Shown: positions 1-64,000 of the stretch, piece by piece | Numbering within the stretch: position 1 is the first letter of the stretch | Layout: the number at the start of each line of letters is the position of its first letter | DNA from: Escherichia phage vB_EcoP_EcoN5 | Sequence record: MN715356 | Direction: 5' to 3' (one strand) | Length of the DNA stretch: 64,000 nucleotides | The notes under the pieces: generated by a model | Told to the model about the DNA's origin: nothing | Database searches by the model: none | What the model saw: the letters and a program-made list of their open reading frames with translations, nothing else | Program-made: the position numbers and the translations under genes

Positions 1-2
1 AA

Positions 3-401
3 GTGACTGGTGTTATCATGGGTACTGGTGTTGTAAACCCTGATGGCTCTGTTCCTAATGCTCAGAGAGTTGAGTTCCAAGCAGGCGGTACAGGTGGTCG
101 TGTCTTCAATACTATTCGTACAGAGAACGTACCTTTGATGACAGTTAACGGCTCTAGCTTCTCCTTATCAAGCAACACTCATAGTCACAACATGGTATTT
201 GGTCGTGGAGATGCTAGTGGTCACAACAGCTCACCTAACTGGTATAGCCCGGGTGGTGGTTACAGTCAGAGAACTGAGAATGACACACATACTCATACAA
301 TCTCTGGTAGTGTGAGTCTTGGTCGTGATGATATCTCTCGTCAACCTATTAACACTTTGCCACCATTCAGAGCAGCTCACATTTGGAGACGTATTAGCTA
401 A
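3..401 (+). CDS. C-terminal part of a virion/tail-fibre-like protein (5' end outside window)
   Basis: Open frame entering from window edge; Gly/Ser/Asn/Thr-rich fibre-like composition; next gene starts 10 nt downstream after AAGGAGG. Confidence 0.35.
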   Translation: MTGVIMGTGVVNPDGSVPNAQRVEFQAGGTGGRVFNTIRTENVPLMTVNGSSFSLSSNTHSHNMVFGRGDASGHNSSPNWYSPGGGYSQRTENDTHTHTISGSVSLGRDDISRQPINTLPPFRAAHIWRRIS

Positions 402-410
402 GGAGGAATT

Positions 411-3400
411 ATGGCGCTGTATCCAATAAAGTCGTTAGGTGCTGTAGGCGTTATCGCTGATCAGGCTCCTACAGACTTAGCTCCTAATGCTTTCACTAAT
501 GCTATAAATGCTCGATTTGTTGAGCAGAGAGTATTTAAGACGGGGGGCAATGCCCCTCTTTCTTATGTAGATGAAGATAAGGATTTAACCCCTCTGTCTT
601 TCGTTTCTATGCCTTTCGATTATTATAGCGCAGGTAATAGCTTTCTTGTTGTAGGTACAGATAAGAAGTTATATAAACTGACAGATGAAAGCTTGACTGA
701 TATTAGCCGTAAGGTTGCTACAGTCACTAAGAAGGCTTCTGCCTCAATTAAGATTTATCCAGTTGTTTCTCAGATTGTTCCTAAAGAATCAACTATCTCA
801 ATGAACTTCAATCAGACCAAGAATCTAGAGGTTTCTCTTCTCCCTTCTGATGCTAACAATACTGATCTTGTTTGGGAGGTTAGTAACTCATCCTATGGAA
901 GTATTACGGTAGACCCTAGTGACTCTAAACTTGCTACTCTAACATCTTTTGAGAAAGAGGGTAATCTTGTAGTAACTATCTCTACTGCAAATGAGTCCGT
1001 AGTGGCTCAGATTGCTGTTAATATCATCGATGGTGATTCAGGCATCTTCTTGAGTCAAGATACTGTTACAATTCGTAAAGGAGGGACTACTACTCTCACG
1101 GCTGTTACTGGAAAGACCCCTGTAACTTGGTCCAGCAATAACGCTTCTATTGTATCTGTAACCCCTAACGCCAATTCTCTAACTGCTGTAATTACAGCGA
1201 ATGGAGAAGGTAATGTAACAATCACTGCTGATAACGGAACTAAGACTGCTTCTTGTGAGATTGTTTCTATCCCTCAGATTGATAGTATCTCTTTAAGCCA
1301 GTCAGATGTTACTGTGAGCAGAGGTTCTCAGTATATCTTAACTGCTACCCTTTCTCCTGCTAACGCTCCTAATCAAAATATTACTTGGACCTCTTCTAAT
1401 CCAAATATTGCAACAGTATCAGGGACTAGCACACAAGGGACAGTAAATGCTTTACTCGCTGGCTTTACTGAGATTACAGCTACCACTGAAGAAGGCAACA
1501 GGGTTGCTGTCTGTACTGTACGGGTAGACTTAGCTGGTAGGACTATGAGAACAAGTGCTATGGCATTTGCTGATCCTGTGTCAGAGCCAGTAGAATCTCA
1601 AGAGGAAGAAGTAGTAACTCCTTCTGAAAGTGAAGAGACGGTTTATTTTGCTGAGCCTACATCCGGTATCGATACGTCAGGGATGTACGAAGGTAATAAC
1701 TTCTATGACTACTCTAACGTGAATGACATTGAAGGTTTTGCAAGAGCTTCTTTAATGGCAACTCCTTTGTCATCCGTAACCTTAGATGTTGTCAGCGCTT
1801 CTCTCGATGTTGGTGAGGAAATAGTTATTACAGCTACAGCTTCCCCAGAAGGTGATTATTCTTATCAGTGGTCTGTTGATAAGACTGGTTATGTTTCTAC
1901 AACTTCAGTTACTGGTAAATCTGTCAAACTGGTTGCTCTTCGTAAAGGAGAGATTAACGTAACATGTACTGTCAGTCAAATGACTCAGAAAGATTATGAT
2001 GCTTTTGATGACTACCCTTGGTATCATGCTGTAATTTCTAACTGTGCAGTTGCTACAACCCACTATGAAACTCCTCAGGTAAAAGAATTCGAATCAGAAT
2101 ACTTTGTAGACCTTCCGGGATGGGGTGAGCAAACAGTTGTTGATAATGACGGAAACCCTTCAGTTAAGAAGTTTAACTGGAAATGTGAGAGAGTGAGATC
2201 TTTTAACAACCGTCTTTTTGCTCTGAATATGAGAGAGGCTAATGCTTCTGGTGTTACCACTAACTACCCGCTTCGTCTTCGTTGGTCTAACTTTGCCAAT
2301 GAGAATAAGGCTCCTACACTGTGGGATGACTTTGCCTATGATCGAGTTGTGTCTTCGGACTTAGCTTCTAACATCGTAGGGCAGACTCAGGCTCTAGAGA
2401 ATGGGTATGCTGGTTACATCGACTTAGCAGATTCTAATGGTAGCTTGATTGATATCCTACCTCTTAAAGATTACTTGTTCGTTTATACAGAGTTTGAAAC
2501 GTATATTGGTTCTCCGACTAATAACACATACCAACCCCTGATGTTCAAGAAACTCTTTAACGACTCTGGTATCCTTGCTCCTGAGTGTGTGGTTGAAGTA
2601 GAAGGTAGTCACTTCGTAGTTACTCAGAACGATGTAATCTTACACAACGGTGCAACCAAGAAGTCAATTGCATCTAACCGTGTCAAGAACATGCTGATTA
2701 ACGAGGTGTGTCTGGTTAACCCTCTAGCAACTCGAGTTCACTTACATCAGGATAAGAAAGAAGTTTGGGTTCTCTATGTAGGTCCGGGAGAGCCGAAAGA
2801 AAGCTTCGCTTGCACTAAAGCTGCTGTATGGAACTATGAGTTTGATACTTGGTCTTTCCGTACTATCCCTTATGCTCAGTGTATCGGTCTAGTTGATCCT
2901 CCTGTTTTAGAGAGAGGTCCAATCTGGTCTGATTTCCAAGAGATCACTTGGGATGACCCATCTATCAAAGAGCTTGTTTGGAGAAAGGATGCAACAAACT
3001 TTAGACAGAGGGTTACGATAGTAGGTTCGTTCTTGAGGGGATTCTACCAAGTGGATGTAGGTGCTCTTGATTATTTCTATGATAGGTTAAATGATGTTGT
3101 TATAGAGAAGCCTCTGGAAATGAGGTTGGAGAGAACTGGCATAGATTTTGATAATGTGACGAATGAGTGGAATCAGAAGCATATTAACAGATTCCGTCCT
3201 CAGACAACTGGCTCAGGTACTTATATCTTTGAAGCTGGAGGTAGTCAATTCTCAAATGAATATGGACACCCACACACATCTAAGACTTATACAATTGGTG
3301 TTGACAGGCATGTCTCGGTGAGACTGAACCATCCATACCTTTTCTATAATGTTATAGATAATGATGTTAACAGTAATGCCGCTATCAATGGTTTAACGAT

Positions 3401-3428
3401 AGAGTTTGCTGTTGGCGGGCGGAGATAA
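411..3428 (+). CDS. large tail fibre / tailspike-like protein with tandem Ig-like (BIG2-type) repeats
   Basis: 1005-aa ORF with strong RBS; several ~90-aa repeats of pattern 'S.SV.V.P....LTAV..G...ITA..G..A.C.V' typical of bacterial Ig-like group 2 domains. Confidence 0.5.
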   Translation: MALYPIKSLGAVGVIADQAPTDLAPNAFTNAINARFVEQRVFKTGGNAPLSYVDEDKDLTPLSFVSMPFDYYSAGNSFLVVGTDKKLYKLTDESLTDISRKVATVTKKASASIKIYPVVSQIVPKESTISMNFNQTKNLEVSLLPSDANNTDLVWEVSNSSYGSITVDPSDSKLATLTSFEKEGNLVVTISTANESVVAQIAVNIIDGDSGIFLSQDTVTIRKGGTTTLTAVTGKTPVTWSSNNASIVSVTPNANSLTAVITANGEGNVTITADNGTKTASCEIVSIPQIDSISLSQSDVTVSRGSQYILTATLSPANAPNQNITWTSSNPNIATVSGTSTQGTVNALLAGFTEITATTEEGNRVAVCTVRVDLAGRTMRTSAMAFADPVSEPVESQEEEVVTPSESEETVYFAEPTSGIDTSGMYEGNNFYDYSNVNDIEGFARASLMATPLSSVTLDVVSASLDVGEEIVITATASPEGDYSYQWSVDKTGYVSTTSVTGKSVKLVALRKGEINVTCTVSQMTQKDYDAFDDYPWYHAVISNCAVATTHYETPQVKEFESEYFVDLPGWGEQTVVDNDGNPSVKKFNWKCERVRSFNNRLFALNMREANASGVTTNYPLRLRWSNFANENKAPTLWDDFAYDRVVSSDLASNIVGQTQALENGYAGYIDLADSNGSLIDILPLKDYLFVYTEFETYIGSPTNNTYQPLMFKKLFNDSGILAPECVVEVEGSHFVVTQNDVILHNGATKKSIASNRVKNMLINEVCLVNPLATRVHLHQDKKEVWVLYVGPGEPKESFACTKAAVWNYEFDTWSFRTIPYAQCIGLVDPPVLERGPIWSDFQEITWDDPSIKELVWRKDATNFRQRVTIVGSFLRGFYQVDVGALDYFYDRLNDVVIEKPLEMRLERTGIDFDNVTNEWNQKHINRFRPQTTGSGTYIFEAGGSQFSNEYGHPHTSKTYTIGVDRHVSVRLNHPYLFYNVIDNDVNSNAAINGLTIEFAVGGRR

Positions 3429-3434
3429 CAACAA

Positions 3435-3458
3435 GGGGCTTCGTGCCCCTTTTATTGT
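3435..3458 (+). terminator. rho-independent terminator / attenuator hairpin
   Basis: GGGGC-TTCGT-GCCCC hairpin followed by TTTTATTGTTTT between fibre genes. Confidence 0.4.
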
Positions 3459-3471
3459 TTTGGAGGAACTT

Positions 3472-4440
3472 ATGGGTGCAGGTGGTTTTCGTAAGAACAC
3501 TGGTCGCAACAATACCACACTCCCGTACAACGTTGGGTTTCTCAATAATGTACAGGACACAGAAACATATAACGTAGCCGTATATGATGAGCTACAAAAA
3601 GTCAGTACAGCTACTAACCAAATGTTCCAAGCTATTGACGAGATTCACGATGAGATTGATGTTCGTATCAAAGCTCTTCATGCTATGAACCTACAATTCG
3701 ATGAGCTTGAGAATAGAATTACTACAGAGATAGAGACAGCTATTGCCGATATCCAAACACAGATGGGGAACCTCTCCACTGAAGATATTTGGGATAATTC
3801 TGTTCAACCTCCTGTAAAATTAGAAAGCACTGTATCTGGCTTTAAGACGAGTATTGAAGGTAACACAACTAAGATTCAAACGGTAGAAGGTATTGTCAAC
3901 GACCAAGGTCAAGAGATTGCTTTAGTTCAGACAGAGATTCAAAATATTAATGGAAGCCTCTCTCAGTATATGAAACTTTCCGAGTATGAAGCTACGTGGG
4001 GTGTTAACTCTACAGTCAACGGAAGATATGCTGGGGTCAAGTTAACTAACAACGGAACAAACAGCCAATTCCAAGTAACAGCTAACAAATTTATTGTTGG
4101 TGATGGCAACTCTGGTAACACTCCCTTCGTGTTTGAGGGTGGTAGAGCTAGGATGGAGTTCGCTGACATAAAGAACGTCAACATCACAACAGCTCAGATT
4201 GCCAACGCCAGAATCCAATGGGCACAGATTGATAACGTATCTATCTCCAATGCTCAGATTCAGAATTTATCAGCGGATAAAATCACTGCTGGTTCTATGT
4301 GGGGTTCTAACTGGAGACTTACTGTTGGGGGTGACTTTGTTATGGGCGGTACAGGTGGGGCACAATTGTGGATGAATGGTAACAGAATAGATTTCTATGA
4401 TGGAAGTGGTGCTCTAAGAATCAGAATAGGGAGTTGGTAA
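3472..4440 (+). CDS. tail-fibre-like protein (coiled-coil N-terminus, repeat-rich C-terminus)
   Basis: Track ORF 3406-4440; likely start ATG 3472 after GGAGGAACTT; repeated 'AQI.NA.IQ' motifs. Confidence 0.4.
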   Translation: MGAGGFRKNTGRNNTTLPYNVGFLNNVQDTETYNVAVYDELQKVSTATNQMFQAIDEIHDEIDVRIKALHAMNLQFDELENRITTEIETAIADIQTQMGNLSTEDIWDNSVQPPVKLESTVSGFKTSIEGNTTKIQTVEGIVNDQGQEIALVQTEIQNINGSLSQYMKLSEYEATWGVNSTVNGRYAGVKLTNNGTNSQFQVTANKFIVGDGNSGNTPFVFEGGRARMEFADIKNVNITTAQIANARIQWAQIDNVSISNAQIQNLSADKITAGSMWGSNWRLTVGGDFVMGGTGGAQLWMNGNRIDFYDGSGALRIRIGSW

Positions 4441-4441
4441 T

Positions 4442-5461
4442 ATGGCATATGGAATATGGTGTCAACCAGTAGGTCCGGGGCCGGCTGCCCCTGCCTCTCT
4501 TTTTATAGATAGTAATCTAACATTTCCACAATACCTAGGGGCATACAGTATATCCCCTTCGTGGAGTGCTAGAAATGCTTCATTTAACGTTGGCTCTTTT
4601 GATGGTCAAGGTGAGTTGTTAATTGTCCCAACCAGTAGACTTATTCAAGATTATTATGTAGGTACAGATTTAATGCCTAGTTTTAGTTATGTAACAGGTA
4701 TAGGAACTTCTGGACAAACAGTAAACATCAATATAGAACCTGCTGGGGCTAGTGGTAATAACAACAGAAATTTCCCAATGTCATTCCAAGCATATAAACT
4801 CTGGCCTAGAGGTAATAGAAGTTATGGAATAACTTTCTCCAATTCAGCGGATTTCTTTTCTATCTCTGATAGTGGGGTTGTTGGTCAGTGTGTTTGGGCG
4901 TACAGAGGGGCTGTAGGGGATGGTTTTACTGTTCCTAATGCTGGGCCTAATGCTCTTGTGTTTGCCAATTGGAATCAGGGTGGGGTGTGTGCTTCTTACA
5001 ATGCAAGTAATGGTCAAATGATTATAACCCACAATAGGTCGAATCAGTCCGGCAGTAACAGAGGTGCAGTAATAAATGATATGAGAATTGCTGTTTTTGC
5101 TAGTGGGGTAGGTGTACCGGAACATAATGGAGGTTTGAATATTTATTCTCCTGGGACAACCACTTGTGTATTCTCTACTTACAGGACTCCTTTTGCTATC
5201 AGTAGGTTCTTCCCGTCAAGTGGGGGTGGTACAGGTCTAGGTATTCCTATGATGTGTATGAACGTTACCAACGGAGCTATAACAGCGCAAGGTGGTGGGT
5301 GGATGTGGGTTCACGAAAGATCTCATACAATGAGTGGTACATCGGTGGGAACAGGCTTTGGCCCACTCGTGGCTAACTGGACTGACCAATACCCAATCAA
5401 TGTTAACATAAACCTAGGATTCAATTACCCAATGTTGGAAGGTTCTTTAATTTATGCATAA
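4442..5461 (+). CDS. Gly-rich virion / fibre-associated protein
   Basis: 339-aa ORF directly abutting previous gene; Gly/Asn/Ser-rich, no enzymatic motif. Confidence 0.35.
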   Translation: MAYGIWCQPVGPGPAAPASLFIDSNLTFPQYLGAYSISPSWSARNASFNVGSFDGQGELLIVPTSRLIQDYYVGTDLMPSFSYVTGIGTSGQTVNINIEPAGASGNNNRNFPMSFQAYKLWPRGNRSYGITFSNSADFFSISDSGVVGQCVWAYRGAVGDGFTVPNAGPNALVFANWNQGGVCASYNASNGQMIITHNRSNQSGSNRGAVINDMRIAVFASGVGVPEHNGGLNIYSPGTTTCVFSTYRTPFAISRFFPSSGGGTGLGIPMMCMNVTNGAITAQGGGWMWVHERSHTMSGTSVGTGFGPLVANWTDQYPINVNINLGFNYPMLEGSLIYA

Positions 5462-5470
5462 GGAGATATT

Positions 5471-6253
5471 ATGGCAATTAGAATGGGTATCGAAGAACTA
5501 GACCCAATGGTACAGCAAGCTTCAAAGAAGTATGGTATTCCTGCTGCTTTGATTCATGCTGTAATCCAAAGAGAGTCTAGTGGTCGTCCTACAGTGGCCT
5601 CTGGAACTGGTCCTGTAGGTCTAATGCAGATCAGTAAAGGGTTGGCTAAAGACTATGGATACAAACTAGAAGATAGACTGGACCCAGCAAAGAATATTGA
5701 CATGGGTGCTCGTTATATCAGAGATAACTTAAAAGCTTTTAATGGTGATGTTAAGAAAGCAATGGTTGGTTACTCGGAAGGTATAGGCGGTGCTAAGCAG
5801 ATGTTCGCTGGTAAAAGAGGGTTTACCCCTCAAGCCCTTGACTCAATGAATAACAAACACTTTCTCCCTTTCTATGGTGATGCAGCTTCTCAGATTGCTA
5901 ATCCAATTGGAGCTTTACAAGCTGTTCAACCAATAGATCAGTTTAATCCAGAAAACCTAAATAGAGAGAAGGCTGCACAAGCTCCAACTCAGGCAGAGAT
6001 TGCTGCTTCTAAGACAGGTGCTTTAGGTGGTAATCCAGTAGAGTTCTACTCTGATGAAGTTCAGGAAGGTGAAGATCAGAAGCCTCAACAGAACTTTGGT
6101 AATGCAGTATTAGGAGTAGCTGCTATGCTTGCTGGTAAACCTCCCACCTCTCAAACAGTTCAGAGGGCAAGTGCACCACATGCAGCAGGTTCTCAGTACA
6201 GCCCACAAACACAAGCAGTGCTCAGACGTTTGGCTAGCATTGGTGTAAAGTAA
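5471..6253 (+). CDS. lytic transglycosylase (SLT domain), probably virion-associated
   Basis: 'LIHAVIQRESSGRP...GLMQISKGLAKDYGY' matches the E-S / GLMQ / Y signature of soluble lytic transglycosylases; RBS AAGGAG. Confidence 0.75.
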   Translation: MAIRMGIEELDPMVQQASKKYGIPAALIHAVIQRESSGRPTVASGTGPVGLMQISKGLAKDYGYKLEDRLDPAKNIDMGARYIRDNLKAFNGDVKKAMVGYSEGIGGAKQMFAGKRGFTPQALDSMNNKHFLPFYGDAASQIANPIGALQAVQPIDQFNPENLNREKAAQAPTQAEIAASKTGALGGNPVEFYSDEVQEGEDQKPQQNFGNAVLGVAAMLAGKPPTSQTVQRASAPHAAGSQYSPQTQAVLRRLASIGVK

Positions 6254-6272
6254 TAATCTTTAAGGAGGACTT

Positions 6273-7325
6273 ATGTCTTTATTTGGAAAATCAGCTTCTA
6301 GCAAAACCACAGTGGCCCCTTCCTCTCAGGTTGATGCCCTGCTGAAGCAGATTGTTGCTAATGCTCAGAATATGCAGAACAACGATCCGGGATTCATCTC
6401 CCAACAGCTGGCTGGGTTTAATGGCAATCAACAGGGCGCTCTGAATAACTTAGCAGCTTCTACAACTCAGAAGCAATTAGCTGATATGTACACACCACGT
6501 ACACAGCAAGGGTTGGACCAACTAAACTCTCTTGCCCAGCAGTATCAGAATATTGTCAATGGTGGTGGTCTAACTGCTGATAGTGTTAATAACTTCAGTA
6601 AAGGGTTGAATAACTCAGCTCTTGCTCAGGCTACTAGCAAAGCAGCTTCTAATGTTTCTCTTGGCAATGGCTCTGATTCAGGCTCTCTCCGTAGGGCTGC
6701 GGCTCAAGGTGCTGCCCTGAATGGTGCTAATACAAATCTATCTCGTACCATCAATGGTAAGAACATGGGAATCAGTGCTCTTCAACAAGACCAGAACTTC
6801 CAGAGAGGTTTGCTTGGTGCTCAGTCCGGTTTAGCTGGACAGAATCTCAATCTTGGTGCTCAAGGTGTTCAGGCAACTCAACAAGCTATTCAGAATCAGC
6901 TGATGGCTGGTAATCTGCAACAGCAACAAGCTCAAGCTCAAGCGGATATTAATTGGCAAAATGCTATTGGCTCTCAGCAGTATGGGTGGAATCAGCTTAA
7001 CAATCAGCTTAATGTATTAAACAGTGTAAGCCCAATGGCTGGGTATACGATTAAGAATGCTGCTCCGGGAGTCAATGCTGGACAACAGCTCCTAGGTGCT
7101 GGTATCACTGGTTTAGGTATTGCGGGTCGTATGGGTGCTTTCTCCCCTAACCAACAGACTCAGAATGCTTGGAGTTCTTATAACAACTCAGGTGGGCAAT
7201 CTGGAATGGCTGGTCCTATGATTGGAGGTTCTAATCTTTCTCAACAGAAAGGTCAATCTAACTGGTTATCCACAACGGGTAATAATATCTTAGGCGGAGT
7301 CTTAGGGGCATTTGGAGCAAACTAA
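6273..7325 (+). CDS. Gln/Asn/Gly-rich virion protein
   Basis: 350-aa low-complexity Q/N/G/A-rich ORF with RBS AAGGAGG in the structural operon. Confidence 0.4.
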   Translation: MSLFGKSASSKTTVAPSSQVDALLKQIVANAQNMQNNDPGFISQQLAGFNGNQQGALNNLAASTTQKQLADMYTPRTQQGLDQLNSLAQQYQNIVNGGGLTADSVNNFSKGLNNSALAQATSKAASNVSLGNGSDSGSLRRAAAQGAALNGANTNLSRTINGKNMGISALQQDQNFQRGLLGAQSGLAGQNLNLGAQGVQATQQAIQNQLMAGNLQQQQAQAQADINWQNAIGSQQYGWNQLNNQLNVLNSVSPMAGYTIKNAAPGVNAGQQLLGAGITGLGIAGRMGAFSPNQQTQNAWSSYNNSGGQSGMAGPMIGGSNLSQQKGQSNWLSTTGNNILGGVLGAFGAN

Positions 7326-7337
7326 AGGAGATTTAAT

Positions 7338-8306
7338 ATGGCACTTTTCGGAGGCGGGGGTAGTAAAACTACTTCCCAAATGATTCGCCCTGAATATATT
7401 CAACAGTATATTGACCAGCTTAACCAGCAGATTGGTAATACTAGTTCAGGGGATTATGTCTATCGTGACAACGTAGGATTTAATAACAACCAGACAGAAG
7501 CTCTTAATAATTTGGCTCAATCCGGTGCTCTAGGGACTCTCTCACAACAATACATGGATGCAGCAGGTCAGGGATTGGGTTATCTCGATAACGCCTATAA
7601 AGGTTATCAGAGCCTCTCTGGACAAGGCGGGATTACTGGAGAACAGATTGGTGCTCTTGCTGGTCAACTGTATGACGACGATGCTGTTCAGGCAGCTATT
7701 ACAGCTAATAACGAACAAGTTCAACAGAACCTAGCACGTAATGCTCTTCCTCAATTGGCTCAACAGTATGCTGGTCAGCAGGGTTCAGGTGCTCGTATGG
7801 CTAAATCTTTTGCTCAGGGTGATGCTCTGAATCAGATGCAAAATCAAGCAACAGATATTACCAATAGTGCTTATAACTCGGCTATCAACCAAGCTGAAAG
7901 CATTCTCTCTGGTAATAGACAGAATCAGGCAGCTGCTCTCTCGGGCCTTTCTACTATTGGTTCTAACCTTTCTAACCTAGGTCAGCAGGGTGCTAATTTG
8001 TCTCAACAGCAAATAATGAATCAGTGGAATGCAGGGTTGCAGCAACAACAGCAACAACAGAATGAATATGATAATGCCTACCAGAATGCTCAGAACGCAG
8101 CTAATTGGGGATGGCAAGATATCAATAACCAACTCGGTGCAGCAGGTGTACTTAACGGTGCTCTCGGACAAACTACAACTACTAAAACATCTGGTGGCAA
8201 AGGTGGTTTCCTTGGTGGAGCTATGAGTGGTGCAGCAGCAGGTTCTTCCTTTGGGCCTTGGGGTGCATTAGCTGGGGGTGTAATCGGTGGGTTGGCTAGT
8301 ACTTAA
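7338..8306 (+). CDS. Gln/Asn/Gly-rich virion protein (similar composition to 6273-7325)
   Basis: 322-aa ORF, RBS AAGGAG; shares 'NNQ..ALNNLA' style segments with upstream gene. Confidence 0.4.
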   Translation: MALFGGGGSKTTSQMIRPEYIQQYIDQLNQQIGNTSSGDYVYRDNVGFNNNQTEALNNLAQSGALGTLSQQYMDAAGQGLGYLDNAYKGYQSLSGQGGITGEQIGALAGQLYDDDAVQAAITANNEQVQQNLARNALPQLAQQYAGQQGSGARMAKSFAQGDALNQMQNQATDITNSAYNSAINQAESILSGNRQNQAAALSGLSTIGSNLSNLGQQGANLSQQQIMNQWNAGLQQQQQQQNEYDNAYQNAQNAANWGWQDINNQLGAAGVLNGALGQTTTTKTSGGKGGFLGGAMSGAAAGSSFGPWGALAGGVIGGLAST

Positions 8307-8319
8307 TTAGGAGACAAAT

Positions 8320-9975
8320 ATGCAACAGACAACTTACGCTCAGGTCAGAAGTCGTGACCCGAGAAATACTTTCTATGGTGTTAATCCGGGAGCGGCTTCG
8401 GCCTCTCCTTATATGGCTAGACCTACTCAGACAGCAGATATTTCTATGTATCAACGTCCTTCTGTACCTTCATCTCTTGCGGGTCTTGTCTCTCAGGCAG
8501 AAGAAGATCAGAATGCTATGGTTAATCCGGGATTCCAGCAACGTCTTATGGAACAGCAGAATCAAGGAACTCCTACCAGCCTTCAGGGTATTGATATTGG
8601 AGCACCAGCCCCTGTATCAGCTAATCCTAACCTATCCACTGATCAAGGTTTACAGGATGCTGGGCTTATACCTAGTGACCCTCTTCCGGTAACACCTCCT
8701 TCTAAACCACTAGAAGCTGGTCCTATGGAGTTTACTCCTTCTCAGGTGGAACAGGCACAAGGTGTGATTAACACTCTTGCTCAAGGACAAGACACTGGTG
8801 ATGGAATGGCTGCTGCTACTCGTGCTAAAGATCAAGAACGTGTTAACAATGATATTTTGCAAGTTGCGAAAGCTAAAGACCCTTCAGAAGCTTGGAATAA
8901 ATTACAGAAAGAACCATTCTATCAGAACTCTAGTTTCTACACAGGTTTGATGGGTGTAGGTCTTTCAATTATGTCAGGTAAGTCTCCTATCGAAGCTTTC
9001 CAGATTGGTCAGGGAATGGCTAATCAAGATGAGACTAAGAAGCAACTAGAAGCTAACCGTGATGCCCTGATTGAACAAGGTTTCTCTCAAGACTCAATCG
9101 CAGCTGCTATTGCTAACGGAGACCCATCCCTGCTGAAGATGAAAGCTGTAGACCCTGCTCAGAAAGAAGCTCTGTATGCTGCTCGTGAAGAACGACAAAA
9201 TGCTGAATGGGATAGACGTCAACAGATTCAAGAGCAGGCTATGCGTGAACGTGCCGAGGAAACACGTCGTGCTGCTGAAAAGAGAACTAATATGAACTTT
9301 GAACGTCAGAAAGAGTTGATTGGCTATCGTGATAAAGTTAAGGCTGAACGTGCTGAACAAGTTGCTCAAAGTTTCAACTTCCCCACAAAAGAAATCCGTA
9401 ACGCTCAGAATACAGCTGAAGGTACTATCGCTAAGCAGTGGGCAGAGAAAGGTGGCTTGTTTAACCAGTCTAATAAAGACTTGGACTTGGCTGATAAAGC
9501 TGTTAAGGACAAAGACTATCAGACGGCCCGTTCTGCTTACATGCAGGCTATCATGAACTCCGCAAGAGCTGAAATTGGTTCTACTCGTTCTCTCACTGAA
9601 GAAGATTTGGGGCATTTTGCAGAAGACCCATCAATCTTTATCCGTGTAGGTAACAAGTTTGCTCTGAAGTCTGGGTGGCGTCCTACTGATTCTGCTCTTG
9701 CTTATGCTCGTAAACAGGCTAATGTCGGTCACACCTCTGCTATGAAAGGTGTTGCTGATGCTAAGAGAGATACTATCAACGCTTATGTTGGTTCTGGTAT
9801 GGATAAGAAGAGAGCTACTGCATTGGTTAACCGTGCAATTCCTTCTGGTGGTTTCTATGACCCTCTCGGTGTTTTCTCTGATGAAGCAGAAGATTATGTT
9901 GGTGGTGCAGCAACCAATCCTAAACTGAACGGTGCTTTATCAGCTGTCGAAGACACTAGCTGGTTCACGCAATAA
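8320..9975 (+). CDS. virion protein, function unknown
   Basis: 551-aa ORF with RBS AGGAG in structural operon; charged alpha-helical C-terminal half. Confidence 0.35.
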   Translation: MQQTTYAQVRSRDPRNTFYGVNPGAASASPYMARPTQTADISMYQRPSVPSSLAGLVSQAEEDQNAMVNPGFQQRLMEQQNQGTPTSLQGIDIGAPAPVSANPNLSTDQGLQDAGLIPSDPLPVTPPSKPLEAGPMEFTPSQVEQAQGVINTLAQGQDTGDGMAAATRAKDQERVNNDILQVAKAKDPSEAWNKLQKEPFYQNSSFYTGLMGVGLSIMSGKSPIEAFQIGQGMANQDETKKQLEANRDALIEQGFSQDSIAAAIANGDPSLLKMKAVDPAQKEALYAAREERQNAEWDRRQQIQEQAMRERAEETRRAAEKRTNMNFERQKELIGYRDKVKAERAEQVAQSFNFPTKEIRNAQNTAEGTIAKQWAEKGGLFNQSNKDLDLADKAVKDKDYQTARSAYMQAIMNSARAEIGSTRSLTEEDLGHFAEDPSIFIRVGNKFALKSGWRPTDSALAYARKQANVGHTSAMKGVADAKRDTINAYVGSGMDKKRATALVNRAIPSGGFYDPLGVFSDEAEDYVGGAATNPKLNGALSAVEDTSWFTQ

Positions 9976-9995
9976 GACCTAAGTCCTGCCTTCTA

Positions 9996-10004
9996 TAATG
10001 TATA
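9996..10004 (+). promoter_or_regulatory. candidate phage-sigma promoter element TAATGTATA
   Basis: Exact 9-mer ~40 nt upstream of ATG 10043 in sense orientation; same 9-mer on the minus strand upstream of two minus-strand genes. Confidence 0.3.
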
Positions 10005-10042
10005 TAGGGGGTAGGACATTTTTATTTATAAAAGGAGACGTT

Positions 10043-13000
10043 ATGGCTAACATTAAACCGTGGGAAGAAGCTTCCAAAGCTCCTGCGTATCTGAATGCCT
10101 CTCCGGAGCAGCAAGCTCAAATGAGAGAACAATATAAGGCAGCAGGTGGCTCTATTCCTGAGGAACAGCCAGTAGCACAACCACAACAAGAAGAACGTGG
10201 TGTTATAGGTGAGTTTGCTCAAGGTGTGTCAAATGCTCTTCAATCTGGTGGTGCAAATATTGCAGCTAGTGCTGCTAAAGGTATTGGTGGTTTAGTTGAG
10301 ATTGGTGAGAATCTAGCTGGAGCACAAACTAGTTATGGTAAGCGTATCCAAGAGAACTCTCAGAACCTTCTGAAAGAACGTATGGATAAGATTGAGGATG
10401 GGATTGGTAAAACTGCTGGGCAATATGCTGGTGTTGTTGGTGATATTGGTTTGACTGTTGCTAACCCGTTAGCTGCTGCTGCTATCATCGCAGGTCGTGA
10501 GACAGGTCGTGCATATGCAGACCAAACTCCTGAAGAGGGAGAAGATAAGTCTATTCTAGATGCAGCCTTAGTTGGTGGTGCTAACTATGCGGCTCAGAGA
10601 ATCCTTCCAGGTGCTGTCGGTACAGCTGAGTCCACACTTGGACGTATTGGTCAGAACGTTGCTAGTAACGCAGTGGCTGGTGCTAAAGGTGGTGCTCTTG
10701 TAGGTGCTGCTGAAGCTCAGAACAAGCATGGAGATGATACAACCTTTGCTAATGTGTTAGAGGGTGCTATCGAAGAAGGTGCTATGGGTGCTGCATTTGG
10801 GGGTGCAGTTGGTGGGGTTCATGGTTTGATTAGCCGTCCGGATTCTGCTGTCTTCAAGAACACTCCAGAGTATGCGAAGACTGATATTGCTGCTGATGAT
10901 GAACTGATTCGTAGTGCTAAGAACGTTGATGAACTGAAAGAAGCCTACTCTAAAGCTGATACTGCTAACGCTGCTTCTGCTCTTAATCTTCTGGATGAGA
11001 ATGGATTCCGTATCACAGATGCTGTTGCTGTAGATTCTCCTGCTGCCCAGCGTATTCTTAATACAGACCAAGCTCGTGCTGAGAAAGCTGCTTCTGCTCA
11101 GAAAGATCACTCTAACATTCCGGGCCTCAATCCTTTAGCTGCTCCTTCTAAGACTCGTGGTAAAGCATTCGCTGATAATGAGCACAACCAGAAACAGGCT
11201 GTTGCTATGAAGGATGCGATGGCTGACTACACCAAGGATAACACGAAAGCTCTTACAGATGTTCTAGACAACCTAGATCGTGAATTAACTTCTCTTAGAG
11301 CATCTGGGCACTTCACCGGTAGTCCACTTGACGTTAAGAATCGCACACAAGCTGACCGTGATTTCATTGATGCTTACAAGACTTTCTACAACGAGGCAAA
11401 TCGATTCAAAGCTCGTGATGGTGAAGACTTTAACAACTTTGTAGAGAAAGCTGCTGAGCTACAGAAGATGGCTGATAATGTTTCTCCAGAGATGAAGAAA
11501 GCTATTGGTGGGCTGAAGAAACTGAAAGGTATGCCTGAAGGTTTTAATCCTATTCAAGATGCTTACACTCTGAACAATACAGCTAAGTTCATGAGCAACC
11601 AAGATCGTGGTTGGACTTCCCTGACTGATGATGGATTCCGTGAGGCTTCTTCTCCTAGTCTGGTTATGAACACACTCGGTGCTGCTAAGTATGCTCTGAA
11701 TCGCTTCTCTTCTCAGCGTGCTCGCTCTCAACGTGTTAAGCAACAAGAATCTAACAGTGAAGCTATCCGCTCTCTGGCTCGTGGTGATTTGGAAGTTGCT
11801 CGTGCTAAGTCCACTGCTGATGAAGCTCGTGCTAAAATGGAAGAAGAACCAGTTGTTGATGACATTAAATTTAAGACGCAAAATGACGTGGAAACCGAAC
11901 CGGTTCGGGAGCCTTCTTCTAGTACTGTGACGGAAGAAAATCTTCCTTCTTCTAATCCTCAAGAAACTCCTCTTACGGCCCGTGATTTGGTTGCGCAAAG
12001 ACGTGCTATCCGTCAGGCTGAACAGCGTCGCGCTGAAGAAGAGGCAGCGGCTGCTCAAGAAACTCCGGTTGAACAGGCTCCACAGGCTGAACCCCTCCCT
12101 GCTCGTAATCCTTTAGAGGAACGTCGTGCAATGGAACAGCAACGTGCTCAAGAAGAGACCGCACAGGCTCCAGAACCAGCTGTAGAGGAACCAACAGTCA
12201 AAGCTGAGCCATTACCTGCCCGTGCTCCTAAAGCTCCTCAGGAAGCTGTACAGGATGTTAAACCGGAAAGTGGTGTAGAATTCCTAGCTGCTATGTCAAG
12301 CACTGCTCGTCAAGTTGCTAAAGATCGTGCAACACGTTTTGCTAAATCTTTATACTCTAAGGCTGCTAAAGCTAAAGCTACTGCTGAAAACTTCTTGGCT
12401 TACAAGGGAGACCCTTTGGAGTTGATGCGGCGTATTCGTCGGGAAGATAATGCTATCAACACTGAACGTCATGAAGAAATGGCTCGTAACCAGCTGGCTT
12501 CTCAGCAAGGTATTGCTACTGCTAAGAACAACACTGTACGAACTAATTTTGCTGAATGGGTTAAAGAACGCGGTCTACCAGAAGACATTGCTACTAAGGC
12601 ATTACGTGCTGAAGAGAAAGGCTTAGGTGGGAACGTAACTAACTTAGATAGTCTGAAACGTCGTGCTGAAAGGTTGTATCAGAAGCAGCGTGAGGATGAG
12701 TTTGACAGGTTATATAAAGAGGCTCTGGAAGAGAATAAAGCTTTCGATAAGAGAGATGCTCCTAAACTGGTTGACCAGAAGAAAGAGCTTCAGTCTGAGA
12801 TTGACACTTTAATTGATTCAGAACCTTTACGTCCTGCCCAGAAAGATGCTATGCGTAGACTGATGAATGATTATGTAGATGGGAAGTTTAAATCTTCAGA
12901 GAAGGCTGGTAGGGAAGAGGCTTTGGAAGTTGGTCAGATGAAGGATATTTGGGATGGGTTTATTAACACCTATAACAGAGAAGTGAATGCCTTCAACAAA

Positions 13001-14464
13001 GCTAACAAGAACTCTCAATACGAAGCTGCTGCTAAGCATTTACAGGCTCGTGAAGAACGTCTTGCTACTCTGAGAAACAAAGCTCAGGCTCGTTCAGATG
13101 CTAAGGCTGCTGTTGAGAATGAACGTAAAACTCTAGAGGCTATTGCAGCTCAGAAGAGTGAGATTGAGAAGATGATGGAAGGTTTACCTAAACCTGTTCG
13201 TGAGGCTCAGGAATCTCGTACATTGAAACAGTTGGCTGCTCACCATGATAAGAACTCTCCAGTTCCTCCAGAGAAGTTCCGTAGTTACATTGAACGTATC
13301 CATAACGCCGAGTCAGATTACCTTGATCGTCAGCGTCGTTTAACTGATGCAGAGGAGGATGCTCGTCAGGCTAAGTGGAACAAGATGTATGATCAAGCGG
13401 AAGAGATGGACCGTAAGTTTGATATAGACAAAAGAGTTAAGCGCAGTGAAGAGCTTAAAGCGGCTCAGAAGCGTGAGAATGACCTTATGGCAGTACAACG
13501 TCAACGTGACGACATTCATCGTCGCCTGATGCATACTATGGAAGATAAAGGCATATCTAAAGAGGATGCTGAAGCATTTGCTGGTTCCTACATGGATAAC
13601 CGTTATGCACTTCTTGATAAGCCTATGACTCCTACTGAACACCAGAATGCTCGTTCTCGTATCGAGGCTGATGTTGAGAAGTTCGCTAAGAAGTATGAAT
13701 CAATGACTCCTATCGAGAAAGAGATTGTTAAGGTTACTGGAGATACTGAAGGTAAGCTTGATAACTTGGATGCGGATACTAGGAAGGCTGTTGAGGAGGC
13801 TCAGAAGGTTGACTCTGATATTAAGAAACTGCAAGAGGAAGAGTTGGAGATGGAGAAGATTCGTTCTGCTCTGCCTGACGATGAAAAATCTCAAGCAAAT
13901 TCTGATATCTTGGAAAGTATCAAACAACAGGAAGAAGTCTTTGCTGATAAAGTAGAGAAAGCTTTCTTGAGTGGGAAGAGCTTGGATGAGTTAGCTAGCG
14001 TGGCTGAAGTTTTAGACAGGGTTCATGGTTCAGATAAAGCTGGTAACAACCGTCGCTTTGTACGTGCATTGCAAACTGCTGCTGAAAACAAGAAGAAGTA
14101 TGGTGATAATCCGGTAGCTTGGTTTAGTGCTGATGATTACTCTGCCATTGCTAAACTTGGTGCTTCTTCCGCAGGTGGTAACAAATCTAGAGCACTGGAG
14201 AAAATCTTTGGTTCTACAGCTGAACAGGCTAAGAGTAAGTTGCTTGGTAGGGATGATGTAGCGAAGATGAGACGTGTGATCGAAGAGAACCCTGATATCA
14301 AGATTCCTTCTTACAAGACAACGAATCGTACTGAGTACTTGCAGTTCTTGGAGAAGTTTAATGACGAAGGGAAGCCGAAGATTAAACGTGGCTCATTGTC
14401 AGAGAAGCTTGAACGCAGTAAGCGTCAATCGAGACTCCGTGTAAGAGTTCGACCTAAGGAGTGA
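10043..14464 (+). CDS. large alpha-helical internal virion / ejection-type protein
   Basis: Track ORF 9998-14464; probable start ATG 10043 after AAAGGAGACG; 1473 aa, A/E/K/R/Q-rich, Pro/Glu-rich linker ~aa 620-750. Confidence 0.45.
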   Translation: MANIKPWEEASKAPAYLNASPEQQAQMREQYKAAGGSIPEEQPVAQPQQEERGVIGEFAQGVSNALQSGGANIAASAAKGIGGLVEIGENLAGAQTSYGKRIQENSQNLLKERMDKIEDGIGKTAGQYAGVVGDIGLTVANPLAAAAIIAGRETGRAYADQTPEEGEDKSILDAALVGGANYAAQRILPGAVGTAESTLGRIGQNVASNAVAGAKGGALVGAAEAQNKHGDDTTFANVLEGAIEEGAMGAAFGGAVGGVHGLISRPDSAVFKNTPEYAKTDIAADDELIRSAKNVDELKEAYSKADTANAASALNLLDENGFRITDAVAVDSPAAQRILNTDQARAEKAASAQKDHSNIPGLNPLAAPSKTRGKAFADNEHNQKQAVAMKDAMADYTKDNTKALTDVLDNLDRELTSLRASGHFTGSPLDVKNRTQADRDFIDAYKTFYNEANRFKARDGEDFNNFVEKAAELQKMADNVSPEMKKAIGGLKKLKGMPEGFNPIQDAYTLNNTAKFMSNQDRGWTSLTDDGFREASSPSLVMNTLGAAKYALNRFSSQRARSQRVKQQESNSEAIRSLARGDLEVARAKSTADEARAKMEEEPVVDDIKFKTQNDVETEPVREPSSSTVTEENLPSSNPQETPLTARDLVAQRRAIRQAEQRRAEEEAAAAQETPVEQAPQAEPLPARNPLEERRAMEQQRAQEETAQAPEPAVEEPTVKAEPLPARAPKAPQEAVQDVKPESGVEFLAAMSSTARQVAKDRATRFAKSLYSKAAKAKATAENFLAYKGDPLELMRRIRREDNAINTERHEEMARNQLASQQGIATAKNNTVRTNFAEWVKERGLPEDIATKALRAEEKGLGGNVTNLDSLKRRAERLYQKQREDEFDRLYKEALEENKAFDKRDAPKLVDQKKELQSEIDTLIDSEPLRPAQKDAMRRLMNDYVDGKFKSSEKAGREEALEVGQMKDIWDGFINTYNREVNAFNKANKNSQYEAAAKHLQAREERLATLRNKAQARSDAKAAVENERKTLEAIAAQKSEIEKMMEGLPKPVREAQESRTLKQLAAHHDKNSPVPPEKFRSYIERIHNAESDYLDRQRRLTDAEEDARQAKWNKMYDQAEEMDRKFDIDKRVKRSEELKAAQKRENDLMAVQRQRDDIHRRLMHTMEDKGISKEDAEAFAGSYMDNRYALLDKPMTPTEHQNARSRIEADVEKFAKKYESMTPIEKEIVKVTGDTEGKLDNLDADTRKAVEEAQKVDSDIKKLQEEELEMEKIRSALPDDEKSQANSDILESIKQQEEVFADKVEKAFLSGKSLDELASVAEVLDRVHGSDKAGNNRRFVRALQTAAENKKKYGDNPVAWFSADDYSAIAKLGASSAGGNKSRALEKIFGSTAEQAKSKLLGRDDVAKMRRVIEENPDIKIPSYKTTNRTEYLQFLEKFNDEGKPKIKRGSLSEKLERSKRQSRLRVRVRPKE

Positions 14465-14474
14465 TAAAAGAAAA

Positions 14475-14509
14475 GCCCCCAACCGAAAGGAAGGGGGCTT
14501 TATTTGTTT
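14475..14509. terminator. bidirectional rho-independent terminator at the convergence point
   Basis: GCCCCC-N12-GGGGGC hairpin flanked by A-run upstream and TTTATTTGTTT downstream, between plus-arm stop (14464) and last minus-arm genes. Confidence 0.55.
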
Positions 14510-14825
14510 CTAAGTTTTAAAAACCATCAAATTCGTCATACATCCCAATTCTCTTCAGAAATCTGGATGTTCATCTTCAAAGCATCCTGAGATGCCTCCA
14601 TAGAACCAGTCTGATTTACTTCCAAGGATAACAACTTCTTCATTCATATACCCTCCTAGATTGTGTTTATAAAATTAGTAAGTTTCTCTTCACTTTCATC
14701 AAAAGCTTTTCCAGCTGCTTCCATCTCCCAAGTATTGGCATTGTCAATAAAGCTCTGAGCTTCTAACAGGTCGTGGATTAAGTCGAAGAGTTTATTTTTA
14801 TCTGCTTGTGTGATCATGTTAGTTC

Positions 14826-15053
14826 CTAGATTAAATCGTAATACTGAATAATGTCAGAGAGTTTGAACTCTCGAATCTCATCTTTCTCTATATCTATCGC
14901 TGTCATAATCCAACAAGGTTTGCCACCGTTATGAAAACGGGAGCTAGCAACGGAGGTTCGGAGTGGAATAACGGACCGGTCAGCAACCTCGCCTCTCCAA
15001 TTGCGATAGCGAAAGCGAAGCACTTGTTGCGTAGATTTTTGATCATCACTCAT
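14826..15053 (-). CDS. hypothetical protein
   Basis: Track ORF 14826-15194; its 5' part overlaps the HNH gene in another frame, so start placed at internal Met. Confidence 0.3.
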   Translation of the reverse strand: MSDDQKSTQQVLRFRYRNWRGEVADRSVIPLRTSVASSRFHNGGKPCWIMTAIDIEKDEIREFKLSDIIQYYDLI

Positions 15054-15447
15054 TTCCTTTCTTGAATTGTTTTCTTGCATCATTCTCTTCTTTTGTTTTA
15101 ATCTTATGACAAGGGTCTTTACATAGAACCTGAAAACCTTCTTTCTCACACAGAGCACGAGAGATGATTTCATCCCAAGTTGCTTCATGGTCAAGAGGAA
15201 CTATAGGCTCTATGTGGTCAATAGCCATATCCTTTACAGGGTGGTCAGAACCACACATGGCACACTTAAAGTGCATTGCCAGTCTGCCTGTCTTTGGATT
15301 AATCTTCTGCTCTGTCTTGGCGTCTGCTAGTGCATCGAACATGGGCTTCCACTTTCTAGTCAGAGAACGAATCCCTGACTTGATGAAAGAGTTGTAACGA
15401 GCTTCAGTCCACATTCCACTACAGCGAGTCTTCTCAGACTTCGCCAT
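15046..15447 (-). CDS. HNH endonuclease
   Basis: 'CAMCGSDHPVKDMAIDHIEPIV' and C-terminal 'CKDPCH' Cys/His pairs typical of HNH. Confidence 0.6.
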   Translation of the reverse strand: MAKSEKTRCSGMWTEARYNSFIKSGIRSLTRKWKPMFDALADAKTEQKINPKTGRLAMHFKCAMCGSDHPVKDMAIDHIEPIVPLDHEATWDEIISRALCEKEGFQVLCKDPCHKIKTKEENDARKQFKKGNE

Positions 15448-15626
15448 AATCAGCTTCTTCCCAAACTCGTTTGTTTACACGATGACTCACTTTACCCTCA
15501 CGAGGAATACGACCAGTTCGCTGATCAAACAGTTGATGTTTAATCTTTTGGTCTTTACGAGATTCACGATTGGAGGAGTTTTCATCATATGAACGATAAT
15601 CAAATTTACCCATTATAATATCCTTA

Positions 15627-16445
15627 TTACCAAGATTTATCTAACCATGTCCAGTCGAACAGGTCTTCCGGAGTCTGACCAACAAAGAGAAGCCGAGCAT
15701 TCTCAAGCATCTTCTCTTCATCTTCAGTATCGAACTTCTTATAATATTCCATTCGTACTATATGATACATGGTCCACTTGTCTGTAACACCAGCCAACAA
15801 CTTAGCTGCTGCTTTCTTCCCTATTCCTTGACGTCGAAGCTGAAGCTTACCGCCCCACATAACTTCTTTACGTTCTCCACATCCGGGGATATTATCTGTA
15901 CCGTCTCCAACCAACATCTGATAGAAGAAGTTTTGCCATGAAACTAAATCAGATACATAGTGAGGAGGAACTTCTTTCTGTCTTTCTCCACAAGCCCAAC
16001 GGTAGTGCCATCCGGGAGTTATCAACAAATCCTTGTCTCTAGTACAGATGATAGTGTTCTTATCCCTACGTTGCCTTTCAGCTAGTGCATCATCAGCCTC
16101 TCTCCCAAATACATCTATGTATTCATATTTACCTTTAATGTAATCACCAACATTTTGCCAGTGAAAAGGTCTTTCTCCGGGAGGTCTATTTGCTTTGTAG
16201 TCTTGCTGCTTAGCAACATCAAAACGGAAGTTACCACCTTCGCTGAAGTAGAACACAACCTTACTGCAACCTGATCGAGCTATGATTGTATCAATCTTAT
16301 ATTGAAGTCGTTCAATCATGAAATTGTAATCAACTGGAACACGTCCTGTGTCAAGAAAGGGATGCTCCTGAGTAAGAGCACCCACTTCATATCGAAGAAC
16401 GTCAGCATCCACTATAGCTACTTCAGGGAGCTTAACGTCTTCCAT
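15627..16445 (-). CDS. 5'-3' exonuclease, T7 gp6-like
   Basis: 'DYKANRPP' and flanking acidic motifs match the T7 gene 6 exonuclease signature (NYKANR). Confidence 0.65.
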   Translation of the reverse strand: MEDVKLPEVAIVDADVLRYEVGALTQEHPFLDTGRVPVDYNFMIERLQYKIDTIIARSGCSKVVFYFSEGGNFRFDVAKQQDYKANRPPGERPFHWQNVGDYIKGKYEYIDVFGREADDALAERQRRDKNTIICTRDKDLLITPGWHYRWACGERQKEVPPHYVSDLVSWQNFFYQMLVGDGTDNIPGCGERKEVMWGGKLQLRRQGIGKKAAAKLLAGVTDKWTMYHIVRMEYYKKFDTEDEEKMLENARLLFVGQTPEDLFDWTWLDKSW

Positions 16446-16446
16446 A

Positions 16447-16973
16447 TTATTCTCCTAACAGCTTACGAATTTCACTACGGAAGTTATCGTACTCTTCAGG
16501 GTATTCAAACCCACACTCTAACATTGCATAGTGAACAACCTTAAGCAAGTCTTGAACCTTGTTCTTATCTTTGTGTCGATAAGCATATTTGATCATGTTA
16601 CATTGCTGGAAATTAAGCTGAGGGTTAGCTGCATAGAACTCAATAGGTTGAATCTTCTTGGAGTCAGGGTCATAATGAGCACCGCCAATCATTACATCTA
16701 GTGCTGGACTTCTTTGGCTAGTCTGCTCAGTTATGCTCTTGAAGCTTACCACAGGAACAGAAGAGTAAATTGGATACTCTTCACCTACTAGCGGTTTTAC
16801 TGTCAGCCTTTTCACTGCATACCGAATCTCTGTATCAGCAGAGCCTGAAGAGATCTCTTCAATAGATTTACGATATCTATCAATAACCGTACTTAACATA
16901 GAAACTGCCCTAGTCTTCTCTTTTAGTTTCTCTGTTAGTACAATAACTTCTGCTCTTTTGGATTCAAGTTCAG

Positions 16974-16983
<10 letters not shown>
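16447..16983 (-). CDS. hypothetical protein
   Basis: 178-aa ORF packed end-to-end with neighbours; no motif recognised. Confidence 0.4.
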
Positions 16984-18467
<1,484 letters not shown>

Positions 18468-18469
18468 CA

Positions 18470-18730
18470 TCACTCTATTCCACGCTCTTTCAGAGCTTCT
18501 AACAATCCATTGTGATTGGCAGCACATTCTGTGTACTGGTCCTGATACCATTCCAACGTAGTGGCTAGTGCTTTTCCTTGAGCACTCTCTAAAAAAGGTA
18601 AGTCAACCCTGCATTCAGCTTTTAGGTTTGTTGGTAAGGGCATTGATTGCCTGCTGCTGTCGATCATTGAACATGCGGATGTACTCATCACTAGCGCAGA
18701 CATTATAAAAAACTGGTTTAGTTTTCTCAT
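18470..18730 (-). CDS. o-spanin (outer-membrane lipoprotein)
   Basis: Internal Met of track ORF 18470-18829; signal peptide with lipobox 'MSTSAC'; out of frame inside the 3' end of the i-spanin gene. Confidence 0.45.
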   Translation of the reverse strand: MRKLNQFFIMSALVMSTSACSMIDSSRQSMPLPTNLKAECRVDLPFLESAQGKALATTLEWYQDQYTECAANHNGLLEALKERGIE

Positions 18731-18989
18731 AATGCATCTCTTTATAAACGGTTTCCGTGTTCTTCTTCCAGTTAGATAAACCGGTAAGAACTCTCTGAGC
18801 AACCTCATCAGCTGCCTTGCTTCTTTCAATCTCTAACTCTTGCTGGTGCTTCTCTTTGTCCAGATTACTACTGTCTGTTTGATATTCGTTAAACTTCATA
18901 CCACCAAAGAATACAAGAGCTGAGAAAATGATAAACCCTAAGTTATCACTTAACGTGTTTTGCATGCTGTCTCCAACGAAAAAAGCCAC
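18615..18989 (-). CDS. i-spanin (N-terminal TM helix plus periplasmic coiled coil)
   Basis: TM segment 'LGFIIFSALVFFGG' followed by charged helical region; overlaps lipoprotein ORF. Confidence 0.45.
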   Translation of the reverse strand: MAFFVGDSMQNTLSDNLGFIIFSALVFFGGMKFNEYQTDSSNLDKEKHQQELEIERSKAADEVAQRVLTGLSNWKKNTETVYKEMHYEKTKPVFYNVCASDEYIRMFNDRQQQAINALTNKPKS

Positions 18990-19001
18990 CCGGAGGTGGC
19001 T
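18979..19001 (-). terminator. rho-independent terminator
   Basis: GCCACC-CGGA-GGTGGC hairpin followed on the minus strand by TTTTTT. Confidence 0.45.
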
Positions 19002-19022
19002 AAGCTATAACAAGGAGAGTTA

Positions 19023-19769
19023 TTAGAATGGGCTATCGTTGTCGTCTTCGTAAGTAGAAGCAGGCTCTTTATCAATCGTAGGGATTGAAGGAGTAGCTTC
19101 TTTCTGCTCTGTTTCAGAAGCACGAGTAATTTCACGACCAGCCAGAGGCATGTTCTTAGCGTCATTAGCTTGAGTAAGCAGGTTGCGCTGGAACGGGAAC
19201 ATCAGTTGATAGGATGCTACGTTCTCATCGGTTTCAGCATACGGTTCGAAGAATACCAGAGGGCTGCGAGCTTCACCAACTGCTGCACGATATTTGGTTG
19301 GGATTGGAGAAATGGTTTTGATGGAGTTTTTAACTTCACCAGCTTTGTTAGTATAAGAGTTAACCAGAATGTTAACAGGCTGACCTAACAGAACATCCTT
19401 GAACCAAGACAGATCACCTTTCAGTGCTTGAATGCTTGGGTCAATCATCTTGCAGAGATCAAGAATACCAGAGTTCTTAGCTCGTGGGTTTACATCATAG
19501 CTCTTGAACTGGCAAGCCGGACGTGGTTCTAATGCCTTACCATCGGAATCTTTACCAGTAGCATCAACACCAATCAGCTCGAAAGCCAAATCCATACGGA
19601 AAGCCGGGTTCTTAGGAGTTACTGCTTTGGTCTTCGGGTCAATCCAAGGGTCACGATTGTGAACACCCAAACCTACTACACGAACGATACGTGCTTCGTA
19701 CTCACCATCAGGGATTACATCGTAGTTGGATTTACGGGAAGCAGTTGCGATAGTTGGAATCATAGACAT
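19023..19769 (-). CDS. ssDNA-binding protein (T7 gp2.5-like)
   Basis: 248-aa ORF ending in acidic tail with terminal Phe ('YEDDNDSPF'), as in gp2.5-type SSBs. Confidence 0.45.
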   Translation of the reverse strand: MSMIPTIATASRKSNYDVIPDGEYEARIVRVVGLGVHNRDPWIDPKTKAVTPKNPAFRMDLAFELIGVDATGKDSDGKALEPRPACQFKSYDVNPRAKNSGILDLCKMIDPSIQALKGDLSWFKDVLLGQPVNILVNSYTNKAGEVKNSIKTISPIPTKYRAAVGEARSPLVFFEPYAETDENVASYQLMFPFQRNLLTQANDAKNMPLAGREITRASETEQKEATPSIPTIDKEPASTYEDDNDSPF

Positions 19770-19828
19770 ATTTTAATTTCCTTATTTAATTTGAAAGATT
19801 GTTGCTCTCTTTGAGCGGTTATGTATAG

Positions 19829-19837
19829 TATACATTA
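19829..19837 (-). promoter_or_regulatory. candidate phage-sigma promoter element TAATGTATA
   Basis: Exact 9-mer on minus strand ~60 nt upstream of SSB start in a 390-bp AT-rich intergenic region. Confidence 0.3.
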
Positions 19838-20163
19838 CGCTTATACCGATAAGAGTACTATATAATATAAGTATCTTTGGTAGTAGATATAACACACTAG
19901 TAATGTATATATTGTATAGCTGATAAAGTTATTGCAGGCTTGTATATTGGGCAATTCACAGAATCCCTTGCAAGTACCGAAGGGCAGGAGCCACCTGCGA
20001 GATAAAAATAGAGAATTAAGGAATCCTTGATTTAGGTTGTAGGGACTCCTAGGGACTTTGATTCTCTATTTAAAAGAATATTAATTACTTACTTAAAACC
20101 AATTCAAAAAGAGAATAGCTAAAAGAACTATTCCTAAGAAAGCTAAGAAGTAAATGATATAAG

Positions 20164-20328
20164 TTACCATTCAAGTAAACCTTTAAAGTTAGTTTGTTCT
20201 ACTATCCTCTGATAACGAAGATTAGAATCAGATTGTTTCTTTAACATCTCATTATATTTATCTCTGATAGAGTCTTTATAAACTACAGGTTCTTTAAATA
20301 ATGAGATCTTGTTCTTTCCTTCTTTCAT
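20164..20328 (-). CDS. hypothetical protein
   Basis: Track ORF 20164-20412 trimmed to internal Met to reduce overlap with 20294-20797. Confidence 0.3.
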   Translation of the reverse strand: MKEGKNKISLFKEPVVYKDSIRDKYNEMLKKQSDSNLRYQRIVEQTNFKGLLEW

Positions 20329-20797
20329 CGAAAACCTTCCTAATCTCTTGCAGAGAAACAGCTTTATAGTTAATTTGCTCCATTGATGTACAGAAATATC
20401 TCCAATCATCAATTACATGGTTATGTGTATGAGCATAAATATTAAACTTCCCTCTCATTTCATCAGTGTGAATAGGAATGTGAGTTACCCAAAACTCTTT
20501 ATATTTAAAATCACCAGAGAGTCTACGAAAGACTTTCATCATATCAGGGAGAAGTTCTAACCTATCATGATTCCCTAAGACCAGATGCTTCTCTCCTTTT
20601 ACTTCAGCGATAATATCAAGGGCATACTTTTCAAATACCCAATCACCAGTAAAGAAGATTTTATCACGTTTGGTTACATGGTCAAAAGCAGCTAGAATTG
20701 CTTTGTCATGTTCTTCGATGTTTTTAAATTGCTTACGAAAACTACAGATGTTTCGATGACCTAAATGACCGTCTCCTGCAAAATAAACTTCAGCCAT
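20294..20797 (-). CDS. calcineurin-like metallophosphoesterase
   Basis: 'GDGHLGH', 'FTGDW', 'LGNHD', 'HTHNH' metal-binding motifs. Confidence 0.65.
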   Translation of the reverse strand: MAEVYFAGDGHLGHRNICSFRKQFKNIEEHDKAILAAFDHVTKRDKIFFTGDWVFEKYALDIIAEVKGEKHLVLGNHDRLELLPDMMKVFRRLSGDFKYKEFWVTHIPIHTDEMRGKFNIYAHTHNHVIDDWRYFCTSMEQINYKAVSLQEIRKVFDERRKEQDLII

Positions 20798-20806
20798 AAA
20801 GACCTC

Positions 20807-21022
20807 TTAAATTGTACACCCATCACAGGTTAAGTCGCCTAACAGGGACAGGGAAAGTAGTCTGGATTGCTCATCACTATATAGTTGATCAATCTCTTCT
20901 TTAAGTTTTGCCAACTCTATGAAATTGATAAGTTGACCATGTTCAAGACAGTCTGTTTTTAGTATAAACAAAACTTCAGCGTCCGTTGAATCTTCACTTG
21001 AATATTTATCAATGTATTCCAT
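20807..21022 (-). CDS. hypothetical protein
   Basis: Co-directional ORF in tight array; acidic; no motif. Confidence 0.35.
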   Translation of the reverse strand: MEYIDKYSSEDSTDAEVLFILKTDCLEHGQLINFIELAKLKEEIDQLYSDEQSRLLSLSLLGDLTCDGCTI

Positions 21023-21024
21023 TT

Positions 21025-21246
21025 TTATGCCACATCTCCTTGTTTGTTGTTAATAACATCCAGTGCTGTATACGCTTTACCTGTTCCTAAGTATTCTAGA
21101 ACTGGAGGACTCTTCTTTTCTTCAGCGACTACATAAGGTGTGATCTTCCCTTTCAGTACAGCCTGAGATGCTTTAGCGCTGGCTTCAGATGTGTGAACAG
21201 TAGTAAGCCCTTTATTTCCAATTCTATAAGTATGAACCCAAATCAT
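21025..21246 (-). CDS. hypothetical protein
   Basis: Co-directional ORF in tight array. Confidence 0.35.
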   Translation of the reverse strand: MIWVHTYRIGNKGLTTVHTSEASAKASQAVLKGKITPYVVAEEKKSPPVLEYLGTGKAYTALDVINNKQGDVA

Positions 21247-21449
21247 TTAACTTCCTCAATATCAACTAATTCAAAACTTCCTATTTCTTCAAGTTTGATA
21301 ATCTCTTTAACCTTCTCAACAGCTTTAATAGGGTTTTCTTCTTCTACAACTTTACACCCTGACACTTCAAGACTACCTGTTCCACGAAGGTATAAATTTA
21401 ACTTATAAACTACTTTGTAGTATTTCATCGTGCTCCCAATTTCTTTCAT
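21243..21449 (-). CDS. hypothetical protein
   Basis: Co-directional ORF with 4-nt start/stop overlap to neighbour. Confidence 0.35.
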   Translation of the reverse strand: MKEIGSTMKYYKVVYKLNLYLRGTGSLEVSGCKVVEEENPIKAVEKVKEIIKLEEIGSFELVDIEEVK

Positions 21450-21615
21450 AATATCCAGAGTTGTAGTTTAGGGCGCATTTCTCGGCCTCTTCTATGTCGT
21501 CTGTGTTTAGGATATTTACCCATCCTCCAACTTCATCAAAACCTTCTTCTACTTCGTTAAACCATACACTATACTTTTTCATCGAGAAGTTCTTCCCCAA
21601 TCTTTTACATAGCAT
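21403..21615 (-). CDS. hypothetical protein
   Basis: Co-directional ORF; acidic. Confidence 0.3.
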   Translation of the reverse strand: MLCKRLGKNFSMKKYSVWFNEVEEGFDEVGGWVNILNTDDIEEAEKCALNYNSGYYERNWEHDEILQSSL

Positions 21616-21751
21616 CGACCGTTAATCCACTTTGTCTCTGACTTAAACTCTTGAGACAATCTCACTTCACAGTCTTCTCTACTGGCATCCCCTCCGATAT
21701 CGATAAGATACAGGAATAGAGCTACACCTAAAGCCCAAAGAATTATCTTCT

Positions 21752-22162
21752 TCATCGAATCACCAAAGGCTCTTCAGAGTACACAGGAGCGGCTATTTCT
21801 ACAGGAGGTGCTGCCCTAAGGTCATTAAGTCTTACGCCCTTCAGCATACCGTCTAGGTGGTCCTTTTTGGGAATTCCAACAGGGAAGTCATCAATCCAGA
21901 TATCTACAAAGAAACCTAACTGTCGACACACCTCATCCTTCTGCACACCATTACAAAAGATGACAGGGATTTGCAGGGTCTCTGCATCATGGAGGATATC
22001 CACGTTATCATAACCATTAGGCTCTGAGAAACGGAAAGTCACGAATCTTACATCATGTCCATGCCCTTTCATCAAGCCTATCACATCTCTCCACAGTCGT
22101 CTGTCTGCTGTGTAAGTGTCATCATAATCTAAACCAATATTCATGTCAAATCCTTTAGACAA
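21752..22162 (-). CDS. HAD-like hydrolase (possible nucleotidase)
   Basis: N-terminal 'IGLDYDDT' resembles the DxDxT motif of HAD phosphatases. Confidence 0.3.
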   Translation of the reverse strand: MSKGFDMNIGLDYDDTYTADRRLWRDVIGLMKGHGHDVRFVTFRFSEPNGYDNVDILHDAETLQIPVIFCNGVQKDEVCRQLGFFVDIWIDDFPVGIPKKDHLDGMLKGVRLNDLRAAPPVEIAAPVYSEEPLVIR

Positions 22163-22186
22163 GAAAAGCCGCCCGAAGGCAGCTTC
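22163..22186 (-). terminator. rho-independent terminator
   Basis: Imperfect 8-bp hairpin AAGCCGCC/GGCAGCTT followed on the minus strand by TTTTCTTGT. Confidence 0.4.
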
Positions 22187-22376
22187 TTATTTAACTGTTC
22201 ACTTTAGCTTCAAGTGTTTCGTTTTCAATACTCAAGTCAATCACTACACCAGTAAGCTCAACAACTGCTTGGCGAAGGGCATCTTTACCCATAGAATGTA
22301 CTTGAGATAAGAAGAAAGCTTTACCTTCTTCAGTGGATAGAGTTTCTTTTAATTCAGAAGCAGTCATTGATATTCC

Positions 22377-22571
22377 TTATGTTATGTTATAAATTCGCAT
22401 GATTGTACCGCCATTGGCTTCAATAGCAGCAACCATTTGGTTTCGTTCTTCATCCGTGTAAACTAACACACTTCTAAATTCACCTGTTGCGTCAGTATAA
22501 AGGATGTTATACTTCGGAGGTGGCTTACGGTAGATACCTTCCATCACTCTTTCTCCTCTCGTTCTTTCCAC
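22377..22571 (-). CDS. hypothetical protein
   Basis: Co-directional ORF. Confidence 0.35.
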   Translation of the reverse strand: MERTRGERVMEGIYRKPPPKYNILYTDATGEFRSVLVYTDEERNQMVAAIEANGGTIMRIYNIT

Positions 22572-22727
22572 AGTTCAGCAAGTTCTAAATAAAACTCAGC
22601 TTCATCAGGACGTCCTTGTTCATTACAGATGGCGCTCTGACGATAACACCAATCCGATGGCATCTCTTCCACTTCAATCTCCTTGTTACGAACTAATCAA
22701 TAAGAATAGTTCATTCGTCTTATTTAT

Positions 22728-22922
22728 TCACTCTGCCAAAGCAGGTACTTCTATCCTTTTGACTGTGAATGTCTTGTTTGGAAACTTTCGAACTAACTCT
22801 GCTGCTTTGGTTATTGCTAAGTTCTCTGTCTCAAAGATACATAGTTGACCGTTTAATGCTATAAGAGTGGAGCCACCACTGAAGATGGCCCAAGATTCAT
22901 AATAACCCTTAATACTCATCAC
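22728..22922 (-). CDS. hypothetical protein
   Basis: Co-directional ORF. Confidence 0.35.
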   Translation of the reverse strand: MMSIKGYYESWAIFSGGSTLIALNGQLCIFETENLAITKAAELVRKFPNKTFTVKRIEVPALAE

Positions 22923-23287
22923 TCAACCTCAATACTATATAGAGTTTTCAGTGTATTTTTAATCCAAGCCCGTCGTTTTGGATTCTTATGATGTGCCCCG
23001 TTGTCTCTATCTCTAAAATATTGATCACATCCGAAGGGATATGTTGGGTCAAAGAACTCTTCTTGATTAAACATATTCTTCATGTCGTCAATATCTAAAT
23101 GCTTTGTGAAATAATGATATCTCTTATAACAGCGGAAGTTGAAGCATAATCCTTGATCTTCACTAAACCATTTTGGATAAATTCCAGTCTTAGCTATTTC
23201 ATAATATTGGAGGAGGAAATCCTCCATCCCCCTCTCTTTAGCTAAACATCTCAATGTTCTGTAGATGATATTGGTTTCTTTCATCAC
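22919..23287 (-). CDS. hypothetical protein
   Basis: Co-directional ORF immediately upstream of polymerase gene. Confidence 0.4.
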   Translation of the reverse strand: MMKETNIIYRTLRCLAKERGMEDFLLQYYEIAKTGIYPKWFSEDQGLCFNFRCYKRYHYFTKHLDIDDMKNMFNQEEFFDPTYPFGCDQYFRDRDNGAHHKNPKRRAWIKNTLKTLYSIEVE

Positions 23288-23293
23288 TCACCT

Positions 23294-25138
23294 TTAGTGT
23301 GTATGCATCCAGTTAAGTCCAATCTGACAATCAGATGCCAGAGGACATTCCATGTTCAAATACTCACCAGCCTTCTTAACACAAAGCTCGGTGTGTTCTT
23401 TGAGTTTCTGTACATCATTACGGTTCACTGAGAACTGGCCCTCATCGTGCATATCAATTACTTTAGCACAACGAACTCCATCTTTCTCAATCCACTTGTT
23501 AAGGAACATCATAGCGTATTTCATAACAACAGCACCAGCGCATTGCAGGAGTGTGTTAAGGGCTTTATGAACCATAACCTTACCAGTGGCATCTCGTCTC
23601 ATTGTAATCTTACGACCATCAACACCAATCAAGTATCCTTGAGCAGCTTTCTCTGTCATACGATCAATGAGGATTGCAATACATGGGTTCTCTGCCAAGA
23701 ATCGTGCTCGCATCACTGAACCTTCGTCAGCCCCACCACCTACAATCGAACCAAGCTTAGCATCACCAGCACCATAGTTGAATGCGTAGATAAACGTCTT
23801 AGCATTGTCACGAGTAGGAAGACCAGCAAGTTTCTGGTTGTGGGAGTGGATATCACCTTCAAGGAGAATATCACGATACATAATAGCAGAAGCTAAACCA
23901 CGTTCTGCCAGAGCTTTCTTAGCTGGATTATTCTCTTCTATTGCTTCAGCAAGCATGTCCCTACACTCTTTAATGAGGTAGTGTGCAAGCATACGCAACT
24001 CTAACCCAGAACCATCATACCCCAAGAATACTTCTTTACCAGCGGGTATGTAATATTTGTAAGCACCTACAGGTTTGTCTTTCTTCCCCGGCTTACCTTT
24101 TTCATAAATTACGTTAGTACCTTTTCGTATATAACAACCATCAGGAACAACGTTAGTAATAACGAAAGGACGAGAGTGATCATCATCTGAGTTATAGTCA
24201 GATTCAAACAAACTGCGACACTCATGACCAAACAAACCACGGGAGGGAATATTAACCACGATACGATGTTTGAATCGAAAAGTCGGCGTAGCGCAGCTGT
24301 TAGCTTCTGCCGAAAGTTTACCATCTTCGCGCTCCTTTGCTATAAGTCCACTAATAAGACCTAGCCTGTGAGCCGCTACAACGCGTCTCTTAAGCAAACT
24401 TCCGACACTCCCTAGCTCACCCCCTAACCCTTCTTCAAGAGTCTCCTCGAGGTTTGTAGGAGCTGTAGGCCACTTGTTTGATGTAGCTAGTGCTATCTTA
24501 ATCTCATCAAAAGTGATAGGTCTACGTCGGTTAGGGTTTAAACCTAAACCAAATACATAAGCCTTCATGTAGTTCTTAGTTTTAAACCTAAAATGCTTCT
24601 CTAAGAACTTCCTAATATCAGCGTCAACCATCTCGGCTGTCTGCTTCTGTTTAGCATTACCTCGCATCCAAGCTGAATACCATGCTTGGTATGTTCCATA
24701 CTTTCGCATATCTTTCTTGATTTCAAAAGTATTCCAAGGTTTCTTTGATACATTAAACTCTGGAGGAAGAAAGCCCTCATCCATAAGGGCTTCTTTAACT
24801 CGTGCATCTTTCGATGGGTCAAAGTCTACGTATTCAACACAGGTGAATGCTCCACCAATATCTTCCCTCTTAAGGCCAACTCTATCGCAATAGGCTTGAG
24901 GCCACTTCTGTAAAGCTCCAGACTTCTTAAATGGCTTCATATAAGTAGAGCCATCTAATCTCATCTTAGGTAAGAGAGGAATCAGTTCTTTGTCAATATT
25001 AACAATAATCTCTTTAAGGAGGTGAACATACCACCGAGCATTTCTTCGGTTGAAACTCACTCCGTGCTTCGCTTGCTTAGAGATTATATCAGCGACAGTC
25101 ATCTCTGTCAAAAATGGGAGAGCGTCCGGGTTGCTCAC
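23294..25138 (-). CDS. family A DNA polymerase (polymerase domain only)
   Basis: Motif A 'LGYDGSGLELRMLAHY', motif B 'KTFIYAFNYGAG', motif C 'VIDMHDEGQF'; no exonuclease motifs in N-terminus. Confidence 0.8.
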   Translation of the reverse strand: MSNPDALPFLTEMTVADIISKQAKHGVSFNRRNARWYVHLLKEIIVNIDKELIPLLPKMRLDGSTYMKPFKKSGALQKWPQAYCDRVGLKREDIGGAFTCVEYVDFDPSKDARVKEALMDEGFLPPEFNVSKKPWNTFEIKKDMRKYGTYQAWYSAWMRGNAKQKQTAEMVDADIRKFLEKHFRFKTKNYMKAYVFGLGLNPNRRRPITFDEIKIALATSNKWPTAPTNLEETLEEGLGGELGSVGSLLKRRVVAAHRLGLISGLIAKEREDGKLSAEANSCATPTFRFKHRIVVNIPSRGLFGHECRSLFESDYNSDDDHSRPFVITNVVPDGCYIRKGTNVIYEKGKPGKKDKPVGAYKYYIPAGKEVFLGYDGSGLELRMLAHYLIKECRDMLAEAIEENNPAKKALAERGLASAIMYRDILLEGDIHSHNQKLAGLPTRDNAKTFIYAFNYGAGDAKLGSIVGGGADEGSVMRARFLAENPCIAILIDRMTEKAAQGYLIGVDGRKITMRRDATGKVMVHKALNTLLQCAGAVVMKYAMMFLNKWIEKDGVRCAKVIDMHDEGQFSVNRNDVQKLKEHTELCVKKAGEYLNMECPLASDCQIGLNWMHTH

Positions 25139-25154
25139 TTTATACTCCTTTAAA

Positions 25155-25568
25155 TTATTGGTAAATCAAATCCGTAAATGCTTGATTGTCTTCTATCACA
25201 TCTAAGGATGTAGAATCAACAGCGTATGTTCTCATTGCTGCATTTGTTTGTGCCCAAGTAGGTGGGGAGTAAGAAGACCTAACCTCACGAGGTTGCTCTC
25301 GTACTAGATGAGCCACAACTCTTTGGTTAGCGACCTCTTCTCTTTCTCGGATAGCTCTCTGGATGTAAGCCAACTTCATACCCCAAGCTTCTTCAAACTC
25401 TTGAGGGTGCTTATCACTGATAACTACATACTGACGTTCAGGGATACCAGATCGAATTTCTGATAAAAGTTCATGGAACAAGTCCAGTTCATGTTCAGTG
25501 AGATTCATTTCAATATCATCCCACTTGAGAACTAAGAAACGGTTTTGGTGTCTAGCTGGTAATGGCAT
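25155..25568 (-). CDS. hypothetical protein
   Basis: Co-directional ORF upstream of polymerase. Confidence 0.4.
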   Translation of the reverse strand: MPLPARHQNRFLVLKWDDIEMNLTEHELDLFHELLSEIRSGIPERQYVVISDKHPQEFEEAWGMKLAYIQRAIREREEVANQRVVAHLVREQPREVRSSYSPPTWAQTNAAMRTYAVDSTSLDVIEDNQAFTDLIYQ

Positions 25569-25731
25569 TCTACTCCACCTCTACTCTAACGTAAGTTCTC
25601 TCGCCAACATCATCTTTCCAGACCCATGACTTGGCATCTTCTTCAGACTTAAAAGCTTTCACAACGCTGTATCCACCTTCCCATTCATCACCAAACCAGC
25701 GCTGTCCTACGTAAACATATTCTTTCATTAT

Positions 25732-26007
25732 TTAACCTTTTGGGAATGGCATTAAAAATTCCATAGCAGATTTAATTTCATTATTGATTCGTGCATCTCG
25801 ATAAGAGATAAACTTACCTTTGCTATCACGTAACATTACATGAGTTCTAGCTGTTACGTGGGGAAGTAATGTAATACTAGTTGGGATTCTATCAATCCCT
25901 ACAGAACATCTGTCAATAGTTTTGCTTTCAGTTAACAAATAAGACCAAGTCTGCTCTGGATGGTTAGGGTATGTGTCTCGAATCTGAACCATAGCTAACT
26001 TATTCAT
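25732..26007 (-). CDS. hypothetical protein (paralog of 26009-26266)
   Basis: Shares 'GKFISY' and C-terminal 'PFPKG' with neighbour. Confidence 0.4.
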   Translation of the reverse strand: MNKLAMVQIRDTYPNHPEQTWSYLLTESKTIDRCSVGIDRIPTSITLLPHVTARTHVMLRDSKGKFISYRDARINNEIKSAMEFLMPFPKG

Positions 26008-26008
26008 A

Positions 26009-26266
26009 TTAAACTCCTTTAGGGAATGGGATGAGGTTTTCTACTGCAACACGGTACTCTTTCTCTACATCTTTATTCTTGTAGGAAATGAATTTACCAT
26101 CAGCACCACGGAGGATTACATTAGTACGAGCTGTTTTTGGGTTATGACCAATCTGGTTTGCAATGAGACTGACGTTGTGTTTAGTATTATGATTATTGGT
26201 GAATTTCCACTTAGCCAGACGGTTAGTCATTACATCAATGATAGTTACGGTTTTTACAATAGACAT
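26009..26266 (-). CDS. hypothetical protein (paralog of 25732-26007)
   Basis: Shares 'GKFISY' and 'PFPKG' with neighbour. Confidence 0.4.
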   Translation of the reverse strand: MSIVKTVTIIDVMTNRLAKWKFTNNHNTKHNVSLIANQIGHNPKTARTNVILRGADGKFISYKNKDVEKEYRVAVENLIPFPKGV

Positions 26267-26300
26267 ATTTGTTACCTAAGAAGTTTAGTTTGGTTTATAT

Positions 26301-26330
26301 AAAAGAAAAGGCCACCCATTTGGGTAGCCT
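26301..26330 (-). terminator. rho-independent terminator
   Basis: GGCTACCC-AAAT-GGGTGGCC hairpin followed on the minus strand by TTTTCTTTT. Confidence 0.45.
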
Positions 26331-26345
26331 CGTATTACGATGAGC

Positions 26346-26840
26346 TTAAAGCTCCTTTAAAGCATGGAGTATTGCTGTATGGCTCACGCCAAATAACTTA
26401 CCGAGACCTCTAGAGCCATAATCTCTAGAACCTTTTACATACATTTGTTTGATCTTTACAACATCTACAGATGATAGTTTGGTAGCTGCATTATGATCAC
26501 GAGATTTTCCAACATTCAAGCCCGTGTCGAATGCATGTCTCATGTTTTCAGAAGGAGTCACCCATTCAAGATTCTCTACCCTGTTATCAGATTTAATTCC
26601 ATTTATATGGTTTATCTCTGGATAGTTGTTAGGGTTTGGTATCAAATGTGTTGCTATAAGTCTGTGAGCCTTCCAATGCCTACCCTCGAAAAAGATGCCT
26701 ATATAACCTTTTCGGTTTATATGACCAGCCTCTTTGACGGGATGACTCTTGTTCCACTTACGACCTTTTTCTGTAGATGAAGTAAAGAAGAGCTTTCCAG
26801 ATTTTTCATCATAAGAAAGCCAACTTCTAATAGGAATCAC
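26346..26840 (-). CDS. HNH homing-type endonuclease
   Basis: 'INHINGIKSDNRVENLEWVTPSEN' HNH motif. Confidence 0.55.
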   Translation of the reverse strand: MIPIRSWLSYDEKSGKLFFTSSTEKGRKWNKSHPVKEAGHINRKGYIGIFFEGRHWKAHRLIATHLIPNPNNYPEINHINGIKSDNRVENLEWVTPSENMRHAFDTGLNVGKSRDHNAATKLSSVDVVKIKQMYVKGSRDYGSRGLGKLFGVSHTAILHALKEL

Positions 26841-27157
26841 TGACTCAGTGCCCCTTTTCGCTTAGCTGCTCCAGCCGCTTTTCCAGCTCGATCACCACTT
26901 TTGCCGCCGTTTGAACGGTTTGAGCTGACTGATTCAACACGTAAGTTGCTTGACGCATTAGAGCCTCCAGACTTGACAGCTCGTTTGTGTCCAACATCTT
27001 TACCTCTGACAGCAGCTTTTCCATCGCGCTTTTCAACGATGCGACGTGCACGGTGGCGCTGAGCATCTCCGCTCTTGCTCCCAACGCCTGTCTCACCACG
27101 GGCAATTGCGGTACGTCTTTCTTGTGCATAATCTCTCTTTCCTACATGGTCTGCCAT
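26837..27157 (-). CDS. basic low-complexity protein (KGG-repeat stress-protein-like)
   Basis: Gly/Lys/Arg-rich 106-aa ORF with repeated 'GKxGG/KSGG' units; chosen over overlapping frame 26845-27129. Confidence 0.35.
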   Translation of the reverse strand: MADHVGKRDYAQERRTAIARGETGVGSKSGDAQRHRARRIVEKRDGKAAVRGKDVGHKRAVKSGGSNASSNLRVESVSSNRSNGGKSGDRAGKAAGAAKRKGALSQ

Positions 27158-27193
27158 TTAGAACTCCTTAATATATCAGTGTACACTAAGGAG

Positions 27194-27202
27194 TATACAT
27201 TA
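27194..27202 (-). promoter_or_regulatory. candidate phage-sigma promoter element TAATGTATA
   Basis: Exact 9-mer on minus strand ~37 nt upstream of start codon at 27157. Confidence 0.3.
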
Positions 27203-27211
27203 TGGATGCTA

Positions 27212-27460
27212 TTAAAACTCTGCTAAGTATTTAATATCAGAGGCATATACCTCATCAAAGGAGATAACTTCCCCGTTGTAAAGAAGTTCTATCTTCAATA
27301 TACCAGAGCATTTGGTGTCTTTAGAATCAACCCTGATAGAGAGTTTATCAACTATCTGAGCTTTAATCTCTTCTATTACTGACTCTTGAGTATTACTCAC
27401 TCCACCCTCCCGGTGGAACAAAATCATCAGGAACGTCAATGATAGTAGGTTCTCCATCAT
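27212..27460 (-). CDS. hypothetical protein
   Basis: Co-directional ORF. Confidence 0.35.
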   Translation of the reverse strand: MMENLLSLTFLMILFHREGGVSNTQESVIEEIKAQIVDKLSIRVDSKDTKCSGILKIELLYNGEVISFDEVYASDIKYLAEF

Positions 27461-27574
27461 TCATGCAGGTGTCTTCATTGAACTCTTCACACTCAAAACA
27501 TGCTCGTTCGATATTTTTGTAGAAGTCGATGGTTGCTGAACCATCACCACAATCTCGGATAACTAAAGCGACTT

Positions 27575-28318
27575 TCATTTATCTTGTCCTTTTTCCATTG
27601 CTTTAACAATCGCCTTACAGAAACCAGAACGAACAATGTCATCTGATTCACCATCTACAATCTCAGCGAACTCATACAGATCATGTTCATCAATAAAGTT
27701 AGTAGCCCAAGTAAGACCACTCTCACGACCACGCATATCATGCTGGTTTGTATCACCCATACAGAACAATTGAGAGGTTTCTCCCAATCGAGTCATGATG
27801 GAGAAGGCTTCATCTTTAGTGGTGTTCTGGAACTCATCAACGATAACGATAGCATCATTGAAAGAACGACCACGGAGATATTCCAGAGGTACAAATTCAA
27901 TATTACTGTTACCAAGCTGGCATTCATAGAACCCCTTACCATATCGCTGAGTAATAACATCAATGATAGGCATCAGGTACGGTTCAAACTTCTCACGCAT
28001 TCCTCCCGGAAGTAACCCAAGAGAGTTGCCCATTCCGACCGAAGGTCGACTCAGGATGATCTTCTGAATCTTACCACTCTTCAGTGCATCAATAACCGTG
28101 GAAGTGATTACAAAGGTCTTACCACAGCCCGCAGGAGCGTCTGTGAACACAACTTGTTTAGTCTTGATAGCATTTAGTAGTTCAGACTGAAACTGGTTCT
28201 GAGGTACTACAGGCTTCGCTAAAACCACCTCTTCAAACTCTCGCTTACCTTTACGAGTGACAAGTGCTTCCCGACGAAGGTCTTTCCGTGATTCTTTCCG
28301 TGATTGACGACGACTCAT
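27575..28318 (-). CDS. phoH: PhoH-like ATPase
   Basis: Walker A 'DAPAGCGKTF' and 'IVIVDEFQNTT...MGDTNQ' PhoH signature. Confidence 0.75.
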   Translation of the reverse strand: MSRRQSRKESRKDLRREALVTRKGKREFEEVVLAKPVVPQNQFQSELLNAIKTKQVVFTDAPAGCGKTFVITSTVIDALKSGKIQKIILSRPSVGMGNSLGLLPGGMREKFEPYLMPIIDVITQRYGKGFYECQLGNSNIEFVPLEYLRGRSFNDAIVIVDEFQNTTKDEAFSIMTRLGETSQLFCMGDTNQHDMRGRESGLTWATNFIDEHDLYEFAEIVDGESDDIVRSGFCKAIVKAMEKGQDK

Positions 28319-28512
28319 TTACGCTCTCCAATTTCTTCGTAATGACATTCAGTAGTTAAACAATCTTTACAGATTGCTGTATAAACCCTGACGTTAGTAA
28401 ATCGTTTGTTCTTCCCTTTGGTTGGAGAGCCTTTGGCAAGCTCTCTGATAACCTTGTTACTTAAATGAAGGTTTGTCCCTTCACATTTAGAGCACTTCAC
28501 CACAATGTCCAT
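28315..28512 (-). CDS. zinc-ribbon protein
   Basis: 'CSKCEG...CKDC' Cys pairs; 4-nt overlap with phoH. Confidence 0.4.
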   Translation of the reverse strand: MDIVVKCSKCEGTNLHLSNKVIRELAKGSPTKGKNKRFTNVRVYTAICKDCLTTECHYEEIGERK

Positions 28513-28697
28513 TCAGTAAGAGACCACAGAGAGTCACCTATGTTGGCATTGTCATTCCTGATGAGGTCTTTGATTTTATCAACATCAGTCAAGTGAGTCA
28601 CATTCAAAACATCCTCAACATCCGGGGCATATTTAAATATGGCAACAATACTGTTGAGATCTTCAGCATATCTTTCTAGAACATAAACTGAACTCAT
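28497..28697 (-). CDS. hypothetical protein
   Basis: Co-directional ORF. Confidence 0.35.
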   Translation of the reverse strand: MSSVYVLERYAEDLNSIVAIFKYAPDVEDVLNVTHLTDVDKIKDLIRNDNANIGDSLWSLTEWTLW

Positions 28698-28900
28698 AAA
28701 GCATTAACCTCTCTAAGATACCACCACTCATCCTCAACACCTTTACGACCTCCGCCATTCATAACCCAACGCATCATGTCATCAGATATTCCAAAAGGTT
28801 TAAGTTTTGCATAGTTAGGCTTTTCTAAGAACACAGCTTCAAAATACTCACCATCTTGATCATACTGGTTGATTTCTCTTGTTAGTACCCATACTTTCAT
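28694..28900 (-). CDS. hypothetical protein
   Basis: Co-directional ORF. Confidence 0.35.
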   Translation of the reverse strand: MKVWVLTREINQYDQDGEYFEAVFLEKPNYAKLKPFGISDDMMRWVMNGGGRKGVEDEWWYLREVNAL

Positions 28901-29216
28901 GACTCTTCTCTTTATGAAGTCTATAAACAGCTGTCGCTATACAAGCAACAGCTTCATTATGCGGGAGATGCATACCTGTAGAACCATCCCAATCTTTGAA
29001 CTCGTTGTCAAAAACTCCGGTAGGTTCTGGATAGAGGGCTTGCAACTCAACCAAATCGTTAGCAACTTGTTGCCATTTATCATCAGACCAGATAGGGTCA
29101 TCCAACCAGTAATACAAATAGGAATGGATGATCAATTGCCTTCTATGCCGATTGATTACTTCAGCGGGACTTATCTCATTTCCATTTGAAGTCCTAAATG
29201 TATTACTGTCAATCAT
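28860..29216 (-). CDS. hypothetical protein
   Basis: Co-directional ORF. Confidence 0.35.
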   Translation of the reverse strand: MIDSNTFRTSNGNEISPAEVINRHRRQLIIHSYLYYWLDDPIWSDDKWQQVANDLVELQALYPEPTGVFDNEFKDWDGSTGMHLPHNEAVACIATAVYRLHKEKSHESMGTNKRNQPV

Positions 29217-29467
29217 TTAACAACCTTAAATTTGAATGTTGTTGGGTGATAATAATGCAACCTGTTAATGGTGTGCTTTGTTTCAAGGTATATCCTGCAA
29301 GAGTGACACATGACATGAGTCAGACCAGTTACAGGATTAGGTTTAAAGTTAGCGACAGGTTTCTCTTTCTTACAGAAGCTACATACTTTCTTTTCCATCT
29401 TTTCTCCAGTGGTCAACGAATTGCTGAAACACTCTATGGTCGAATGTGAAACTTCGAGCAATCCCAC
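29213..29467 (-). CDS. zinc-finger protein
   Basis: 'CSFCKK...CHSCR' Cys pairs. Confidence 0.35.
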   Translation of the reverse strand: MGLLEVSHSTIECFSNSLTTGEKMEKKVCSFCKKEKPVANFKPNPVTGLTHVMCHSCRIYLETKHTINRLHYYHPTTFKFKVVK

Positions 29468-29612
29468 ACTCCACGAAAGTAGAAGGCATATAGTCTACAT
29501 CATCTTTAGATGTATGACCATAAACTTGAATAAGCTTTTTAATCTTATCCTTCTCTCTTCGAGGAAGCATCCTAAATGCCTCCTGAATATCTGTAATGTG
29601 TTTGATTTTCAT
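29379..29612 (-). CDS. hypothetical protein
   Basis: Co-directional ORF; overlaps 29213-29467 in another frame, start may be downstream. Confidence 0.3.
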   Translation of the reverse strand: MKIKHITDIQEAFRMLPRREKDKIKKLIQVYGHTSKDDVDYMPSTFVECGIARSFTFDHRVFQQFVDHWRKDGKESM

Positions 29613-29761
29613 CAGAAATTCCTGCTAATCCTCTGAGTTGTGGGAACAGCAATATTCACATACTCCACAACAAGGGCAAATTTCTACACTTGGGTCGTAT
29701 GCATCATCAACTGTCATCCCACACTTAGTGCAGAACACATCATCATCATCTTCTTCCAATA

Positions 29762-30418
29762 TTAACTCTCCAAAGTTTTCTTCAGGGCTGCCCATGAGAT
29801 TGGGTAGATCTTAGCCATCTCTTCATCCAGAGATTGGGCAAATACTCGAACTTCATATTGAGCATGAGAGGAGAGTCGCTGACGACACAACTCAAACCAG
29901 CCATATAAAGAACCAGTCCACACCCACTCAGTGATCATTCCCTGAGGAAGAACAAATCGGGCTTGCTCTGGTGCAACGAATTCGATCAACTTGTCATATG
30001 CTGCTAGAGAAGCTTCATATGCATCATTAATCAACATTAATGCTTCAGCTCGCTCTCCATCGATGAGTTGAACCCCTGAACCTGCATGGAGGTCCGAAGG
30101 TCTCGCAAAAATCTCTTTAGGGATGAAGACTTCAACTGCTCCATCTTTATACCGCCGGGACATTTCGTTCCACGAGAATCCAACCTGATGCTTGCCCAAC
30201 TGTCTCGCAATTGCGATAGGTGCTTTGCATCGGAAACTGACTTGCGGGTGTCGGAATGGGGTAACATGCTTCTCTCTTGCGAGGAAGTTGATGAGACGTT
30301 CATCACGTTCATTTAAATCACCTTCACGGGTTACGCCAAAGGAAACTCGAGCTGCGTTTACTACGCTACGATCACTTCCCATAGCTTCGATTAATGTTGC
30401 TTGTAATTGTTCATTCAT
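29762..30418 (-). CDS. thyX: flavin-dependent thymidylate synthase (ThyX)
   Basis: 'FRHPQ...SRRY' (RHR/SxRY-type motif) and C-terminal 'RFVLPQGMITEWVWTGSLYGWFELCRQRLSSHAQYEVR' resemble ThyX. Confidence 0.6.
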   Translation of the reverse strand: MNEQLQATLIEAMGSDRSVVNAARVSFGVTREGDLNERDERLINFLAREKHVTPFRHPQVSFRCKAPIAIARQLGKHQVGFSWNEMSRRYKDGAVEVFIPKEIFARPSDLHAGSGVQLIDGERAEALMLINDAYEASLAAYDKLIEFVAPEQARFVLPQGMITEWVWTGSLYGWFELCRQRLSSHAQYEVRVFAQSLDEEMAKIYPISWAALKKTLES

Positions 30419-30433
30419 CCGTGAATTTCCTTA

Positions 30434-30643
30434 TTAATATTCTTTTACATAATAAACCACTAAGGTTCCCTTCTCTGACAATGTTGATTTATGTAAGCTT
30501 ACTTTACTATAAATCTTTGGAGCCATCTTAAGAGCCTTCTTAAAACGGCGAGCATCTTTACGAGTAGCAAAGTGCTCTGTAACAGGTATAGCCGGGTCTT
30601 GGTAGAGGTAATATACCACCGTCCAATATTTTTTCATAATCAA
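30434..30643 (-). CDS. hypothetical protein (paralog family with 32290-32499 and 32499-32708)
   Basis: Shared pattern 'TRK.AR..KK..K.......S.H' among three ~69-aa ORFs. Confidence 0.4.
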   Translation of the reverse strand: MIMKKYWTVVYYLYQDPAIPVTEHFATRKDARRFKKALKMAPKIYSKVSLHKSTLSEKGTLVVYYVKEY

Positions 30644-30912
30644 ACACCTAGGGCAGTAGTTAAGAATGCTTTCAGGTTTGCTTCAGTCTGCATACCAGAG
30701 AGGCTATAGTGTGCACCACTATTACGGTCAGGTACAACGAAAGCAGGAATGCTTCGTACACCATACTTAATAGCTTGCTCACGACCATCGCCTTCAAGAA
30801 TATTGATCTCTTCCACTTCTACATCAAACTCCTTAACAACCTTCTCAAAGGTAGGAGCCATTGCTTTACATGGAGCACACTGATTACTATAAAACTTAAT
30901 TACTTTAGACAT
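30640..30912 (-). CDS. thioredoxin
   Basis: Active-site 'NQCAPCK' (CxxC) in 90-aa thioredoxin-sized ORF. Confidence 0.65.
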   Translation of the reverse strand: MSKVIKFYSNQCAPCKAMAPTFEKVVKEFDVEVEEINILEGDGREQAIKYGVRSIPAFVVPDRNSGAHYSLSGMQTEANLKAFLTTALGV

Positions 30913-31092
30913 TAATAACCCTCGTTAACAAATTCTTTAAGGTGTCGTTCTGTGGTAGGGATTACAATGTAATCTTTGTACCCTTGAGCTTTGGCTAAAT
31001 CCTCAGCTATCTTTTTAGTAGCACCCAATGCCATCACACACTGACAAACAATCACCGTGTGGGCTTTATATTCGTCCTTCATTTAAGAACCT

Positions 31093-31272
31093 TATGCAGT
31101 CAGGAGGTGAAGCAGGAATGGGATAACAACAGCTACGATAACCATGATAGTTGATGCTGTTTGAATCTCACCTTTCTTGTCAGGGGTTTCTTCAATAAGC
31201 TTACCAGAAGCCCAATAAATACCACCACCAATAAAGATAGCCCAAATACCCCATACGATTGCTGATAACATA
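31093..31272 (-). CDS. small two-TM membrane protein (holin-like?)
   Basis: Hand-translated 59-aa ORF (below track cutoff) with two hydrophobic helices; preferred over overlapping track ORF 31133-31432. Confidence 0.3.
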
Positions 31273-31331
31273 TATCTATATCCTTATAAACAAGTTCGCC
31301 CCACCTCGGGTTAGGAGACAGGGCGTAGGTT

Positions 31332-41242: not shown

Positions 41243-43273
41243 TTAACCTCTATTCAATGAACATTTAGGGGAATTACAATAAACTTGATTCATAGAACCA
41301 AGCGTACAACTTTCAGCATCGCGCCACGGAATCTGCTTAAAACACTCCGAGCAGTAGCCGAGGGTTGACCACATGGCTTTGGTGAAGTCAGTGCTTCGGT
41401 TTCCGTCGAAGCTGACAACAGTTTTGCGGAGAGCTGTTCGTGATTCAGGAAACACACCTGCTTTCTCAGCAGGTTCCTCCTTTTTTGGCTTAGTTGAGAT
41501 TGCAAAAACACTGTTGCTACGTTTCTCAACATAAGCATCAACAACATCTTCCAGAGTGATGCCTGTCTGTTTCGCTGAGGAAGGTAATACAGTCATACGA
41601 CCGATCATATCTTCAGTTACACGTAAAGCAAATTCAGGACGACGGGCGTTTGTTGTATCTGTTGCTTTAATCCAGATATAACCATCTTTGATCGTAGCAT
41701 TAGATACTTTCTTCTTTACTTCTACAGCGCAGACTTTACAGATATCTTCACCACGAAGACGACTGAGTTCCTCATCAAACTCATTCTCTGTTTTAACTTC
41801 ACCACAGATTTCACAAACACCAATAGGAGTCTCCTCCTCTTCTTCCTCTTTAGGTTTAGTCAAACCTTCCAGACATTCAGGATGCCAGTAGCACTGATAT
41901 GCGAAGACTGCTTTAGGTGCATCCTTCCAGTCAATGTGCTTGTCACAACCACCACAATCACCATGAGAGTGTGCTTCCCAGAATTTACGAGTGATAGTAA
42001 CGCCATTCTTGTTGACGAAACTATCATTCATGTCAAAAGGGATATCATCATCAAAGTCAGCAGTAGTAGACTCAGGCTCCTTTTTCTCCAGAGATGGGTC
42101 AACAAAACGACCTGCTGTGATCACTAAGCGAACCATAGCATTAACTTCGGAGATGCAGGATACTGTCCCACGGTAAACAATTTTAGGGTCTTTCAGGGCA
42201 TCCTGATAAGCCTTAATGTCCACGTTATGAACATCACCTTCTATATACTCTTGAGACTTCTCATCGTAGATATAACCGATCATTTTACCACGAGAAGGAA
42301 CAGCACCAGCAGTTGCATAAGGAATAAACTCATGCGGAGTGATTTCCACAGTCATATCACGACGGATATCAATGTTTCGATCGCTTGCGATTTTGTTTTG
42401 ACTTACCACTGCGTTTCTTCGACGAACGTCTGCCGCTGTCACTCCCGGCTTCGTGTCGTAAGGATTGCTTGTATTGCTTTTTGAGGAACTTTGATAGTTG
42501 CTTTGGCTGTAGTTGTTCGAATAGTAACTGCCCCAACGATTGATTACCGTAAAAACCGGAAGCTCGTGGGCGACCTCTTCAACCAGAGTCATGCTGTTGT
42601 TTGACATATCAAAGATGTATTCTGTACCAACTTTACATTCAAAATGCTCGTCAATACGGTTCTTATGAGACTTAGAACGCTTCAGAATCCACATCAACAT
42701 ATCTTCTTCAGAAGCACCAAACCAGTCTCTGTTACAACGTGCGAGGTGGAATGGACGCTCTTCGTTACGGATGATATGAAGACGGTTATCAGAAGCATCA
42801 TGCCAGATTAAGGTGAAAGCACCATCCAGCTTTTGAATAGTCTCTGCTGCACCAATAGTGTTAATAGAGTGGCAGATGTTCTCACTGTCTACCTCGAAGT
42901 TTTTACTGTCAGGTAACAGGTCTTGGTCCATCAAGGTTCCGTTATGAACCAGAGTGATGTTACCGTGTTGGAAAGGATGGGCGTTCTTGGCGTTAACTGC
43001 ACCTTTCGTTGCATGACGGCTGTGACCAACAATCCATGAAGGCGCTACAGTGTAAGCTGTTTCACCAGTGGTGTGCTTCTTGTACTCATCTTGAAGGATG
43101 AATGCGAAAGAAGGAAGTGCCTCTTTATAAGTGAAGACTTCCTTAGTGCTCTTACGCTGACCAAAGATACCAGAGGAATGCTGCCCTCGGAATACCCCAG
43201 CATAAAAGAGTTGGTTAAATACGTCTAAATCAGTGCTTGACAGATTACCGCCAGCTAATACGATGCCACAAAT
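41243..43273 (-). CDS. class II (Ntn) glutamine amidotransferase with ~400-aa Cys-rich C-terminal extension
   Basis: Track ORF starts at TTG 42934 but the frame continues upstream to 'KICGIVLAGG...GQHSSGIFG...GHSRHATKG...NAHPFQ' (GATase-II signature); only plausible initiator is ATT 43271-43273, 8 nt after AGGTGG. Confidence 0.55.
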   Translation of the reverse strand: MCGIVLAGGNLSSTDLDVFNQLFYAGVFRGQHSSGIFGQRKSTKEVFTYKEALPSFAFILQDEYKKHTTGETAYTVAPSWIVGHSRHATKGAVNAKNAHPFQHGNITLVHNGTLMDQDLLPDSKNFEVDSENICHSINTIGAAETIQKLDGAFTLIWHDASDNRLHIIRNEERPFHLARCNRDWFGASEEDMLMWILKRSKSHKNRIDEHFECKVGTEYIFDMSNNSMTLVEEVAHELPVFTVINRWGSYYSNNYSQSNYQSSSKSNTSNPYDTKPGVTAADVRRRNAVVSQNKIASDRNIDIRRDMTVEITPHEFIPYATAGAVPSRGKMIGYIYDEKSQEYIEGDVHNVDIKAYQDALKDPKIVYRGTVSCISEVNAMVRLVITAGRFVDPSLEKKEPESTTADFDDDIPFDMNDSFVNKNGVTITRKFWEAHSHGDCGGCDKHIDWKDAPKAVFAYQCYWHPECLEGLTKPKEEEEEETPIGVCEICGEVKTENEFDEELSRLRGEDICKVCAVEVKKKVSNATIKDGYIWIKATDTTNARRPEFALRVTEDMIGRMTVLPSSAKQTGITLEDVVDAYVEKRSNSVFAISTKPKKEEPAEKAGVFPESRTALRKTVVSFDGNRSTDFTKAMWSTLGYCSECFKQIPWRDAESCTLGSMNQVYCNSPKCSLNRG

Positions 43274-43352
43274 TTTCTAATCCACCTGAAGGGTAAACCC
43301 TTTCATCTAATTAACCTTTAAATTGTGCCCCTTTGTCAGAGGCACCCATTGA

Positions 43353-44456
43353 TTACAGCGCTTGCTCTAACTGATTTTCCAGATGATCTGGAATGTACCC
43401 TGTGATGTTGTTATCACTATGGCCTGACTCACGTAGTAAGTCAAAAATAGCACGGATACGTTGCTCTGGTGCAGATCGTACAGTAGATAGGTCAGTTGTA
43501 CGAAGCATAACCAGAATCTCTTGGTACAAGTTGTTAGCGTTCCCTCGGACATATCCAAGGAATCCGTAGAAGTCTGAGATATGACGTAGGTCAACAAGAA
43601 CTTCTCCGTTGGAGTTGGTTCGACGTAAACGAATACGACCAGACTGTTCTACTTCATGAGAACGACAATACAAAACATCACGGGCCATACAATAGCCTGA
43701 ATGCAAATCCGATTCATCCAGATTGTAATCCAGAGGAAGGTAAGGAAGCATTGGGGCAAATCGTACAGTATTTAAGTGCTCGATAAACTGATCATTGCTC
43801 ATATCTGCATTATCTAGAGCCAGCTTCTTCAACATCAAGAAGCGGTTAACCAGATTGAGAAGTTGACCACGTTTCCACTTAGGCTCACTGATACGGAACT
43901 CAATCGAACCGTATTGGGCAAGTGGCAGAAGATTCAGGGATGTATACTTATCCCATGAACGAACCAGACGGTTGAAGAACTCTTCGTCGTCGTAGTTAAA
44001 TGCGTCAGAGGCATTCATTACCTGTGCTTGTACCACTGCAAAAGCAGGGCAGAAGTTGCTACGGTAACGATGGTAGCCTGAACACTTGAACAACATCTTT
44101 TCATAGAAGGTCCAAGCGAGAATGGTTTTCTTGAGGATATTACTATCAGCATCCCTCATATCCATATGAACGTGAGTAGAGCAACGCCAAGTCCCCTCGG
44201 CGTGCGATTCAGCTACTGCTTCACTCAGGTTGTTGATAGCGTCTAACAACTCCTGTCCGTTGTAAGGCCGTGAACATACCATTTCACAACCATTACGCAG
44301 GGAACCATCCTCTGTACAATCCCACATATCTGCTTCGATATGATCGGAACCTTCTAGTTCAAGTTCAATACCGACACCGCACTGAAGTGCAATTGAACTA
44401 TGCGCCTCAGTTAAACGCCCTTCTCGATATCCAAAAGTTTGCGCTACAGTTGTCAT
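43353..44456 (-). CDS. glutamine-synthetase-like carboxylate-amine ligase (amidoligase)
   Basis: 'GVGIELELEG' and 'CSTHVHMD' resemble GCS2/amidoligase motifs. Confidence 0.5.
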   Translation of the reverse strand: MTTVAQTFGYREGRLTEAHSSIALQCGVGIELELEGSDHIEADMWDCTEDGSLRNGCEMVCSRPYNGQELLDAINNLSEAVAESHAEGTWRCSTHVHMDMRDADSNILKKTILAWTFYEKMLFKCSGYHRYRSNFCPAFAVVQAQVMNASDAFNYDDEEFFNRLVRSWDKYTSLNLLPLAQYGSIEFRISEPKWKRGQLLNLVNRFLMLKKLALDNADMSNDQFIEHLNTVRFAPMLPYLPLDYNLDESDLHSGYCMARDVLYCRSHEVEQSGRIRLRRTNSNGEVLVDLRHISDFYGFLGYVRGNANNLYQEILVMLRTTDLSTVRSAPEQRIRAIFDLLRESGHSDNNITGYIPDHLENQLEQAL

Positions 44457-45070
44457 AACGAATCCACCAACGTAATATTGTAATTGCTAAGGTTTTCAGA
44501 AATGTGATGAAAGTGTTCCAGAAGTCGCATCGGTTGCTGACCGTAAGAGTCACGAGGTGCTTCCAGATCTACTTGTCCTACCAGTGCACCTTTATAATGC
44601 ACCTTACCATCCGTAGGGTTGATATAAATATAACGAGTAACCAATCCTTCGAATTCAGGATTGAATAGACTGTAAACCATCTCCCCGGAGATAGCACGAC
44701 CAACACCCGGAGCGTTGCGAATCTTGTTACCCATCAAACCCTTTGCTCTCTGGCGAACAGGGTTAATATGAGTCCAGCTTACAGTGTTACCGTTATGGAA
44801 CAGATAACCAACGTCAGGTGATTCAAGAATCAAGGTTGGGTCGAACACTGGAACATTCATCGTAGTGTTTCGAAGATTCCCTTGCTCATTCTTGTACCAC
44901 TGCTCTACAACAAAGTACAGAGCCTGTTCTGCTTCGTGAGAGAAGTCATCACTGCGGAAGTTACCACTCTGCTCAACACCAATCACAAAACATGGAAGGT
45001 TGATATTACCTGCTCGTTTAGCAATCCATGTACCATTATAGTAATGAGAAAAATCAGCTACTAAGCTCAC
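44453..45070 (-). CDS. hypothetical protein within amidoligase cluster
   Basis: 205-aa ORF with 4-nt overlaps to both neighbours. Confidence 0.4.
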   Translation of the reverse strand: MSLVADFSHYYNGTWIAKRAGNINLPCFVIGVEQSGNFRSDDFSHEAEQALYFVVEQWYKNEQGNLRNTTMNVPVFDPTLILESPDVGYLFHNGNTVSWTHINPVRQRAKGLMGNKIRNAPGVGRAISGEMVYSLFNPEFEGLVTRYIYINPTDGKVHYKGALVGQVDLEAPRDSYGQQPMRLLEHFHHISENLSNYNITLVDSL

Positions 45071-45079
45071 GATAACCTC

Positions 45080-45886
45080 TTATGCTACCTGAAGGAGTTT
45101 GATCTGCTGGTCCGCTTCTTTAACGTTGTTGCCGTTAATGATTTCATGAAGCTTCTCAATCGGAAGGCGAGAGTGCAATGCCATCAGAGTGGACATATCA
45201 CACTGCTGGACAACCTTGTCAACTTGATCGTAAACAAACTTACGGTTTTCACGATCGCTAATCCAGAAGTTAGACAGTGAACGGTATTCGATACCGTAGT
45301 CTTTATAACGGATTGCAGATGCTTTGCCATAGAGTTCTTTACGGCGAGTATCTTTGTCCATAATAACTGCTGGAAGTGACAGGAAGTAATCACACAGCAC
45401 GCCCAACATCATCTGGGTTTGCAGAGTGATATCCAAAGCACCAACCACACCAAGATGTACGTGACCACCGGCAGTACGAAGCCCTTTATTCTGAGAAGTC
45501 GGGGATGGATTCTTCTGACCAGTGAAAGCGTTAAAATCAGGAGTGCATCCGAAGATGAACGCTGATTCATTGAAAGTCTTCATCTCTTCTTCAGTGAAGA
45601 TGTGAGAGCTAACACCCGGAGCTGTTTCCATGTCCAGTTTGTTCAGGACATTGTTGGTGAGATCGATACCACGTTGCATGTTATCGTTAAACGCTTCAAA
45701 GCCGCTCTGTGGGTCAATATCAAACTCAGCCAGTACGTTGTCCTCTTGAAGACGAACATCCTTAGCCAGAGTGATCTTATCGTCCTTAGAACAACCTAAC
45801 AGACCAGCTACAGAGGTGATGATACCGTTGCTGGTACGAACAAACATTTCAGGATCAGAGCCGATAAGGAATTTGCGCTTAGTCAT
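45080..45886 (-). CDS. second GS-like carboxylate-amine ligase-type protein
   Basis: 'LIGSDPEMFV' and 'AGGHVHLGV' motifs. Confidence 0.45.
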   Translation of the reverse strand: MTKRKFLIGSDPEMFVRTSNGIITSVAGLLGCSKDDKITLAKDVRLQEDNVLAEFDIDPQSGFEAFNDNMQRGIDLTNNVLNKLDMETAPGVSSHIFTEEEMKTFNESAFIFGCTPDFNAFTGQKNPSPTSQNKGLRTAGGHVHLGVVGALDITLQTQMMLGVLCDYFLSLPAVIMDKDTRRKELYGKASAIRYKDYGIEYRSLSNFWISDRENRKFVYDQVDKVVQQCDMSTLMALHSRLPIEKLHEIINGNNVKEADQQIKLLQVA

Positions 45887-46850
45887 TGTAATACTCCACT
45901 AGTTCAGAAAAGAGAGATGAGATTGTGTTACCAACTTCTTCAGTAGTAAGACCAGAGTTTGGTCCAGTACGTTGAATCAGTCGGGCTGTAAAGTTTTGGA
46001 CTGTAATGTTTTCCAACTTATTGTCTATTGCTTCACGTTTGTGACCATGACAGTTGGACCAGAGTCTTAACCACTCTGACATTGTTTCATACTCGTCCGG
46101 GTCTTGATCTTTAGCACGAGCAAATCTTCGTAAGGCATCTTGGTTATGGTTGCGAACATAACCGTCCTTGTTGTCACCAACACCGAAGGGGTTTTGAACC
46201 CATACCTGCTTCGTGTATTCATCAGAGTCTACAACCAAAGGAAGGAATGCTGCTGCTGACATATTGTTATTAACAACAATAGAGGTGCTCTCGCTACTCC
46301 CATTGACTCTTCCTCGTTGAGACCATCCACCGAAGAAGTCACGACCCAACCCAGCTAACACTAGAGCGATGCCGATGCGTTTACGCTTCAGCCACTCTTC
46401 CCTGTCTTCAATTCCTTCTGCTAGGAAATCCATTCCACGATACTGCCCTTCCAGGATGCTACGGAAGAGCATAAGTCCTGTGAAGATTTGATCTGCTGGA
46501 TGCTCACGGAGGTTGACAGCTACACTATTCGCTGAAGTGATTGTAAATACATCACGATAGCAAGACATAGAGTTCATAATATCTGCTGTTTCAACCAAGT
46601 TCTTTTCAATTTCAGATGCAACATGACCATGAAAAGAGTGAGTCCAGTAATTCAACATCTCCAATTGCAAGTTGATATCACGGTTGAAGCGTCTATAACG
46701 CCCATCTTCAGTGATAACTTCGCCATCAATATCATTTACGCATTGGCCTTGCATGTAGTTGTGAATACCGAAGCACCCACGACCTAAGAACTTCTGTTCC
46801 CCTAAATCCTGTTGAAGATTCAGAGGTACGATCGTTGTGGAGATTGACAT
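45879..46850 (-). CDS. hypothetical protein within amidoligase cluster
   Basis: 323-aa co-directional ORF. Confidence 0.4.
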   Translation of the reverse strand: MSISTTIVPLNLQQDLGEQKFLGRGCFGIHNYMQGQCVNDIDGEVITEDGRYRRFNRDINLQLEMLNYWTHSFHGHVASEIEKNLVETADIMNSMSCYRDVFTITSANSVAVNLREHPADQIFTGLMLFRSILEGQYRGMDFLAEGIEDREEWLKRKRIGIALVLAGLGRDFFGGWSQRGRVNGSSESTSIVVNNNMSAAAFLPLVVDSDEYTKQVWVQNPFGVGDNKDGYVRNHNQDALRRFARAKDQDPDEYETMSEWLRLWSNCHGHKREAIDNKLENITVQNFTARLIQRTGPNSGLTTEEVGNTISSLFSELVEYYND

Positions 46851-46860
46851 AACTAACCTT

Positions 46861-48057
46861 TTATTTTCCTAAAAATAATCCGCTCATGACACCATCCCAC
46901 TCAGAGGAAGGAATCACTGAATACTCCGAACTTTGGTCCAGAGTCCCACTACTAAATCGCTGAACAATGTTGTAGATGTTGAACAGGTCTTTAGTCTCGG
47001 CACGAATGCCGTAGATTAGCCTGTTAGCTGTTTTCTCATTTTTAGACACGCGACGGGTAAAGTTAACCAAAAGATTATCACCTTTAAGTATCTCTGACCC
47101 ATCTTTTACTAGATCGGGGTGCATCACTGGCAAGAACATTGAGTTGTTAACTCGTAATTCTGCTGTTTCATCATTCTCATAATGAATCCACTTAAAGTCT
47201 TCATCACGGAAATGACCACACCCATCTCTGTATGACTGTTGACGCCAAGGAACTTGAAATGCTTCAGAGTGTTTATCAGCCATGCCGACTGTAAACAGCG
47301 ACGCTGGGAAGATACAAGCATCCCAATCATTACCAACCAGAGTTGCTTTCGTTTCCCCTAAGAGGTTAGTGTAAGTGCTAACCATTCGTGAGTAAACGTA
47401 AGCCTGAAGAATTGTCCAGCCTTCAACCAACCATTTATGAAGGAAGGTTTCAACTTGACTCTCTTCATCTTCGCAATAGAAGGTTCTATCTAACATTAAA
47501 TAGAACAGACAACGATCAGCAGGAACATTCTCAGTTGCTACCCCCATAAAGCCTTTCTCGTGCCAGCGTAAACAGGAGGGACGATCTTTGTCCACAAATG
47601 CTTCCATAGCTTCCAGTACAGCACGAGGTGTGGTTCGATATTCAGGGTTTTTGTCGTTCCAACGATCAATGTTATTCTTAGGAGGTGTGTCTTCATCTTC
47701 ATACGAACACCAACTTAAAGCTTCAGCTACGTGCTTTTCATCACGCCAGCGTCTAAAACCTAACATCTTCATGTGAGTTCCGGAGTTCCAGATATGCTTG
47801 ATTTTACACATATCCATCTCTCGGCTTAACAGGAATTCTTCCCCATCAGCACTACGAACGTTAGCCTCTTCATGCCACACTCGAACGTGCATATTCCACC
47901 CATGAGTTGCCTCATACATGTTAGGGTCGAAGTATTCATCTTCGTCATCATCTTCATCAACGCCACCGTTATAGTTGCGAAGCTGAAGGAACCCATAACA
48001 AGGAGGGTTGACCGTTAAAACATTACCTTCAGTATCTTCTAATGTTACTGGAAACAT
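46861..48057 (-). CDS. hypothetical protein; first 54 codons lie inside the duplicated segment
   Basis: 398-aa ORF with acidic N-terminal 'DEDDDEDEY' stretch. Confidence 0.4.
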   Translation of the reverse strand: MFPVTLEDTEGNVLTVNPPCYGFLQLRNYNGGVDEDDDEDEYFDPNMYEATHGWNMHVRVWHEEANVRSADGEEFLLSREMDMCKIKHIWNSGTHMKMLGFRRWRDEKHVAEALSWCSYEDEDTPPKNNIDRWNDKNPEYRTTPRAVLEAMEAFVDKDRPSCLRWHEKGFMGVATENVPADRCLFYLMLDRTFYCEDEESQVETFLHKWLVEGWTILQAYVYSRMVSTYTNLLGETKATLVGNDWDACIFPASLFTVGMADKHSEAFQVPWRQQSYRDGCGHFRDEDFKWIHYENDETAELRVNNSMFLPVMHPDLVKDGSEILKGDNLLVNFTRRVSKNEKTANRLIYGIRAETKDLFNIYNIVQRFSSGTLDQSSEYSVIPSSEWDGVMSGLFLGK

Positions 48058-48068
48058 TATACCAACCT

Positions 48069-48431
48069 CTATTGGTTTTTAATCAACTCAATCGACTTAC
48101 GGATATAAAGAATATCTCGGAAGTTTCGATAGTTGTTCATAAATTGGTGCTTCTGGAAAGTAGCTTCTTCCAGAGCTTTCTTTGCTTCTGCGTAATTTTT
48201 ACGGGCAAGATGTACAACCCGCTCTGGTAACACATTTGCACGACGGATGATATACTTGTGAGCTTTCATGTTGCTTTGCTCACGAGCAATCTTACATTTA
48301 GCAACTTTGATACCATTTGCAATCCAAGCAAGTTCTTGCTCAAGCTCATCGTTGGACATTCCACCGAGATTTGATGCAACCTTGTTCAGAGTTTCAATAT
48401 TAACGTTGCCCTTAATGGGACGTGTATTCAT
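48069..48431 (-). CDS. hypothetical protein (copy 1)
   Basis: 120-aa ORF, basic, helical; duplicated at 49587-49949. Confidence 0.4.
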   Translation of the reverse strand: MNTRPIKGNVNIETLNKVASNLGGMSNDELEQELAWIANGIKVAKCKIAREQSNMKAHKYIIRRANVLPERVVHLARKNYAEAKKALEEATFQKHQFMNNYRNFRDILYIRKSIELIKNQ

Positions 48432-48433
48432 AC

Positions 48434-48586
48434 TTACTCCTGTTGTTTACACTCGTCAATAACCCACTGATAAGTGGATTGCCCAGAAAAGAAACACTGA
48501 ATAAATCCAGATGTTCTCTGCGTTACCAGTGCTAGTGCACAAATCACTACCGCTGCTGCTAGCAGTTTTAAATCTAATTTAGACAT
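48434..48586 (-). CDS. small membrane / signal-peptide protein (copy 1)
   Basis: Hand-translated ~50-aa ORF 'MSKLDLKLLAAAVVICALALV...' with RBS GAGGAAAT; below track cutoff. Confidence 0.3.
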   Translation of the reverse strand: MSKLDLKLLAAAVVICALALVTQRTSGFIQCFFSGQSTYQWVIDECKQQE

Positions 48587-48823
48587 ATTTCCTCTCATTG
48601 AATTTAAAAAAGGACTCTCCGAAAAGAGCCAAGCTTTAAATCCAAAAAAAGATATTACCCAATATCTGTGGATAACCTGCTCTTAAAATATCTATCCGAC
48701 GGATGTTTGAGGAACACTCCTCTCCCTAGCATCGGCCCCATACGGGAAATATATTAAGATTAGGTTAGTTGAGTCAGAATAACTCACATAGCCCTCCGAG
48801 GAAGGCTATAGGTGTTACTACAA

Positions 48824-49039
48824 CTAAAAATCACCTGATTTTACAAAATCATCACTAAGAATTTCGTCAATCTCTTTGCTAGTCAAATCTTTCCTGAACC
48901 AGCAACAAGGTACATCCACCCATTGACCAGAGTTGTTTTCTACAGAGCATCTATTGCCTGTCTTACTCTTGCACTTATAGGTTTTACCTTTGTCTAGACG
49001 GTAGTGTATTCTGTAAACGATCGACACAAGTGTTATCAT
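48824..49039 (-). CDS. Cys-containing small protein (copy 1)
   Basis: 71-aa ORF with 'CKSKTGNRC...PCCW'. Confidence 0.35.
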   Translation of the reverse strand: MITLVSIVYRIHYRLDKGKTYKCKSKTGNRCSVENNSGQWVDVPCCWFRKDLTSKEIDEILSDDFVKSGDF

Positions 49040-49272
49040 TACTCGCCTTTCTTAGCACGATCTTTGGCAGTTTTGCCAGTGCGGATGCGATGGGAAACGT
49101 TAACCAGAGTGCCACCATCAACTACGGTAACGCTCTTGTTTTTAGCCAGATCGAACACAGTTTTCTCCGTGCCACCCAAGCGAATTTGCTTAGGCTCACT
49201 GAAGGTTTGGGTTGATTTAGATTGGAACTGAAACGGTTGACGGATTGCATCAATTGCACTTACTTTAGACAT
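49039..49272 (-). CDS. hypothetical protein (copy 1)
   Basis: 77-aa ORF preceded by hairpin and conserved motif. Confidence 0.4.
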   Translation of the reverse strand: MSKVSAIDAIRQPFQFQSKSTQTFSEPKQIRLGGTEKTVFDLAKNKSVTVVDGGTLVNVSHRIRTGKTAKDRAKKGE

Positions 49273-49586
49273 AGTGGAAATTCCTTAAAAAGTTATGGCT
49301 GCGTAGAGGGAATTCCCTACGCAAATTGGGCCGCCTAAAAAGAGGCGTCATAGTACTAAAAGGAGGAGAGAAGAGGGCTTATTTAGCTACCTTTTTCTGT
49401 CCGTTTACAAACCCCACCCATGAGTTGCCTCATACATGTTAGGGTCGAAGTATTCATCTTCGTCATCATCTTCATCAACGCCACCGTTATAGTTGCGAAG
49501 CTGAAGGAACCCATAACAAGGAGGGTTGACCGTTAAAACATTACCTTCAGTATCTTCTAATGTTACTGGAAACATTATACCAACCT

Positions 49587-49949
49587 CTATTGGTTTTTAA
49601 TCAACTCAATCGACTTACGGATATAAAGAATATCTCGGAAGTTTCGATAGTTGTTCATAAATTGGTGCTTCTGGAAAGTAGCTTCTTCCAGAGCTTTCTT
49701 TGCTTCTGCGTAATTTTTACGGGCAAGATGTACAACCCGCTCTGGTAACACATTTGCACGACGGATGATATACTTGTGAGCTTTCATGTTGCTTTGCTCA
49801 CGAGCAATCTTACATTTAGCAACTTTGATACCATTTGCAATCCAAGCAAGTTCTTGCTCAAGCTCATCGTTGGACATTCCACCGAGATTTGATGCAACCT
49901 TGTTCAGAGTTTCAATATTAACGTTGCCCTTAATGGGACGTGTATTCAT
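49587..49949 (-). CDS. hypothetical protein (copy 2, identical to 48069-48431)
   Basis: Identical translation. Confidence 0.4.
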   Translation of the reverse strand: MNTRPIKGNVNIETLNKVASNLGGMSNDELEQELAWIANGIKVAKCKIAREQSNMKAHKYIIRRANVLPERVVHLARKNYAEAKKALEEATFQKHQFMNNYRNFRDILYIRKSIELIKNQ

Positions 49950-50341
49950 ACTTACTCCTGTTGTTTACACTCGTCAATAACCCACTGATAAGTGGATTGC
50001 CCAGAAAAGAAACACTGAATAAATCCAGATGTTCTCTGCGTTACCAGTGCTAGTGCACAAATCACTACCGCTGCTGCTAGCAGTTTTAAATCTAATTTAG
50101 ACATATTTCCTCTCATTGAATTTAAAAAAGGACTCTCCGAAAAGAGCCAAGCTTTAAATCCAAAAAAAGATATTACCCAATATCTGTGGATAACCTGCTC
50201 TTAAAATATCTATCCGACGGATGTTTGAGGAACACTCCTCTCCCTAGCATCGGCCCCATACGGGAAATATATTAAGATTAGGTTAGTTGAGTCAGAATAA
50301 CTCACATAGCCCTCCGAGGAAGGCTATAGGTGTTACTACAA

Positions 50342-50557
50342 CTAAAAATCACCTGATTTTACAAAATCATCACTAAGAATTTCGTCAATCTCTTTGCTAG
50401 TCAAATCTTTCCTGAACCAGCAACAAGGTACATCCACCCATTGACCAGAGTTGTTTTCTACAGAGCATCTATTGCCTGTCTTACTCTTGCACTTATAGGT
50501 TTTACCTTTGTCTAGACGGTAGTGTATTCTGTAAACGATCGACACAAGTGTTATCAT
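50342..50557 (-). CDS. Cys-containing small protein (copy 2)
   Basis: Identical translation to 48824-49039. Confidence 0.35.
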   Translation of the reverse strand: MITLVSIVYRIHYRLDKGKTYKCKSKTGNRCSVENNSGQWVDVPCCWFRKDLTSKEIDEILSDDFVKSGDF

Positions 50558-50790
50558 TACTCGCCTTTCTTAGCACGATCTTTGGCAGTTTTGCCAGTGC
50601 GGATGCGATGGGAAACGTTAACCAGAGTGCCACCATCAACTACGGTAACGCTCTTGTTTTTAGCCAGATCGAACACAGTTTTCTCCGTGCCACCCAAGCG
50701 AATTTGCTTAGGCTCACTGAAGGTTTGGGTTGATTTAGATTGGAACTGAAACGGTTGACGGATTGCATCAATTGCACTTACTTTAGACAT
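50557..50790 (-). CDS. hypothetical protein (copy 2)
   Basis: Identical translation to 49039-49272. Confidence 0.4.
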   Translation of the reverse strand: MSKVSAIDAIRQPFQFQSKSTQTFSEPKQIRLGGTEKTVFDLAKNKSVTVVDGGTLVNVSHRIRTGKTAKDRAKKGE

Positions 50791-51021
50791 AGTGGAAATT
50801 CCTTAAAAAGTTATGGCTGCGTAGAGGGAATTCCCTACGCAAATTGGGCCGCCTAAAAAGAGGCGTCATAGTACTAAAAGGAGGAGAGAAGAGGGCTTAT
50901 TTAGCTACCTTTTTCTGTCCGTTTACAAACCAGATAATCGAACCGTCAGGCTGTCGTTGACCGAAGCCTTTTTGGTTAATCATATCGTCATAAGAATATG
51001 CTTTACGTCTCATTTGTTTTC

Positions 51022-51270
51022 CTACGAAGTTAGGATGATTTCAGCCTTAATAAACTTCTCACCAACAACCATGTCACCAGACACAGGACGAACCTCTCCA
51101 GTGCCTAGGTTAACAGCTCCAGCAGGTTGACAACCCATGCTCTTAGTTGTCAGCATGTAAATCTTTTGAAGATGGCACTCTTGGAGAGTGAACACATCTG
51201 ACATATTTAGATCTTTAACACGGAGGACTGTTTCCTCTTTGCTCTTAACTTTAATATGAATAGTGCTCAT
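51022..51270 (-). CDS. small protein, GDVF/VNLxTG paralog family
   Basis: 'SDVF' and 'GAVNLGTGEV' shared with six other small ORFs. Confidence 0.4.
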   Translation of the reverse strand: MSTIHIKVKSKEETVLRVKDLNMSDVFTLQECHLQKIYMLTTKSMGCQPAGAVNLGTGEVRPVSGDMVVGEKFIKAEIILTS

Positions 51271-51272
51271 GA

Positions 51273-51518
51273 TTACTCCTGAACCACTGACATACGAATC
51301 ATTTCCACCGGAGTGTCACCTTTCATAACACCCAGCACACCAGTCAGAAGATTGACTGTAGTAATCCAACCCTCTTCTACAGAGATCTTGTTGGACACGT
51401 TATTAACACGCATGTAATACTGAGGTGATGCTGTACCTCGCTGAACTACGAAAGGGTTTCCGGGGATGATAGTATCCAGCGGATGTGTGGTATCTTTAAC
51501 CTTGGGGATAATTTTCAT
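51273..51518 (-). CDS. small protein, GDVF/VNLxTG paralog family
   Basis: Track ORF 51273-51560 trimmed to Met 'MKIIPKV'; 'TTVNLLTGVLG'. Confidence 0.35.
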   Translation of the reverse strand: MKIIPKVKDTTHPLDTIIPGNPFVVQRGTASPQYYMRVNNVSNKISVEEGWITTVNLLTGVLGVMKGDTPVEMIRMSVVQE

Positions 51519-51519
51519 A

Positions 51520-51750
51520 TTATTTACCCTGAATAATAAGTTTGGATTCGAACAGCTCAACAGTATTGGTCAGAGGAACTGGAAAGAAAATATCTTTAGA
51601 GTTCCGAACACCCATTGCAGAGTGATCCCCTGTTTTTATCCAAAATTTAGCGATTACGTCGTTACCAGTAAAACGGAAAACATCTCCATTCTCTAAGTCA
51701 GAGAAAGTCTTGGAGGGTGCTTTGCTTTTTGGTACTAGCTCAAAGTTCAT
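51520..51750 (-). CDS. small protein, GDVF/VNLxTG paralog family
   Basis: 'ENGDVFRF...FWIKTGD'. Confidence 0.4.
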   Translation of the reverse strand: MNFELVPKSKAPSKTFSDLENGDVFRFTGNDVIAKFWIKTGDHSAMGVRNSKDIFFPVPLTNTVELFESKLIIQGK

Positions 51751-51758
51751 CTTGATTC

Positions 51759-52070
51759 CTATTTAAGTTTGAGGCTAATGTTAAGGTGCATACATGCCCT
51801 GTTCTGTACAGCAGCATAACTCCTACCGAGCATGTCAGCCATTTTCTGAATAGACATGAACCCAGCATTACGGATAAGGAACTGGTCTTCTTCTTTAGAC
51901 CACTTGACTCGGATTGAAGCTCTTGATATTCCGAATTTAGTGCAAGCTGTATTAACTGCATTCTCCGTTACATTCATAATCTGAGCAACCTCTTGGACAG
52001 AGTACTCTTTGATTAGTCTCCGAAGATTTTCAATCTGCATCGGAGTCCATATAGTTCTTCGAGCTTTCAT
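51759..52070 (-). CDS. DNA-binding protein with duplicated helix-turn-helix
   Basis: Two HTH-like repeats 'YSVQEVAQIMNVTENAVNTA' and 'MSIQKMADMLGRSYAAVQNRA'. Confidence 0.45.
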   Translation of the reverse strand: MKARRTIWTPMQIENLRRLIKEYSVQEVAQIMNVTENAVNTACTKFGISRASIRVKWSKEEDQFLIRNAGFMSIQKMADMLGRSYAAVQNRACMHLNISLKLK

Positions 52071-52113
52071 ACATTCTCCAATTAAACGTTTATATAAGAC
52101 TTGCTTAGATAAA

Positions 52114-52159
52114 GATTCAATAAAATAGGGGGAGGGGACGAATCCTCCCTTATCCTATT
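52114..52159 (-). terminator. rho-independent terminator (extended hairpin)
   Basis: AATAGG...GGAGG/CCTCC...CCTATT nested hairpin followed on the minus strand by TTTTATT. Confidence 0.4.
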
Positions 52160-52684
52160 AATTAATATTACATGTAAGATCTAACAATCGGATGCCTTTG
52201 TAGGAATAAGCATTATGCTAATCCAGCACTAAACTCCCGCCCCCTTAGTGGGCTGGGTTATTAAAGGGTAACGCCCTTATGGGCTAGTTACGTGAATGTT
52301 AGTTTGATAGGAGATCTGAAGTCCTATCTCAAAGGACTCTCGTAAGAATCCTTCACGATATTACTTATTCATCTCTCGTCGGCTATCTCTCCAAGCCAAC
52401 CAAGTGTAGATTTTCAACTCTTCTAAACTTTCTGGAGTGAATAGGTATTCTTTGAAGGTGTCACTAAACCACTCTAAAAATTCTTCAGTCATAATAACCT
52501 CTTAGCAAGACTGATCACATGGCTGATCACCACATGTCTTACAGATCACTGGAGAGTAACTACAGGCAGGATACACTGACACACCATCCCATGTCTCACA
52601 CCCACAGTCAGGACATGTGCCGTTAGATTCCATGTCATCATCGTCGTCTATTTCACCGCCACCAAAACAACTCATACAGGCTCC

Positions 52685-52906
52685 TTAGTAAACTAAACCT
52701 ATAGCCTTTGCATCGGGCTGAGGGACTACCTTTGCGCTAGGGCGATAGCCATCCACTGAACCATTCCAAAGGTTGACACAGGTAATATACCCATCGTCTA
52801 TGATGTCTGTTTTAATCCAGAAGTGTTTATCATGACCAAAGATACTTCCGTTTGGCAGCGTGGACAGCTCAACGGTTTTAAGTGACTGCTTAGAGTCTAG
52901 TTTCAT
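52685..52906 (-). CDS. small protein, GDVF/VNLxTG paralog family
   Basis: 'PNGSIFGHDKHFWIKTDI...CVNLWNGSV'. Confidence 0.4.
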   Translation of the reverse strand: MKLDSKQSLKTVELSTLPNGSIFGHDKHFWIKTDIIDDGYITCVNLWNGSVDGYRPSAKVVPQPDAKAIGLVY

Positions 52907-52915
52907 ATAAGTTCC

Positions 52916-53113
52916 TTAATATACCAAACCATGTAAAAGAAACACCCTCTTTGTAAGCTCTGCTTTAGCTCTGTAATAGGCCTTAGAACCTAACAGGCGG
53001 CTCTTAACAAAGAACTTGATGTCATTGCTAACATCTTGTATTAAACGCTCCTGCACAGCTTCTGAGGAGCTATTAATCGAATCAATTAACACCTTTGTAG
53101 ATGTGTAATTCAT
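52916..53113 (-). CDS. hypothetical protein
   Basis: 65-aa co-directional ORF. Confidence 0.35.
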   Translation of the reverse strand: MNYTSTKVLIDSINSSSEAVQERLIQDVSNDIKFFVKSRLLGSKAYYRAKAELTKRVFLLHGLVY

Positions 53114-53114
53114 A

Positions 53115-53414
53115 TTACCACTCCTTACCGGTTGTTGTTACAGAACCGCCACACCACAACGCTGTATCGATCACAACATTGTCTGGCGTAGACTTCTCTT
53201 CATTGATAGAAGGGTTAGCATTAGAGCAGGTTGCTCCGTTCCAGCGCATATCAATTTCACCAGAAGGAACCTTCTCACCTTTATGCCAGCGAGATACACA
53301 AATACCATCCACTGCTACTGCACACCATCCATCAGGACGGCTCTGTACGCAGCCTGTAAGGGCCACACAGACAAGGAAGATACAGATTAAGGATATTACA
53401 CCACCCCAACTCAT
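53115..53414 (-). CDS. lipoprotein (signal peptide with lipobox LTGC)
   Basis: 'MSWGGVISLICIFLVCVALTGC' then Cys-rich mature part. Confidence 0.5.
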   Translation of the reverse strand: MSWGGVISLICIFLVCVALTGCVQSRPDGWCAVAVDGICVSRWHKGEKVPSGEIDMRWNGATCSNANPSINEEKSTPDNVVIDTALWCGGSVTTTGKEW

Positions 53415-53433
53415 AACTACCTCCTACGTTGAT

Positions 53434-53509
53434 TGGTGCACCCTACAGGACTCGAACCTGTAACCAACGACTTAGAAGGTCGCTGCTCTGTCCATTGAGC
53501 TAAGGGTGC
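53434..53509 (-). tRNA. tRNA-Arg (anticodon UCU)
   Basis: 76-nt cloverleaf: acceptor GCACCCT/AGGGTGC, D-stem GCTC/GAGC, anticodon stem GCGAC/GTCGT with loop CTTCTAA, T-arm ACAGG-TTCGAGT-CCTGT, encoded CCA. Confidence 0.85.
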
Positions 53510-53518
53510 TAGATTTGT

Positions 53519-53728
53519 TTAACTAAAGATACGAATGGCTACATCGTGACCGATATGACCGGGAACTTTATGCTGTTCTATTTTCAAACAGCGTTTACAG
53601 ATACGAGATACACGAGATTCTTTTCTCTCGATTGGAGTGTCTTTAGCGTGAGTAATGTGAAGGTTCTCAGTGACTACCCACTCATGTTTACATCCAGAAT
53701 CTTCGGGCTTTTTCTTACGAAAGAACAT
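53519..53728 (-). CDS. small zinc-ribbon protein (tandem paralog 1 of 3)
   Basis: Track ORF 53519-53770 trimmed to Met after RBS AAGGGG; 'CKHEW...CKRC'. Confidence 0.35.
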   Translation of the reverse strand: MFFRKKKPEDSGCKHEWVVTENLHITHAKDTPIERKESRVSRICKRCLKIEQHKVPGHIGHDVAIRIFS

Positions 53729-53736
53729 AACACCCC

Positions 53737-53908
53737 TTAGATCAGATCTGTTTTCTTGTGCAGACCACATATTTTACAGCGGGAATAGATACGCAACCCT
53801 TGTCGCTCTCTTTCTGTAAGTTTATTTGTGATCGTCAGCTCATAAGTAGAAAGATCTTCCCACTCATGGAAATGAAATAGACGTTTGAACCATTTAATCA
53901 TAATGATT
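53737..53908 (-). CDS. small zinc-ribbon protein (tandem paralog 2 of 3)
   Basis: Hand-translated 'MIKWFKRLFHFHEW...CKICG'; below track cutoff. Confidence 0.3.
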
Positions 53909-53910
53909 CC

Positions 53911-54072
53911 TTAGATTACATCACGATGACTAACATCACCACACACCTTACACTGGATAATGTAACGTGTGCCCTTGTCATTGTTCCCATCTGAATCTGT
54001 ATAGACCAGAGGACGGGTGTTAATAATCTTCCAATCATGACAATGGAAGACACGCTTTAGCCACTTGAACAT
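53911..54072 (-). CDS. small zinc-ribbon protein (tandem paralog 3 of 3)
   Basis: Internal Met of track ORF 53911-54246: 'MFKWLKRVFHCHDW...CKVCG'. Confidence 0.35.
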   Translation of the reverse strand: MFKWLKRVFHCHDWKIINTRPLVYTDSDGNNDKGTRYIIQCKVCGDVSHRDVI

Positions 54073-54079
54073 ATTAACC

Positions 54080-54331
54080 TCAAGCACAAGCAGGGAGAGT
54101 GATGATTTTATACTGACCTTCGAACTCTCCAAATAAACCCAAGAATGTAGGACTGTAAGTACCAGTACAAACAAACTCGTCAAACAATTCGTTATAGCTA
54201 GGCTTAATCTTCCAAGCCCATACATAACCCATCTTGTCAATTGCAATGTAACGGGTGTTCAGAGGAACAGTCATCATCACATCATCAACTTCGATCACTT
54301 TAGTGATTGGTGCAGCTTGGAAGTTTTTCAT
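54080..54331 (-). CDS. hypothetical protein
   Basis: 83-aa co-directional ORF. Confidence 0.4.
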   Translation of the reverse strand: MKNFQAAPITKVIEVDDVMMTVPLNTRYIAIDKMGYVWAWKIKPSYNELFDEFVCTGTYSPTFLGLFGEFEGQYKIITLPACA

Positions 54332-54496
54332 ACTTTACCTTTGATAAAAATGTCATTACCACAGACACAGCATGAACGAACAACAGTAGCGCCACGCTGA
54401 ACGATACGAACCTCTTCCTTAACCAGATTAACACGAGCACCACAGCAAGGAGAGTTAACATAAGAGTAACCAGCTTGCGTATGTTTGATTGTTTGC

Positions 54497-54853
54497 TTAG
54501 ACATTTGATTCGAGATCTCTTAGTTGTTCAGCCAATTGTTCGCATTCATTAACGCAGAACTCTTCTGTTCTTGGTATCCCATTAGGGTTGAACCGTGTCT
54601 TATCACCTGCATGGGCACAATCAAATCCGACTGTATTTAAACCACCCATTTCTTCGAGAGAGTCCTGCCACGTAACACCGCCATGGACGTTGACATAACA
54701 AACCTCTTTCTCGTCCCCATTATATCCAGTGAAGTTTTTACTGCTCAGAGTGTCTGGCAACTCCACATACCCACAAAAGTGGGAGTCATTCATGTGCATA
54801 ATCACAGCACGAAGACCCGATTTAGTTTCCCAACTTTTAACTATGCGTCTCAT
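54497..54853 (-). CDS. hypothetical protein
   Basis: Track ORF 54497-55006 trimmed to Met preceded by AGAGGTG; upstream part would span a terminator. Confidence 0.4.
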   Translation of the reverse strand: MRRIVKSWETKSGLRAVIMHMNDSHFCGYVELPDTLSSKNFTGYNGDEKEVCYVNVHGGVTWQDSLEEMGGLNTVGFDCAHAGDKTRFNPNGIPRTEEFCVNECEQLAEQLRDLESNV

Positions 54854-54895
54854 ATAAGCACCTCTTGTTAGTTTAAGTAAGAGTTGTCCCTTAAT

Positions 54896-54930
54896 TAAAA
54901 CAACAAAGGCCACCCGATTGGGCAGCCTTT
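54896..54930 (-). terminator. rho-independent terminator
   Basis: AGGCTGCCC-AATC-GGGTGGCCT hairpin followed on the minus strand by TTGTTGTTTT. Confidence 0.45.
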
Positions 54931-55434
54931 CTCTATTAACTGTTATATGTCCAATTACCTTGCTTGTTACGGATGGCTGACATTGCATGAATCCAGAAGC
55001 TTTCAAGTTTCAGAGCACCGTTAGCTACTGCATCCATACGTTCAGGGCGGTTCATACGTTTGGTTGATACTTTCATACCTATCTCTCTTTGTTAGTGGAG
55101 GCATTATTGCCAGTTGATATAAGGGATAGCCCTAGTCAGTAGACTAATTCTGACCGCGTACTCATTGCCGACCTTCTCTGCCTAAGAGTTCAGGTTCTAG
55201 AGCTATCTCTTATTCCAACTGGTGAAGACCTCCTACCCCTAGGAGATCTCCCGAATCCCAAACCAATACGTACCCCTACGTAGTGGGAAGTCTACCGAAA
55301 TTGAACAGGTTTTAGTCTAACACCGGATGTTCGAGCAAGCTCTCCCTAGCGGTGCGGCATATGCCTGATTGATGTAGTTAATGAGGAACACCCTCACATA
55401 GCCCTCTGATAAATACAAGGGCTATAAGTCGGTG

Positions 55435-55653
55435 TTACTTTTGAGTCAAACACAAATCAGGACGGGGCATAACAGTGGTTGACAGATTGAACACACCAAT
55501 GTAGCCAGTTCTCAGATTAGCTGCCTGACGCAAACCATCAGGAGTCTTATCCTCTAGCATCAGCCAGAAGCATTTATCGTAAGAGAAAACATCACCACCC
55601 TTAACATCTTCTGCATTTGCATATTTAGGATAATCAACTACTTTAATTTCCAT
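55435..55653 (-). CDS. small protein, GDVF/VNLxTG paralog family
   Basis: 'KGGDVFSYDKCFWLMLEDK...ANLRTGYIGV'. Confidence 0.4.
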   Translation of the reverse strand: MEIKVVDYPKYANAEDVKGGDVFSYDKCFWLMLEDKTPDGLRQAANLRTGYIGVFNLSTTVMPRPDLCLTQK

Positions 55654-55923
55654 CTACTTGCCCTTGTTAGTAATAACAACATCATGAAGAAGAACAACCT
55701 TGCTTTTCGAGCTAAGCTTAAGGACTTGCTTATTTGTCAGACTAAGGACGACACAACCCCCATCAGAATGCTTGGTCTCTTCAATCTGTGAGGTAAATAG
55801 CTGAACAACCATGTAGAAATCTGCTCGTGTTTCCCTGATTTGGAATACATCTCCAAGTTTGAGATCACCAACACACAAAGATGGTTCATTTACCTTTAAA
55901 TCAATCTTCATCTTTAGCCTCAA
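55654..55923 (-). CDS. small protein, GDVF/VNLxTG paralog family
   Basis: 'LKLGDVFQIRETRADFYMVV'. Confidence 0.4.
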   Translation of the reverse strand: MRLKMKIDLKVNEPSLCVGDLKLGDVFQIRETRADFYMVVQLFTSQIEETKHSDGGCVVLSLTNKQVLKLSSKSKVVLLHDVVITNKGK

Positions 55924-56134
55924 TGTTAGTTATGTGGAGATCACTGCGTACTTGGCAGATCTCATCTCGGTTGATGCCGGTCAGTGTTCCGGATACCACA
56001 TTAACACATTTAACATGATAGTCAGATGTGGAATCTGTTCTGATATAAAGAATGCCTCGGAAAGAAAACAAAACTCCAGGCTTCATGTTAGTTAAGCGAA
56101 TCGTTGTATGATCATGCTTAATATTAACTTTCAC
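55901..56134 (-). CDS. small protein, GDVF/VNLxTG paralog family
   Basis: 'KPGVLFSFRGILYIRTD...CVNVVSGTLTG'. Confidence 0.4.
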   Translation of the reverse strand: MKVNIKHDHTTIRLTNMKPGVLFSFRGILYIRTDSTSDYHVKCVNVVSGTLTGINRDEICQVRSDLHITNIEAKDED

Positions 56135-56136
56135 TG

Positions 56137-56418
56137 TTAATCCACCTTATTGGTAAGACGAACGTTATCAATCACCTGCACATTGATATCACTCTTAAGT
56201 ATAGTAACCCTGTCTGATACTATATCTAATACAGCTTTCCAACTTCCTGCTGAACCATACATCATAAGATTGCTTGAATCCAGCTTAACAACCAAATAGA
56301 TCTTCTTTTTAGGTGGGATAGTTTCAAAAACATCACCAACCTTCAACTCTTTAAGTTGTTTAACCACTGGAACTGTATTGATATCATGCTTCACTGTTAA
56401 TCTCCTGCTGTTTAGCAA
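56137..56418 (-). CDS. small protein, GDVF/VNLxTG paralog family
   Basis: 'LKVGDVFETIPPKKKIYLVVKLD'. Confidence 0.4.
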   Translation of the reverse strand: MLNSRRLTVKHDINTVPVVKQLKELKVGDVFETIPPKKKIYLVVKLDSSNLMMYGSAGSWKAVLDIVSDRVTILKSDINVQVIDNVRLTNKVD

Positions 56419-56680
56419 TAGCTACTCGCAAGTCTTCATTAGCACGAGCAAGGCGCAACACTTCATGGTTGAGATTCTGAAGACGCTTGTTTCTGTCCTC
56501 TACTTGCATAATAAGATCGTTAAGAGTTGCTTTAACTTTCTCATTATACATCTCATCCACTCGGACTAGGGATTTATACATTCTTTCCCAGCTCGCTGCT
56601 TTGTTTCTTAGGATAATAAATCCTAGAACGCTGACAGTTAAACAGATTACAAAAAGGAATTTATATACTTCTAAAGTCAT
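56384..56680 (-). CDS. membrane-anchored coiled-coil protein
   Basis: N-terminal TM 'FLFVICLTVSVLGFIIL' followed by charged helical region. Confidence 0.4.
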   Translation of the reverse strand: MTLEVYKFLFVICLTVSVLGFIILRNKAASWERMYKSLVRVDEMYNEKVKATLNDLIMQVEDRNKRLQNLNHEVLRLARANEDLRVAIAKQQEINSEA

Positions 56681-56879
56681 ATTATTTACCCTTTATCAGA
56701 GATTAAAAGTAATATTATTTAAGTAAGTTATATTTAGTAAACTTATTTTCTAAGAAATTTTCAAAGGGTCTATATACAGAGCATTACCTATAGTCCCAGA
56801 ATACTACCATCTTTTTCAATAAATTTACTAAGTGGTTGGTTTATAAAGAAATTTAGTTTGTCAAATCTGGCACTAGAGA

Positions 56880-57269
56880 TTATTCCCTAGAGCTATTATC
56901 GAACACTAAATCACCACAATACATAGGATTGGCATACCATTTTGGCACCCCTTCGCTCTTACTCTGAAAGTAAGTCCCACTATACAGCGGAACATAATTC
57001 TTCTTAAGGGCACGTTTAGCCAGCCGCTCGCTTTCTCCAATGGCTTGCTTAGTCATCGGATTTTTATCACGAATCAGCTTTACATAACGTTTATAAGGTT
57101 TCTCCTGTTTTAATAGTACCGGAATCCACTCAAACTGGTTCTTTTGTCTTATCACCTGTTCAGCGGTCAGTTTTCGTTGGGCCATTCTATTTATCACGGT
57201 ATCCGCAACTAAAGCCTTACATGCGGTTGGCTGATTCCCTGCCTCATAATAAATAGTCAATGTCAACAT
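56880..57269 (-). CDS. SleB-like cell-wall hydrolase domain protein
   Basis: 'IYYEAGNQPTACKALVADTVINRM...QFEW' resembles the SleB/Hydrolase_2 core. Confidence 0.5.
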   Translation of the reverse strand: MLTLTIYYEAGNQPTACKALVADTVINRMAQRKLTAEQVIRQKNQFEWIPVLLKQEKPYKRYVKLIRDKNPMTKQAIGESERLAKRALKKNYVPLYSGTYFQSKSEGVPKWYANPMYCGDLVFDNSSRE

Positions 57270-57523
57270 TAGCTGGGCCGTTGTTATCAGAACTTGCTAC
57301 CTCCTCTCAGGATAAAACACCTTTCATGTATGCCGTACTCGAAGCCCTCCTTGTGGCTTTTAGTATGGATTGCTTAGCCTTAGTCTTAACTTCTTCTGTC
57401 ATTCCATCAAAAACACCGAGCTTAGTTAGCTCCTTACTAGGAGGCTTATAGGAAGGGTTTAAAGCATTAGATAAATTATGACCATAGGCATGACCACGGC
57501 ACAATAAAGAAGAAAGATTAAGC

Positions 57524-57889
57524 CTATGGATTTACACATTGACCGTTACCGGATGCGATTTCATTCATTGACTCATCAAACAAGGTTAGGGATGAGCGCA
57601 TCAAGTGATCGACCGTGATTTGTTTACCGGTAGTTTCATTTACCAGTTGAATAGTTTTATCATATGATTGCACATGATCGAAATCATTTACATGCAAAAT
57701 AATAACTTTAGGTGACTTTTTACCAGTCGAATAGTTTTCTATCAAATAGGTGCACTGTAAACCTTCCACCGTATCAGGGGAAAATGTTGCAGCCTTTACA
57801 CTACCCATAGCCGATAGGAGAACGCCCAGCAGGAGAACGACCAGAAAAAACCCTACAACCATTTTAATGATGAATTTAATAAACCACAT
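57524..57889 (-). CDS. membrane-anchored protein
   Basis: N-terminal TM 'MVVGFFLVVLLLGVLLSAMG'. Confidence 0.4.
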   Translation of the reverse strand: MWFIKFIIKMVVGFFLVVLLLGVLLSAMGSVKAATFSPDTVEGLQCTYLIENYSTGKKSPKVIILHVNDFDHVQSYDKTIQLVNETTGKQITVDHLMRSSLTLFDESMNEIASGNGQCVNP

Positions 57890-58038
57890 AACTATAAACC
57901 TTTTAATCAGAGGATGTAAGAATAAAGCATATCAGCGACGAATAACGCCACTGTAACAACGAACAAGCAACGCCAAAAATAATCATGAATCATCACAACA
58001 ACCCTACATAACGTTAAGAATGATCAGGACGCCAACCC

Positions 58039-58305
58039 TCAACAAAAAAATGCTTCACTTATTTGTTCCACTTCTCCCAGTGACAACAAAATCCCACGTT
58101 GGGCAAGATACTTCCCAATAGTCAAATAATCTTGTACTAAATAGACCGCAGGAAAGCTAATGGTTTTTATCTCACCCTTAGTTAGAAAGGACAAATAAGT
58201 GTAGTCGATTGACTCATCAAAGGACAACGTAACGCCACCGTAATTGTGCGTGTCAATTAACGCGATAGTTTCATTCCCCATTGTTATCATCCCCATTAAG
58301 CCCAT
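58039..58305 (-). CDS. hypothetical protein
   Basis: 88-aa co-directional ORF. Confidence 0.35.
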   Translation of the reverse strand: MGLMGMITMGNETIALIDTHNYGGVTLSFDESIDYTYLSFLTKGEIKTISFPAVYLVQDYLTIGKYLAQRGILLSLGEVEQISEAFFC

Positions 58306-58537
58306 GATTTAGCAGGTTAGCCAACGATAGCCCACCATCAAAATAAATTGAACGAAAATCATCTCGATTAATATCAATGCGTACCAATTGAAGCCATTTT
58401 TTGGCCTCGTTAAAACTCATGGAACAAAAAGCAACGGTAGGGATTATTACATCACCATCTCGCAAGCTAAACGCGATAAAAGTATCACACACAAAACAAG
58501 AAAAGCCGCTAGACAATTTAACTTCTTTGATAGCCAT
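58271..58537 (-). CDS. hypothetical protein
   Basis: 88-aa co-directional ORF; frame overlap with 58039-58305 leaves exact start uncertain. Confidence 0.35.
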   Translation of the reverse strand: MAIKEVKLSSGFSCFVCDTFIAFSLRDGDVIIPTVAFCSMSFNEAKKWLQLVRIDINRDDFRSIYFDGGLSLANLLNHGLNGDDNNGE

Positions 58538-58551
58538 AATTCTAACCCTTA

Positions 58552-59034
58552 TTATTTAGCACTGATGCAATTAGCTAGGTTGATGTGTACGGTATAAACC
58601 GCATTATTCTCGCTATTGTAAACCGTGGTGGCAAGCATTGATTCGTTTATCGGGCCATAACTGACTAGATTTGTAACAGCTTTCGCATGACTGTAACGTT
58701 GTACAGTGCCAAAGGTGACTAGTTCAGGATCGTTATCAGTGCGCTTTAATAGCACATCTTCATTGCCCTGATTATCTAGTGTTTTGGTACTAACGACCAG
58801 ACCATCACGGGAAACGTTACTAAATTTCACTTTTAAGACGATTTGATTGGTGTCACTATCCGCACCGTTACAAATCAGCCAATCTTTATCAATGGAACTA
58901 GCGAAAACGTCAGCGGCATTAGTTGCAGGACTAGCGATAGCCTTATCAGAAAAAGATGTTACCAGTGCACTAACACCGATCGCGGCAACTAGTGCATAAC
59001 TTGCCAGATTAATAGTCTGCATTACTTTCGCCAT
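58552..59034 (-). CDS. secreted/periplasmic protein (cleavable signal peptide)
   Basis: 'MAKVMQTINLASYALVAAIGVSALVTSFSDKAIA' signal peptide. Confidence 0.45.
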   Translation of the reverse strand: MAKVMQTINLASYALVAAIGVSALVTSFSDKAIASPATNAADVFASSIDKDWLICNGADSDTNQIVLKVKFSNVSRDGLVVSTKTLDNQGNEDVLLKRTDNDPELVTFGTVQRYSHAKAVTNLVSYGPINESMLATTVYNSENNAVYTVHINLANCISAK

Positions 59035-59253
59035 TTTTGCTACTCCTTAGATAGAATCAATTAACTATCGCCACTATATAATAAAAGGAAAGAGCGACAA
59101 CCATTTATTTTTTAACTTTCTCATAAATCACTGAATCTTAAAGAAATTTAATTTACTAAACTTTCTCATTCAGGGCATAGCTTACTACTTCTATAATACA
59201 AAGACGGTATTCAAGGTTACTACTCATACTTATACCTCCTGTTTTACGGGCAT

Positions 59254-59279
59254 AAAAAAGCCCCAGCCGTAGCCGGGGC
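59254..59279 (-). terminator. rho-independent terminator
   Basis: GCCCCGGC-TACG-GCTGGGGC hairpin followed on the minus strand by TTTTTT. Confidence 0.5.
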
Positions 59280-59342
59280 AAACCTGAAAGCAACACATGA
59301 CCGTTGCTATAAATACACTCGCAAATGCACTTACAGCAACGC

Positions 59343-59364
59343 AAAAAGCCGCTCAAAGGCGGCT
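59343..59364 (-). terminator. rho-independent terminator
   Basis: AGCCGCC-TTTGA-GCGGCT hairpin followed on the minus strand by TTTTT. Confidence 0.5.
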
Positions 59365-59444
59365 ATGCGGAAGCTTCAAATGGGGAGAGGGCACGACGCT
59401 ACAGAAAGAGCGTCATAGTACTAAAAGAGGGGGCTATATTCCTA

Positions 59445-59888
59445 CTACTTAACCCTTGCTTCTTTGATGGGGTCAATGTATTTTTCAACTCCCCACTTGT
59501 GTTTACTATCTGCGTAGAAAACATCAGGAGCACACTGACTTGTCTTAGGAAATGCCTGAGGGTCTTTCGTGCTACCTTTAAACTTCTGTTTACCACGGGT
59601 GCGACCATTACAGAAGATTTCTAACTTCTTCTCCTCTTCTGTTTTAGCTCCCCCGCTCTTTAACAAAGAACGTTTATGATCGGCTAACAATAACGCATCA
59701 GCACGATGAACACGATGGCCTACACGCTTTGCCACACTAGAAGGAATATGGGATTCAGCTTCAGCCTTTGCAGCACGACGTTTTAAACTGCGCTTGCTGA
59801 CGTGATTGGTTGCCTTTGGCTTCTCTTTCTCCAGTTCAGAGATAGAAAAACAACGCCCGCCCTTCATGCTGATTTTTGATTTAGCCAC
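59445..59888 (-). CDS. basic protein, function unknown
   Basis: 147-aa Lys/Arg-rich ORF. Confidence 0.4.
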   Translation of the reverse strand: MAKSKISMKGGRCFSISELEKEKPKATNHVSKRSLKRRAAKAEAESHIPSSVAKRVGHRVHRADALLLADHKRSLLKSGGAKTEEEKKLEIFCNGRTRGKQKFKGSTKDPQAFPKTSQCAPDVFYADSKHKWGVEKYIDPIKEARVK

Positions 59889-59957
59889 AATCTTATTCCT
59901 TTTAGTGATAAGTTATATCGGGCAAGCCCATCGTAGGGATAGGCTTGAACAAATAAC

Positions 59958-60167
59958 TTAATCAAGTAAACTAAATGACTTCCAACTGCGTAGCAGGATT
60001 GTACCATCATCCATAGTCACGCATAACTTTAACAATTTCTTGTTAGCACTGCTCACCGTTGTAATTCGTCCAGTTGTACATTTACCTTTGTTGCTATAAA
60101 GATATATAACACGACGGCCTAACAGTCTGGAAGGTGCTTTCTTAAATTCAGATATATTAGTGATCAT
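59958..60167 (-). CDS. hypothetical protein
   Basis: 69-aa co-directional ORF. Confidence 0.35.
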   Translation of the reverse strand: MITNISEFKKAPSRLLGRRVIYLYSNKGKCTTGRITTVSSANKKLLKLCVTMDDGTILLRSWKSFSLLD

Positions 60168-60388
60168 GATGCTTGATACCTTTGAATGTGTTCAATACGG
60201 GTGGATTGAGCAAATGACGCTTTAACAGCCATTTTTCTAACTTCTTCTTTACGCTGGTTAGTGTGTACAGTATCCCAATGGTCGTTATCACGTTGGCGCT
60301 GTAATATCTTACTACATTTGCGATGGTTTCCCGTGCTGCGATGTTTCTCACAAATAGGACACTTGCCAAAATTACTACTAAAGATCAT
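60164..60388 (-). CDS. zinc-finger protein
   Basis: 'CPICEKH...HRKC' Cys/His cluster. Confidence 0.35.
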   Translation of the reverse strand: MIFSSNFGKCPICEKHRSTGNHRKCSKILQRQRDNDHWDTVHTNQRKEEVRKMAVKASFAQSTRIEHIQRYQAS

Positions 60389-60612
60389 TTTCTTAATCCC
60401 AACTTTCTTAAAACACGGCCTAACGTTGTTTCTTGCGTGATAACATAGCTGATCGCTTCCCGTTCCAACGTTTCAATCATCATTGGCGACGGATACCATT
60501 CACCAGTAAGCATACATTTGCACTCAACGCCATACTTTTTAGATAGTCGGTAATGTTGACCGTTGACAAGATTCCTATAAACCGTAGTATGCGTAACTAA
60601 CATGATTGTCAC
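60385..60612 (-). CDS. hypothetical protein
   Basis: 75-aa co-directional ORF. Confidence 0.35.
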   Translation of the reverse strand: MTIMLVTHTTVYRNLVNGQHYRLSKKYGVECKCMLTGEWYPSPMMIETLEREAISYVITQETTLGRVLRKLGLRK

Positions 60613-60661
60613 CTTTGATTAAATTCTTTGATTAGCCCACTGAATCAATGCACTGATAAAA

Positions 60662-60691
60662 GAAAAGGCGCTACCCGTTAAGATAGCGCCT
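60662..60691 (-). terminator. rho-independent terminator
   Basis: GGCGCTA-N10-TAGCGCC hairpin followed on the minus strand by TTTCTTTT. Confidence 0.45.
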
Positions 60692-60714
60692 TATGCTTAT
60701 TTGGATTGTCTTAC

Positions 60715-61623
60715 TTATGCCGCCTGACGTGCCGCCATAATTTCAGCCGCTTTGCGCAATACTTCTTCTTCTTCTGCTTTCGCAGCTTGTTCGGTACGGG
60801 TAGCAACCGTTGAAGAGATACGACCGCGCAGACTTTCTAACTTCTCCTGCATTTTGGCAATGGTGGATTCCATTTCATCGGCATACGAATCTAGTGACTC
60901 CAATTCTTTGCTCGATGCGTTCATCAGATAATCGTCGGAGATCGCTACCGTTGAGGCCGTGACTTTCTTGATGAGTGAGTCGAATGACTTCTTAACCTTG
61001 CCGACTTCTTCACTTAAGGCAATAGTGTTATCACTGGTAGCGCCGTTGCGCTCATCAGCCAGCAATTTGGCTTCAATACGGATCGCATTCAAGCGTTCAA
61101 CTAAAGCGTAAATATCCTGATTAAAATCTTCCTTGTTTTTCGCCGGGATTTGAAGGTGGGCCGCCACGTTGTCATTGCAGCCTTTAAAGAAGTTAGGGTT
61201 ATCCACTTCAATTTCACGGCCTAAAGCAAAATTCTCGAAAGCATTCGACCAGCGAGCGCGGTTTTGTTCCATTTTGGCCTTAATTTGCGCTTCTTTCGCA
61301 TCTTCTTTCGCTTTCGCCTCACCTTCCAGATTAATCCACTTCTTACGACCGTTTGCCGCCTCGGTGTTATATTTGATAGGCGTTAGGAAAGTAATTGCAG
61401 TGGCGATCACGTCCATATCGCGGAAACGTTCAGTTAACAGAAAATCAATCGCCGACTGCAATACATCTAACTTTTTACCGTTGCTGCGGAAGTGCTGCAA
61501 ATGCCCTAACAAAAAGTTAGAAACATCTTGTTTGATTGCCGCGTTATTGCTACGAATGTTGTTAGCCAGTGCGTTAAAACCAGATTCTTTTACCAGATTA
61601 AAAACTTTAGCCATGATATTCAC
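60715..61623 (-). CDS. first gene of the minus-strand arm, function unknown (N-terminal domain plus C-terminal coiled coil)
   Basis: 302-aa ORF with RBS; lies just downstream of the long noncoding promoter region. Confidence 0.45.
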   Translation of the reverse strand: MNIMAKVFNLVKESGFNALANNIRSNNAAIKQDVSNFLLGHLQHFRSNGKKLDVLQSAIDFLLTERFRDMDVIATAITFLTPIKYNTEAANGRKKWINLEGEAKAKEDAKEAQIKAKMEQNRARWSNAFENFALGREIEVDNPNFFKGCNDNVAAHLQIPAKNKEDFNQDIYALVERLNAIRIEAKLLADERNGATSDNTIALSEEVGKVKKSFDSLIKKVTASTVAISDDYLMNASSKELESLDSYADEMESTIAKMQEKLESLRGRISSTVATRTEQAAKAEEEEVLRKAAEIMAARQAA

Positions 61624-62527
61624 CTTTCAATTGTAAGGGCACTATGCCCCGCTCTCTATGAGCTTTTTAAGTCACTATTGACTTATCTATAACCACTCAC
61701 TTTTTAAGTAGTCATAGGTAAGTGGGGCGGTCTTATCAGGAGTTAACCTTGCCGCCCCCTTATCCGTGATGTTTCATCTGGTATCTTTAATTAGTCGCTA
61801 TAAACGAAGCCGACCTGACAGCGATGATCAATCATCACAATAAGGCTATGCGTCCGACTCTATTTAATTACATTGCTGTAACCGTCGGCAATATCGTCCA
61901 CTTTGTTTTCGCTCCCGCTTATCCTTTTATATCAGCTCTCTATCGCTAGTCATCGCCCACTACGGGATACTATTGCGAAAGAGTCACTAACCGCCTAGTA
62001 TTCCGGCGTTTTATATCTTTCAGCAGGTTTACTACATAACCCGACTATGTACTTTCATCTTGTGATGAATCTCAAGCCGCTCACATCGTAAACGTTCGCA
62101 TTAAACCTTATTGTTAAATAGCAATTTGCCACTTTTTAACCACTCCCCGCCGCTCTCAATTGAGCGTTAATTAGTCGGGCTTGTCTACCCTGATTGACTT
62201 CTTTCACTGTAGCACCGTGTTAGCGATGGCCTCCGCTACCCTTAACCGTGGGCGATTAGCTTAAGCCGTTGCGTGTACTCAATGAATCCGTTTATCAGTG
62301 GTGACGTTTCCAGTAAGGGAATGTAAAACTGTTTACCCTGATAGTCTAGGGAGTTTTACGCCGTTTTATCTGGTATGTTTTCCGATGGTTATTATCGTCC
62401 AACATATTAAACCGATATAGGAGAATGTTTAAATTATTAAAGAGCGGTAAATCTGTCGAAGTGCTTTCTCACTTCCCGCCACCGTTCGCCGTGGTTTCGC
62501 GTTTCACTAGTTGCCTAGTGAGTGCTC

Positions 62528-62556
62528 ATTATGAATCATGCTGTTTTAGCTGTCAA
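62528..62556 (-). promoter_or_regulatory. sigma70-type promoter (TTGACA-17 bp-CATAAT)
   Basis: On minus strand: TTGACA, 17-bp spacer, CATAAT, with A-rich upstream tract. Confidence 0.5.
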
Positions 62557-63150
62557 CCGCTTTTTTAATCTTTTTCATCGTTCCCGCTATTGGGAGGATA
62601 TATCAATCAGCTATGTTTGATTGAAGATTAAGCGGCAAGGCTTAACTTATGATTCATATTTTTAAAGAGCGGTGTTTCTTATTACTAATCGTTAACGTTG
62701 TTTTGTTAACTTGTGGTTAGTATGAACTACTTTAACCACGTTTGCAATCTCTTTTTTATCATCTTCTTTTATTCCGTTCCCTTATCTCGCGTGAATCTAT
62801 GCGAAAGGGCAAGATGATAAGTCTGATTTGTCTTTTAGGAATCTAGTGCGCTTTCAAGCATCGACCATTTGAAAGTATCGAACAAATGAGGCTTATTTTG
62901 TTGCTCATCGTCCGCCTGTTCACGTATGAATCAGGAATCAATTCTAGCGGTCAACTAAGCGCCTTATAGTAATGACGTTGCCGCCACCTGTAAGACAAAT
63001 CATATTTTTAAAGAGCGTGCGGCTCACATAACACCGCTTGATAATCAGTTAACCTATGATTATTCAGGGGCATAGTATCCGCTTGCCTACGTCTGACTTG
63101 CTTCACTCACTAGGGAGTTACTTGAGCGGTCATCTTGTCTTTCTAAGCTC

Positions 63151-63179
63151 ATTATAGGTCAGGCTTTTCGGTTGTCAAT
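63151..63179 (-). promoter_or_regulatory. consensus sigma70 promoter (TTGACA-17 bp-TATAAT)
   Basis: On minus strand: perfect TTGACA, 17-bp spacer, perfect TATAAT, A-tract UP-like element upstream. Confidence 0.6.
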
Positions 63180-64000
63180 ACTCTTTTTAAGAATATTTTC
63201 ACTTTCTAGCCTGATTTTTAAAGAGCGGGGCAAGTTTCCTTGCCTTGTATGTTTTACATCGTACCCGATAGAAATGAGTATACGCCAATCAGTTGGGGAT
63301 GCAATAGGGTAAAGCAAAATATTTTAAACTTTTTCACTATGGGAAGGTAAAAGAGCGGGCGAACGTGATACATCATAGAAAACGGCTTGTAAAGCCATAA
63401 TAAGCGGCCTAAAACGCACTATAGCGAGCTAAAAGGGAGTAAGGAATACAATCACCTTAGAAAAGAAAAAAGCCCCATAAGGAAAGCAAGTACAACGCTA
63501 GCGCTACGGGTAGCAGACCAACATACCAAGACAAACGGGCAACATACAACCGCAGAATAGACCACGGGGAAACATGCCAGATAGTGCGGTAATAATATAC
63601 CACTTAAATAATTAGTTAACTATTAATAGCATTACTCAAACATCAAACGTTAAAAGAAAAAGAATAAAAGAACGCTGAAAAAAGAAAGAATAAAAAGAAT
63701 ATAATAACTGTTAATTACTATCATCCACTTAATTAATACATATATCATTATTACACTCATAATCATTACTATTGAAACTATTTACATTCAAACTGTGGGG
63801 AGCTGTGACTGTTACATGACGGTATTATTATCATGGTTATGAATGTGCCTATACTAGTTTATACAGTGCTGGCCTTTCTCCTACTCTTTAAAGGGGAACT
63901 AAATAAACGGGTAGGTAATGTAATAGATGACATATACGGGGAAAGAATAACGGGGAGTAGGCACGGGGAAAGGTGGAACGTTGAAAGGGAAGGTAAAGGC

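Follow-up and report, generated by a model that had tools for sequence, protein, structure and literature searches.

Structure of the amidotransferase locus

Where does translation begin in a phage glutamine amidotransferase (GATase) gene when the codon for its putative catalytic cysteine stands two codons after an in-frame stop? The gene, a homolog of phi32_83 with a predicted class-II (Ntn) product, lies at 41243-43273 on the minus strand of the window, the 64,000-nucleotide stretch of Escherichia phage vB_EcoP_EcoN5 (MN715356) analyzed here, whose genome is that of a phiEco32-like Kuravirus. The original prediction, made from the letters and their open reading frames, described a nine-codon upstream ORF, a TAG stop and then K-I-C-G, and the sequence and its translation confirm this reading. 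On the minus strand, ATG (43306-43304) is followed by AAA GGG TTT ACC CTT CAG GTG GAT and the TAG (43279-43277), after which come AAA (43276-43274), ATT (43273-43271), TGT (43270-43268) and GGC ATC GTA. The translation is open from the ATT down to the stop at 41243, giving 676 codons from ATT to stop, with the GATase domain in the N-terminal ~230 amino acids and a Cys-rich C-terminal region of ~440 amino acids.

The same prediction placed AGGTGG 8 nt ahead of the ATT, where it is indeed found: this Shine-Dalgarno (SD) sequence occupies 43282-43287 (minus strand), and its AGGUG complements the 3′ end of 16S rRNA. An A-rich 8-nt spacer, ATTAGAAA (43274-43281, minus strand), separates it from the ATT and holds the in-frame TAG at 43277-43279. 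Abutting the SD is the hairpin AAGGG-TTTA-CCCTT (43289-43302, minus strand; ΔG about -4.6 kcal/mol); an alternative RNAfold structure of the Kuravirus leader pairs part of the SD. The nine-codon ORF, MKGFTLQVD* (43277-43306, minus strand), is in the same frame as the GATase. Farther upstream, RNAfold predicts a terminator-like hairpin followed by AATTT (43325-43345, minus strand), 3′ of the Amidoligase_2 gene (43353-44456, minus strand; Pfam PF12224 and annotations), a homolog of phi32_84. Record WFI101126 annotates it as a terminator, and the stem carries compensatory changes between Kuravirus subgroups (GGTGCC/GGCAC vs GGCGC/GCGCC).

The leader matched no Rfam covariance model, with sub-threshold hits only (16-17 bits vs gathering scores of 44-70). 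The leader hairpin is present as a single copy in the window and is not a genome-wide repeat, and a scan of the window for the hairpin and SD module gave no further convincing case. With consensus sequences taken from PMC12276001 and PMC8948821, no convincing match to a gp36 promoter (AATGTA) or a sigma-70 promoter was found in the Kuravirus leader; AATGTAA is present upstream in Aeromonas phage BUCT695 and other Grimontviridae.

Identification of the start codon

Comparison with homologs, suggested as a check in the original prediction, shows that, in an alignment of ten homologs and at about 190 other loci, the start codon immediately precedes an invariant Cys-Gly. Most have ATG there; the Kuravirus group, like many lineages besides, has ATT. 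The view that the start lies directly before TGT, at the ATT, is borne out by this alignment, in which the ATT (AUU) codon at 43271-43273 is aligned with the ATG of MCG (ATG-TGY-GG) in all distant homologs. In every ATT/ATC locus, the stretch from the in-frame stop to Cys1 is free of canonical starts. The TGT at 43268-43270 would encode Cys1, the putative nucleophile, N-terminal once fMet is removed. Its column (C2) is invariant across 62 sequences, as are G3, R29, G30, H110-N111-G112 and D129. The reference residues of class-II (Ntn) amidotransferases are R26, the N98-G99 oxyanion hole and D123 of GlmS. Alignments with the PDB entries for GlmS and PurF, though weak (E 0.03), agree in the R, HNG and D motifs. 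In addition, Cys1 falls at profile position 2 of phrog_4736 (E=2e-201), and the protein scores 55 bits against Pfam GATase_6 (cutoff 27) and 27.4 bits against GATase_7 (cutoff 25). On these alignments, ATT 43273-43271 is very probably the GATase start.

The next in-frame canonical start after the ATT is the TTG at 42934, codon +113, which is part of the TTG-ATG (42929-42934, minus strand) from which RefSeq-style annotations begin the gene (562-563 aa). This pair lies inside the GATase domain, past the HNG oxyanion motif, and a start there would therefore lose Cys1, the conserved Arg and the Asn-Gly. Between Kuravirus subgroups, the N-terminal 113 codons have 41-44 synonymous vs 23-25 non-synonymous codon differences, the mark of a segment under purifying selection. 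It had been suggested that the ATT reading would fall if the N-terminal domain proved dispensable and the TTG at 42934 were the start; the N-terminus is instead conserved and holds the catalytic residues, and TTG-ATG is predicted not to be a functional GATase start. The peptide CGIVLAGGNLSSTDLDVFNQLFYAGVFR is an N-terminal peptide within residues 1-112 of the 676-aa GATase model. The GATase is among the proteins of phage SU10 detected by mass spectrometry (PMC4281155). The expected mass listed in the SU10 proteomics table is 63.8 kDa (PMC4281155), about the size of the 563-aa form, and the SU10 peptides therefore probably cannot reveal the N-terminus.

Conservation of the leader

The 60-nt leader (43263-43322, minus strand) forms an ultra-conserved block shared by the Kuravirus subgroups. 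Of 97 phage records, 67 carry it unchanged and another 28 have a single-base difference, which in the records inspected is a synonymous GGC>GGT. From -50 to +8 the subgroups share 100% identity, while the adjoining coding sequence is only 71-74% identical. The leader is neither a sequencing error nor a product of chance; the former had been among the alternatives proposed for this site, and is excluded by the recurrence of the leader in phage records and in independent metagenome assemblies.

Aeromonas phage BUCT695 has a Kuravirus-type leader beside a decayed homing endonuclease gene (HEG). Its leader block is identical at 52 of 55 positions by blastn; in a global alignment with Kuravirus, identity is 84% over -55..-1 and 93% over 0..+14, and that of the coding sequences is 59-63%. 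The short ORF of BUCT695 reads MKGLTLQAD*, and both differences from MKGFTLQVD* are non-synonymous. The nine-codon ORF is absent from other ATT leaders.

Recurrence of ATT starts with a hairpin cassette

Because the Ntn cysteine anchors the start unambiguously, start codons can be counted without bias across the GATase family. Among 112 clusters formed at 80% identity, 20 have ATT/ATC and five have GTG/TTG, so that ATT/ATC precedes Cys1 in about 18% of phage GATase lineages and GTG/TTG in about 4%. These frequencies leave out a 2.3 Mb local survey of loci, which was ATT-selected and biased. The ATT lineages are dispersed among ATG neighbours, and the family shows that non-canonical starts can be locally common.

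ATT/ATC starts usually come with a cassette of roughly 30 nt, in which a hairpin of 5-7 bp is followed by (A)GGAGG and then a spacer of 8 nt. A hairpin at the equivalent position, with unrelated stem sequence, was found in 14 of 20 ATT/ATC clusters vs 4 of 98 others (Fisher p=2e-10, a value that, like the next, overstates the number of independent events because clusters are non-independent if cassettes spread horizontally). Intergenic length was considered as a confounder and ruled out: among leaders separated from the upstream gene by 20 nt or more, 12 of 15 with ATT/ATC have the hairpin vs 1 of 30 others (p=2e-7). The 25 distinct GATase-leader stems have ΔG from -2.7 to -7 kcal/mol. Fifteen ATT/ATC leaders have a good SD, and in 12 of them it stands exactly 8 nt from the start codon. 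The hairpin accompanies just two of the 92 chance matches to GGNGGATTAGAAAATT, and these two are also the only ones with a long ORF from the ATT. One group of leaders (type D; L083, L139 and L165) has ATT without a hairpin.

In clusters that mix ATG and ATT, whole leaders are swapped, with never a point change, and no ATG form of the cassette was seen. Spacers such as ATTAGAAA and ATAGTCCY are common to proteins only 35-45% identical; the former also occurs in BUCT695, in three further GATase loci (L124, L177 and L257) and before Kayfunavirus gene 14. A programmed frameshift at AAAATTTG was rejected, as its geometry misses the GATase frame and the other leader types are without a slippery run.

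Association with homing endonucleases

An intact HNH_3/His-Me ORF lies immediately upstream of 8 of 31 ATT/ATC leaders vs none of 107 canonical ones. With the remnants in BUCT695 and L177 included, the counts become 10 of 31 vs 0 of 107, and 20 of the 31 are without an HEG or remnant. In each of two near-identical allele pairs, L083/L079 and L139/L155, one member has an insertion of 489-500 nt within ATGTGTG^G, comprising a promoter, the HEG, the SD and the ATT. The insertion junctions fall within ATGTGTGG, and the flanks of the L083/L079 pair are 96% identical. These comparisons show the ATT cassette to be associated with predicted His-Me/HNH HEGs apparently inserted into ATG-TGT-GG. The in-frame spacer TAG terminates the HEG ORF of both L177 and Kayfunavirus; the L177 end, ...QED-TAG-AAA-ATT, is in the same register as the Kuravirus ...QVD-TAG-AAA-ATT.

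A similar cassette is found outside the GATase family. The T7-like gene 14 of Kayfunavirus has an ATT start behind an EndoVII HEG, and a leader-specific search found about 19 Kayfunavirus records with this ATT leader. The gene starts with ATG in K1F, T7 and P413, all without the EndoVII HEG; as a counter-case, gene 14 of Klebsiella phage MUC100 retains ATG despite an EndoVII HEG upstream. These observations suggest that free-standing HEGs can insert into start and catalytic-residue codons, bringing their own ribosome-binding site (RBS) with a non-AUG start. Such insertion would be a concrete model for self-immunity or enforced retention of HEGs.

In the window itself, there is no HEG ORF at the leader and tblastn found no HEG trace in 43230-43420, a range that takes in the 79-nt Kuravirus gap, so the claim of an HEG footprint here rests on BUCT695 and the family-wide pattern. 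On that basis we favour, with some reserve, the reading of the Kuravirus leader as an HEG footprint. The TAG would then probably be a fossil HEG stop, and the nine-codon ORF a relic of the HEG reading frame. Considered jointly, the ATT start and the footprint origin of the leader make a likely account of the locus.

Alternative explanations

Two of the alternatives move the start away from the ATT. In one, translation would begin at ATG 43306, the TAG would be read through or recoded, and a propeptide, MKGFTLQVDxKI, would be removed autocatalytically as in Bacillus subtilis PurF. Some Ntn amidotransferases do bear self-cleaved propeptides, and the nine-codon ORF is in frame with the GATase. 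However, of the 38 ORFs of 150 aa or longer in the mechanical ORF list of the window, two stop at TAG, and the one tRNA that ARAGORN finds there is tRNA-Arg(TCT), with no suppressor tRNA. In addition, about 150 homologs begin Met-Cys without a propeptide, other ATT leaders are without an upstream in-frame start, and the amino acids of the upstream peptide are not conserved. Read-through had been offered in the original prediction; the lack of a suppressor tRNA in the window and of a propeptide in homologs makes it very unlikely. The RefSeq-style model, in which a 563-aa product starts from TTG/ATG at ~42934 and the 113 codons before this start are a remnant in decay, is used in many records and agrees with the SU10 mass of 63.8 kDa (PMC4281155). 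Those codons are nonetheless open in all relatives besides being under apparent purifying selection, they hold the invariant Cys1, Arg and HNG, no SD precedes the internal start, and PHROG and family profiles begin at Cys1. We regard this model as highly improbable.

The other two alternatives accept the ATT and explain the leader differently. The reinitiation put forward for the short ORF in the original prediction would have the ORF translated from ATG 43306, unwinding the hairpin and stopping at TAG 43279-77, with a restart 3 nt on at the AUU; the short ORF would thereby be a coupling device and not a relic, in partial overlap with the footprint reading. Kuravirus and BUCT695 both keep its ATG and TAG, the HEG ORF of L177 and Kayfunavirus also stops at this TAG, 3 nt ahead of the ATT, some ORF ends 4-7 nt before the ATT in about a third of ATT leaders, and the AUU of E. 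coli infC lies 3 nt past the thrS stop (PMC3592434). Against this, in many ATT leaders (L049, L062, L124, L125, L126 and L137) no ORF of 8 aa or more terminates in the 30 nt ahead of the start, and the gap to the upstream gene ranges from 1 to 246 nt. The SD of the short ORF is also weak (AAAGG), both BUCT695 differences alter its peptide, and a strong SD at optimal spacing before the ATT favours de novo initiation. Coupling to an upstream ORF whose stop lies in the spacer was rejected as a general mechanism, as it does not hold among ATT leaders at large; for Kuravirus itself, reinitiation is conceivable and, in our assessment, unlikely. Slightly less likely still is that ATT arose repeatedly without HEGs as a means of tuning expression down, the SD and hairpin being convergent compensation and the HEG association incidental. 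Both pcnB and infC are precedents for AUU limiting expression. The absence of an HEG trace from 20 of 31 ATT/ATC leaders would fit this account, as would the 6-8-fold lower strength of AUU relative to AUG measured with E. coli reporters (PMC3592434). It is opposed by the HEG association of 10 of 31 vs 0 of 107, by the exchange of whole cassettes with no ATG version, by the spacers ATTAGAAA and ATAGTCCY common to proteins 35-45% identical, and by the insertion junctions inside ATGTGTGG.

Proposed mechanism and comparison with known systems

In the mechanism that we favour, an ATT start in a leader derived from an HEG insertion, AGGUGG would recruit the 30S subunit 8 nt upstream and the GATase would be translated from AUU 43273-43271. 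The 5-bp hairpin just 5′ of the SD would leave this sequence accessible, perhaps also stabilising the SD helix or the mRNA. Initiator tRNA would insert fMet, and deformylase and Met-aminopeptidase would then expose the Cys1 nucleophile. Initiation at AUU would be weak and possibly IF3-sensitive, with the strong SD and hairpin as compensation. The cassette would be the 3′ end of free-standing His-Me/HNH HEG insertions into the conserved ATG-TGT-GG start: on insertion, the old RBS and ATGTGTG would stay upstream, and a new RBS with ATT would be supplied downstream. It would swap as a unit for the ordinary ATG leader, as may have happened in about one fifth of GATase-family lineages, and in Kuravirus the HEG would since have been deleted, leaving the TAG and the nine-codon ORF behind. 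The ATT may persist by shielding the HEG allele from its own nuclease, or by tying the downstream gene to the HEG-borne RBS.

A broader joint reading, which we put forward tentatively and hold to be possible rather than probable, is that His-Me/HNH HEGs target both the GATase ATG-TGT-GG and the ATG-TGY of T7-like gene 14, carrying a portable hairpin-SD-N8-AUU cassette. The start-codon change G>T would give immunity to re-cleavage or dependence on the HEG RBS, and the hairpin would act as an enhancer of AUU initiation. If this reading is true, the cassette would represent a new class of mobile translation-initiation element, invisible to ATT-blind gene callers, and a new route by which selfish genes shape start-codon usage. 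A hairpin bordering a strong SD on its 5′ side, with AUU 8 nt away, would offer a natural, repeatedly selected design for a poor start codon, and the natural deletions that remove the HEG and end at the hairpin would amount to a built-in deletion series.

Like E. coli infC and pcnB, the GATase gene would use an AUU start read by initiator tRNA, with an SD present and initiation that we infer to be weak; in infC the AUU also lies 3 nt past an upstream stop, as in the Kuravirus GATase leader. In contrast to infC and pcnB, for which no conserved SD-abutting hairpin is known, the phage element appears as a transferable, HEG-linked cassette in many unrelated lineages and genes, while IF3 autoregulation is a feature of infC. 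Among the free-standing seg/mob HEGs of T4-like phages, embedded expression signals for downstream genes are reported to favour HEG retention (PMC2988022), and seg43(25) has a hairpin immediately upstream of its own RBS, which is not sequestered (Edgell, Gibb & Belfort 2010, PMC2988022). In both systems, an intergenic HEG would displace the native signals of its neighbour and give new ones at or near its own 3′ end. The T4 embedded signals are promoters, whereas here they would form a ribosome-binding cassette with a non-canonical start; the insertion site here would be the start codon and the catalytic Cys-Gly codons, and the cassette would outlive the HEG.

The predicted enzyme shares with GlmS, PurF and AsnB an N-terminal Cys nucleophile after Met removal, the conserved Arg, the Asn-Gly oxyanion hole and the Asp. 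It differs from them as a phage-specific subfamily with an unrelated Cys-rich C-terminal region of ~440 aa, its gene set in an amidoligase/ATP-grasp cluster. A scan of a bacterial genome collection found no more than seven relatives, most of them on small contigs or in MAGs, and the subfamily is therefore essentially phage-borne. The Bacillus subtilis PurF propeptide serves the same task of exposing Cys1; it needs an in-frame extension, whereas here the TAG at 43279-77 intervenes and homologs are without a propeptide.

Annotation of ATT starts

The ATT start as such is already known: CDS features beginning at it are present in the phiEco32, SU10 and BASEL GenBank records. What is new is the recurrence of ATT across the GATase family, with the hairpin and linked to homing endonucleases; our search of the literature on ATT/AUU starts in phages or beside HEGs found nothing relevant. 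RefSeq-style records shorten the gene, and those of NJ01 and Paul annotate a GATase without the catalytic Cys. A mis-annotated start of this kind, hidden from ATT-blind gene callers, affects both the GATase and gp14. In Kayfunavirus, gp14 is annotated from a downstream ATG in both of the two records examined, of ~19 with the leader, a misplacement that arises because gene callers ignore ATT.

ATT start codon of the Kuravirus amidotransferase

The window belongs to a phiEco32-like podovirus (Kuravirus), and a search with 801 nt spanning the site retrieves 95 phage records, the closest at 98% identity. Sequence and translation reproduce exactly the frame described in the original prediction: the minus strand reads ATG (43306) AAA GGG TTT ACC CTT CAG GTG GAT TAG (43279-77) AAA ATT (43273-71) TGT (43270-68) GGC ATC. 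From ATT the frame is open for 676 codons to a stop at 41243, and its product passes the Pfam thresholds for GATase_6 and GATase_7. The match to phrog_4736 begins at the first residue of the protein, with the catalytic Cys1 at profile position 2. The gene lies within the known phiEco32-type cluster of Amidoligase_2, COOH-NH2 ligase and RimK-like ATP-grasp genes.

That the true start directly precedes TGT, as originally proposed, is borne out by the suggested comparison with related phages: six distant homologs from Proteus, Cronobacter, Aeromonas, Vibrio, Pseudoalteromonas and Pseudomonas phages carry ATG-TGY-GG, with the ATG aligned exactly with the Kuravirus ATT. An AGGTGG lies 8 nt 5' of this ATT. 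Residues C2, G3, R29, G30, H110-N111-G112 and D129 are invariant in 62 diverse sequences and correspond to the nucleophile, Arg, oxyanion Asn-Gly and Asp of GlmS/PurF; PDB alignments to these enzymes are weak, yet fall on the catalytic motifs. The comparative evidence thus identifies ATT as the start codon.

Several other readings had been raised. If the N-terminal domain were dispensable, translation could begin at TTG 42934, the sole in-frame canonical start, but this codon lies downstream of the HNG motif, so that a start there would strip the protein of its catalytic apparatus. The 113 codons between ATT and TTG differ between Kuravirus subgroups at 41-44 synonymous versus 23-25 non-synonymous codons, a purifying pattern that, with the invariant catalytic residues, argues against the shorter product. 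A sequencing error at ATT or TAG is excluded, since 67 of 97 records carry the 60-nt leader unchanged, another 28 show a single-base difference, and independent metagenomes contain it too. Read-through of TAG into a propeptide is very unlikely: TAG terminates two of 38 ORFs of at least 150 aa, and ARAGORN detected only a tRNA-Arg(TCT) in the window. Reinitiation after the 9-codon upstream ORF may contribute to the amidotransferase start in Kuravirus, but is not general among ATT leaders.

Recurrence of ATT and ATC starts and a leader hairpin

Homologous loci were collected from IMG/VR (80) and metagenomes (80), and the start codon was read using the invariant Cys-Gly as anchor. The IMG/VR set has 57 ATG, 12 ATT, two ATC (one a mis-registered locus), four TTG and one GTG, and the metagenome set has 57 ATG, 15 ATT, three ATC and one GTG. 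In neither set does any ATT/ATC locus offer a canonical start codon from the preceding in-frame stop to Cys1. After clustering at 80% identity, ATT/ATC is found in 20 of 112 clusters and GTG/TTG in only five. The ATT lineages are scattered, and their closest relatives are mostly ATG starters. In a separate class-II subgroup (CGIFGAKDFT...; loci L192, L205 and L233), ATT likewise precedes Cys1 and AGGAGG is spaced at 8 nt, but the hairpin is absent.

Leaders with ATT/ATC typically carry a perfect hairpin of 5-7(8) bp with a 3-5-nt loop (dG -2.7 to -7 kcal/mol). The hairpin ends 11-15 nt short of the start codon, abutting (A/C/T)GGAGG, and in 12 of 15 leaders exactly 8 nt separate this Shine-Dalgarno sequence (SD) from the start. 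From one lineage to the next the stems are unrelated in sequence, and 25 different ones occur in amidotransferase leaders. The hairpin occurs in 14/20 ATT/ATC clusters versus 4/98 others (Fisher p=2e-10) and, where the intergenic space is at least 20 nt, in 12/15 versus 1/30 leaders (p=2e-7), values that overstate independence if the cassettes spread horizontally. Scanning for GGAGGAT-N6-ATTTGYGG retrieved 16 unique amidotransferase ATT leaders, 12 with hairpin, ten new; among chance matches with the same SD the hairpin is rare. In none of the mixed clusters (70-98% protein identity) does a point change separate ATG from ATT: the two types of leader differ throughout, and the hairpin module is absent from those with ATG. 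The cassette has a defined architecture, is specific to ATT/ATC and is exchanged as a unit.

Association with homing endonuclease genes

Many ATT/ATC leaders are directly preceded by an ORF of 133-164 aa encoding an HNH_3/His-Me-finger homing endonuclease (Pfam), replaced by an AP2-HNH type in locus L209. Intact homing endonuclease genes (HEGs) precede 8/31 ATT/ATC versus 0/107 canonical leaders, or 10/31 versus 0/107 when tblastn-detectable remnants are included. The insertion is defined by two near-identical allele pairs, L083 (HEG+, ATT) with L079 (HEG-, ATG) and L139 with L155, in which 489-500 nt are added inside ATGTGTG^G. On the upstream side the old ribosome-binding site and ATGTGTG(G) persist, now as a 4-codon ORF; next come, in this order, a TTGACA-N17-TATAAT-like promoter, the HEG, SD, 8-nt spacer and ATT-TGTGG. 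The cassette is associated with HEG insertions into the start codon. In L083, L139, L169 and L215 the promoter is near-consensus sigma-70 and lies just 3' of the ATGTGTG remnant.

In the Kuravirus leader, a 5-bp hairpin (AAGGG-TTTA-CCCTT, 43302-43289, minus strand) lies directly 5' of the SD and matches no Rfam family. Positions -50 to +8 are identical between subgroups whose coding DNA is 71-74% identical, so the leader is better conserved than the gene itself. Aeromonas phage BUCT695, of a different family (Grimontviridae), encodes a protein 53% identical and has the same leader (52/55 by blastn) with ATT kept; identity to Kuravirus is 84% over -55..-1, 93% over 0..+14 and 59-63% in coding sequence. 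A degraded HEG lies next to this Kuravirus-type leader: the 246 nt 5' of it contain MDKVLKKITHQGDCWLWTGCINSDGYPKE* and, in a different frame, the remnant of a helix-turn-helix. This decayed His-Me/HNH pseudogene (2292-2500 of the BUCT695 locus), between the ligase gene and the leader, is unannotated. The HEG ORF of locus L177 ends in Q-E-D-TAG-AAA-ATT, matching in frame and register the Kuravirus Q-V-D-TAG-AAA-ATT. No HEG remnant is detectable in the 79-nt Kuravirus gap of the window.

The same cassette before other genes

Only two of 92 unique chance matches to GGNGGATTAGAAAATT in IMG/VR have an adjacent hairpin, and the same two are the only ones with a long ORF running from ATT. One is gene 14 (internal virion protein B; phrog_805 positions 2-188 of 189) of Escherichia phage ZG49, a T7-like Kayfunavirus. 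K1F, P413 and T7, without a HEG, have ATG-TGC/TGT at gene 14, whereas ZG49 and Penshu1 carry an Endonuclease_7 (Endonuclease VII) gene upstream that terminates at the TAG of the leader, hairpin-GGGGGATTAGAAA-ATT-TGC (ATT at 441-443 of both loci). Their records annotate gene 14 from downstream ATGs at codon 9 or 19, and about 19 INPHARED records have the ATT allele. Klebsiella phage MUC100 has the Endonuclease VII HEG yet retains ATG, so the link between HEG and ATT is not absolute. The second case, on the minus strand of locus L331, is a virion structural protein gene (phrog_6121) for which ATT is the apparent start; the earliest canonical start in its frame is codon 84. This ATT (plus-strand 5822-5824; position 8206 on the reverse complement) follows an 11-bp hairpin and AGGAGGATTAGAAA.

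Origin and possible roles of the ATT leader

The Kuravirus leader is probably the surviving 3' end of a HEG insertion, in which case the in-frame TAG would be a fossil HEG stop and the 9-codon ORF the residual HEG frame. HEG-less ATT leaders, with gaps of 20-32 nt, often begin exactly where the hairpin does on its 5' side and look like a natural deletion series; this trimming suggests that AUU depends on the hairpin in order to be used. In Escherichia coli reporters AUU is 6-8-fold weaker than AUG (PMC3592434), and the strong SD, fixed spacing and hairpin plausibly compensate. The hairpin could act by coaxial stacking on the SD helix, by keeping the SD exposed or by protecting the mRNA 5' end. 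ATT may make the allele that carries the HEG resistant to the nuclease it encodes; the rest of the target, TGT-GG, is fixed by catalysis. Alternatively it may serve as a ratchet for HEG retention, in the manner of the promoters that lie within T4 seg/mob genes (PMC2988022), or may simply tune expression.

Annotation of the gene and its surroundings

GenBank already contains the ATT start of phi32_83: the original phiEco32 record, SU10 (SU10_085) and BASEL phages Bas89 and Bas90 annotate the gene from ATT. AUU starts are of a known kind, as are expression signals embedded in HEGs; we found no description in the literature of the family-wide ATT recurrence, the hairpin-SD-N8-AUU cassette or its tie to homing endonucleases. 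The NJ01 RefSeq and Paul records start the gene 113 codons too late (window 42929-42934, minus strand), so their models lack Cys1, the conserved Arg and the HNG motif. Mass-spectrometric detection of the SU10 protein is reported, but with an expected mass of 63.8 kDa that matches a truncated model (PMC4281155). BUCT695 is annotated from an internal ATG at locus position 2572.

Window positions 47896-49413 and 49414-50931 form a perfect 1518-bp tandem duplication (100% identity) whose junction is spanned by none of 80 related phage records, so that the duplication is either peculiar to this genome or an artefact of assembly. The adjoining ATP-grasp gene (39597-40799, minus strand) has a sub-threshold RimK-like match (19 bits, cutoff 21), and for database names such as 'ribosomal protein S6 glutaminyl transferase' the support goes no further than the fold. 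A terminator-like hairpin (43325-43345, minus strand) lies 3' of the amidoligase gene, with compensatory stem changes between Kuravirus subgroups.

Follow-up and report, generated by a model that had tools for sequence, protein, structure and literature searches.

A blunt, perfect 1518-bp tandem repeat in the early-gene region of the Kuravirus record vB_EcoP_EcoN5, probably of assembly origin, and the conserved RNA element within it

The 64,000-nucleotide stretch of Escherichia phage vB_EcoP_EcoN5 DNA analysed here (record MN715356, “the window” below) contains a 1518-bp unit exactly twice, head-to-tail and with 100% identity, and we think it probable from the anatomy of the repeat and from base rates that this is an untrimmed end-overlap of a rotated contig and not biology. 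Copy 1 occupies positions 47896–49413 and copy 2 positions 49414–50931, and comparing the sequence base by base with itself, shifted by 1518 positions, shows all 1518 of 1518 nucleotides to be the same. In the 100 nt beyond either end of the repeat identity is at chance level (0.19 and 0.18), and a repeat search identified this 1518-spaced pair as the sole long repeat in the window. A perfect 1.5-kbp repeat cannot have arisen by chance, and both copies appear to stem from a single copy-and-join event, very recent and confined to this genome record. The initial annotation of this DNA had correctly described a perfect head-to-tail tandem duplication of 1518 bp and had named the right pair of alternatives for it, a very recent event or an assembly artefact; the coordinates it gave, 47895–50930, are one base low, and the true span is 47896–50931.

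The window is from a Kuravirus (a phiEco32-like podophage) and shares about 94% identity with its closest relatives in GenBank. The segment is single-copy in about 100 relatives, and in a 300-nt blast of the junction the 96 matching relatives all lacked it and carried its two halves at separate places; 300-nt blasts against RefSeq E. coli and PLSDB gave no junction-spanning match either. The junction was likewise not found as an exact 48-mer in IMG/VR or as a degenerate 30-mer in JGI metagenomes or GTDB genomes. With one copy removed, the region aligns collinearly to phage EcP-vB as one HSP of 4.49 kb. Since the segment is single-copy in relatives, the junction is absent from these collections and the de-duplicated window is collinear with EcP-vB, the duplication is by sequence comparison a single, derived event of zero divergence, and the comparison with related phages for which the initial annotation had asked finds no relative that carries it. 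The phiEco32 gp88–gp94 region (NC_010324: 60111–63210) has the same gene order as is found here with sequences about 94–98% identical, and its 235-nt gp91-gp90 intergenic region is common to the two phages; it differs in holding the segment once and in having gp92, an additional gene for a membrane protein, between gp91 and gp93. Gene gp92 is missing here and is also missing in EcP-vB, which is without the duplication, and gene content between gp91 and gp93 varies among the relatives. When 30 phiEco32 genes (mostly the larger ones) were tested against the window, 27 were intact in a single frame; gp34 was unmatched, and gp119 and gp128 were partial and lie in a rearranged region. Long-read-type frameshifts were sought as a clue to the assembler, and their absence was uninformative in that respect. 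Nothing relevant was found in the literature on Kuravirus duplications or on a phiEco32 non-coding RNA.

The unit corresponds to phiEco32 positions 61146–63128, inside the early genes, and it holds homologues of gp89, gp90, gp91 and gp93, the 5′ 54 codons of gp88, the 3′ 35 nt of gp94 and an intergenic element of about 225 nt (P1, below); all of the genes described here are on the minus strand. The intact 398-aa gp88 homologue (46861–48057; phrog_13063, with no assigned function), to which phiEco32 gp88 is 93.7% identical over its full length by tblastn, has its first 162 nt in copy 1. It is followed in coordinate order by the 120-aa gp89 homologue (48069–48431, copy at 49587–49949; phrog_11370) and by a small hydrophobic ORF that is the gp90 homologue (48434–48598, copy at 49952–50116; phrog_13048, whose profile covers residues 5–54). 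The latter likely starts with MSKLDL at 48586, making it 50 aa long, and a ribosome binding site, GAGAGGAAATATG, is seen for it. On the other side of the intergenic element are the 71-aa gp91 homologue (48824–49039, copy at 50342–50557; phrog_33631) and the 77-aa gp93 homologue (49039–49272, copy at 50557–50790; phrog_6662). The gene inventory of the initial annotation thus holds, with the 120-aa, 54/50-aa, 71-aa and 77-aa ORFs each present twice. All four of these proteins belong to PHROG families without an assigned function, and none of the four complete unit proteins has a Pfam match above the curated cut-off. The gp94 homologue (phrog_14557) is intact as a 38-aa gene at 50897–51013, where it spans the right breakpoint, and its 3′ 35 nt including the stop codon are duplicated at 49379–49413 as the counterpart of 50897–50931. 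This 38-aa ORF was absent from the gene list of the initial annotation.

The novel junction, 49413|49414, is blunt, and base-by-base comparison finds 0 nt of microhomology: on the left a T precedes copy 1 where the unit ends in C, and on the right an A follows copy 2 where the unit begins with C. The 1–2 nt of microhomology proposed earlier is consequently not present, whereas the placement of both junctions inside coding sequence was right. The left breakpoint is exactly after gp88 codon 54 (48057 − 47896 + 1 = 162 nt), and the right breakpoint, 50931|50932, is inside the 38-aa gp94 homologue; both sites are uninterrupted in five relatives. As the initial annotation had described, repetition of the first 54 codons of the 398-aa gene creates a chimeric 56-aa ORF (49405–49575), in which gp88 codons 1–54 run out of frame into the 3′ fragment of gp94, adding Gly-Leu-stop; exact protein look-ups returned no record of this 56-aa protein, nor of the gp88 and gp89 homologues. 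Neither microhomology nor homeology was found at the breakpoints, and no short direct repeats of the kind sought for accordion-type amplification flank the unit in the parent genome (0 nt shared). The join of two arbitrary positions is expected to show 0 nt of microhomology with a probability of (3/4)² = 0.56. Segmental amplifications in T4 are bounded by 6–10 bp of microhomology, elsewhere 2–10 bp (PMC9391042), and microhomology has also been reported for a T6 amplification (PMC13096335), so a blunt junction speaks against the route through microhomology that is known from those two phages.

If the repeat is an untrimmed overlap, phage DNA that looks circular (concatemeric, DTR-bearing) would have been assembled into a contig with 1518 bp of redundancy between its ends. 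The untrimmed contig would then have been rotated into the orientation conventional for phiEco32, and this rotation would have placed its end beside its start to give a blunt, perfect, two-copy “tandem duplication”. The repeat has the attributes of such an overlap, which are two copies with 100% identity, an arbitrary, gene-blind blunt junction and occurrence in one record whose genome is otherwise normal. What is observed is a derived, unique, zero-divergence repeat with a blunt junction in an otherwise clean, collinear Kuravirus genome, and from this we infer the assembly history and the rotation, the ends of the record lying beyond the window. The window follows the phiEco32 orientation up to a terminal-repeat homologue at 63872–64000, an arrangement compatible with re-orientation of the record after assembly. 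It is 2512 bp longer than the matching phiEco32 span, so that with the extra copy the genome would be about 80.1 kb, which exceeds every non-redundant relative seen (Paul, 79,429; PAS59, 79,199); without the extra copy it would be about 78.5 kb, a typical value. There is a precedent for untrimmed redundancy from assembly in this phage group: the last 412 nt of the UNVERIFIED Kuravirus TH38 record repeat its positions 3340–3751 at 100%; the TH38 redundancy touches the record end, whereas the present one is internal and an extra rotation step must be assumed. Assembly errors caused 4 of 36 Kuravirus-like genomes to be set aside in one study (PMC9965538). Against an artefact, De Bruijn assemblers leave k-mer-length overlaps, and an overlap of 1518 bp implies an overlap-layout or long-read assembler, yet the consensus shows no long-read-type frameshifts in the genes tested; blunt ends are also possible in a genuine illegitimate join, and the event is located in an accessory early-gene region, where adaptive amplifications would be expected. 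If the overlap is the correct explanation, the genome is 1.5 kb shorter than the record states and the 56-aa ORF does not exist, and the record should be corrected before the genome is put to comparative or therapeutic use.

A genuine, very recent segmental duplication is a serious possibility that in our estimate falls somewhat short of probable. A blunt, homology-independent illegitimate join between sister or concatemeric genomes during replication would have connected 50931 to 47896, and the extra 1.5 kb would be tolerated because packaging runs between terminal repeats of ~193 bp and is not headful. Such a phage would carry gp89, gp90, gp91, gp93 and the P1 RNA in double dose; its leftward early transcription unit would contain the intergenic terminator twice, and the 56-aa gp88′ peptide would be new. 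The repeat would be kept by dosage selection (accordion-like, for example against host defence) or would not yet have been lost by recombination; gene-dosage amplification is possible, though nothing specific speaks for it. A perfect 1.5-kb repeat should be lost rapidly by homologous recombination unless it is selected, which counts against a real duplication, as do a join with 0 nt of microhomology, the presence of just two undiverged copies with no second independent case in about 100 relatives or any collection searched, the lack, by PHROGs and Pfam, of a duplicated gene with a known anti-defence or other function, the lack of a linked compensatory deletion (the loss of gp92 being shared with the non-duplicated EcP-vB) and a genome size that would be the largest in the genus. 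In its favour, the sequence is otherwise of high quality, and short-read assemblers normally collapse such repeats and do not create them (the phiCD146 example, PMC5557969). Kuravirus-like phages have DTRs of ~190 bp and T7-like packaging (PMC9965538), and the unit is in a variable early region whose genes mostly have unassigned functions and are thought to act in host takeover (PMC8948821; PMC9965538); the gp91–gp93 interval also varies among relatives. The identical head-to-tail copies and end-to-start junction are those of an accordion-type amplification, and the anatomy, with intact boundary genes and a truncated gene at the junction, resembles that of verified phage amplifications: in T4 (dmd-tifA against ToxIN, PMC9391042) and T6 (tRNA-Tyr/segB against Septu, PMC13096335) recent, identical head-to-tail units of 0.7 to several kb in an early or accessory region have intact flanking genes and a truncated gene at internal junctions, such as the truncated SegB of the 718-bp T6 repeats, to which the T4 repeats are comparable. 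Those amplifications differ from the present case in being microhomology-bounded (typically 6–10 bp in T4), in having more than two copies and an identified anti-defence gene, and in having been verified by read depth and inverse PCR; the T4 events also come with compensating deletions because T4 packages by headful, and packaging here is DTR-based. If real, the repeat would be a segmental gene amplification in a natural isolate of a podophage that packages between terminal repeats, formed without microhomology, which would extend the “genomic accordion” to phages other than T-even ones evolved in the laboratory and would make gp89–gp93 and the intergenic RNA candidates for dosage-sensitive host-takeover or counter-defence functions. 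The stronger proposal, a natural accordion in a phage with T7-style DTRs, made by a blunt join and selected because it doubles an early host-takeover module with the new RNA as its key component, seems to us unlikely. The idea that the repeat has a function and has been maintained by evolution in this phage lineage (as an iterated regulatory or origin module around a DnaA box, or as a displaced terminal repeat) is very improbable and effectively refuted. The unit does have a conserved non-coding element and a DnaA-box sequence that is invariant across two phage families; however, long-term maintenance is excluded because the 1518 nt show zero divergence and no relative has the repeat, there is one unclustered and non-enriched box per unit, and the breakpoints cut two coding genes and do not frame a module. 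A displaced DTR was also rejected on the grounds that the DTR homologue is at 63872–64000 and the genus DTR is ~193 bp.

Whatever the status of the duplication, the intergenic element P1 (48599–48823, copy at 50117–50341, minus strand), between the gp91 and gp90 homologues, is a structured sense-strand RNA by prediction, one that ends in an intrinsic terminator and whose fold has covariation support in two phage families. It consists of a hairpin (H1) right after the gp91 stop codon, a multibranch domain, the DnaA-box sequence and the terminator, and it is kept at 69–73% nucleotide identity in Moazamivirus Salmonella phages, where the flanking proteins are unrelated. Of the 61 pairs predicted by RNAalifold, 11 are compensatory, and 98.1% of the alignment cells are paired compared to ≤51% in slid controls; the MFE z-score is −3.55, and the sense strand folds at −70.9 kcal/mol versus −54.5 for the antisense strand. 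The terminator-like hairpin (48604–48630, copy at 50122–50148, minus strand), GGCUCU-UUUCGG-AGAGUCC followed by UUUUUU, is directly 5′ of the gp90 ribosome binding site, has a constant stem and a variable loop across 7 phages and coincides with a site that the records of phages 4E8 and 7-11 label “terminator”. The core of P1 is a two-hairpin motif (48691–48750, copy at 50209–50268, minus strand) made up of CCC-GUAU-GGG and then a helix around a 7 × 7 internal loop (CUAGGGN / RAACAUC); covariance model R1 scores it at 75.1 bits (E ~1e-15), and among 21 distinct sequences 96% of cells are paired and 7 of 14 pairs have changed on both sides. The initial annotation had called this a regulatory intergenic region with a DnaA-box-like motif; conserved structured sense RNA plus terminator is the better description, and the single box per unit makes no origin-like cluster. 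The perfect DnaA-box consensus TTATCCACA, of which TGTGGATAA is the reverse complement, is present once per unit (48667–48675, copy at 50185–50193, minus strand), and GGTTATCCACA is invariant in 7 of 7 aligned phages. The window has 3 matches to the box versus 0.7 expected, and since two of the three are the duplicated copies the box is not enriched; a DnaA-dependent origin was rejected for want of a cluster, of enrichment and of more than a single box per unit. A sigma70 promoter in the intergenic region is not supported, as the best match is 9/12 and its spacing is not kept in the Salmonella phages; promoter-like sites are rarer than in shuffles (5 vs 7.8).

RNA-only processive antiterminators (HK022 put, Bacillus EAR and Tn916 canT; PMC11658703) are, like P1, structured elements within the nascent sense RNA of long operons transcribed by host RNAP, and are compact multi-hairpin RNAs with sequence-conserved internal loops just 5′ of an intrinsic terminator; the likeness is architectural and positional only, there being no sequence or Rfam relationship. 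P1 combines a sense-strand-specific fold, covariation and a conserved terminator in a host-RNAP transcript, the early class being transcribed by the host sigma70 holoenzyme (PMC8948821), and the related phage 7-11 has been proposed to use antitermination of an undefined kind (PMC8948821). The RNA may act in cis on host RNA polymerase in a put-like manner, or may be released as a terminator-ended sRNA, and the motif is a specific candidate for the antitermination, or the regulation by RNA, that has been postulated for phiEco32/7-11-like phages, irrespective of whether the duplication is real.

The motif is previously uncatalogued and missing from Rfam: Rfam 15 gave no hit with E ≤ 1 within 47000–52000, and searches with the two further copies described here, P2 and the Flavobacterium copy, gave chance-level matches only. 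When the motif was scanned for under relaxed settings in IMG/VR, metagenomes and genomes, some extra hits came up in soil, archaeal and other viral contigs; they score ≤22 bits with the covariance model and were dismissed as chance. P2, a diverged paralogue of the RNA core (55315–55369, minus strand; 61 bits, E ~2e-12 with model R1), is outside the duplication in a 358-nt intergenic region at 55077–55434, and its closing helix is wholly different from that of P1 and still pairs (CACCG/CGGUG in P2 versus CCGAUG/CGUCGG in P1). Every Kuravirus examined has the motif as a pair of paralogues, the Moazamivirus loci fetched have it once, and a further copy is present in a Flavobacterium-associated contig.

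The duplicated unit is 1,518 bp long and occurs exactly twice, at 47896–49413 and 49414–50931, head to tail; when the window was aligned to itself with a 1,518-nt shift, 1,518/1,518 positions were identical, and this pair is the sole long direct repeat within the 64-kb window. In the 100-nt flanks beyond the two repeat ends identity is at chance level (0.19 and 0.18). The perfect tandem duplication reported in the initial annotation is thus confirmed base by base, with its coordinates (47895–50930) corrected upward by one base, since the repeat starts at 47896. A T precedes copy 1 where the unit's last base is C, and an A follows copy 2 where the unit's first base is C; both edge bases mismatch, and the join between 49413 and 49414, which reads ...TTTACAAACC followed directly by CCACCCATGAG..., is therefore made without any microhomology. 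The earlier interpretation is accordingly only partly supported: the 1–2 nt of microhomology proposed at the junctions was wrong, and the remainder of the description of the repeat holds.

The window derives from a prolate, phiEco32-like E. coli podophage of the genus Kuravirus; it shares 90–96% nucleotide identity with about 100 relatives in GenBank and is collinear with phiEco32 from ~16,004 through the right terminal repeat, which has its homologue at 63872–64000. Every gene of the duplicated region is on the minus strand. The genes of this region belong to the early class that is transcribed by the host sigma70 holoenzyme, and promoters for the phage sigma factor (gp36) are found only upstream of genes 6, 13, 26, 40, 58 and 68 (PMC4331800; PMC8948821). 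Numbered as in phiEco32, the unit comprises the 3′ 35 nt of gp94, gp93, gp91, an intergenic region of ~225–237 nt, gp90, gp89 and the first 54 codons of gp88, and the left breakpoint falls exactly on a gp88 codon boundary. At the junction the truncated gp88 continues into the gp94 fragment in another reading frame, which creates a 56-aa ORF (49405–49575); one intact gp88 (46861–48057) and one intact gp94 (50897–51013) remain. All of the unit proteins fall in PHROG families of unknown function, and a Pfam search with them gave nothing above the curated cut-off.

In 96 relatives the sequences on either side of the junction match at separate sites, and none of the relatives' records spans more than 50% of a 300-nt probe across the junction. 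Both breakpoint sites are uninterrupted in five relatives, and the window minus one copy aligns with EcP-vB as a single 4.49-kb HSP at 93.7%. Searches of IMG/VR, JGI metagenomes, GTDB genomes, RefSeq E. coli genomes and PLSDB plasmids did not recover the junction, and an index of 153 billion genes holds no record of the chimeric ORF, nor of the window's own gp88 and gp89. On these comparisons we take the duplication to be derived and unique to the vB_EcoP_EcoN5 record. The copies show zero divergence and relatives lack the repeat, which excludes a functional repeat maintained over a long time.

The duplication is then either an artefact or an ordinary, though blunt-ended, recent segmental duplication, both of known kinds, and we lean modestly toward an assembly artefact. 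The observed picture is exactly what would result from a contig rotated with its end-overlap still in place, and the record's conventional phiEco32 orientation is counted for this reading, as are the blunt junction, which an arbitrary join is expected to give with a probability of 0.56, and the fact that the event is found nowhere else. Assembly-type redundancy does exist within the Kuravirus group: the last 412 nt (81141–81552) of the 81,552-bp TH38 record (MT446410.1, UNVERIFIED) are identical to 3340–3751, and the redundancy indicates a true unit length nearer 77.8 kb. Positions 1–172 of that record also nearly equal 3174–3344. In a study of Kuravirus-like phages, 4/36 genomes were excluded for assembly errors (PMC9965538). 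A further record, PP350014.1 (phage PH444), carries the duplicated region once only; it is 114,913 bp long against ~75–79 kb for Kuravirus, and is for these reasons probably a chimeric or mis-joined contig.

We give a genuine recent segmental duplication somewhat less than an even chance. Its anatomy equals that of verified amplifications, truncated boundary gene included, and it lies in the early region, which is plastic. The consensus sequence is clean, in that 27/30 of the phiEco32 genes tested match over their full length within one frame (gp34 has no match, and gp119 and gp128 have part matches in a rearranged region); short-read assemblers tend to collapse rather than create such repeats (PMC5557969), and DTR-type packaging (by direct terminal repeats) imposes no strict headful limit (PMC9965538). 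However, the junction is blunt, whereas verified T4 amplifications have junction microhomology, typically of 6–10 bp (PMC9391042), as is likewise reported for a T6 amplification (PMC13096335). The predicted genome of ~80.1 kb with the extra copy (~78.5 kb without it) would also exceed every non-redundant relative seen.

Were the duplication real, early transcription running leftward would pass through gp93, gp91, a structured RNA, a terminator, gp90 and gp89 twice, so that the dose of those genes and the RNA would be doubled and a second terminator would stand upstream of gp88–gp80; the N-terminal part of gp88 would also be made as an acidic 56-aa fragment. A benefit from dosage, for example in counter-defence, is only hypothetical because every gene of the unit lacks a known function.

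The most interesting result is the gp91–gp90 intergenic element, P1 (48599–48823 and 50117–50341, minus strand), whose RNA motif merits follow-up apart from the duplication. The spacer is 95–99% conserved among close relatives and 69–73% identical in Salmonella phages 7-11, SE131, SeKF_80 and pSal-SNUABM-01, which belong to a different family (Grimontviridae/Moazamivirus). In the Moazamivirus loci neither gp91 nor gp93 resembles the upstream proteins, and an endolysin-like gene lies downstream; P1 is conserved between the two groups despite unrelated flanking proteins. The consensus structure from a seven-sequence alignment has 61 pairs; in 11 of these both partners change with pairing kept, and 98.1% of P1 cells are paired versus ≤51% with the partners slid. 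The sense strand folds at −70.9 kcal/mol (z = −3.55) and the antisense at −54.5, and these energies together with several invariant G-U pairs indicate the transcribed strand. A conserved hairpin and U-tract close P1 directly 5′ of the gp90 RBS, and the records of phages 4E8 and 7-11 annotate the equivalent site as a terminator. P1 is thus predicted to be a sense-strand structured RNA with covariation support that ends in an intrinsic terminator. Inside it, GGTTATCCACA (48667–48675 and 50185–50193, minus strand), which holds a perfect DnaA box, is invariant in 7/7 aligned elements from two phage families while adjacent bases vary; the predicted closing helix includes pairing of GGUUA with UAACC, and the perfect box occurs singly within P1, without enrichment.

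The P1 core consists of a small hairpin, CCC-GUAU-GGG, and then a second hairpin; the closing helix of this second hairpin surrounds an internal 7x7 loop that does not vary (CUAGGGN / RAACAUC). Scanning with the motif and with a covariance model of the core, R1, located three copies in the window: both duplicated P1 elements and one diverged paralogue, P2 (55315–55369, minus strand, in a 358-nt spacer at 55077–55434), whose closing helix is completely different from that of P1 with pairing retained. Two GGGG-loop hairpins (UACGUA-GGGG-UACGUA and CUCCUA-GGGG-UAGGAG) follow P2. There are two core copies in phiEco32, with P2 at 67910–67964, and one per Moazamivirus locus fetched; P2 also occurs in NJ01, in ECBP2 and in many Kuravirus contigs from metagenomes. 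With R1, a copy of the two-hairpin motif in a Flavobacterium sp. MAG contig (JBOFGJ010000684.1, 3082–3141, plus strand) reaches 69.9 bits; pattern matches arising by chance score ≤22 bits. That copy lies in a ~460-nt spacer amid many small same-strand ORFs, several ending ...DEENE, a neighbourhood that looks like a phage early region, and suggests that the motif is distributed far past enterobacterial phages. In the set of 21 distinct sequences, pairing holds in 96% of cells and both sides change in 7/14 pairs, with three different pair types at one closing-helix position. No copy matches Rfam 15. By analogy with the put/EAR/canT antiterminator RNAs (PMC11658703), a cis-acting antiterminator is a plausible candidate function, and phage 7-11 has been proposed to use an antitermination strategy of undefined kind (PMC8948821). 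Alternatively, the element may give rise to a terminator-ended sRNA or serve as a processing site.

Just within the duplicated unit, the gp91–gp93 boundary (49039 and 50557) is a hot spot where genes are gained and lost: gp92, a membrane protein gene of 465 bp in phiEco32, is absent there, as it is in EcP-vB, EcK-vB and EcM-vB1, and SR02 has an extra gene in its place. The 106-nt gp94–gp93 spacer contains a near-perfect palindrome, GCGTAGGGAATTCCCTCTACGC, at 49290–49325 and 50808–50843 (minus strand), so it is also duplicated; the equivalent site in phage 4E8 is annotated as a terminator. Finally, the far-right early region has undergone local rearrangement or replacement, with gene order differing from phiEco32 at 57441–57986 and 59251–62673 and only partial homologues of gp119 and gp128; 57441–57986 matches phiEco32 74648–75192, yet sits upstream of the block matching 70422–73854.

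Follow-up and report, generated by a model that had tools for sequence, protein, structure and literature searches.

The RNase III sites of phage T7 occupy intergenic positions in a long podovirus early operon that is read from tandem strong sigma-70 promoters. They are irregular hairpins of about two helical turns, in which an internal loop separates the lower stem from an upper stem of about 10 bp, and they follow immediately after the upstream gene; the upper-stem sequence is common to paralogous sites, whereas their loops differ. Their positions (R0.5, R1, R1.1 and R1.3) we take to be those of Dunn and Studier 1983. Lambda nut and rrn boxA sites are composed of a linear box and a hairpin. 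A further type of RNA is represented by DicF from the dicB operon, an example of a small RNA that shares an mRNA terminator. In phage HK022, the sequence-related sites putL and putR are present as two copies per genome, cis-encoded in early transcripts upstream of terminators and built from stem-loops (PMC9378689). Here we describe an RNA element that resembles several of these systems and differs from each of them.

The element is located in a window of 64,000 nucleotides of sequence record MN715356. With a 94-96% nucleotide match to phiEco32, the window was identified as a phiEco32-like coliphage (Kuravirus), and its minus-strand genes correspond to phi32_88 through phi32_124. PhiEco32, with its sigma factor gp36 and its inhibitor gp79, serves as a model for how a phage takes over transcription. 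The available literature on its early operon is limited to its promoters, its temporal classes and some predicted terminators, and a literature search for small RNAs or antitermination in phiEco32, excluding the primary papers PMC3275717 and PMC2587145, returned nothing relevant. Consensus sigma-70 promoters of the window are confined to ~62.5-63.2 kb. Three early promoters have been described in that spacer (PMC4281155), and for phage 7-11 only two early promoters were validated, at the far right end (PMC8948821). As promoters are found only there, the elements discussed here lie inside a long early transcript, and this transcript must cross the terminator-like sites that a terminator scan places at 59364, 59279, 54930, 52149 and 48630.

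Recurring motifs and their copy number

The initial annotation described two families of intergenic motifs, A and B, recurring upstream of minus-strand genes. All of these motifs are present as exact matches, and all of them are rarer by chance than observed. The Family A core CTCACATAGCCCTC is found at 48783, 50301 and 55393, where 0.40 occurrences are expected at ≤2 mismatches; three occurrences were reached in 0 of 100 shuffles. CTCTCCCTAGC is exact at 48720, 50238 and 55340, GAGGAACACYC is exact at 48709, 50227 and 55383, and the Family B motif GCGTCATAGTACTAAAAG occurs at 49345, 50863 and 59410 (0.06 expected).

The recurrence is real but smaller than it appears. The duplicate motifs at ~50.3 and ~50.86 kb were generated by a perfect tandem duplication (47896-50931) of two 1518-bp units, 47896-49413 and 49414-50931, that are 100% identical. 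Copies at +1518 are thus not independent, and only two independent copies per motif family remain. The second unit is absent from every related phage record listed for a 4-kb query, as these records span only ~2.3-3.0 kb of it. The neighboring genes are indeed encoded on the minus strand, but the motifs begin at, or a few tens of bases past, the preceding stop codon, so that a plain location upstream of genes does not describe them fully.

Architecture of the Family A RNA

Family A core, CTCTCCCTAGC and a DnaA-box-like 9-mer had been regarded as separate sites. Instead, they are parts of one folded RNA of ~230 nt. At its center, Family A is a folded non-coding RNA module of ~125 nt on the sense (minus) strand that consists of P1, P2 and a P3-loop-P4 unit, and this fold is supported by compensatory base changes across three phage families, the covariance that had been proposed as a check of the hairpins. 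Copy 1 (48590-48823, minus strand) fills the intergenic region between the phi32_91 and phi32_90 homologues with P1, a three-way junction and a terminator, and its full length is conserved in 102 phage records. An identical second copy (50108-50341, minus strand) stems from the tandem duplication.

The P1 hairpin (48778-48819, minus strand) is the motif noted earlier as 'CTCACATAGCCCTC...GGCTATA.GTGTTAC'. Its upper stem of 10 bp, UAUAGCCUUC/GGAGGGCUAU(G), is separated by an internal loop from the lower stem GUAAC/GUUAU. The hairpin begins at the upstream stop codon or no more than 5 nt away from it, inside the early operon. Pairing of the lower stem is maintained through one-sided changes, for example from G.U to A-U, and two-sided changes are observed for the outermost pair of this stem as well as for the topmost part of the upper stem. 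The loop between the arms varies from 4 to 18 nt; in some relatives P1 carries a C(UUCG)G tetraloop.

The three-way junction is closed by a predicted long-range helix. Its 5' strand UAACCU (48762-48767, minus strand) is paired by RNAalifold with the 3' strand AGGUUA (columns 70-75 with 167-172), which is contained in AGGUUAUCCACA (48667-48678, minus strand) and overlaps the DnaA-box-like TTATCCACA at 48667-48675. GGTTATCCACA is invariant in 21 sequences, Salmonella phages included, and the predicted pairing of the DnaA-box bases thus comes without covariation support. The adjacent helix (columns 81-84 with 159-163) contains two compensatory pairs.

In both Moazamivirus and copy 2, CG pairs of hairpin P2 (CCC-GUAU-GGG, 48737-48746, minus strand) are replaced by GC. 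The core of the module (48696-48735, minus strand) contains the earlier-noted CTCTCCCTAGC and GAGGAACACTCC. Here, the P3 helix CCGAUG/CGUCGG encloses the internal loop CUAGGGA (48723-48729) / AAACAUC (48702-48708), and hairpin P4 (48709-48722) caps this loop. Compensatory changes are found in four of the six P3 pairs, with six distinct helix sequences across lineages. The 7x7 internal loop CUAGGGR/RAACAUC is invariant in Kuravirus, Moazamivirus and contig L039.

Copy 1 is closed by a conserved intrinsic terminator (48607-48630, minus strand; terminator scan) that reads GGCUCU-UUUC-GGAGAGUCC with U6 after it. The phi32_90 homologue, with its ribosome-binding site and start codon (48598), comes directly downstream. 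Terminator stem and U tract are kept in all 21 of 21 sequences, with changes from G.U to A-U and compensatory changes.

Each Kuravirus genome contains two paralogous copies. Copy 2 (55314-55440, minus strand) is a module of ~125 nt that nhmmer aligns with profile positions 5-131 and covariance model R1 scores with 99.9 bits. Its P1 (55384-55439) overlaps the stop codon of the upstream gene; P2 is GGC-AUAU-GCC (55356-55365), P3 is (G)CACCG/CGGUG(U) around the internal loop CUAGGGA/GAACAUC, and P4 is GAG-CUUG-CUC. A further module of the initial annotation, GAGGAACAC, is seen in both copies, but its positions are non-homologous and the resemblance is coincidental: in copy 1 it forms the P4 hairpin, whose loop is variable among relatives, and in copy 2 the 3' strand of the P1 lower stem. 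The module is held by an intergenic region of ~360 nt (55077-55434, minus strand) between the phi32_113 and phi32_112 homologues, where it is accompanied by ~230 nt of additional conserved helices. Among these are hairpins with invariant G-rich loops, UAGGGGUA in CCUAGGGGUAGG and AGGGGU in GUAGGGGUAC. In the alignment of this region (A4), 13 of the 82 predicted pairs are compensatory. In copy 2, GAGAG of the ribosome-binding region is the predicted partner of a CCUCC stretch, and no terminator is found ahead of the next gene.

Conservation and distribution

Overall, 98-99% of paired cells are maintained in the alignments, compared to 31-51% in shifted controls. For copy 1 (A3, RNAalifold), 11 of 56 pairs are compensatory and pairing amounts to 99.3%, against 36-51% with the partners slid. 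The combined alignment A5 is paired to 98.6% (34-42% slid). Alignment A6, to which the Citrovirus member Klyazma and the related contig L039 were added, is paired to 98.3%, with compensatory changes in 12 of 22 pairs. The sense strand is favored by its many G.U pairs and by the minimum free energy of copy 1, which is -75.9 kcal/mol (z -3.8) for the sense and -55 kcal/mol (z -2.2) for the antisense strand.

The element is found in Kuravirus, Moazamivirus and Citrovirus phages beside unrelated genes, and the flanking proteins are non-homologous between Kuravirus and Moazamivirus. At homologous positions in relatives it is conserved like core enzymes: the intergenic region aligns at 69-73% identity, on par with the best-conserved of them. 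Additional members were detected between early genes of Klebsiella phage Klyazma, Citrobacter phage CVT22 and the related contig L039. These three share a layout of module, ~60-70 nt, terminal hairpin and ribosome-binding site; in the Citrovirus members, only a poor U tract follows the terminal hairpin. No model matches were obtained in Privateervirus, Libingvirus, Crifsvirus or the Erwinia phage Pecta fragment.

The element matches no Rfam family. Permissive Rfam 15 scans (E ≤ 5) of 48400-49500 and 54900-55500 returned nothing relevant, tRNA-Arg is the only Rfam 15 match at the gathering score over the whole window, and ARAGORN was negative for tRNA-like genes at the elements. A coding role was rejected: all open reading frames are ≤33 amino acids long and are broken in relatives by indels that are not multiples of three. 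Searches of PHROGs and Pfam with the flanking proteins yielded unknown function only. Comparison by eye did not support CsrA-type GGA loops, an 11-nt tetraloop receptor, mimicry of 16S helix 45 or phi29 pRNA. Taken together, the initial reading as conserved, functional, non-coding signals is correct; as shared regulatory or processing sites, the motifs were partly supported and their nature was misread.

A proposed processed and terminator-bounded RNA

Most likely, Family A represents a processed, terminator-bounded RNA or an attenuator of the early transcript, as judged from the predicted fold and its position. The best explanation, which we favor tentatively and with somewhat less than even confidence, is a structured RNA of the early operon that is processed at P1, bounded by a terminator and also attenuating. 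The element would be transcribed as part of the long minus-strand early operon. P1 would then act as a processing and 3'-stabilizing hairpin that splits off the upstream mRNA. In copy 1, cleavage at P1 and termination would free a discrete folded RNA of ~190-230 nt. Polymerases that pass the terminator would express the downstream genes, so that these would also be attenuated by the element. The invariant internal loop together with the conserved single-stranded stretches may form a docking surface for a conserved partner. This partner could be a protein of the host, the machinery of transcription or translation, or an RNA target. In copy 2, the module would head a structured leader of ~300 nt in front of the phi32_112 homologue. 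Without a terminator in copy 2, the idea of a released RNA fits copy 1 better.

A processing role, as the initial annotation had suggested, is plausible given the likeness of P1 to the T7 sites. When folded beside the four T7 sites, P1 is likewise an irregular hairpin of about two helical turns, and its dimensions match all four. It shares with them the intergenic position in a long early operon behind tandem strong sigma-70 promoters, the location immediately after the upstream gene, and an upper-stem sequence common to paralogues that differ in the loop. Cleavage by RNase III is inferred here from shape, by analogy. In contrast to the T7 sites, to which P1 has no sequence similarity, P1 is just the first quarter of a far larger conserved fold, and covariance model R1 finds no match in a T7 early-region segment. 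The P1 upper stem is moreover almost invariant across phage families, a constancy that RNase III does not require.

Similar to DicF-like small RNAs, the element has no detectable promoter of its own, and its 5' end would come from processing. Its 3' end would be the intrinsic terminator with a U tail and a preceding U-rich stretch, and conserved single-stranded segments are common to both. The Family A element, known here as a predicted RNA, is however much larger and more structured. With HK022 put it shares the two related copies, the stem-loops and the location in early transcripts upstream of terminators. Put sites measure ~70 nt and form two long stem-loops near promoters, whereas Family A measures ~125 nt, has another topology and lies 7-14 kb from promoters, with a conserved terminator of its own in copy 1. 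Model R1 gave no match in the complete HK022 genome at E ≤ 10.

Possible sensing or docking by the internal loop

The same module could also belong to a purely cis-acting leader or attenuator, dependent on a protein or working as a riboswitch, a reading that we consider possible but rather doubtful. The 5' module would sense a metabolite or a conserved factor and thereby set read-through at the copy-1 terminator or, in copy 2, how accessible the ribosome-binding site is, with any terminated RNA as a by-product. The combination of one module with two downstream platforms, a terminator before the ribosome-binding site in copy 1 and the predicted CCUCC/GAGAG pairing in copy 2, fits this, and copy 1 does show the succession of conserved domain and intrinsic terminator ahead of a gene that is expected of an attenuator. 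The internal loop is invariant and its flanking helices covary, as in an aptamer, and the same layout from module to ribosome-binding site recurs in L039, Klyazma and CVT22. However, inspection of A3 showed no alternative, antiterminator pairing of the terminator's 5' arm that is conserved between Kuravirus and Moazamivirus, and an AAGAGC/GCUCUU pairing is limited to Kuravirus. Module and platform are separated by a long stretch, which measures 55-70 nt for copy 1 and ~230 nt for copy 2. The downstream genes differ completely between lineages, so that no common regulated function is apparent, and a match to an Rfam riboswitch is absent even at E ≤ 5.

Alternatively, P2-P3-[CUAGGGR/RAACAUC]-P4 might constitute an undescribed class of phage RNA that docks onto a conserved host machine or binds a small molecule and thereby reprograms the early operon; we regard this as a speculative option that is on the whole doubtful. 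RNA polymerase, Nus factors, the ribosome and an RNA chaperone are candidate host machines for such docking.

Family B

Family B is confined to Kuravirus and is defined by an invariant 10-base box, UACURUGACG, which is usually followed by a hairpin. Of 12 sequences, 10 have this hairpin, and its loop varies in size and sequence. Copy 1 (49330-49366, minus strand) contains the core UACUAUGACG at 49346-49355 and the hairpin 5' arm (GA)CGCC(U), past the stop codon of the phi32_94 homologue; its duplicate at 50848-50884 (minus strand) stems from the 1518-bp repeat. Copy 2 (59395-59430, minus strand) contains UACUAUGACG at 59411-59420 and the hairpin GACGCU-CUUUCUGU-AGCGUC. It follows shortly after the phi32_120 homologue (59445-59888) and is followed by two terminators at 59364-59347 and 59279-59260. 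Family B thus sits between a stop codon and a hairpin or terminator, as initially described: both copies come shortly past the stop codon and just before terminator-like hairpins. The RUG of the core was rejected as a start codon, since the resulting peptides vary in length and have no Shine-Dalgarno sequence.

A nut- or boxA-like function of Family B is a weak possibility. In the specific form in which a boxA-containing site makes or keeps early elongation complexes resistant to terminators, like lambda nutR, we consider it unlikely. One possible participant is a small, basic protein of the early region like the phi32_120 homologue; this gene, directly upstream of copy 2, encodes a very basic protein with KRSLKRRAAKAEAE. 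The arrangement of a conserved linear box and then a hairpin at each copy, soon after a stop codon and directly before terminators, is that of lambda nut and rrn boxA, and in the window copy 2 reads ACGCUCUUU, matching 8 of 9 positions of the boxA core CGCUCUUUA. Exact CGCUCUUUA repeats are found downstream of the early promoters of the window, with four exact copies of CGCTCTTTA, which suggests that the operon uses Nus/boxA antitermination. Yet the boxA-like bases of Family B vary among relatives (CGCCUCUUUUU, CGCUUCUUUU, CGUUUCUCU), and a conserved boxA core CGCUCUU(U)A is not found. The invariant UACURUGACG is not boxA and lies upstream of the boxA-like bases. The hairpin is absent in 2 of 12 sequences and otherwise varies in loop size, and the homologues of gp120 carry no annotation; a search for them retrieved only unannotated Kuravirus proteins. 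The boxA-like repeats that follow each early promoter provide an independent hint of processive antitermination in these phages.

Operon punctuation and DNA-level readings

Ordinary operon punctuation, in which independent stabilizing hairpins, RNase sites and terminators are spread by recombination among intergenic regions and phages like the T4 cassettes, appears improbable to us; it comes close to the shared processing signals of the initial annotation. T4 promoter-stem-loop cassettes are defined by their promoter, and the hairpins found here have no conserved promoter alongside, so that a mobile cassette of this type was rejected. Punctuation would account for the resemblance of P1 to a T7 RNase III site and for the C(UUCG)G tetraloop of some relatives, as CUUCGG hairpins are common in phage intercistronic regions (PMC8948821). 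It also agrees with the location of Family B where the similarity between lineages breaks, as expected for recombination junctions: in ECBP2 the copy-1 alignment ends just past the motif, and in 4E8 the copy-2 alignment begins just past it. It leaves unexplained, however, the invariant 7x7 loop, the conserved single strands and the covarying multi-helix junction, as well as 70% nucleotide identity across families with unrelated neighbor genes.

A function at the level of DNA, be it an origin, a binding site for DnaA or another protein, or a sigma-70 or gp36 promoter, is highly improbable in view of the compensatory changes, the numerous G.U pairs and the much more stable sense strand, all of which indicate RNA. 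In its favor, TTATCCACA is a perfect DnaA box, exact on the minus strand and invariant in 21 sequences of E. coli and Salmonella phages. The 9-mer noted initially therefore stands, but an origin is unsupported: the box is single, its first bases lie in a predicted helix, and neither a cluster of boxes nor a switch in strand composition was found. At ≤1 mismatch, the window contains 24 matches to the 9-mer with 18.8 expected, so the lone box is neither clustered nor enriched. No inflection of the cumulative GC skew is seen around 48.7 kb; the skew follows gene orientation only. The box is absent from copy 2, and in the sequence read of L039, Klyazma and CVT22 it has no counterpart. P1 loop lengths of 4-18 nt exclude a fixed dimer site.

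A promoter reading likewise failed: no conserved sigma-70 promoter and no gp36-type promoter, for which the consensus is tAATGTAtA (PMC8948821), is found inside them. The only sigma-70 candidate, CTGACT-18-TATATT, is a weak match at 9 of 12 positions, and indels of 3 and 7 nt in relatives break its spacing. More generally, no pair of -35 and -10 hexamers is conserved, with indels of 3-16 nt between candidate hexamers, and the late consensus of phage 7-11, GTAAtg-16-aCTA, is absent from the elements.

Implications

With its compact size and clear invariant loop, and in a tractable coliphage, the Family A element makes the question of its function directly testable. A covarying fold that is conserved at the level of core enzymes, occurs in three phage families and is not represented in Rfam suggests either an unstudied layer of RNA in the control of early genes or a non-coding RNA by which the phage acts on its host. 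If P2-P3-[CUAGGGR/RAACAUC]-P4 is indeed an RNA class that reprograms the early operon, this would amount to a novel regulator made of RNA that unrelated enterobacterial podophages share horizontally.

Genomic setting of the motifs

The 4-kb stretch around the motifs shares 94-96% identity with Escherichia phage phiEco32 and with about 95 further Kuravirus genomes, and the local minus-strand genes are homologues of phi32_88 to phi32_124 of the early gene cluster. Consensus sigma-70 promoters are found on the minus strand at 63178-63151 (TTGACA-16-TATAAT) and 62556-62528, in agreement with the three early promoters described in that spacer for phiEco32 and the close relative SU10 (PMC4281155). 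Validated early promoters of Salmonella phage 7-11, a related phage, are limited to two at the far right genome end (PMC8948821). Because the early promoters sit at ~62.5-63.2 kb, the motifs lie inside a long early transcript running from high to low coordinates, which has to cross terminator-like sites at 59364, 59279, 54930, 52149 and 48630. A tRNA-Arg(UCU) gene (53434-53509, minus strand) is located between both Family A copies, as in phiEco32.

The motifs of the initial annotation are exact at every position and recur more often than expected from shuffled controls. The reported duplicates near 50301 and 50863 are present, but they result from a perfect tandem duplication of 1518 bp (47896-49413 = 49414-50931) and are not separate copies; each family therefore has two independent copies. 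The repeat doubles the homologues of phi32_89, 90, 91 and 93 as well as both motif spacers, with a chimeric ORF and no microhomology at the junction of its units. It is absent from related phage records among the matches listed for the 4-kb query and reflects either a very recent event or an artefact of assembly. The location upstream of minus-strand genes can be refined: on the coding strand, both families start at or shortly past the stop codon of the preceding gene.

Family A folds as a single RNA

Copy 1 (48590-48823, minus strand) is the element of the spacer of 225 nt that separates the homologues of phi32_91 and phi32_90, and this spacer is conserved over its full length in 102 phage records. 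Among them are six Salmonella phages, mostly Moazamivirus (Grimontviridae), with ~70% identity; there, neither flanking gene is related to its Kuravirus counterpart, and the downstream gene is an endolysin. In direct comparison, Kuravirus and Salmonella phages align at the nucleotide level only in the best-conserved core enzymes and in this spacer. The consensus fold of 21 distinct copy-1 sequences contains 56 pairs, 11 with compensatory double changes, and 99.3% of cells are paired versus 36-51% with partners slid. The folding energy is -75.9 kcal/mol for the sense strand versus -55 kcal/mol for the antisense strand, and many pairs are G.U, which correspond to C.A on the opposite strand. The spacer is non-coding, since its ORFs are all tiny and indels of 1, 2, 4, 7 and 16 nt occur in relatives. 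The earlier view of shared regulatory sites or processing signals was partly right; Family A is one folded RNA rather than several sites.

Copy 1 opens with the long hairpin P1 (48819-48778, minus strand), in which an internal loop separates a 10-bp upper stem from a lower stem that extends to the stop codon. The three-way-junction domain 3' of P1 is closed by a predicted long-range helix, UAACCU (48767-48762) with AGGUUA (48678-48673), whose invariance means that covariation cannot confirm it; compensatory changes are present in the adjoining A/U helix. The junction contains P2 (CCC-GUAU-GGG) and P3 (CCGAUG/CGUCGG), the latter around an invariant internal loop, CUAGGGA/AAACAUC, capped by hairpin P4. 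What had been listed as a separate site, CTCTCCCTAGC, consists of the 5' half of this loop, the last P3 pair and the first P4 bases. The intrinsic terminator at the 3' end (48630-48607, minus strand) is invariant in stem, U6 tract and position directly 5' of the next ribosome-binding site.

The copy-1 profile matches the phi32_113/112 spacer over its first ~125 nt only. This module of copy 2 contains P1, P2 (GGC-AUAU-GCC), P3 ((G)CACCG/CGGUG(U)), the internal loop as in copy 1 and a short P4. The combined alignment has 98.6% of its cells paired versus 34-42% when slid, with 7 compensatory pairs. The proposed module GAGGAACAC corresponds to P4 in copy 1 but to a portion of the P1 lower stem in copy 2, and varies in relatives; the resemblance is coincidental, with no shared site behind it. 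The remainder of the 358-nt spacer is likewise conserved and structured, with 82 pairs (13 compensatory); the ~230 nt 3' of the copy-2 module (55077-55320) form further covarying hairpins. Their G-rich loops, UAGGGGUA (within CCUAGGGGUAGG) and AGGGGU (within GUAGGGGUAC), are invariant.

Distribution of the RNA element

In the window, a covariance model of the module recovers just these copies, and each Moazamivirus genome yields one. It gave no match in Privateervirus, Libingvirus and Crifsvirus, nor in HK022, carrier of the put antiterminator RNAs, and the T7 early-region sequence searched; Rfam returned no matching family, permissive thresholds included. A further long early spacer (52071-52360), with several hairpins, a terminator (52149-52130) and, judged by eye, a sigma-70-like promoter directly past it, matches weakly (17.9 bits, E about 0.1).

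Scanning bacterial genome assemblies for the pattern yielded contig L039 (JBOFGJ010000684.1, 48.7 kb). It is filed as a Flavobacterium metagenome-assembled genome, and its proteins match Citrobacter phage CVT22 and relatives (Zobellviridae, Citrovirus). Its module (58 bits) has new P1 and P3 sequences (AUAGCG/CGCUAU) and an unchanged internal loop. Another contig (CALKAR010000070.1), filed as a Peptococcaceae metagenome-assembled genome, reaches 135.8 bits to the RNA model, which is Kuravirus strength. Both, though binned as bacterial, look like phage contigs. Klebsiella phage Klyazma and CVT22 have weaker members in their early spacers. With L039 and Klyazma added (CVT22 was under the cut-off), 12 of 22 pairs carry compensatory changes. 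In all cases the module lies between genes of the early operon and is followed by ~60-70 nt with UAAGAG (UAAGAA in CVT22) and a terminal hairpin directly 5' of the next ribosome-binding site. The terminal hairpins of Klyazma and L039 bear a G-rich loop like those of the copy-2 spacer, GUAGGGGUA or CAGGGGUG.

Family B and the boxA-like repeats

Family B has an invariant core, UACURUGACG, in both spacers across Kuravirus lineages, with a pyrimidine-rich stretch 5' of it and, in 10 of 12 sequences, a hairpin 3' of it that uses GACGC of the core as 5' arm. No instance was detected in the Salmonella phages. Both copies lie directly 5' of terminator-like hairpins, copy 2 (~59410) being followed by two full terminators (59364 and 59279). 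The core does not match the promoter consensus of sigma-70 or that of gp36, and no conserved peptide follows its RUG. Similarity between lineages tends to break at the motif, so that Family B may also mark recombination junctions.

Copy 2 of the window reads ACGCUCUUU, near boxA, and four exact CGCUCUUUA repeats lie 3' of the early promoters, which makes a nut-like role conceivable. However, the boxA-like bases of Family B vary in relatives, and we therefore consider this role doubtful. A fourth TACTGTGACG (11923-11932, plus strand), on the sense strand of a 1488-aa late ORF with CCTTCTTCTAG on its 5' side and a small hairpin on its 3' side, is probably chance. Directly 5' of copy 2, the phi32_120 homologue (59445-59888, minus strand) encodes a very basic protein of 147 aa with an arginine-rich stretch, KRSLKRRAAKAEAE; no annotated homologues were found outside Kuravirus.

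The boxA-like sequence CGCTCTTTA(A) is exact on the minus (sense) strand at 62438-62446, 62663-62671, 63009-63017 and 63219-63227, with a variant near 63349-63357. Each repeat lies ~40-130 nt 3' of a sigma-70-like early promoter, and five are observed versus 0.41 expected per window. They are kept in phiEco32 and 4E8, while CVT22, Pecta, Klyazma and Cronobacter phage A24 each have a single copy in the early leader. This pattern suggests that the early operon undergoes processive antitermination of the Nus/boxA type.

Possible function of Family A

P1 resembles the four early RNase III sites of T7, folded at their reported positions (Dunn and Studier 1983), in its order of lower stem, internal loop and 10-bp upper stem. 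As in T7, the upper-stem sequence is common to the paralogues whereas the loops differ, and the long early operon is served by tandem strong host promoters. From this shape and these parallels, processing is the most economical reading of copy 1. P1 would be a hairpin for processing and for stabilising the upstream mRNA, the junction domain would be released from the P1 cut to the terminator as a folded RNA of ~190-230 nt, and read-through polymerases would express the downstream genes. We favour this composite tentatively.

Family A combines a conserved sense-strand RNA structure and autonomy from its flanking genes with a conserved 3' terminator. A purely cis-acting attenuator appears unlikely, although it deserves some weight, and plain operon punctuation is improbable. 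Functions at the DNA level are very improbable: the DnaA-box-like 9-mer initially pointed out shows no enrichment in the window and no GC-skew inflection at its position, and it overlaps the 3' strand of the predicted long-range helix.

The invariance of the loop, together with the conserved single strands, suggests that Family A has a conserved partner. Family A apparently belongs to an undescribed structured RNA family of enterobacterial podophages.

Follow-up and report, generated by a model that had tools for sequence, protein, structure and literature searches.

A Family of Small Paralogous Proteins, Probably β-Barrels, Encoded in the Putative Early Region of a phiEco32-like Escherichia Phage

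Genomic Context

Between positions 51,022 and 56,418 of a 64,000-nucleotide stretch of Escherichia phage vB_EcoP_EcoN5 DNA (MN715356; the whole stretch is referred to below as the window), eight short ORFs were described by a first-pass annotation as a single family of paralogs, and were interpreted as diversifying host-takeover or anti-defence effectors of an early region. This raises the question of whether the eight ORFs are truly related, which fold their products share and what such a set of small proteins may do during infection.

The source phage is phiEco32-like (Kuravirus). The early cluster of such phages is read leftward from σ70 promoters at the right genome end (PMC8948821, PMC4281155, PMC9965538), and the phiEco32 relatives of the eight genes fall in the experimentally defined early class (PMC8948821). 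A promoter scan predicted a minus-strand σ70 promoter at 63151..63178 (TTGACA-16-TATAAT, 12/12), which heads the leftward cluster and lies where the early promoters of phiEco32 and SU10 have been reported (PMC8948821, PMC4281155), as well as a second consensus σ70 promoter on the same strand at 62556-62528. Thus, both the literature and the consensus promoters place the locus in the cluster classed as early in phiEco32-like phages. By analogy, the eight genes would be expressed early in this phage too, and the cluster that includes them would be read as one long leftward transcript by the host σ70 RNA polymerase.

Homology of the Eight Proteins

The relationship of the eight proteins was assessed with leave-one-out HMMs. 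Each model built from seven members ranks the eighth first of 469 window ORFs (E 7e-10 to 1.2e-4), with the runner-up ORF at E 0.05 or worse. The real sequences score 18.6–30.1 bits versus at most 11.3 bits for the best of 500 composition-preserving shuffles (z = 6.9–18). Pairwise phmmer comparisons link the products of 52685, 55435 and 55901 at E ~1e-8, and those of 55654 and 56137 at 5e-8. PHROG cross-hits join seven of the eight members, and the PHROG of the remaining one (51022) is also matched by 35 sequences of a 135-sequence alignment comprising the eight window genes and 127 representatives. The profile made from this alignment, which includes the eight, finds them among the window ORFs at E 3e-21 to 3e-10. 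The leave-one-out models, the shuffles and the PHROG cross-hits bear out the homology proposed at first: the eight ORFs are true paralogues, very likely with one small fold in common.

Pairwise identities of just 16–25% might suggest that the similarity is merely compositional or that the ORFs are not genes. The probability of such a reading is negligible, given that every ORF matches a PHROG, that the structure models are confident, and that similarity of composition alone is ruled out by the leave-one-out E values, the shuffle z-scores and dN/dS values below 1.

Gene Layout and Start Codons

All eight ORFs were found on the minus strand where they had been listed. They are arranged in groups of three, one and four, and not in the two tandem arrays originally reported: three abutting genes (51022-51750), a lone gene (52685-52906) and four abutting or overlapping genes (55435-56394). 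The protein lengths, given before as 72–95 aa, become 72–85 aa after the trimming of three start codons. The TTG codons listed as starts at 51560, 55923 and 56418 probably lie upstream of the real ones; ATG 51518, ATG 55911 and GTG 56394 are favoured by PHROG matches, the annotation of relatives and Shine–Dalgarno motifs. Each family gene has its own Shine–Dalgarno motif.

The first minus-strand group begins with 51022..51270 (82 aa), an orthologue of phiEco32 gp95 (PHROG 12612 at 3.4e-39; leave-one-out E 3.6e-8; shuffle z = 11.9), which carries the motifs SDVF, IYMLT and AVNLGTGEV and whose ATG is preceded by the Shine–Dalgarno sequence caggag. The gp96 orthologue (PHROG 7431; leave-one-out E 4.8e-7; z = 10.2) occupies 51273..51518 and has 81 aa when read from ATG 51518; its TTG start at 51560 is probably spurious, as the PHROG match covers residues 15–95 of the long ORF and genes of 246 nt are annotated in relatives. 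The gp98 orthologue at 51520..51750 (76 aa; PHROG 10911), which retains GDVF and FWIKT and has no VNLxTG turn, is the most divergent of the eight (leave-one-out E 5.4e-5; z = 6.9; cross-hit to PHROG 6570 at 1.6e-5). The minus-strand singleton at 52685..52906 (73 aa), orthologous to gp104 (PHROG 6570), is the best conserved.

The last group, also on the minus strand, includes the gp113 orthologue at 55435..55653 (72 aa; PHROG 6570 at 7.2e-29; phmmer match to 52685 at 9.5e-9; leave-one-out E 1.2e-4; z = 7.6) and the gp114 orthologue at 55654..55911, which has 85 aa from ATG 55911, a start supported by a Shine–Dalgarno motif. The latter matches PHROG 9955 at 2.1e-36 over residues 5–89, has a long insertion between β2 and β3 and shares 11 nt with the gene upstream (phmmer match to 56137 at 4.8e-8; leave-one-out E 8.9e-8). 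The gp115 orthologue at 55901..56134 (77 aa, GTG start, Shine–Dalgarno sequence aaggtgga; leave-one-out E 1.8e-9) matches PHROG 16423 at 1.3e-33 and gives cross-hits to PHROGs 6570, 7431 and 7832. The eighth gene, 56137..56394, encodes 85 aa from GTG 56394, preceded by caggaga, and is a paralogue of the gp114 orthologue (PHROG 9955 at 1.7e-8; leave-one-out E 3.9e-8; z = 18); it belongs to orthogroup OG6, with orthologues in Bas90, SGF2 and Paul and none in phiEco32.

Motifs and Predicted Fold

The sequence features noticed initially were largely recovered. All eight members have the aromatic strand (F/Y/W-Y/W/I-hydrophobic-K/R-T), and a VNLxTG-like turn, described as frequent, was found in five, being degenerate in 55654 and 56137 and missing only from the gp98 orthologue. 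The G(D)VF motif held in the relaxed form G-x-x-F, seen in seven members (51022 has S for G), but exact GDVF occurs in just four. The motif set of the wider family, named here after N4 gp21 and phiEco32 gp104, runs from L-x-x-G-[DE]-[VIC]-F through an aromatic Y/W-[MIL]-K-T strand and a V-N-L-x-[TN]-G turn to a V about 11 residues further on, and the eight proteins were assigned to the family by this set.

Conservation across the family is confined to the scaffold positions Gly20 (98%), Phe23 (99%), Tyr30 (75%), Val44 (80%), Leu46 (87%), Gly49 (91%) and Val60 (87%). The β3–β4 and β4–β5 spacings are constant (sd below 0.2), and the β2–β3 segment varies from 8 to 38 residues (sd 4.3). Structure prediction, proposed earlier as a check, was carried out for two members, and AlphaFold returned all-β models for both 52685 (pLDDT 88.5, five strands) and 51520 (pLDDT 78.3). 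The two models have overlapping structure matches in BFVD and correspond to a five-stranded SH3-like barrel. Consequently, the members of the family can with high confidence be predicted to be free-standing domains of some 75 residues that fold as a small five-stranded β-barrel of the SH3/Tudor/KOW-like type.

Distribution in Phages

An HMM search showed that the family extends far beyond this phage, comprising at least 387 clusters at 50% identity (E up to 1e-3). The matches are mostly full-length in proteins of 68–82 aa, with some two- and three-domain fusions. They include N4 gp21 (E 2.5e-16), LUZ24 gp7 (6.5e-9), PaP3 ORF65 (1.3e-8), four proteins of Salmonella phage 7-11 (gp110, gp112, gp131 and gp133; E 6e-14 to 6e-6) and nine proteins of phiEco32 (gp95, gp96, gp97, gp98, gp104, gp109, gp113, gp114 and gp115); N4 gp21 and PaP3 ORF65 were also matched on predicted structure. 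Local clusters of the family recur in several phages that are unrelated to one another; groups of three or four members were found in two contigs, one of them temperate and siphovirus-like and the other a phage contig of 130 kb. In N4, the gp21 gene is located downstream of those for RNAP II and is probably outside the vRNAP-transcribed early class, and early expression may therefore not hold for the whole family.

The family is spread over nine or more PHROGs without assigned function, including 6570, 7832, 7431, 8365, 16423, 9955, 12612 and 10911, and has no Pfam or NCBIfam entry. No literature on the family was found, and the word 'paralog' was not found in the kuravirus literature checked for it. 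In public records, family members or their neighbours are mislabelled as 'DNA helicase' or 'endolysin'. Defining the family corrects such annotations even if the proteins prove unimportant.

Divergence and Selection

The family orthologues have a median identity of 82% to phiEco32 versus 97% for 32 neighbouring genes (one-sided Mann–Whitney p = 0.003). Seven Gordonclarkvirinae carry between 3 and 10 copies, with at least 15 orthogroups and with slot replacement. The family was originally called diversifying, and indeed its divergence and copy-number variation exceed those of its neighbours, but gene-wide dN/dS is 0.12–0.46 and gives no sign of positive selection. Since dN/dS is below 1 and dS is saturated in the most divergent pairs, the variety looks as if long-established alleles had been exchanged under purifying selection, and not as if positive selection had acted rapidly in place. 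Some positive selection might be anticipated in an effector engaged in an arms race. Moreover, the orthologue of 52685 is at least 90% identical in 54 of the 70 records carrying the gene, and a housekeeping role fits this near-invariance better than an arms race does.

The same data bear on the suggestion that these are mostly dispensable passengers, small ORFs which duplicate in permissive early regions and have little or no role in infection. Differences in presence and copy number among close relatives would be expected of passengers, and none of the family's proteins was detected in the lysate proteome of SU10 (PMC4281155). LUZ24 gp7 also had no phenotype: when 13 early proteins, gp7 included, were produced in P. 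aeruginosa PAO1, four inhibited growth and gp7 was not one of them, nor did it have any effect in the biofilm inhibition test (PMC4635203). However, the dN/dS values indicate selection on the protein sequence, the ORFs are intact and preceded by Shine–Dalgarno motifs in all genomes examined, the family persists in very distant phage groups, and one of its genes is nearly invariant in most records. It is unlikely that the proteins are mere passengers.

Possible Function

The behaviour of LUZ24 gp7 speaks against a host shut-off toxin, although this protein is a single distant homologue and was tested in a different host. The lack of family members in the SU10 lysate proteome speaks against a structural role (PMC4281155). 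As only the barrel-building residues are conserved, and the β2–β3 hairpin and the surface vary freely, the proteins appear to be small binding modules, presumably non-enzymatic. Overall, the best explanation, to which we give about an even chance, is that the eight belong to a widespread family of small-barrel paralogues acting as binding modules. The mechanism itself is put forward more tentatively, at somewhat less than even probability. Each paralogue would dock on its own target, a macromolecule of the host or of the phage and more probably a protein than DNA or RNA, and would modulate or neutralise it early in infection for the purposes of host takeover or counter-defence, and the repertoire would be renewed via tandem duplication and allele exchange among related phages.

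Small barrels of the KOW, Sm, cold-shock and Sso7d types bind nucleic acids, and the paralogues might similarly tune early transcription, translation or RNA stability. This appears improbable in view of the acidity of the family, with a median pI of 5.1 across the 135 aligned sequences and 64% of them below 6 (5.2–9.3 for the window members). In addition, the conserved residues are those of the core and form no conserved basic or aromatic surface, and the proteins have no KOW, S1, CSD or Sm match in Pfam even at E up to 1.

The anti-defence role specifically, as suggested in the first-pass annotation, is rather doubtful. Searches of Pfam, NCBIfam, PADLOC and PDB sequences revealed no link to defence or anti-defence. 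The reported resistance of Gordonclarkvirinae to restriction-modification systems without a known inhibitor is circumstantial evidence in favour of the binding modules (PMC11990801). One form of such a role would be that of ligand sponges or decoys, oligomeric barrels sequestering a host-defence signalling molecule like the known small phage sponges. In favour of this reading, the proteins are small, presumably non-enzymatic and probably early, the relative tested, LUZ24 gp7, is non-toxic, the natural tandem fusions of two and three domains hint at oligomeric action, and kuraviruses broadly resist the defence systems tested (PMC11990801). But sponges need a conserved pocket, and polar conservation is limited here to turn and scaffold positions; a single ligand hardly explains why a genome should carry eight to ten divergent paralogues, and no sequence match was found to any Pfam family, the known sponge families included. 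Sponges are thus very unlikely.

A stronger form of the binding-module reading, to which only a low probability is assigned, is a phage-specific binder scaffold in which a fixed SH3-like barrel presents a hypervariable β2–β3 hairpin, so that each paralogue neutralises a different host defence or factor. Such a scaffold may have been amplified by tandem duplication and allele exchange to 3–10 copies in Gordonclarkvirinae and to 3–4 copies in unrelated phages. A conserved barrel, a variable hairpin and repeated local amplification are the pattern expected of specificity-diversified binders. If this is true, many tailed phages, N4, LUZ24 and phiEco32 among them, would share a general class of modular proteins for counter-defence or host takeover that has so far gone without a name. 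Viewing the proteins as one scaffold also makes them a defined, tractable set to screen for interactions and anti-defence activity, the eight of the window being small and easily expressed.

Comparison with Known Systems

Outside the family, the nearest comparisons are the SH3-like domains of KOW/EF-P domain I, the ribosomal L2 C-terminal domain, Tudor, DtxR and FeoA, from which the window proteins differ in standing alone, with no partner domain. There is no Pfam match for the eight at E up to 1, nor for the 135 aligned members at up to 0.01, and neither an aromatic cage nor the KOW glycine-lysine signature was identified. The proteins could not, therefore, be assigned to KOW (PF00467) or the EF-P N-terminal domain, which are defined by a Pfam match and the glycine-rich KOW signature, or to the Pfam families of Tudor and SH3, the former of which also calls for the cage. 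The Tudor-like binders of RNA polymerase, namely CarD-RID and the C-terminal domains of UvrD and PcrA, were compared as well, and the proteins could not be assigned to CarD_TRCF_RID or the UvrD/PcrA C-terminal Tudor group, which are defined by a sequence match and by binding to the RNAP β subunit.

The eight proteins do belong to the family of N4 gp21 and phiEco32 gp104, which they match significantly by profile over the full length of proteins of about 70–85 aa. N4 gp21, LUZ24 gp7, PaP3 ORF65 and the genes of phage 7-11 are alike in size and motifs, but occur in single or few copies, in contrast to the arrays of eight to ten. The closest systems are phiEco32 and other Gordonclarkvirinae (among them SU10, SGF2, Bas90 and Paul), where orthologues and paralogues, all annotated as hypothetical, occupy the same genome positions. 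Compared with phiEco32, the window proteins have amino acid identities of 58–94%, homologues of gp97 and gp109 are absent, and the gene at 56137-56394 is an additional member.

Arrangement of the Genes and Homology of the Eight Proteins

All eight ORFs listed in the first-pass annotation were found on the minus strand within the window. They had been described as two tandem arrays, but three groups are present instead: 51022-51750 holds three genes that abut one another, 52685-52906 a gene standing alone, and 55435-56418 (the extent of the ORFs as listed) four genes that abut or overlap. The intergenic spacing, from a gap of 1-2 nt to an overlap of 11 nt, is what a polycistronic unit would be expected to show. 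Three ORFs had been listed with upstream TTG codons, which are probably not the true starts. The profile matches of these ORFs to phage protein families (PHROGs) start at residues 15, 5 and 10, shorter versions of the genes are annotated in relatives, and Shine-Dalgarno-like motifs lie upstream of ATG 51518, ATG 55911 and GTG 56394. With the revised starts, the proposed length range of 72-95 aa gives way to 82, 81, 76, 73, 72, 85, 77 and 85 aa.

A plain alignment of the eight proteins reveals only 16-25% identity and one invariant phenylalanine and, because it is so weak, three tests of homology were applied. Pairwise phmmer comparison yielded one tight subgroup comprising 52685, 55435 and 55901 (members are named by left coordinate; E ~1e-8) and another comprising 55654 and 56137 (E 5e-8). 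When HMMs built from seven members were run against every window ORF of 35 aa or more (469 in total), the omitted member was the top match every time, with E values of 7e-10 to 1.2e-4, and no unrelated ORF had an E value below 0.05. As a composition control, the residues of each left-out sequence were shuffled 500 times; the real sequences scored 18.6-30.1 bits versus at most 11.3 bits for the best shuffle (z = 6.9-18). The explanation named at the outset as fatal to the family, a purely compositional similarity, is eliminated by these three tests, and the probability that composition or an artefact accounts for the resemblance is negligible.

The PHROG matches provide independent support for homology. 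Each member matches its own PHROG at E of 7e-29 or lower, except 56137, which matches PHROG 9955 at 1.7e-8, and cross-matches connect seven of the eight members. PHROG 12612, the family of 51022, is also matched by 35 of the 135 sequences in the family alignment, which combines the window genes with 127 representatives. The family HMM detected no members beyond the eight among the window ORFs.

Predicted Fold and Conserved Residues

Structure prediction, one of the checks suggested in the first pass, was carried out for 52685 and 51520 and points to one small all-beta fold. The AlphaFold2 model of the 52685 protein, built on the 135-sequence family alignment, has a mean pLDDT of 88.5; its five strands span residues 22-25, 28-37, 40-45, 51-54 and 59-62. 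The most divergent member, 51520, is devoid of the VNLxTG turn and was also modelled as all-beta (pLDDT 78.3). Matches common to both models in BFVD, the collection of predicted viral structures, include proteins of Morganella MP2, Proteus 3H10_20, SU7, LAMP, ECBP2 and ZC08. It is highly likely that the eight genes form a true paralogue family and that their products are stand-alone SH3-like barrels. No match was obtained in Pfam (searched to E 1 with the eight genes and to E 0.01 with the 135 members), nor in NCBIfam, PADLOC or PDB chains searched by sequence profile. The fold class is thus known, but no curated family takes in these proteins.

The well-conserved positions among the 135 sequences are the N-terminal M-K-I, hydrophobic residues 14 and 17, G20 (98%), D21, V22, F23 (99%), Y30, M/I31, K32, T33, A/C43, V44, N45, L46, G49 (91%), F54, V60 and L68. 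As these positions occupy the cores of strands and the tight turns in the 52685 model, they look like scaffold residues. The alignment contains no conserved polar set hinting at a catalytic or ligand site. The proteins might be thought to act as a ligand sponge, but a conserved pocket is absent, and such a role is very improbable. The spacings between strands 3 and 4 and strands 4 and 5 are nearly constant (sd below 0.2 residue), and the β2-β3 hairpin comprises anything between 8 and 38 residues (sd 4.3). It is precisely at this hairpin that the long members 55654 and 56137 depart from the short ones.

Distribution of the Family among Phages

The database search proposed earlier was fruitful: a profile of the eight proteins, compared with 1.84 billion cluster representatives at E up to 1e-3, found 387 clusters, nearly all matched over their full length and consisting of proteins of 68-82 aa. 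Several cluster members are natural tandem fusions of two or three domains. With the 135-member profile, phiEco32 yielded nine members (gp95-98, 104, 113, 114 and 115, plus the weakly matching gp109), Salmonella phage 7-11 yielded four, and coliphage N4 a strong one (gp21, E 2.5e-16); none turned up in the first 22 kb of G7C. LUZ24 gp7 and PaP3 ORF65 represent the family in Pseudomonas bruynogheviruses. A Foldseek search against predicted viral structures extended the list to uncharacterised proteins of Proteus, Klebsiella, Erwinia, Yersinia, Vibrio, Serratia and other phages. A second profile search for named matches added few, the look-up of family clusters returned no informative names, and a single-protein scan of bacterial genomes gave no family match.

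Metagenomic contigs also carry the family. Three members stand in tandem in a temperate siphovirus-like element with an integrase and a CI-like repressor, four lie inside 3 kb of a 130-kb phage that encodes a CHAP endolysin, and one was found in a T4-like contig; each time the members sit within runs of small unannotated genes. A tblastn search of phage records with one metagenomic member (P0136) found no match. The occurrence of member clusters in such different backgrounds indicates that local multiplication recurs within the family and is not confined to phage EcoN5.

Several GenBank and UniProt records label members or their neighbours as 'DNA helicase' or 'endolysin' (for example, EcoN5 protein P0004; phi32_116; IMEP8 gp111, L014 5407-5640). 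The proteins concerned are of about 80-100 aa and contain no helicase or endolysin domains; the labels look like propagated mis-annotations. Besides, the bruynogheviruses PaP3 and LUZ24 and the phiEco32-like phages have in common a block of genes encoding an amidoligase, a COOH-NH2 ligase, a glutamine amidotransferase, a RimK-like ligase and a gamma-glutamyl cyclotransferase (compared with window 40000-48000). This block adjoins small early genes, including a family member, in both groups.

Evolution within Kuraviruses

Copies were counted at the same three genome positions in seven Gordonclarkvirinae, and their number ranges from 3 to 10: three in Bas87, seven in IMEP8, eight each in the window, SGF2 and Paul, nine in phiEco32 and ten in Bas90. 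At a threshold of 45% identity, these members fall into at least 15 orthogroups. Family orthologues of the window and phiEco32 share a median amino acid identity of 82% (58-94%) versus 97% for 32 other genes at 40-62 kb (one-sided Mann-Whitney p = 0.003). The gene-wide dN/dS values of family pairs (Nei-Gojobori) are 0.12-0.46, which indicates that the genes are under purifying selection; dS is at least 1 or saturated in the most divergent pairs. The possibility that the genes are largely dispensable passengers is disfavoured by these ratios and by deep conservation, and it seems quite unlikely. The variety looks like the product of old alleles shuffled by recombination, together with gain and loss, rather than of rapid in situ positive selection. 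Member 52685 hardly varies: 54 of the 70 phage records carrying its orthologue show at least 90% identity.

The slot beside an HTH regulator is filled by alternative genes in different phages. The gene at 51759-52070 (minus strand), directly upstream of the first array in the direction of transcription, has relatives named 'D5-like transcriptional regulator' and gives hits to models of sigma70 region 4 and HTH domains (E 2.2e-7). Its identity is 98% with the Bas90 gene and only 62% with that of phiEco32, which makes it a swapped allele as well.

Probable Early Region and Neighbouring Genes

As found by megablast, the window is ~90% identical to ~77-kb podoviruses of Escherichia and Shigella (SGF2, 1-6bf, Bas90, Bas91 and KBNP1711), and comparison with G7C, N4 and phiEco32 identified it as phiEco32-like (Kuravirus, Gordonclarkvirinae). 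Two papers describe the right-hand gene cluster of phiEco32 as an experimentally defined early class, transcribed leftward by the host sigma70 holoenzyme from promoters at the cluster start (PMC8948821, PMC12276001). The corresponding blocks are CDS 69-125 in SU10 (PMC4281155) and gp82-122 in YF01, 'most hypothetical' (PMC9965538). The family genes of the window are counterparts of phiEco32 gp95, 96, 98, 104, 113, 114 and 115. A promoter scan, in which the total count of promoter-like sites was not above that in shuffled sequence, placed minus-strand sigma70 consensus promoters at 63178-63151 (12/12) and 62556-62528 (11/12); strong hairpins resembling terminators come after them, at 60692-60665 and 59279-59260. 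Both promoters stand where the leftward gene cluster starts, in a layout that agrees with the published early promoters of phiEco32 and SU10. The predicted assignment of the genes to an early region is thus supported by homology to the phiEco32 early cluster and by the predicted promoters.

Immediately downstream of the first array, the window contains an exact tandem duplication of 1518 bp (47896-49413 and 49414-50931, 100% identical). The repeat includes homologues of phiEco32 gp89, 90, 91 and 93 and the first 162 nt of a gp88 homologue. The unit is single-copy in phiEco32 and Bas90, and related records cover only ~93% of the stretch; the repeat is an artefact of assembly or else a duplication of very recent date. 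Genome termini were rejected as an explanation, related records ending near window position 64000. Between 52685 and the second array lie a Phage_lipoprotein family gene (53115-53414; PF24052, E 5.9e-35) and a minus-strand tRNA-Arg gene with anticodon TCT (53434-53509). Just downstream of the latter, in the direction of transcription, is a second, smaller set of paralogues on the minus strand (53519-53770, 53737-53901 and 53911-54075). These three small neighbouring ORFs have an H-x-W ... C-K-x-C motif in common, are 33-38% identical, and may be zinc-ribbon-like; none of them has a Pfam match. A 129-aa Hydrolase_2 protein (SleB-like cell-wall hydrolase, Pfam E 1.7e-7), 100% identical to phiEco32 gp117, is encoded at 56880-57269 (minus strand), just upstream of the second array in the direction of transcription. 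The early region is an unusual site for a cell-wall hydrolase.

Possible Function and Comparison with Known Systems

No literature was found on N4 gp21, phiEco32 gp104 (phi32_104) or PHROGs such as phrog_6570, and the kuravirus papers searched for the word 'paralog' do not use it. The only experimental datum found that ties to the family concerns LUZ24 gp7 (YP_001671880, 77 aa). When 13 early LUZ24 proteins, gp7 included, were each expressed from a single copy in P. aeruginosa PAO1, gp7 was not among the four that inhibited growth (PMC4635203). This means that at least one family member is not a host-killing shut-off protein. In a PEG-concentrated lysate of SU10, 34 proteins were detected, with no family member among them (PMC4281155), and this absence counts weakly against a virion role. 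Two candidate relatives were rejected. The small RNA polymerase regulator/inhibitor gp79 of phiEco32 has a published helical N-terminus, and the family HMM finds no extra window member; the RpoS binder gp70.1 of PaP3 is a protein of 131 aa encoded on the opposite strand and is not in the family.

As a tentative mechanism, which we consider conceivable rather than probable, the proteins would be produced early from host-polymerase transcripts and would act as non-enzymatic binding modules. Each paralogue would have its own macromolecular target, more likely a protein, which the variable hairpin and the adjacent surface would recognise, and host functions or defences would be modulated without cell killing. 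A role specifically in anti-defence, raised in the first-pass annotation, is rather unlikely. Gordonclarkvirinae are reported to resist restriction-modification systems with no inhibitor known (PMC11990801), which leaves space for unrecognised counter-defence genes but does not point at this family.

The window genes are orthologues of already sequenced 'hypothetical' genes of phiEco32, so they are not new sequences. No description was found of the phiEco32 genes, N4 gp21 and LUZ24 gp7 as one family, of this family as an SH3-like barrel with a hypervariable hairpin, or of its repeated amplification in clusters in unrelated phages. The small phage proteins of the DUF2829/Tad2 type bear a superficial resemblance to it, but no Pfam match supports a relationship. 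The pI profile, with a median of 5.1 family-wide and values of 5.2 to 9.3 in the window, is unlike that of typical nucleic-acid-binding small barrels. The fold class is common to the KOW, Tudor, SH3 and CarD-type families, but tests of membership by sequence failed for all of them. Judging by the predicted fold class and the outcome of these tests, it seems that the family is one of small early phage barrel proteins.

Follow-up and report, generated by a model that had tools for sequence, protein, structure and literature searches.

A conserved structured leader RNA and a putative BoxA array in the ORF-free early region of Escherichia phage vB_EcoP_EcoN5

Why does a phage keep 2.4 kb of DNA free of open reading frames (ORFs)? 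The stretch analysed here (the window) comprises 64,000 nucleotides of Escherichia phage vB_EcoP_EcoN5 (sequence record MN715356), and its source is a phiEco32-like podophage (Gordonclarkvirinae). Between 61615 and 64000 neither strand carries an ORF of at least 60 aa, the longest being 54, 52 and 47 aa, as had been claimed from the sequence. The favoured reading, to which a probability of about 0.7 is given, is that this ORF-free region is an early transcription control region plus leader, located at the right-hand end of a phiEco32-like genome. The original prediction had listed early promoters with structured leaders, ncRNAs or an iteron-type origin as candidate roles. The former find support in leftward promoters, 0.9–1.5 kb of untranslated RNA and covariation, while the origin loses ground on the spacing of the repeats, their strand and their match to BoxA.

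The 2.4 kb are made up of three parts, namely terminal-repeat and right-end sequence, a promoter and repeat array, and an untranslated leader, a layout that is kept as a whole in every sequenced relative. The region is a composite rather than a single element, since the window closes with 130 nt of terminal repeat. Comparison with phiEco32 identifies 63872–64000 as the first 130 nt of a direct repeat of ~193 bp, with 92% identity to positions 2–130 of the phiEco32 terminal repeat; positions 1–193 of phiEco32 are identical to the last 193 nt of its genome. Next to it lies unique non-coding right-end sequence (63494–63871, homologous to phiEco32 77001–77361), which includes a 23% GC block with A-rich repeats at ~63600–63800. 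The phiEco32 operon gp125–128 and its promoter are absent from EcoN5. An intrinsic terminator follows gp125 in SU10 and phiEco32, and its 3' arm and U-tract (GGGGCUUUUUUCUUUUC) persist at 63460–63476 on the minus strand, with the 5' arm missing. The downstream edge of the region is formed by the first early gene, a minus-strand homologue of phiEco32 gp124 (60715–61614, 299 aa) assigned to phrog_13018, a family without known function. Its start had been placed at a GTG at 61623, which has to be revised, as the relatives indicate the conserved ATG at 61614, preceded by the Shine–Dalgarno sequence AAGGTG (61626–61621, minus strand). A tRNA/tmRNA scan returned only a tRNA-Arg at 53434.

Two promoters, both reading leftward from the minus strand, stand out in this region. 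P1 (63151–63200) consists of a –35 hexamer TTGACA (63178–63173), a 16-bp spacer and a –10 hexamer TATAAT (63156–63151), with an A-rich tract upstream (63200–63179). It had been described as a perfect consensus promoter, which is correct for the hexamers (12/12, minus strand) but not for the spacer, 16 bp long instead of 17. Its predicted start, at ~63144, lies 1.53 kb ahead of the gp124 ATG. P2 (62528–62576) carries TTGACA (62556–62551), a 17-bp spacer and CATAAT (62533–62528), so that the near-consensus leftward promoter proposed at 62528–62556 is borne out (11/12); its start is predicted at ~62521, and an A-rich UP-like tract covers 62576–62557. These are the only 11–12/12 sigma70 matches in the region, where weak promoter-like matches taken together show no enrichment (10 found versus 8.2 expected), and both are conserved in 17 relatives. 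Their hexamers, their spacing within 16–18 bp and their orientation upstream of genes mark P1 and P2 as predicted sigma70 promoters. The early promoters of this spacer are already known: the SU10 spacer contains three sigma70 promoters, as in phiEco32, from which the early genes are transcribed leftward (PMC4281155), and the phiEco32 early promoters are likewise located here in PMC8948821. The promoter motif of the phage sigma factor gp36 (TAATGTATA) has no match in the region.

The promoters are interleaved with a repeat that reads cGCTCTTTAAnAAT on the minus strand, the array spanning 62430–63360. BoxA is an RNA site bound by NusB–S10. Its gamma-proteobacterial consensus, GYTCTTTAANA (PMC5725501), is matched exactly at five sites of the 64-kb window, where 0.58 would be expected and none of 100 shuffles reached five; four of these sites are on the minus strand inside 800 bp (starts 63226, 63016, 62670 and 62445). 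Similarly, CGCTCTTTA occurs five times in the window (0.41 expected; 0/100 shuffles gave 5), again with four occurrences on the minus strand inside 800 bp. The claim of five same-orientation copies holds for four exact ones (62429, 62654, 63000 and 63210; TTTAAAGAGCG plus flanks), but the fifth is degenerate (GGTAAAAGAGC). Because the copies match the BoxA consensus exactly, lie on the transcribed strand and are found downstream of or between the promoters, the repeat is best read as a set of putative BoxA elements, that is, Nus-factor (NusB/S10) sites in RNA.

BoxA-1 (GCTCTTTAATA, 62435–62445, minus strand) is placed ~+77 from the predicted P2 start. It is invariant, no promoter lies downstream of it, and its distance to the gp124 ATG, 831 nt in EcoN5, is 825–836 nt in 11 of 12 relatives. 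The other three exact copies share the sequence GCTCTTTAAAA on the same strand: BoxA-2 (62660–62670) is followed by hairpins at 62645–62628 and 62624–62603, BoxA-3 (63006–63016) is situated ~+129 from the predicted P1 start, and BoxA-4 (63216–63226) precedes the P1 –35 hexamer by 48 bp. The degenerate fifth copy (GCTCTTTTACC, 63346–63356, minus strand) has two mismatches to the consensus and resembles lambda nutR (CGCTCTTACAC). Each strong promoter is followed by a BoxA 15–130 nt past its predicted start. In EcoN5 no strong promoter precedes BoxA-4 or the fifth copy, to the right of which there are only 9/12 promoter-like sites, and these two copies may be vestiges. In phiEco32 the gp128 promoter, deleted in EcoN5, would transcribe both.

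The search for the repeat in related genomes, which had been suggested as a check, recovered 75 exact copies in 43.7 kb of sequence from 18 phages, every one of them on the transcribed strand and not one on the other. Each of the first eight relatives examined has 4–5 copies in this spacer, and the range across the 18-phage set is 3–5 (EP335 has three). The 14-nt core (cGCTCTTTAAnAAT) is invariant while the flanks vary, and positions 0–8, 10 and 11 are the same in 75/75 instances. This regularity of strand bears on the proposal that the repeats are replication-origin iterons, where a phage or host initiator would bind five direct repeats and nearby AT-rich DNA would melt. Direct repeats inside a long ORF-free region, with a 23% GC block close to the genome end, do fit such an origin. 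However, iterons are typically close and regular in spacing, whereas the distances between copies here (134, 210, 225 and 346 bp) are irregular and shift among relatives through the gain and loss of modules. Moreover, more than 250 bp separate the AT-rich block from the closest copy, and all 75 copies occupy the transcribed strand, in among the promoters, and conform exactly to the consensus of an RNA element, all of which makes iterons very improbable.

A role of the repeats in DNA, as a distal UP-like or curved A-tract element or as the operator of a host or phage regulator instead of an RNA BoxA, deserves somewhat more weight and is still unlikely. All relatives have the unit formed by a BoxA, 47–49 bp and a promoter, with a duplicate in Bas94 and in LAMP, so that one class of copies always stands at the same distance upstream of a –35 hexamer; this constancy could reflect a DNA-level role or, instead, plain module duplication. 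The motif also includes an A-tract (TTTAAAAAT). Nevertheless, the other copies lie 60–350 bp away from any promoter or only downstream of one, as does the invariant BoxA-1, 77 nt past the P2 start, and what is invariant is the BoxA-defining GCTCTTT core, not the A-tract alone. As for a regulator, PMC12276001 describes phiEco32 gp79 as shutting off sigma70 transcription, but by binding RNA polymerase, not DNA. The BoxA reading also has a phylogenetic boundary: the early promoters of Salmonella phage 7-11, a more distant phage, lack BoxA, and the first early gene there shows no homology to gp124, so the arrangement is not traceable outside the Gordonclarkvirinae. The array appears to be new to the literature searched.

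Downstream of P2, the predicted minus-strand transcript begins with an untranslated leader of ~0.9 kb (61615–62520) that is conserved in length and is full-length in 96 of 96 Gordonclarkvirinae records. Between genera, its identity (84–89%) exceeds that of the adjacent gp124 coding sequence (73–76%). From an alignment of 18 phages made with MAFFT, and not fitted to structure, RNAalifold predicts 236–255 pairs in 39 helices, long-range helices included. Compensatory double changes affect 79 of 255 predicted pairs, compared with 38 ± 3 in partner shuffles (0/500 reach 79) and 8–14 in slid controls. Column-shuffled alignments (n = 15) yield –222 to –251 kcal/mol and 8–18 compensatory pairs, versus –417 kcal/mol and 79 for the real one. 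The cells of pairing columns are able to pair in 98.3% of cases on the transcribed strand versus 89.2% on the mirrored opposite strand, and the helix cells hold 415 G–U versus 22 A–C combinations; this G–U excess and the better pairing of the transcribed strand indicate that the structure belongs to the leftward RNA. A conserved, structured, non-coding, multi-domain RNA in all three genera of the subfamily is strongly supported by these comparative data.

The same data speak to the idea that the region consists of unannotated small protein genes or decayed pseudogenes, its conservation being due to coding. Some depositors (CHD5UKE1, EK5) have annotated many tiny ORFs here, and an antisense ORF of 34–55 aa recurs in many relatives. 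On the transcribed strand, however, no leader ORF of at least 30 aa is conserved among the relatives, the antisense ORFs are missing from, or displaced in, the genomes that diverge most (TH34, PAS59 and Bas94), most records leave the region unannotated, and compensatory substitutions fall within helices along its whole length. Coding is therefore hardly credible as the source of the conservation, and the calling of small ORFs in this spacer should cease.

The structured leader begins with three 5'-terminal hairpins of the P2 transcript (62460–62520, minus strand), at 62520–62505, 62494–62479 (CCACGGCGAACGGUGG) and 62473–62460 (AGUGAGAAAGCACU). The first of them corresponds to the palindrome that had been noticed near 62506 (CACTAGTTGCCTAGTG, 62505–62520), and it folds well (z = –3.45). 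These 5' hairpins show compensatory changes in relatives (CAACGGCUAACAGUUG), and in the hairpin xGUGAGAAAGCACx' the closing pair varies between A–U, C–G, U–A and G–C. RNAalifold helix 1, which pairs UUACC, just 5' of BoxA-1, with GGUGA of the gp124 Shine–Dalgarno sequence, was set aside, as neither side varies and the pairing is broken in two phages.

Domain I (62141–62427, ~290 nt, minus strand; helices 3–17) is closed by 62427–62420/62148–62141. Inside it are the helices 62406–62401/62379–62374, 62373–62366/62316–62310, 62359–62348/62339–62323, 62305–62290/62198–62183, 62286–62273/62216–62203 and 62166–62162/62155–62151. It is followed by a segment that is invariant in 18 phages (GCAAAUUGCUAUUUAACAAUAAGGU, 62105–62132, minus strand), with a small hairpin (62132–62118) and a 3' half that is part of the closing helix of domain II. 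A BoxA-like 13-mer within it (UGCUAUUUAACAA, 62123–62111) departs from BoxA by one mismatch, at position C4. Domain II (61839–62112, ~270 nt, minus strand; helices 20–31) is closed by the long-range helix 62112–62097/61852–61839, in which ACAAUAAGGU...AGUGUG pairs with CACAcu.GCCUUAUUGU. Nested in it are 62094–62088/61901–61895 and 62027–62022/61919–61914, the latter with covariation in 6/6 pairs, and in phage LAMP the peripheral part of this domain is replaced. Domain III (61766–61838, minus strand; helices 32–33) is formed by 61838–61817/61785–61766 and 61815–61808/61799–61793, with six pairs changed on both sides. Finally, the 3' part of the leader (61636–61762, minus strand; helices 34–39) contains hairpins at 61762–61719, 61717–61687, 61685–61668, 61663–61651 and 61650–61636, helices 34 and 36 having five covarying pairs each. 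The first of these hairpins confirms the predicted GGGGCGG/CCGCCCC stem (GGGGGCGG...CCGCCCC, 61719–61762), and it presents an invariant 21-nt loop (CAAGGUUAACUCCUGAUAAGA, 61751–61731).

Homologues of this RNA were sought in several ways. An Rfam 15 covariance-model scan of 60500–64000 gave no match at E ≤ 1; over 61600–62560 at E ≤ 10 it gave four chance-level matches (E = 2.2–9.8), with 15–20 bits versus gathering thresholds of 34–98. The absence of any match to the leader in 5,426 E. coli genomes argues that it is not host-derived. In IMG/VR, a gp124 protein search found five loci, all from known phages, and a search with two invariant RNA motifs returned the same five. A loop-motif scan of metagenomes produced 36 loci, only seven of them real and all from one clade, the Gordonclarkvirinae. 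Across these genome, IMG/VR and metagenome searches the leader RNA was seen only in E. coli/Shigella Gordonclarkvirinae, and it appears to be new to the literature searched. A CsrA-sponge reading was dropped, GGA motifs being near chance frequency by eye.

With a strong promoter ahead of it, no genes in the region and a long untranslated sequence under structural constraint, the leader transcript might also be thought of as a replication primer or R-loop origin RNA of the ColE1 RNA II or T4 ori type, the folding of which would control hybrid formation. This appears improbable. In the leader, where GC is uniform (0.40–0.46), we noticed neither a G- or C-rich stretch suited to hybrid formation nor an unwinding element next to it; a ribosome-binding site and the early operon come straight after the leader in the transcript, and known primer RNAs have far fewer helices than the 39 seen here over 0.8 kb. 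Furthermore, a primer would leave BoxA without a role.

With the region read as an early control region plus leader, the following mechanism can be proposed. Host RNA polymerase would initiate at P1 or P2 and transcribe a BoxA within the first ~80–130 nt, and the BoxA transcript would recruit NusB/S10, NusA, NusG and SuhB into an rRNA-operon-type, N-independent, Rho-resistant complex. The Nus-modified polymerase would then cross 0.9–1.5 kb of untranslated RNA and go on into the early genes, and the complex may aid the co-transcriptional folding of the long-range leader helices, as proposed for rRNA. Once folded, the leader might act in cis within the early mRNA (stability, control of gp124 translation) or be a self-standing RNA. 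CRISPR arrays are among the long untranslated RNAs that BoxA has been described to shield from Rho (PMC7665894). On the other hand, rRNA is intrinsically Rho-resistant and the Nus complex there serves mainly folding (PMC5725501), so that a highly structured leader might by the same token be read through without BoxA. We infer antitermination by BoxA at this locus as a probable function from the sequence of the copies, their position and their conservation.

The alternative of a lambda-type mechanism was considered through its expected components, a boxB stem-loop (5-bp stem, GNRA-like pentaloop) shortly 3' of boxA and an N-like antiterminator rich in arginine. When 58 nt from each BoxA copy were folded, no boxB-type hairpin was found at a fixed distance; a hairpin lies close to BoxA-2 alone, with a 6-nt loop that varies. 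No N-like protein was found when the five early proteins adjoining the region were searched; they have no Pfam match and belong to PHROG families without known function. A 147-aa basic protein (59445–59888) has a KRSLKRRAAKAEAE stretch. In view of the lack of a fixed boxB hairpin and of an N-like protein in these searches, the lambda mechanism is unsupported and the rrn-type mechanism is the default.

PhiEco32 serves as a model of how a phage takes control of the host RNA polymerase, through its sigma factor gp36 and the sigma70 inhibitor gp79, and the literature searched holds nothing on how its early transcripts cross ~1–1.5 kb of untranslated sequence; for phage 7-11, the authors of the 7-11 study state that the antitermination strategy "remains to be defined". 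The exact BoxA array offers a testable answer and, if true, a case of N-independent, rRNA-type Nus use by a virulent phage. An RNA of ~0.8 kb with 79 covarying pairs and long-range helices is, in turn, rare among bacterial and phage ncRNAs. A bolder reading, tentative and with the odds against it, takes the ~0.8-kb folded leader as a new class of large phage ncRNA, the first product of every Gordonclarkvirinae phage, which would be made by BoxA/Nus-modified polymerase and act as RNA itself. Possible roles would be a host-takeover or anti-defence decoy, or a scaffold. Phages of this group have an unusual resistance to restriction–modification with no known inhibitor (PMC11990801). Self-association of the leader through the invariant GUUAAC-containing loop is possible as well, and the many BoxA copies on abundant transcripts could draw Nus factors off the host rRNA operons. 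With E. coli as host and BASEL isolates at hand, the leader is a tractable system for large-RNA function in the first minutes of infection.

How does this arrangement compare with known systems? The T7 promoters A1–A3 are strong host-type promoters near the early-gene end of the genome, pointing inward. EcoN5 is similar in having several very strong promoters within ~1–1.5 kb of its early-gene end, all directed inward. In T7, gene 0.3 comes almost directly after the early promoters, and to our knowledge no BoxA or long structured leader follows A1–A3. OLE, GOLLD, ROOL and raiA are large structured bacterial or phage ncRNAs, GOLLD and ROOL being phage-associated. The EcoN5 leader shares with them its size class (0.6–0.8 kb), a multi-domain fold supported by covariation, and invariant loops, but it matches no Rfam family and is the 5' leader of an mRNA.

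The remaining comparisons concern BoxA itself. As in lambda nutL and nutR, BoxA is found in early phage transcripts just past early promoters, and the phage BoxA differs from nutL (CGCTCTTAAAAAT) by one inserted T. Unlike lambda nut sites, these have no boxB hairpin (5-nt loop) at a fixed distance, and EcoN5 is not a lambdoid phage but a virulent podophage with its own sigma factor. CRISPR array leaders (PMC7665894) and the suhB 5' UTR (PMC5725501) share the same BoxA consensus, ahead of untranslated RNA too long to escape Rho, although these are single chromosomal sites and the phage has a promoter-interleaved array. The E. coli rrn leader, where BoxA is accompanied by boxB and boxC and antitermination is brought about by a complex of Nus factors and SuhB, differs in having one BoxA per leader, compared with the 4–5 copies of the phage. 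Moreover, the phage has no established boxC, with only a loose resemblance (a BoxA-like sequence plus GUGUG at 62123–62097), and its RNA, without similarity to rRNA, leads straight into protein-coding early genes. Both nevertheless combine strong tandem sigma70 promoters that have A-rich tracts upstream, the same BoxA sequence soon after the start (phage GCUCUUUAAnAAU, rrn GCUCUUUAACAAU) and then a long untranslated structured RNA with domains closed by long-range helices, and an rrn-type reading would require no phage N protein.

The 2.4-kb region at the right end is a composite, matched at 80–95% identity by 96 phage records, all of them from E. coli/Shigella podophages of the phiEco32-related subfamily Gordonclarkvirinae (genera Kuravirus, Suseptimavirus and Nieuwekanaalvirus). 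As originally predicted, there is no ORF of at least 60 aa within 61615–64000. The left-edge gene is the homologue of phiEco32 gp124, whose start, judged from the relatives, is the ATG at 61614, with AAGGTG just upstream. The phiEco32 counterpart is an unannotated 1,944-bp spacer between gp124 and gp125, and a comparable spacer of ~1.8–2.3 kb is found in every relative examined.

At the outer edge, 63872–64000 is 92% identical to positions 2–130 of the 193-bp phiEco32 terminal repeat, which was checked at both genome ends, and is preceded by unique right-end sequence (63494–63870). The gp125–128 operon and its promoter are absent from EcoN5, and of the terminator found after gp125 in SU10 the 3´ half alone is left (63460–63476). 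The deletion junction with respect to phiEco32 and SU10 falls at 63460–63494, with the operon, the promoter and the terminator 5´ arm gone. LAMP and Bas92–94 also carry this deletion, and thus the shortened right end is common to EcoN5 and the small-genome (67–69 kb) Kuravirus clade. The AT skew flips sign at ~63250–63300, the plus strand then being strongly A-rich (63300–63800), and a 23% GC block with A-rich direct repeats (63645–63708) adjoins the terminal repeat, packaging, ejection or origin being candidate roles. Four copies of ACGGGGA(A/G) lie in 63564–63572 and 63936–63975, three of them clustered within the terminal repeat, and the motif may be a signal for terminase or end recognition. 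Elsewhere in the window, 47896–49413 is repeated at 49414–50931 as a 1,518-bp, 100% identical tandem duplication that doubles a 120-aa minus-strand ORF (48069–48431 and 49587–49949); it could be a genuine recent event or an assembly artefact.

Two leftward sigma70 promoters had been proposed, and both are real and on the minus strand: P1 (63178→63151) reads TTGACA-16-TATAAT, with a spacer of 16 bp instead of 17, and P2 (62556→62528) reads TTGACA-17-CATAAT. Sigma70 early promoters in this spacer were already reported in the SU10 paper, citing phiEco32 (PMC4281155). The phiEco32 gp36-sigma promoter element TAATGTATA has exact matches at 9996, 19829, 19901 and 27194, including the divergent pair 19829(−)/19901(+), and none inside the ORF-free region.

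On the strand transcribed from P1 and P2, the direct repeat of the original prediction reads CCGCTCTTTAAAAAT, an exact match to BoxA, the NusB/S10-binding RNA element, whose gamma-proteobacterial consensus is GYTCTTTAANA (Baniulyte et al. 2017, PMC5725501). Four of the five proposed copies are good, while the fifth is degenerate. The 64-kb window holds five exact consensus matches (0.58 expected; 0/100 shuffles reach five), four of which (63226, 63016, 62670 and 62445) are minus-strand. The other, CGCTCTTTAACAA, is identical to the rrn BoxA and lies on the plus strand at 59655–59665, antisense within the early gene 59445–59888; IMEP8, Bas94 and O18-011 carry it too and the other relatives do not, and because its presence is not universal it probably reflects chance or coding constraint. 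Among 18 phages from all three genera (43.7 kb), the transcribed strand of the spacer carries 75 exact matches and the opposite one 0. In these phages the core, cGCTCTTTAAnAAT, is invariant and the flanks are variable. The repeats had also been considered as iterons of a replication origin, a reading opposed by their irregular spacing, their confinement to one strand and their exact match to an RNA element.

Two to four consensus or near-consensus sigma70 promoters are interleaved with BoxA copies in every genome, BoxA being found 15–130 nt past the predicted start of each promoter. The recurring unit comprises BoxA, 47–49 bp and a −35 hexamer, and is duplicated in some phages. Two copies sit upstream of the strongest promoter, their own upstream promoter having been lost in EcoN5; module duplication may have left them behind, or they may act at the DNA level. 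Folding predicts the BoxA sequences to be single-stranded. From sequence, position and conservation, it is quite likely that they are functional.

In the leader, the untranslated RNA ahead of gp124, the distance from the last BoxA to the ATG is 831 nt in EcoN5 and 825–836 nt in 11 of 12 relatives; this stretch is full-length in 96/96 records and almost never annotated. Intergenus identity is 84–89% in the leader versus 73–76% in the adjacent gp124 coding sequence, which indicates purifying selection on the leader as non-coding sequence. No ORF of at least 30 aa on the transcribed strand is common to the relatives, and antisense ORFs are gone in the most divergent genomes.

A consensus fold was derived from a MAFFT alignment of the 18 phages that was not fitted to any structure. 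It comprises 236–255 base pairs, 79 of which have compensatory changes on both sides. Shuffling the partners gave 38 ± 3 compensatory pairs (0/500 reach 79), sliding them gave 8–14, and 15 column-shuffled alignments refolded from scratch gave 8–18, with consensus energies of −222 to −251 kcal/mol versus −417 kcal/mol for the real alignment. The leader is thus almost certainly a large structured RNA, one of the roles originally suggested. Of the alignment cells, 98.3% are paired in the leftward transcript versus 89.2% on the opposite strand, and A–C cells (22) are greatly outnumbered by G–U cells (415, with seven G–U pairs invariant), showing that the fold suits the leftward transcript better.

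Three domains closed by long-range helices (minus strand, 62427–62141, 62112–61839 and 61838–61766) are followed on the 3´ side by a series of hairpins, and several single-stranded stretches are invariant. The GGGGCGG/CCGCCCC hairpin noticed originally is present and carries an invariant 21-nt loop, CAAGGUUAACUCCUGAUAAGA. The invariant GCAAAUUGCUAUUUAACAAUAAGGU resembles BoxA with one mismatch, and its 3´ half makes the closing helix of domain II (62112–61839). Upstream, three hairpins with compensatory changes in relatives open the P2 transcript, one of them being the palindrome of the original prediction. In LAMP (L005 3013–3885; columns ~440–560 of the leader alignment A1), the peripheral hairpins of domain II are swapped for unrelated sequence ~35 nt longer and the enclosing helices are kept, which is how a structured RNA's variable or expansion segment behaves. 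Two copies of AAAnAUACCAGAUrAAAC lie 592 nt apart (62368–62374 and 61776–61782), and GGUUAA is found three times, always invariant (62242–62247, 62136–62141 and 61743–61748), with one copy forming the palindrome GUUAAC in the 21-nt loop; these motifs could be protein-binding or loop–loop contact sites.

The leader RNA probably represents a new family: no Rfam family matches it, even at E ≤ 10, E. coli genomes contain no match either, and motif scans of IMG/VR and metagenomes recovered its motifs only from the same phage clade. The more distant phage 7-11 lacks both BoxA and a homologous first gene; ~1 kb without annotated genes (L023 6865–7917) separates its right end from its first early gene, gp151, and shows no BoxA and no similarity to the EcoN5 leader.

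The spacer combines promoters, exact conserved BoxA motifs on the right strand and in the right position, and a multi-domain RNA fold that is conserved and without coding potential. From these we infer a mechanism in which host RNA polymerase would start at P1 or P2, BoxA in the nascent RNA would bring in NusB/S10 and other Nus factors, as for rRNA operons, and the modified complex would withstand Rho across 0.9–1.5 kb of untranslated RNA before entering the early genes. This matches the BoxA-dependent shielding from Rho that has been demonstrated for long untranslated CRISPR transcripts (PMC7665894) and the proposed action of the Nus complex in rRNA folding (PMC5725501). A weak point is that a highly structured RNA may escape Rho without BoxA. 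We give the overall explanation a probability of about 0.7. The folded leader would either serve the mRNA only, by protecting its 5´ end or controlling translation of gp124, or have an RNA function of its own.

A recent survey describes these phages' molecular biology as 'only poorly studied' and notes an unexplained resistance to restriction systems (PMC11990801). In the searchable literature, BoxA, Nus factors and structured or non-coding RNA go unmentioned for them. The finding is read as probable rrn-type BoxA antitermination in a phage early leader. If true, the mechanism would supply antitermination of the kind that, according to the authors on 7-11, 'remains to be defined' in that relative.

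One inserted T separates the repeat from the lambda nutL boxA and spacer CGCTCTTAAAAAT (taken from the lambda record). The gp120 homologue, a very basic 147-aa early protein (phrog_11641; 59445–59888, minus), includes a stretch rich in arginine and lysine, KRSLKRRAAKAEAE, loosely reminiscent of the lambda N arginine-rich motif. No boxB-type hairpin was found at a fixed distance from the BoxA copies, and no N-like protein was recognised among the five early proteins tested; the arrangement is therefore best taken as N-independent, like that of the rrn operons, and not as lambda-type.
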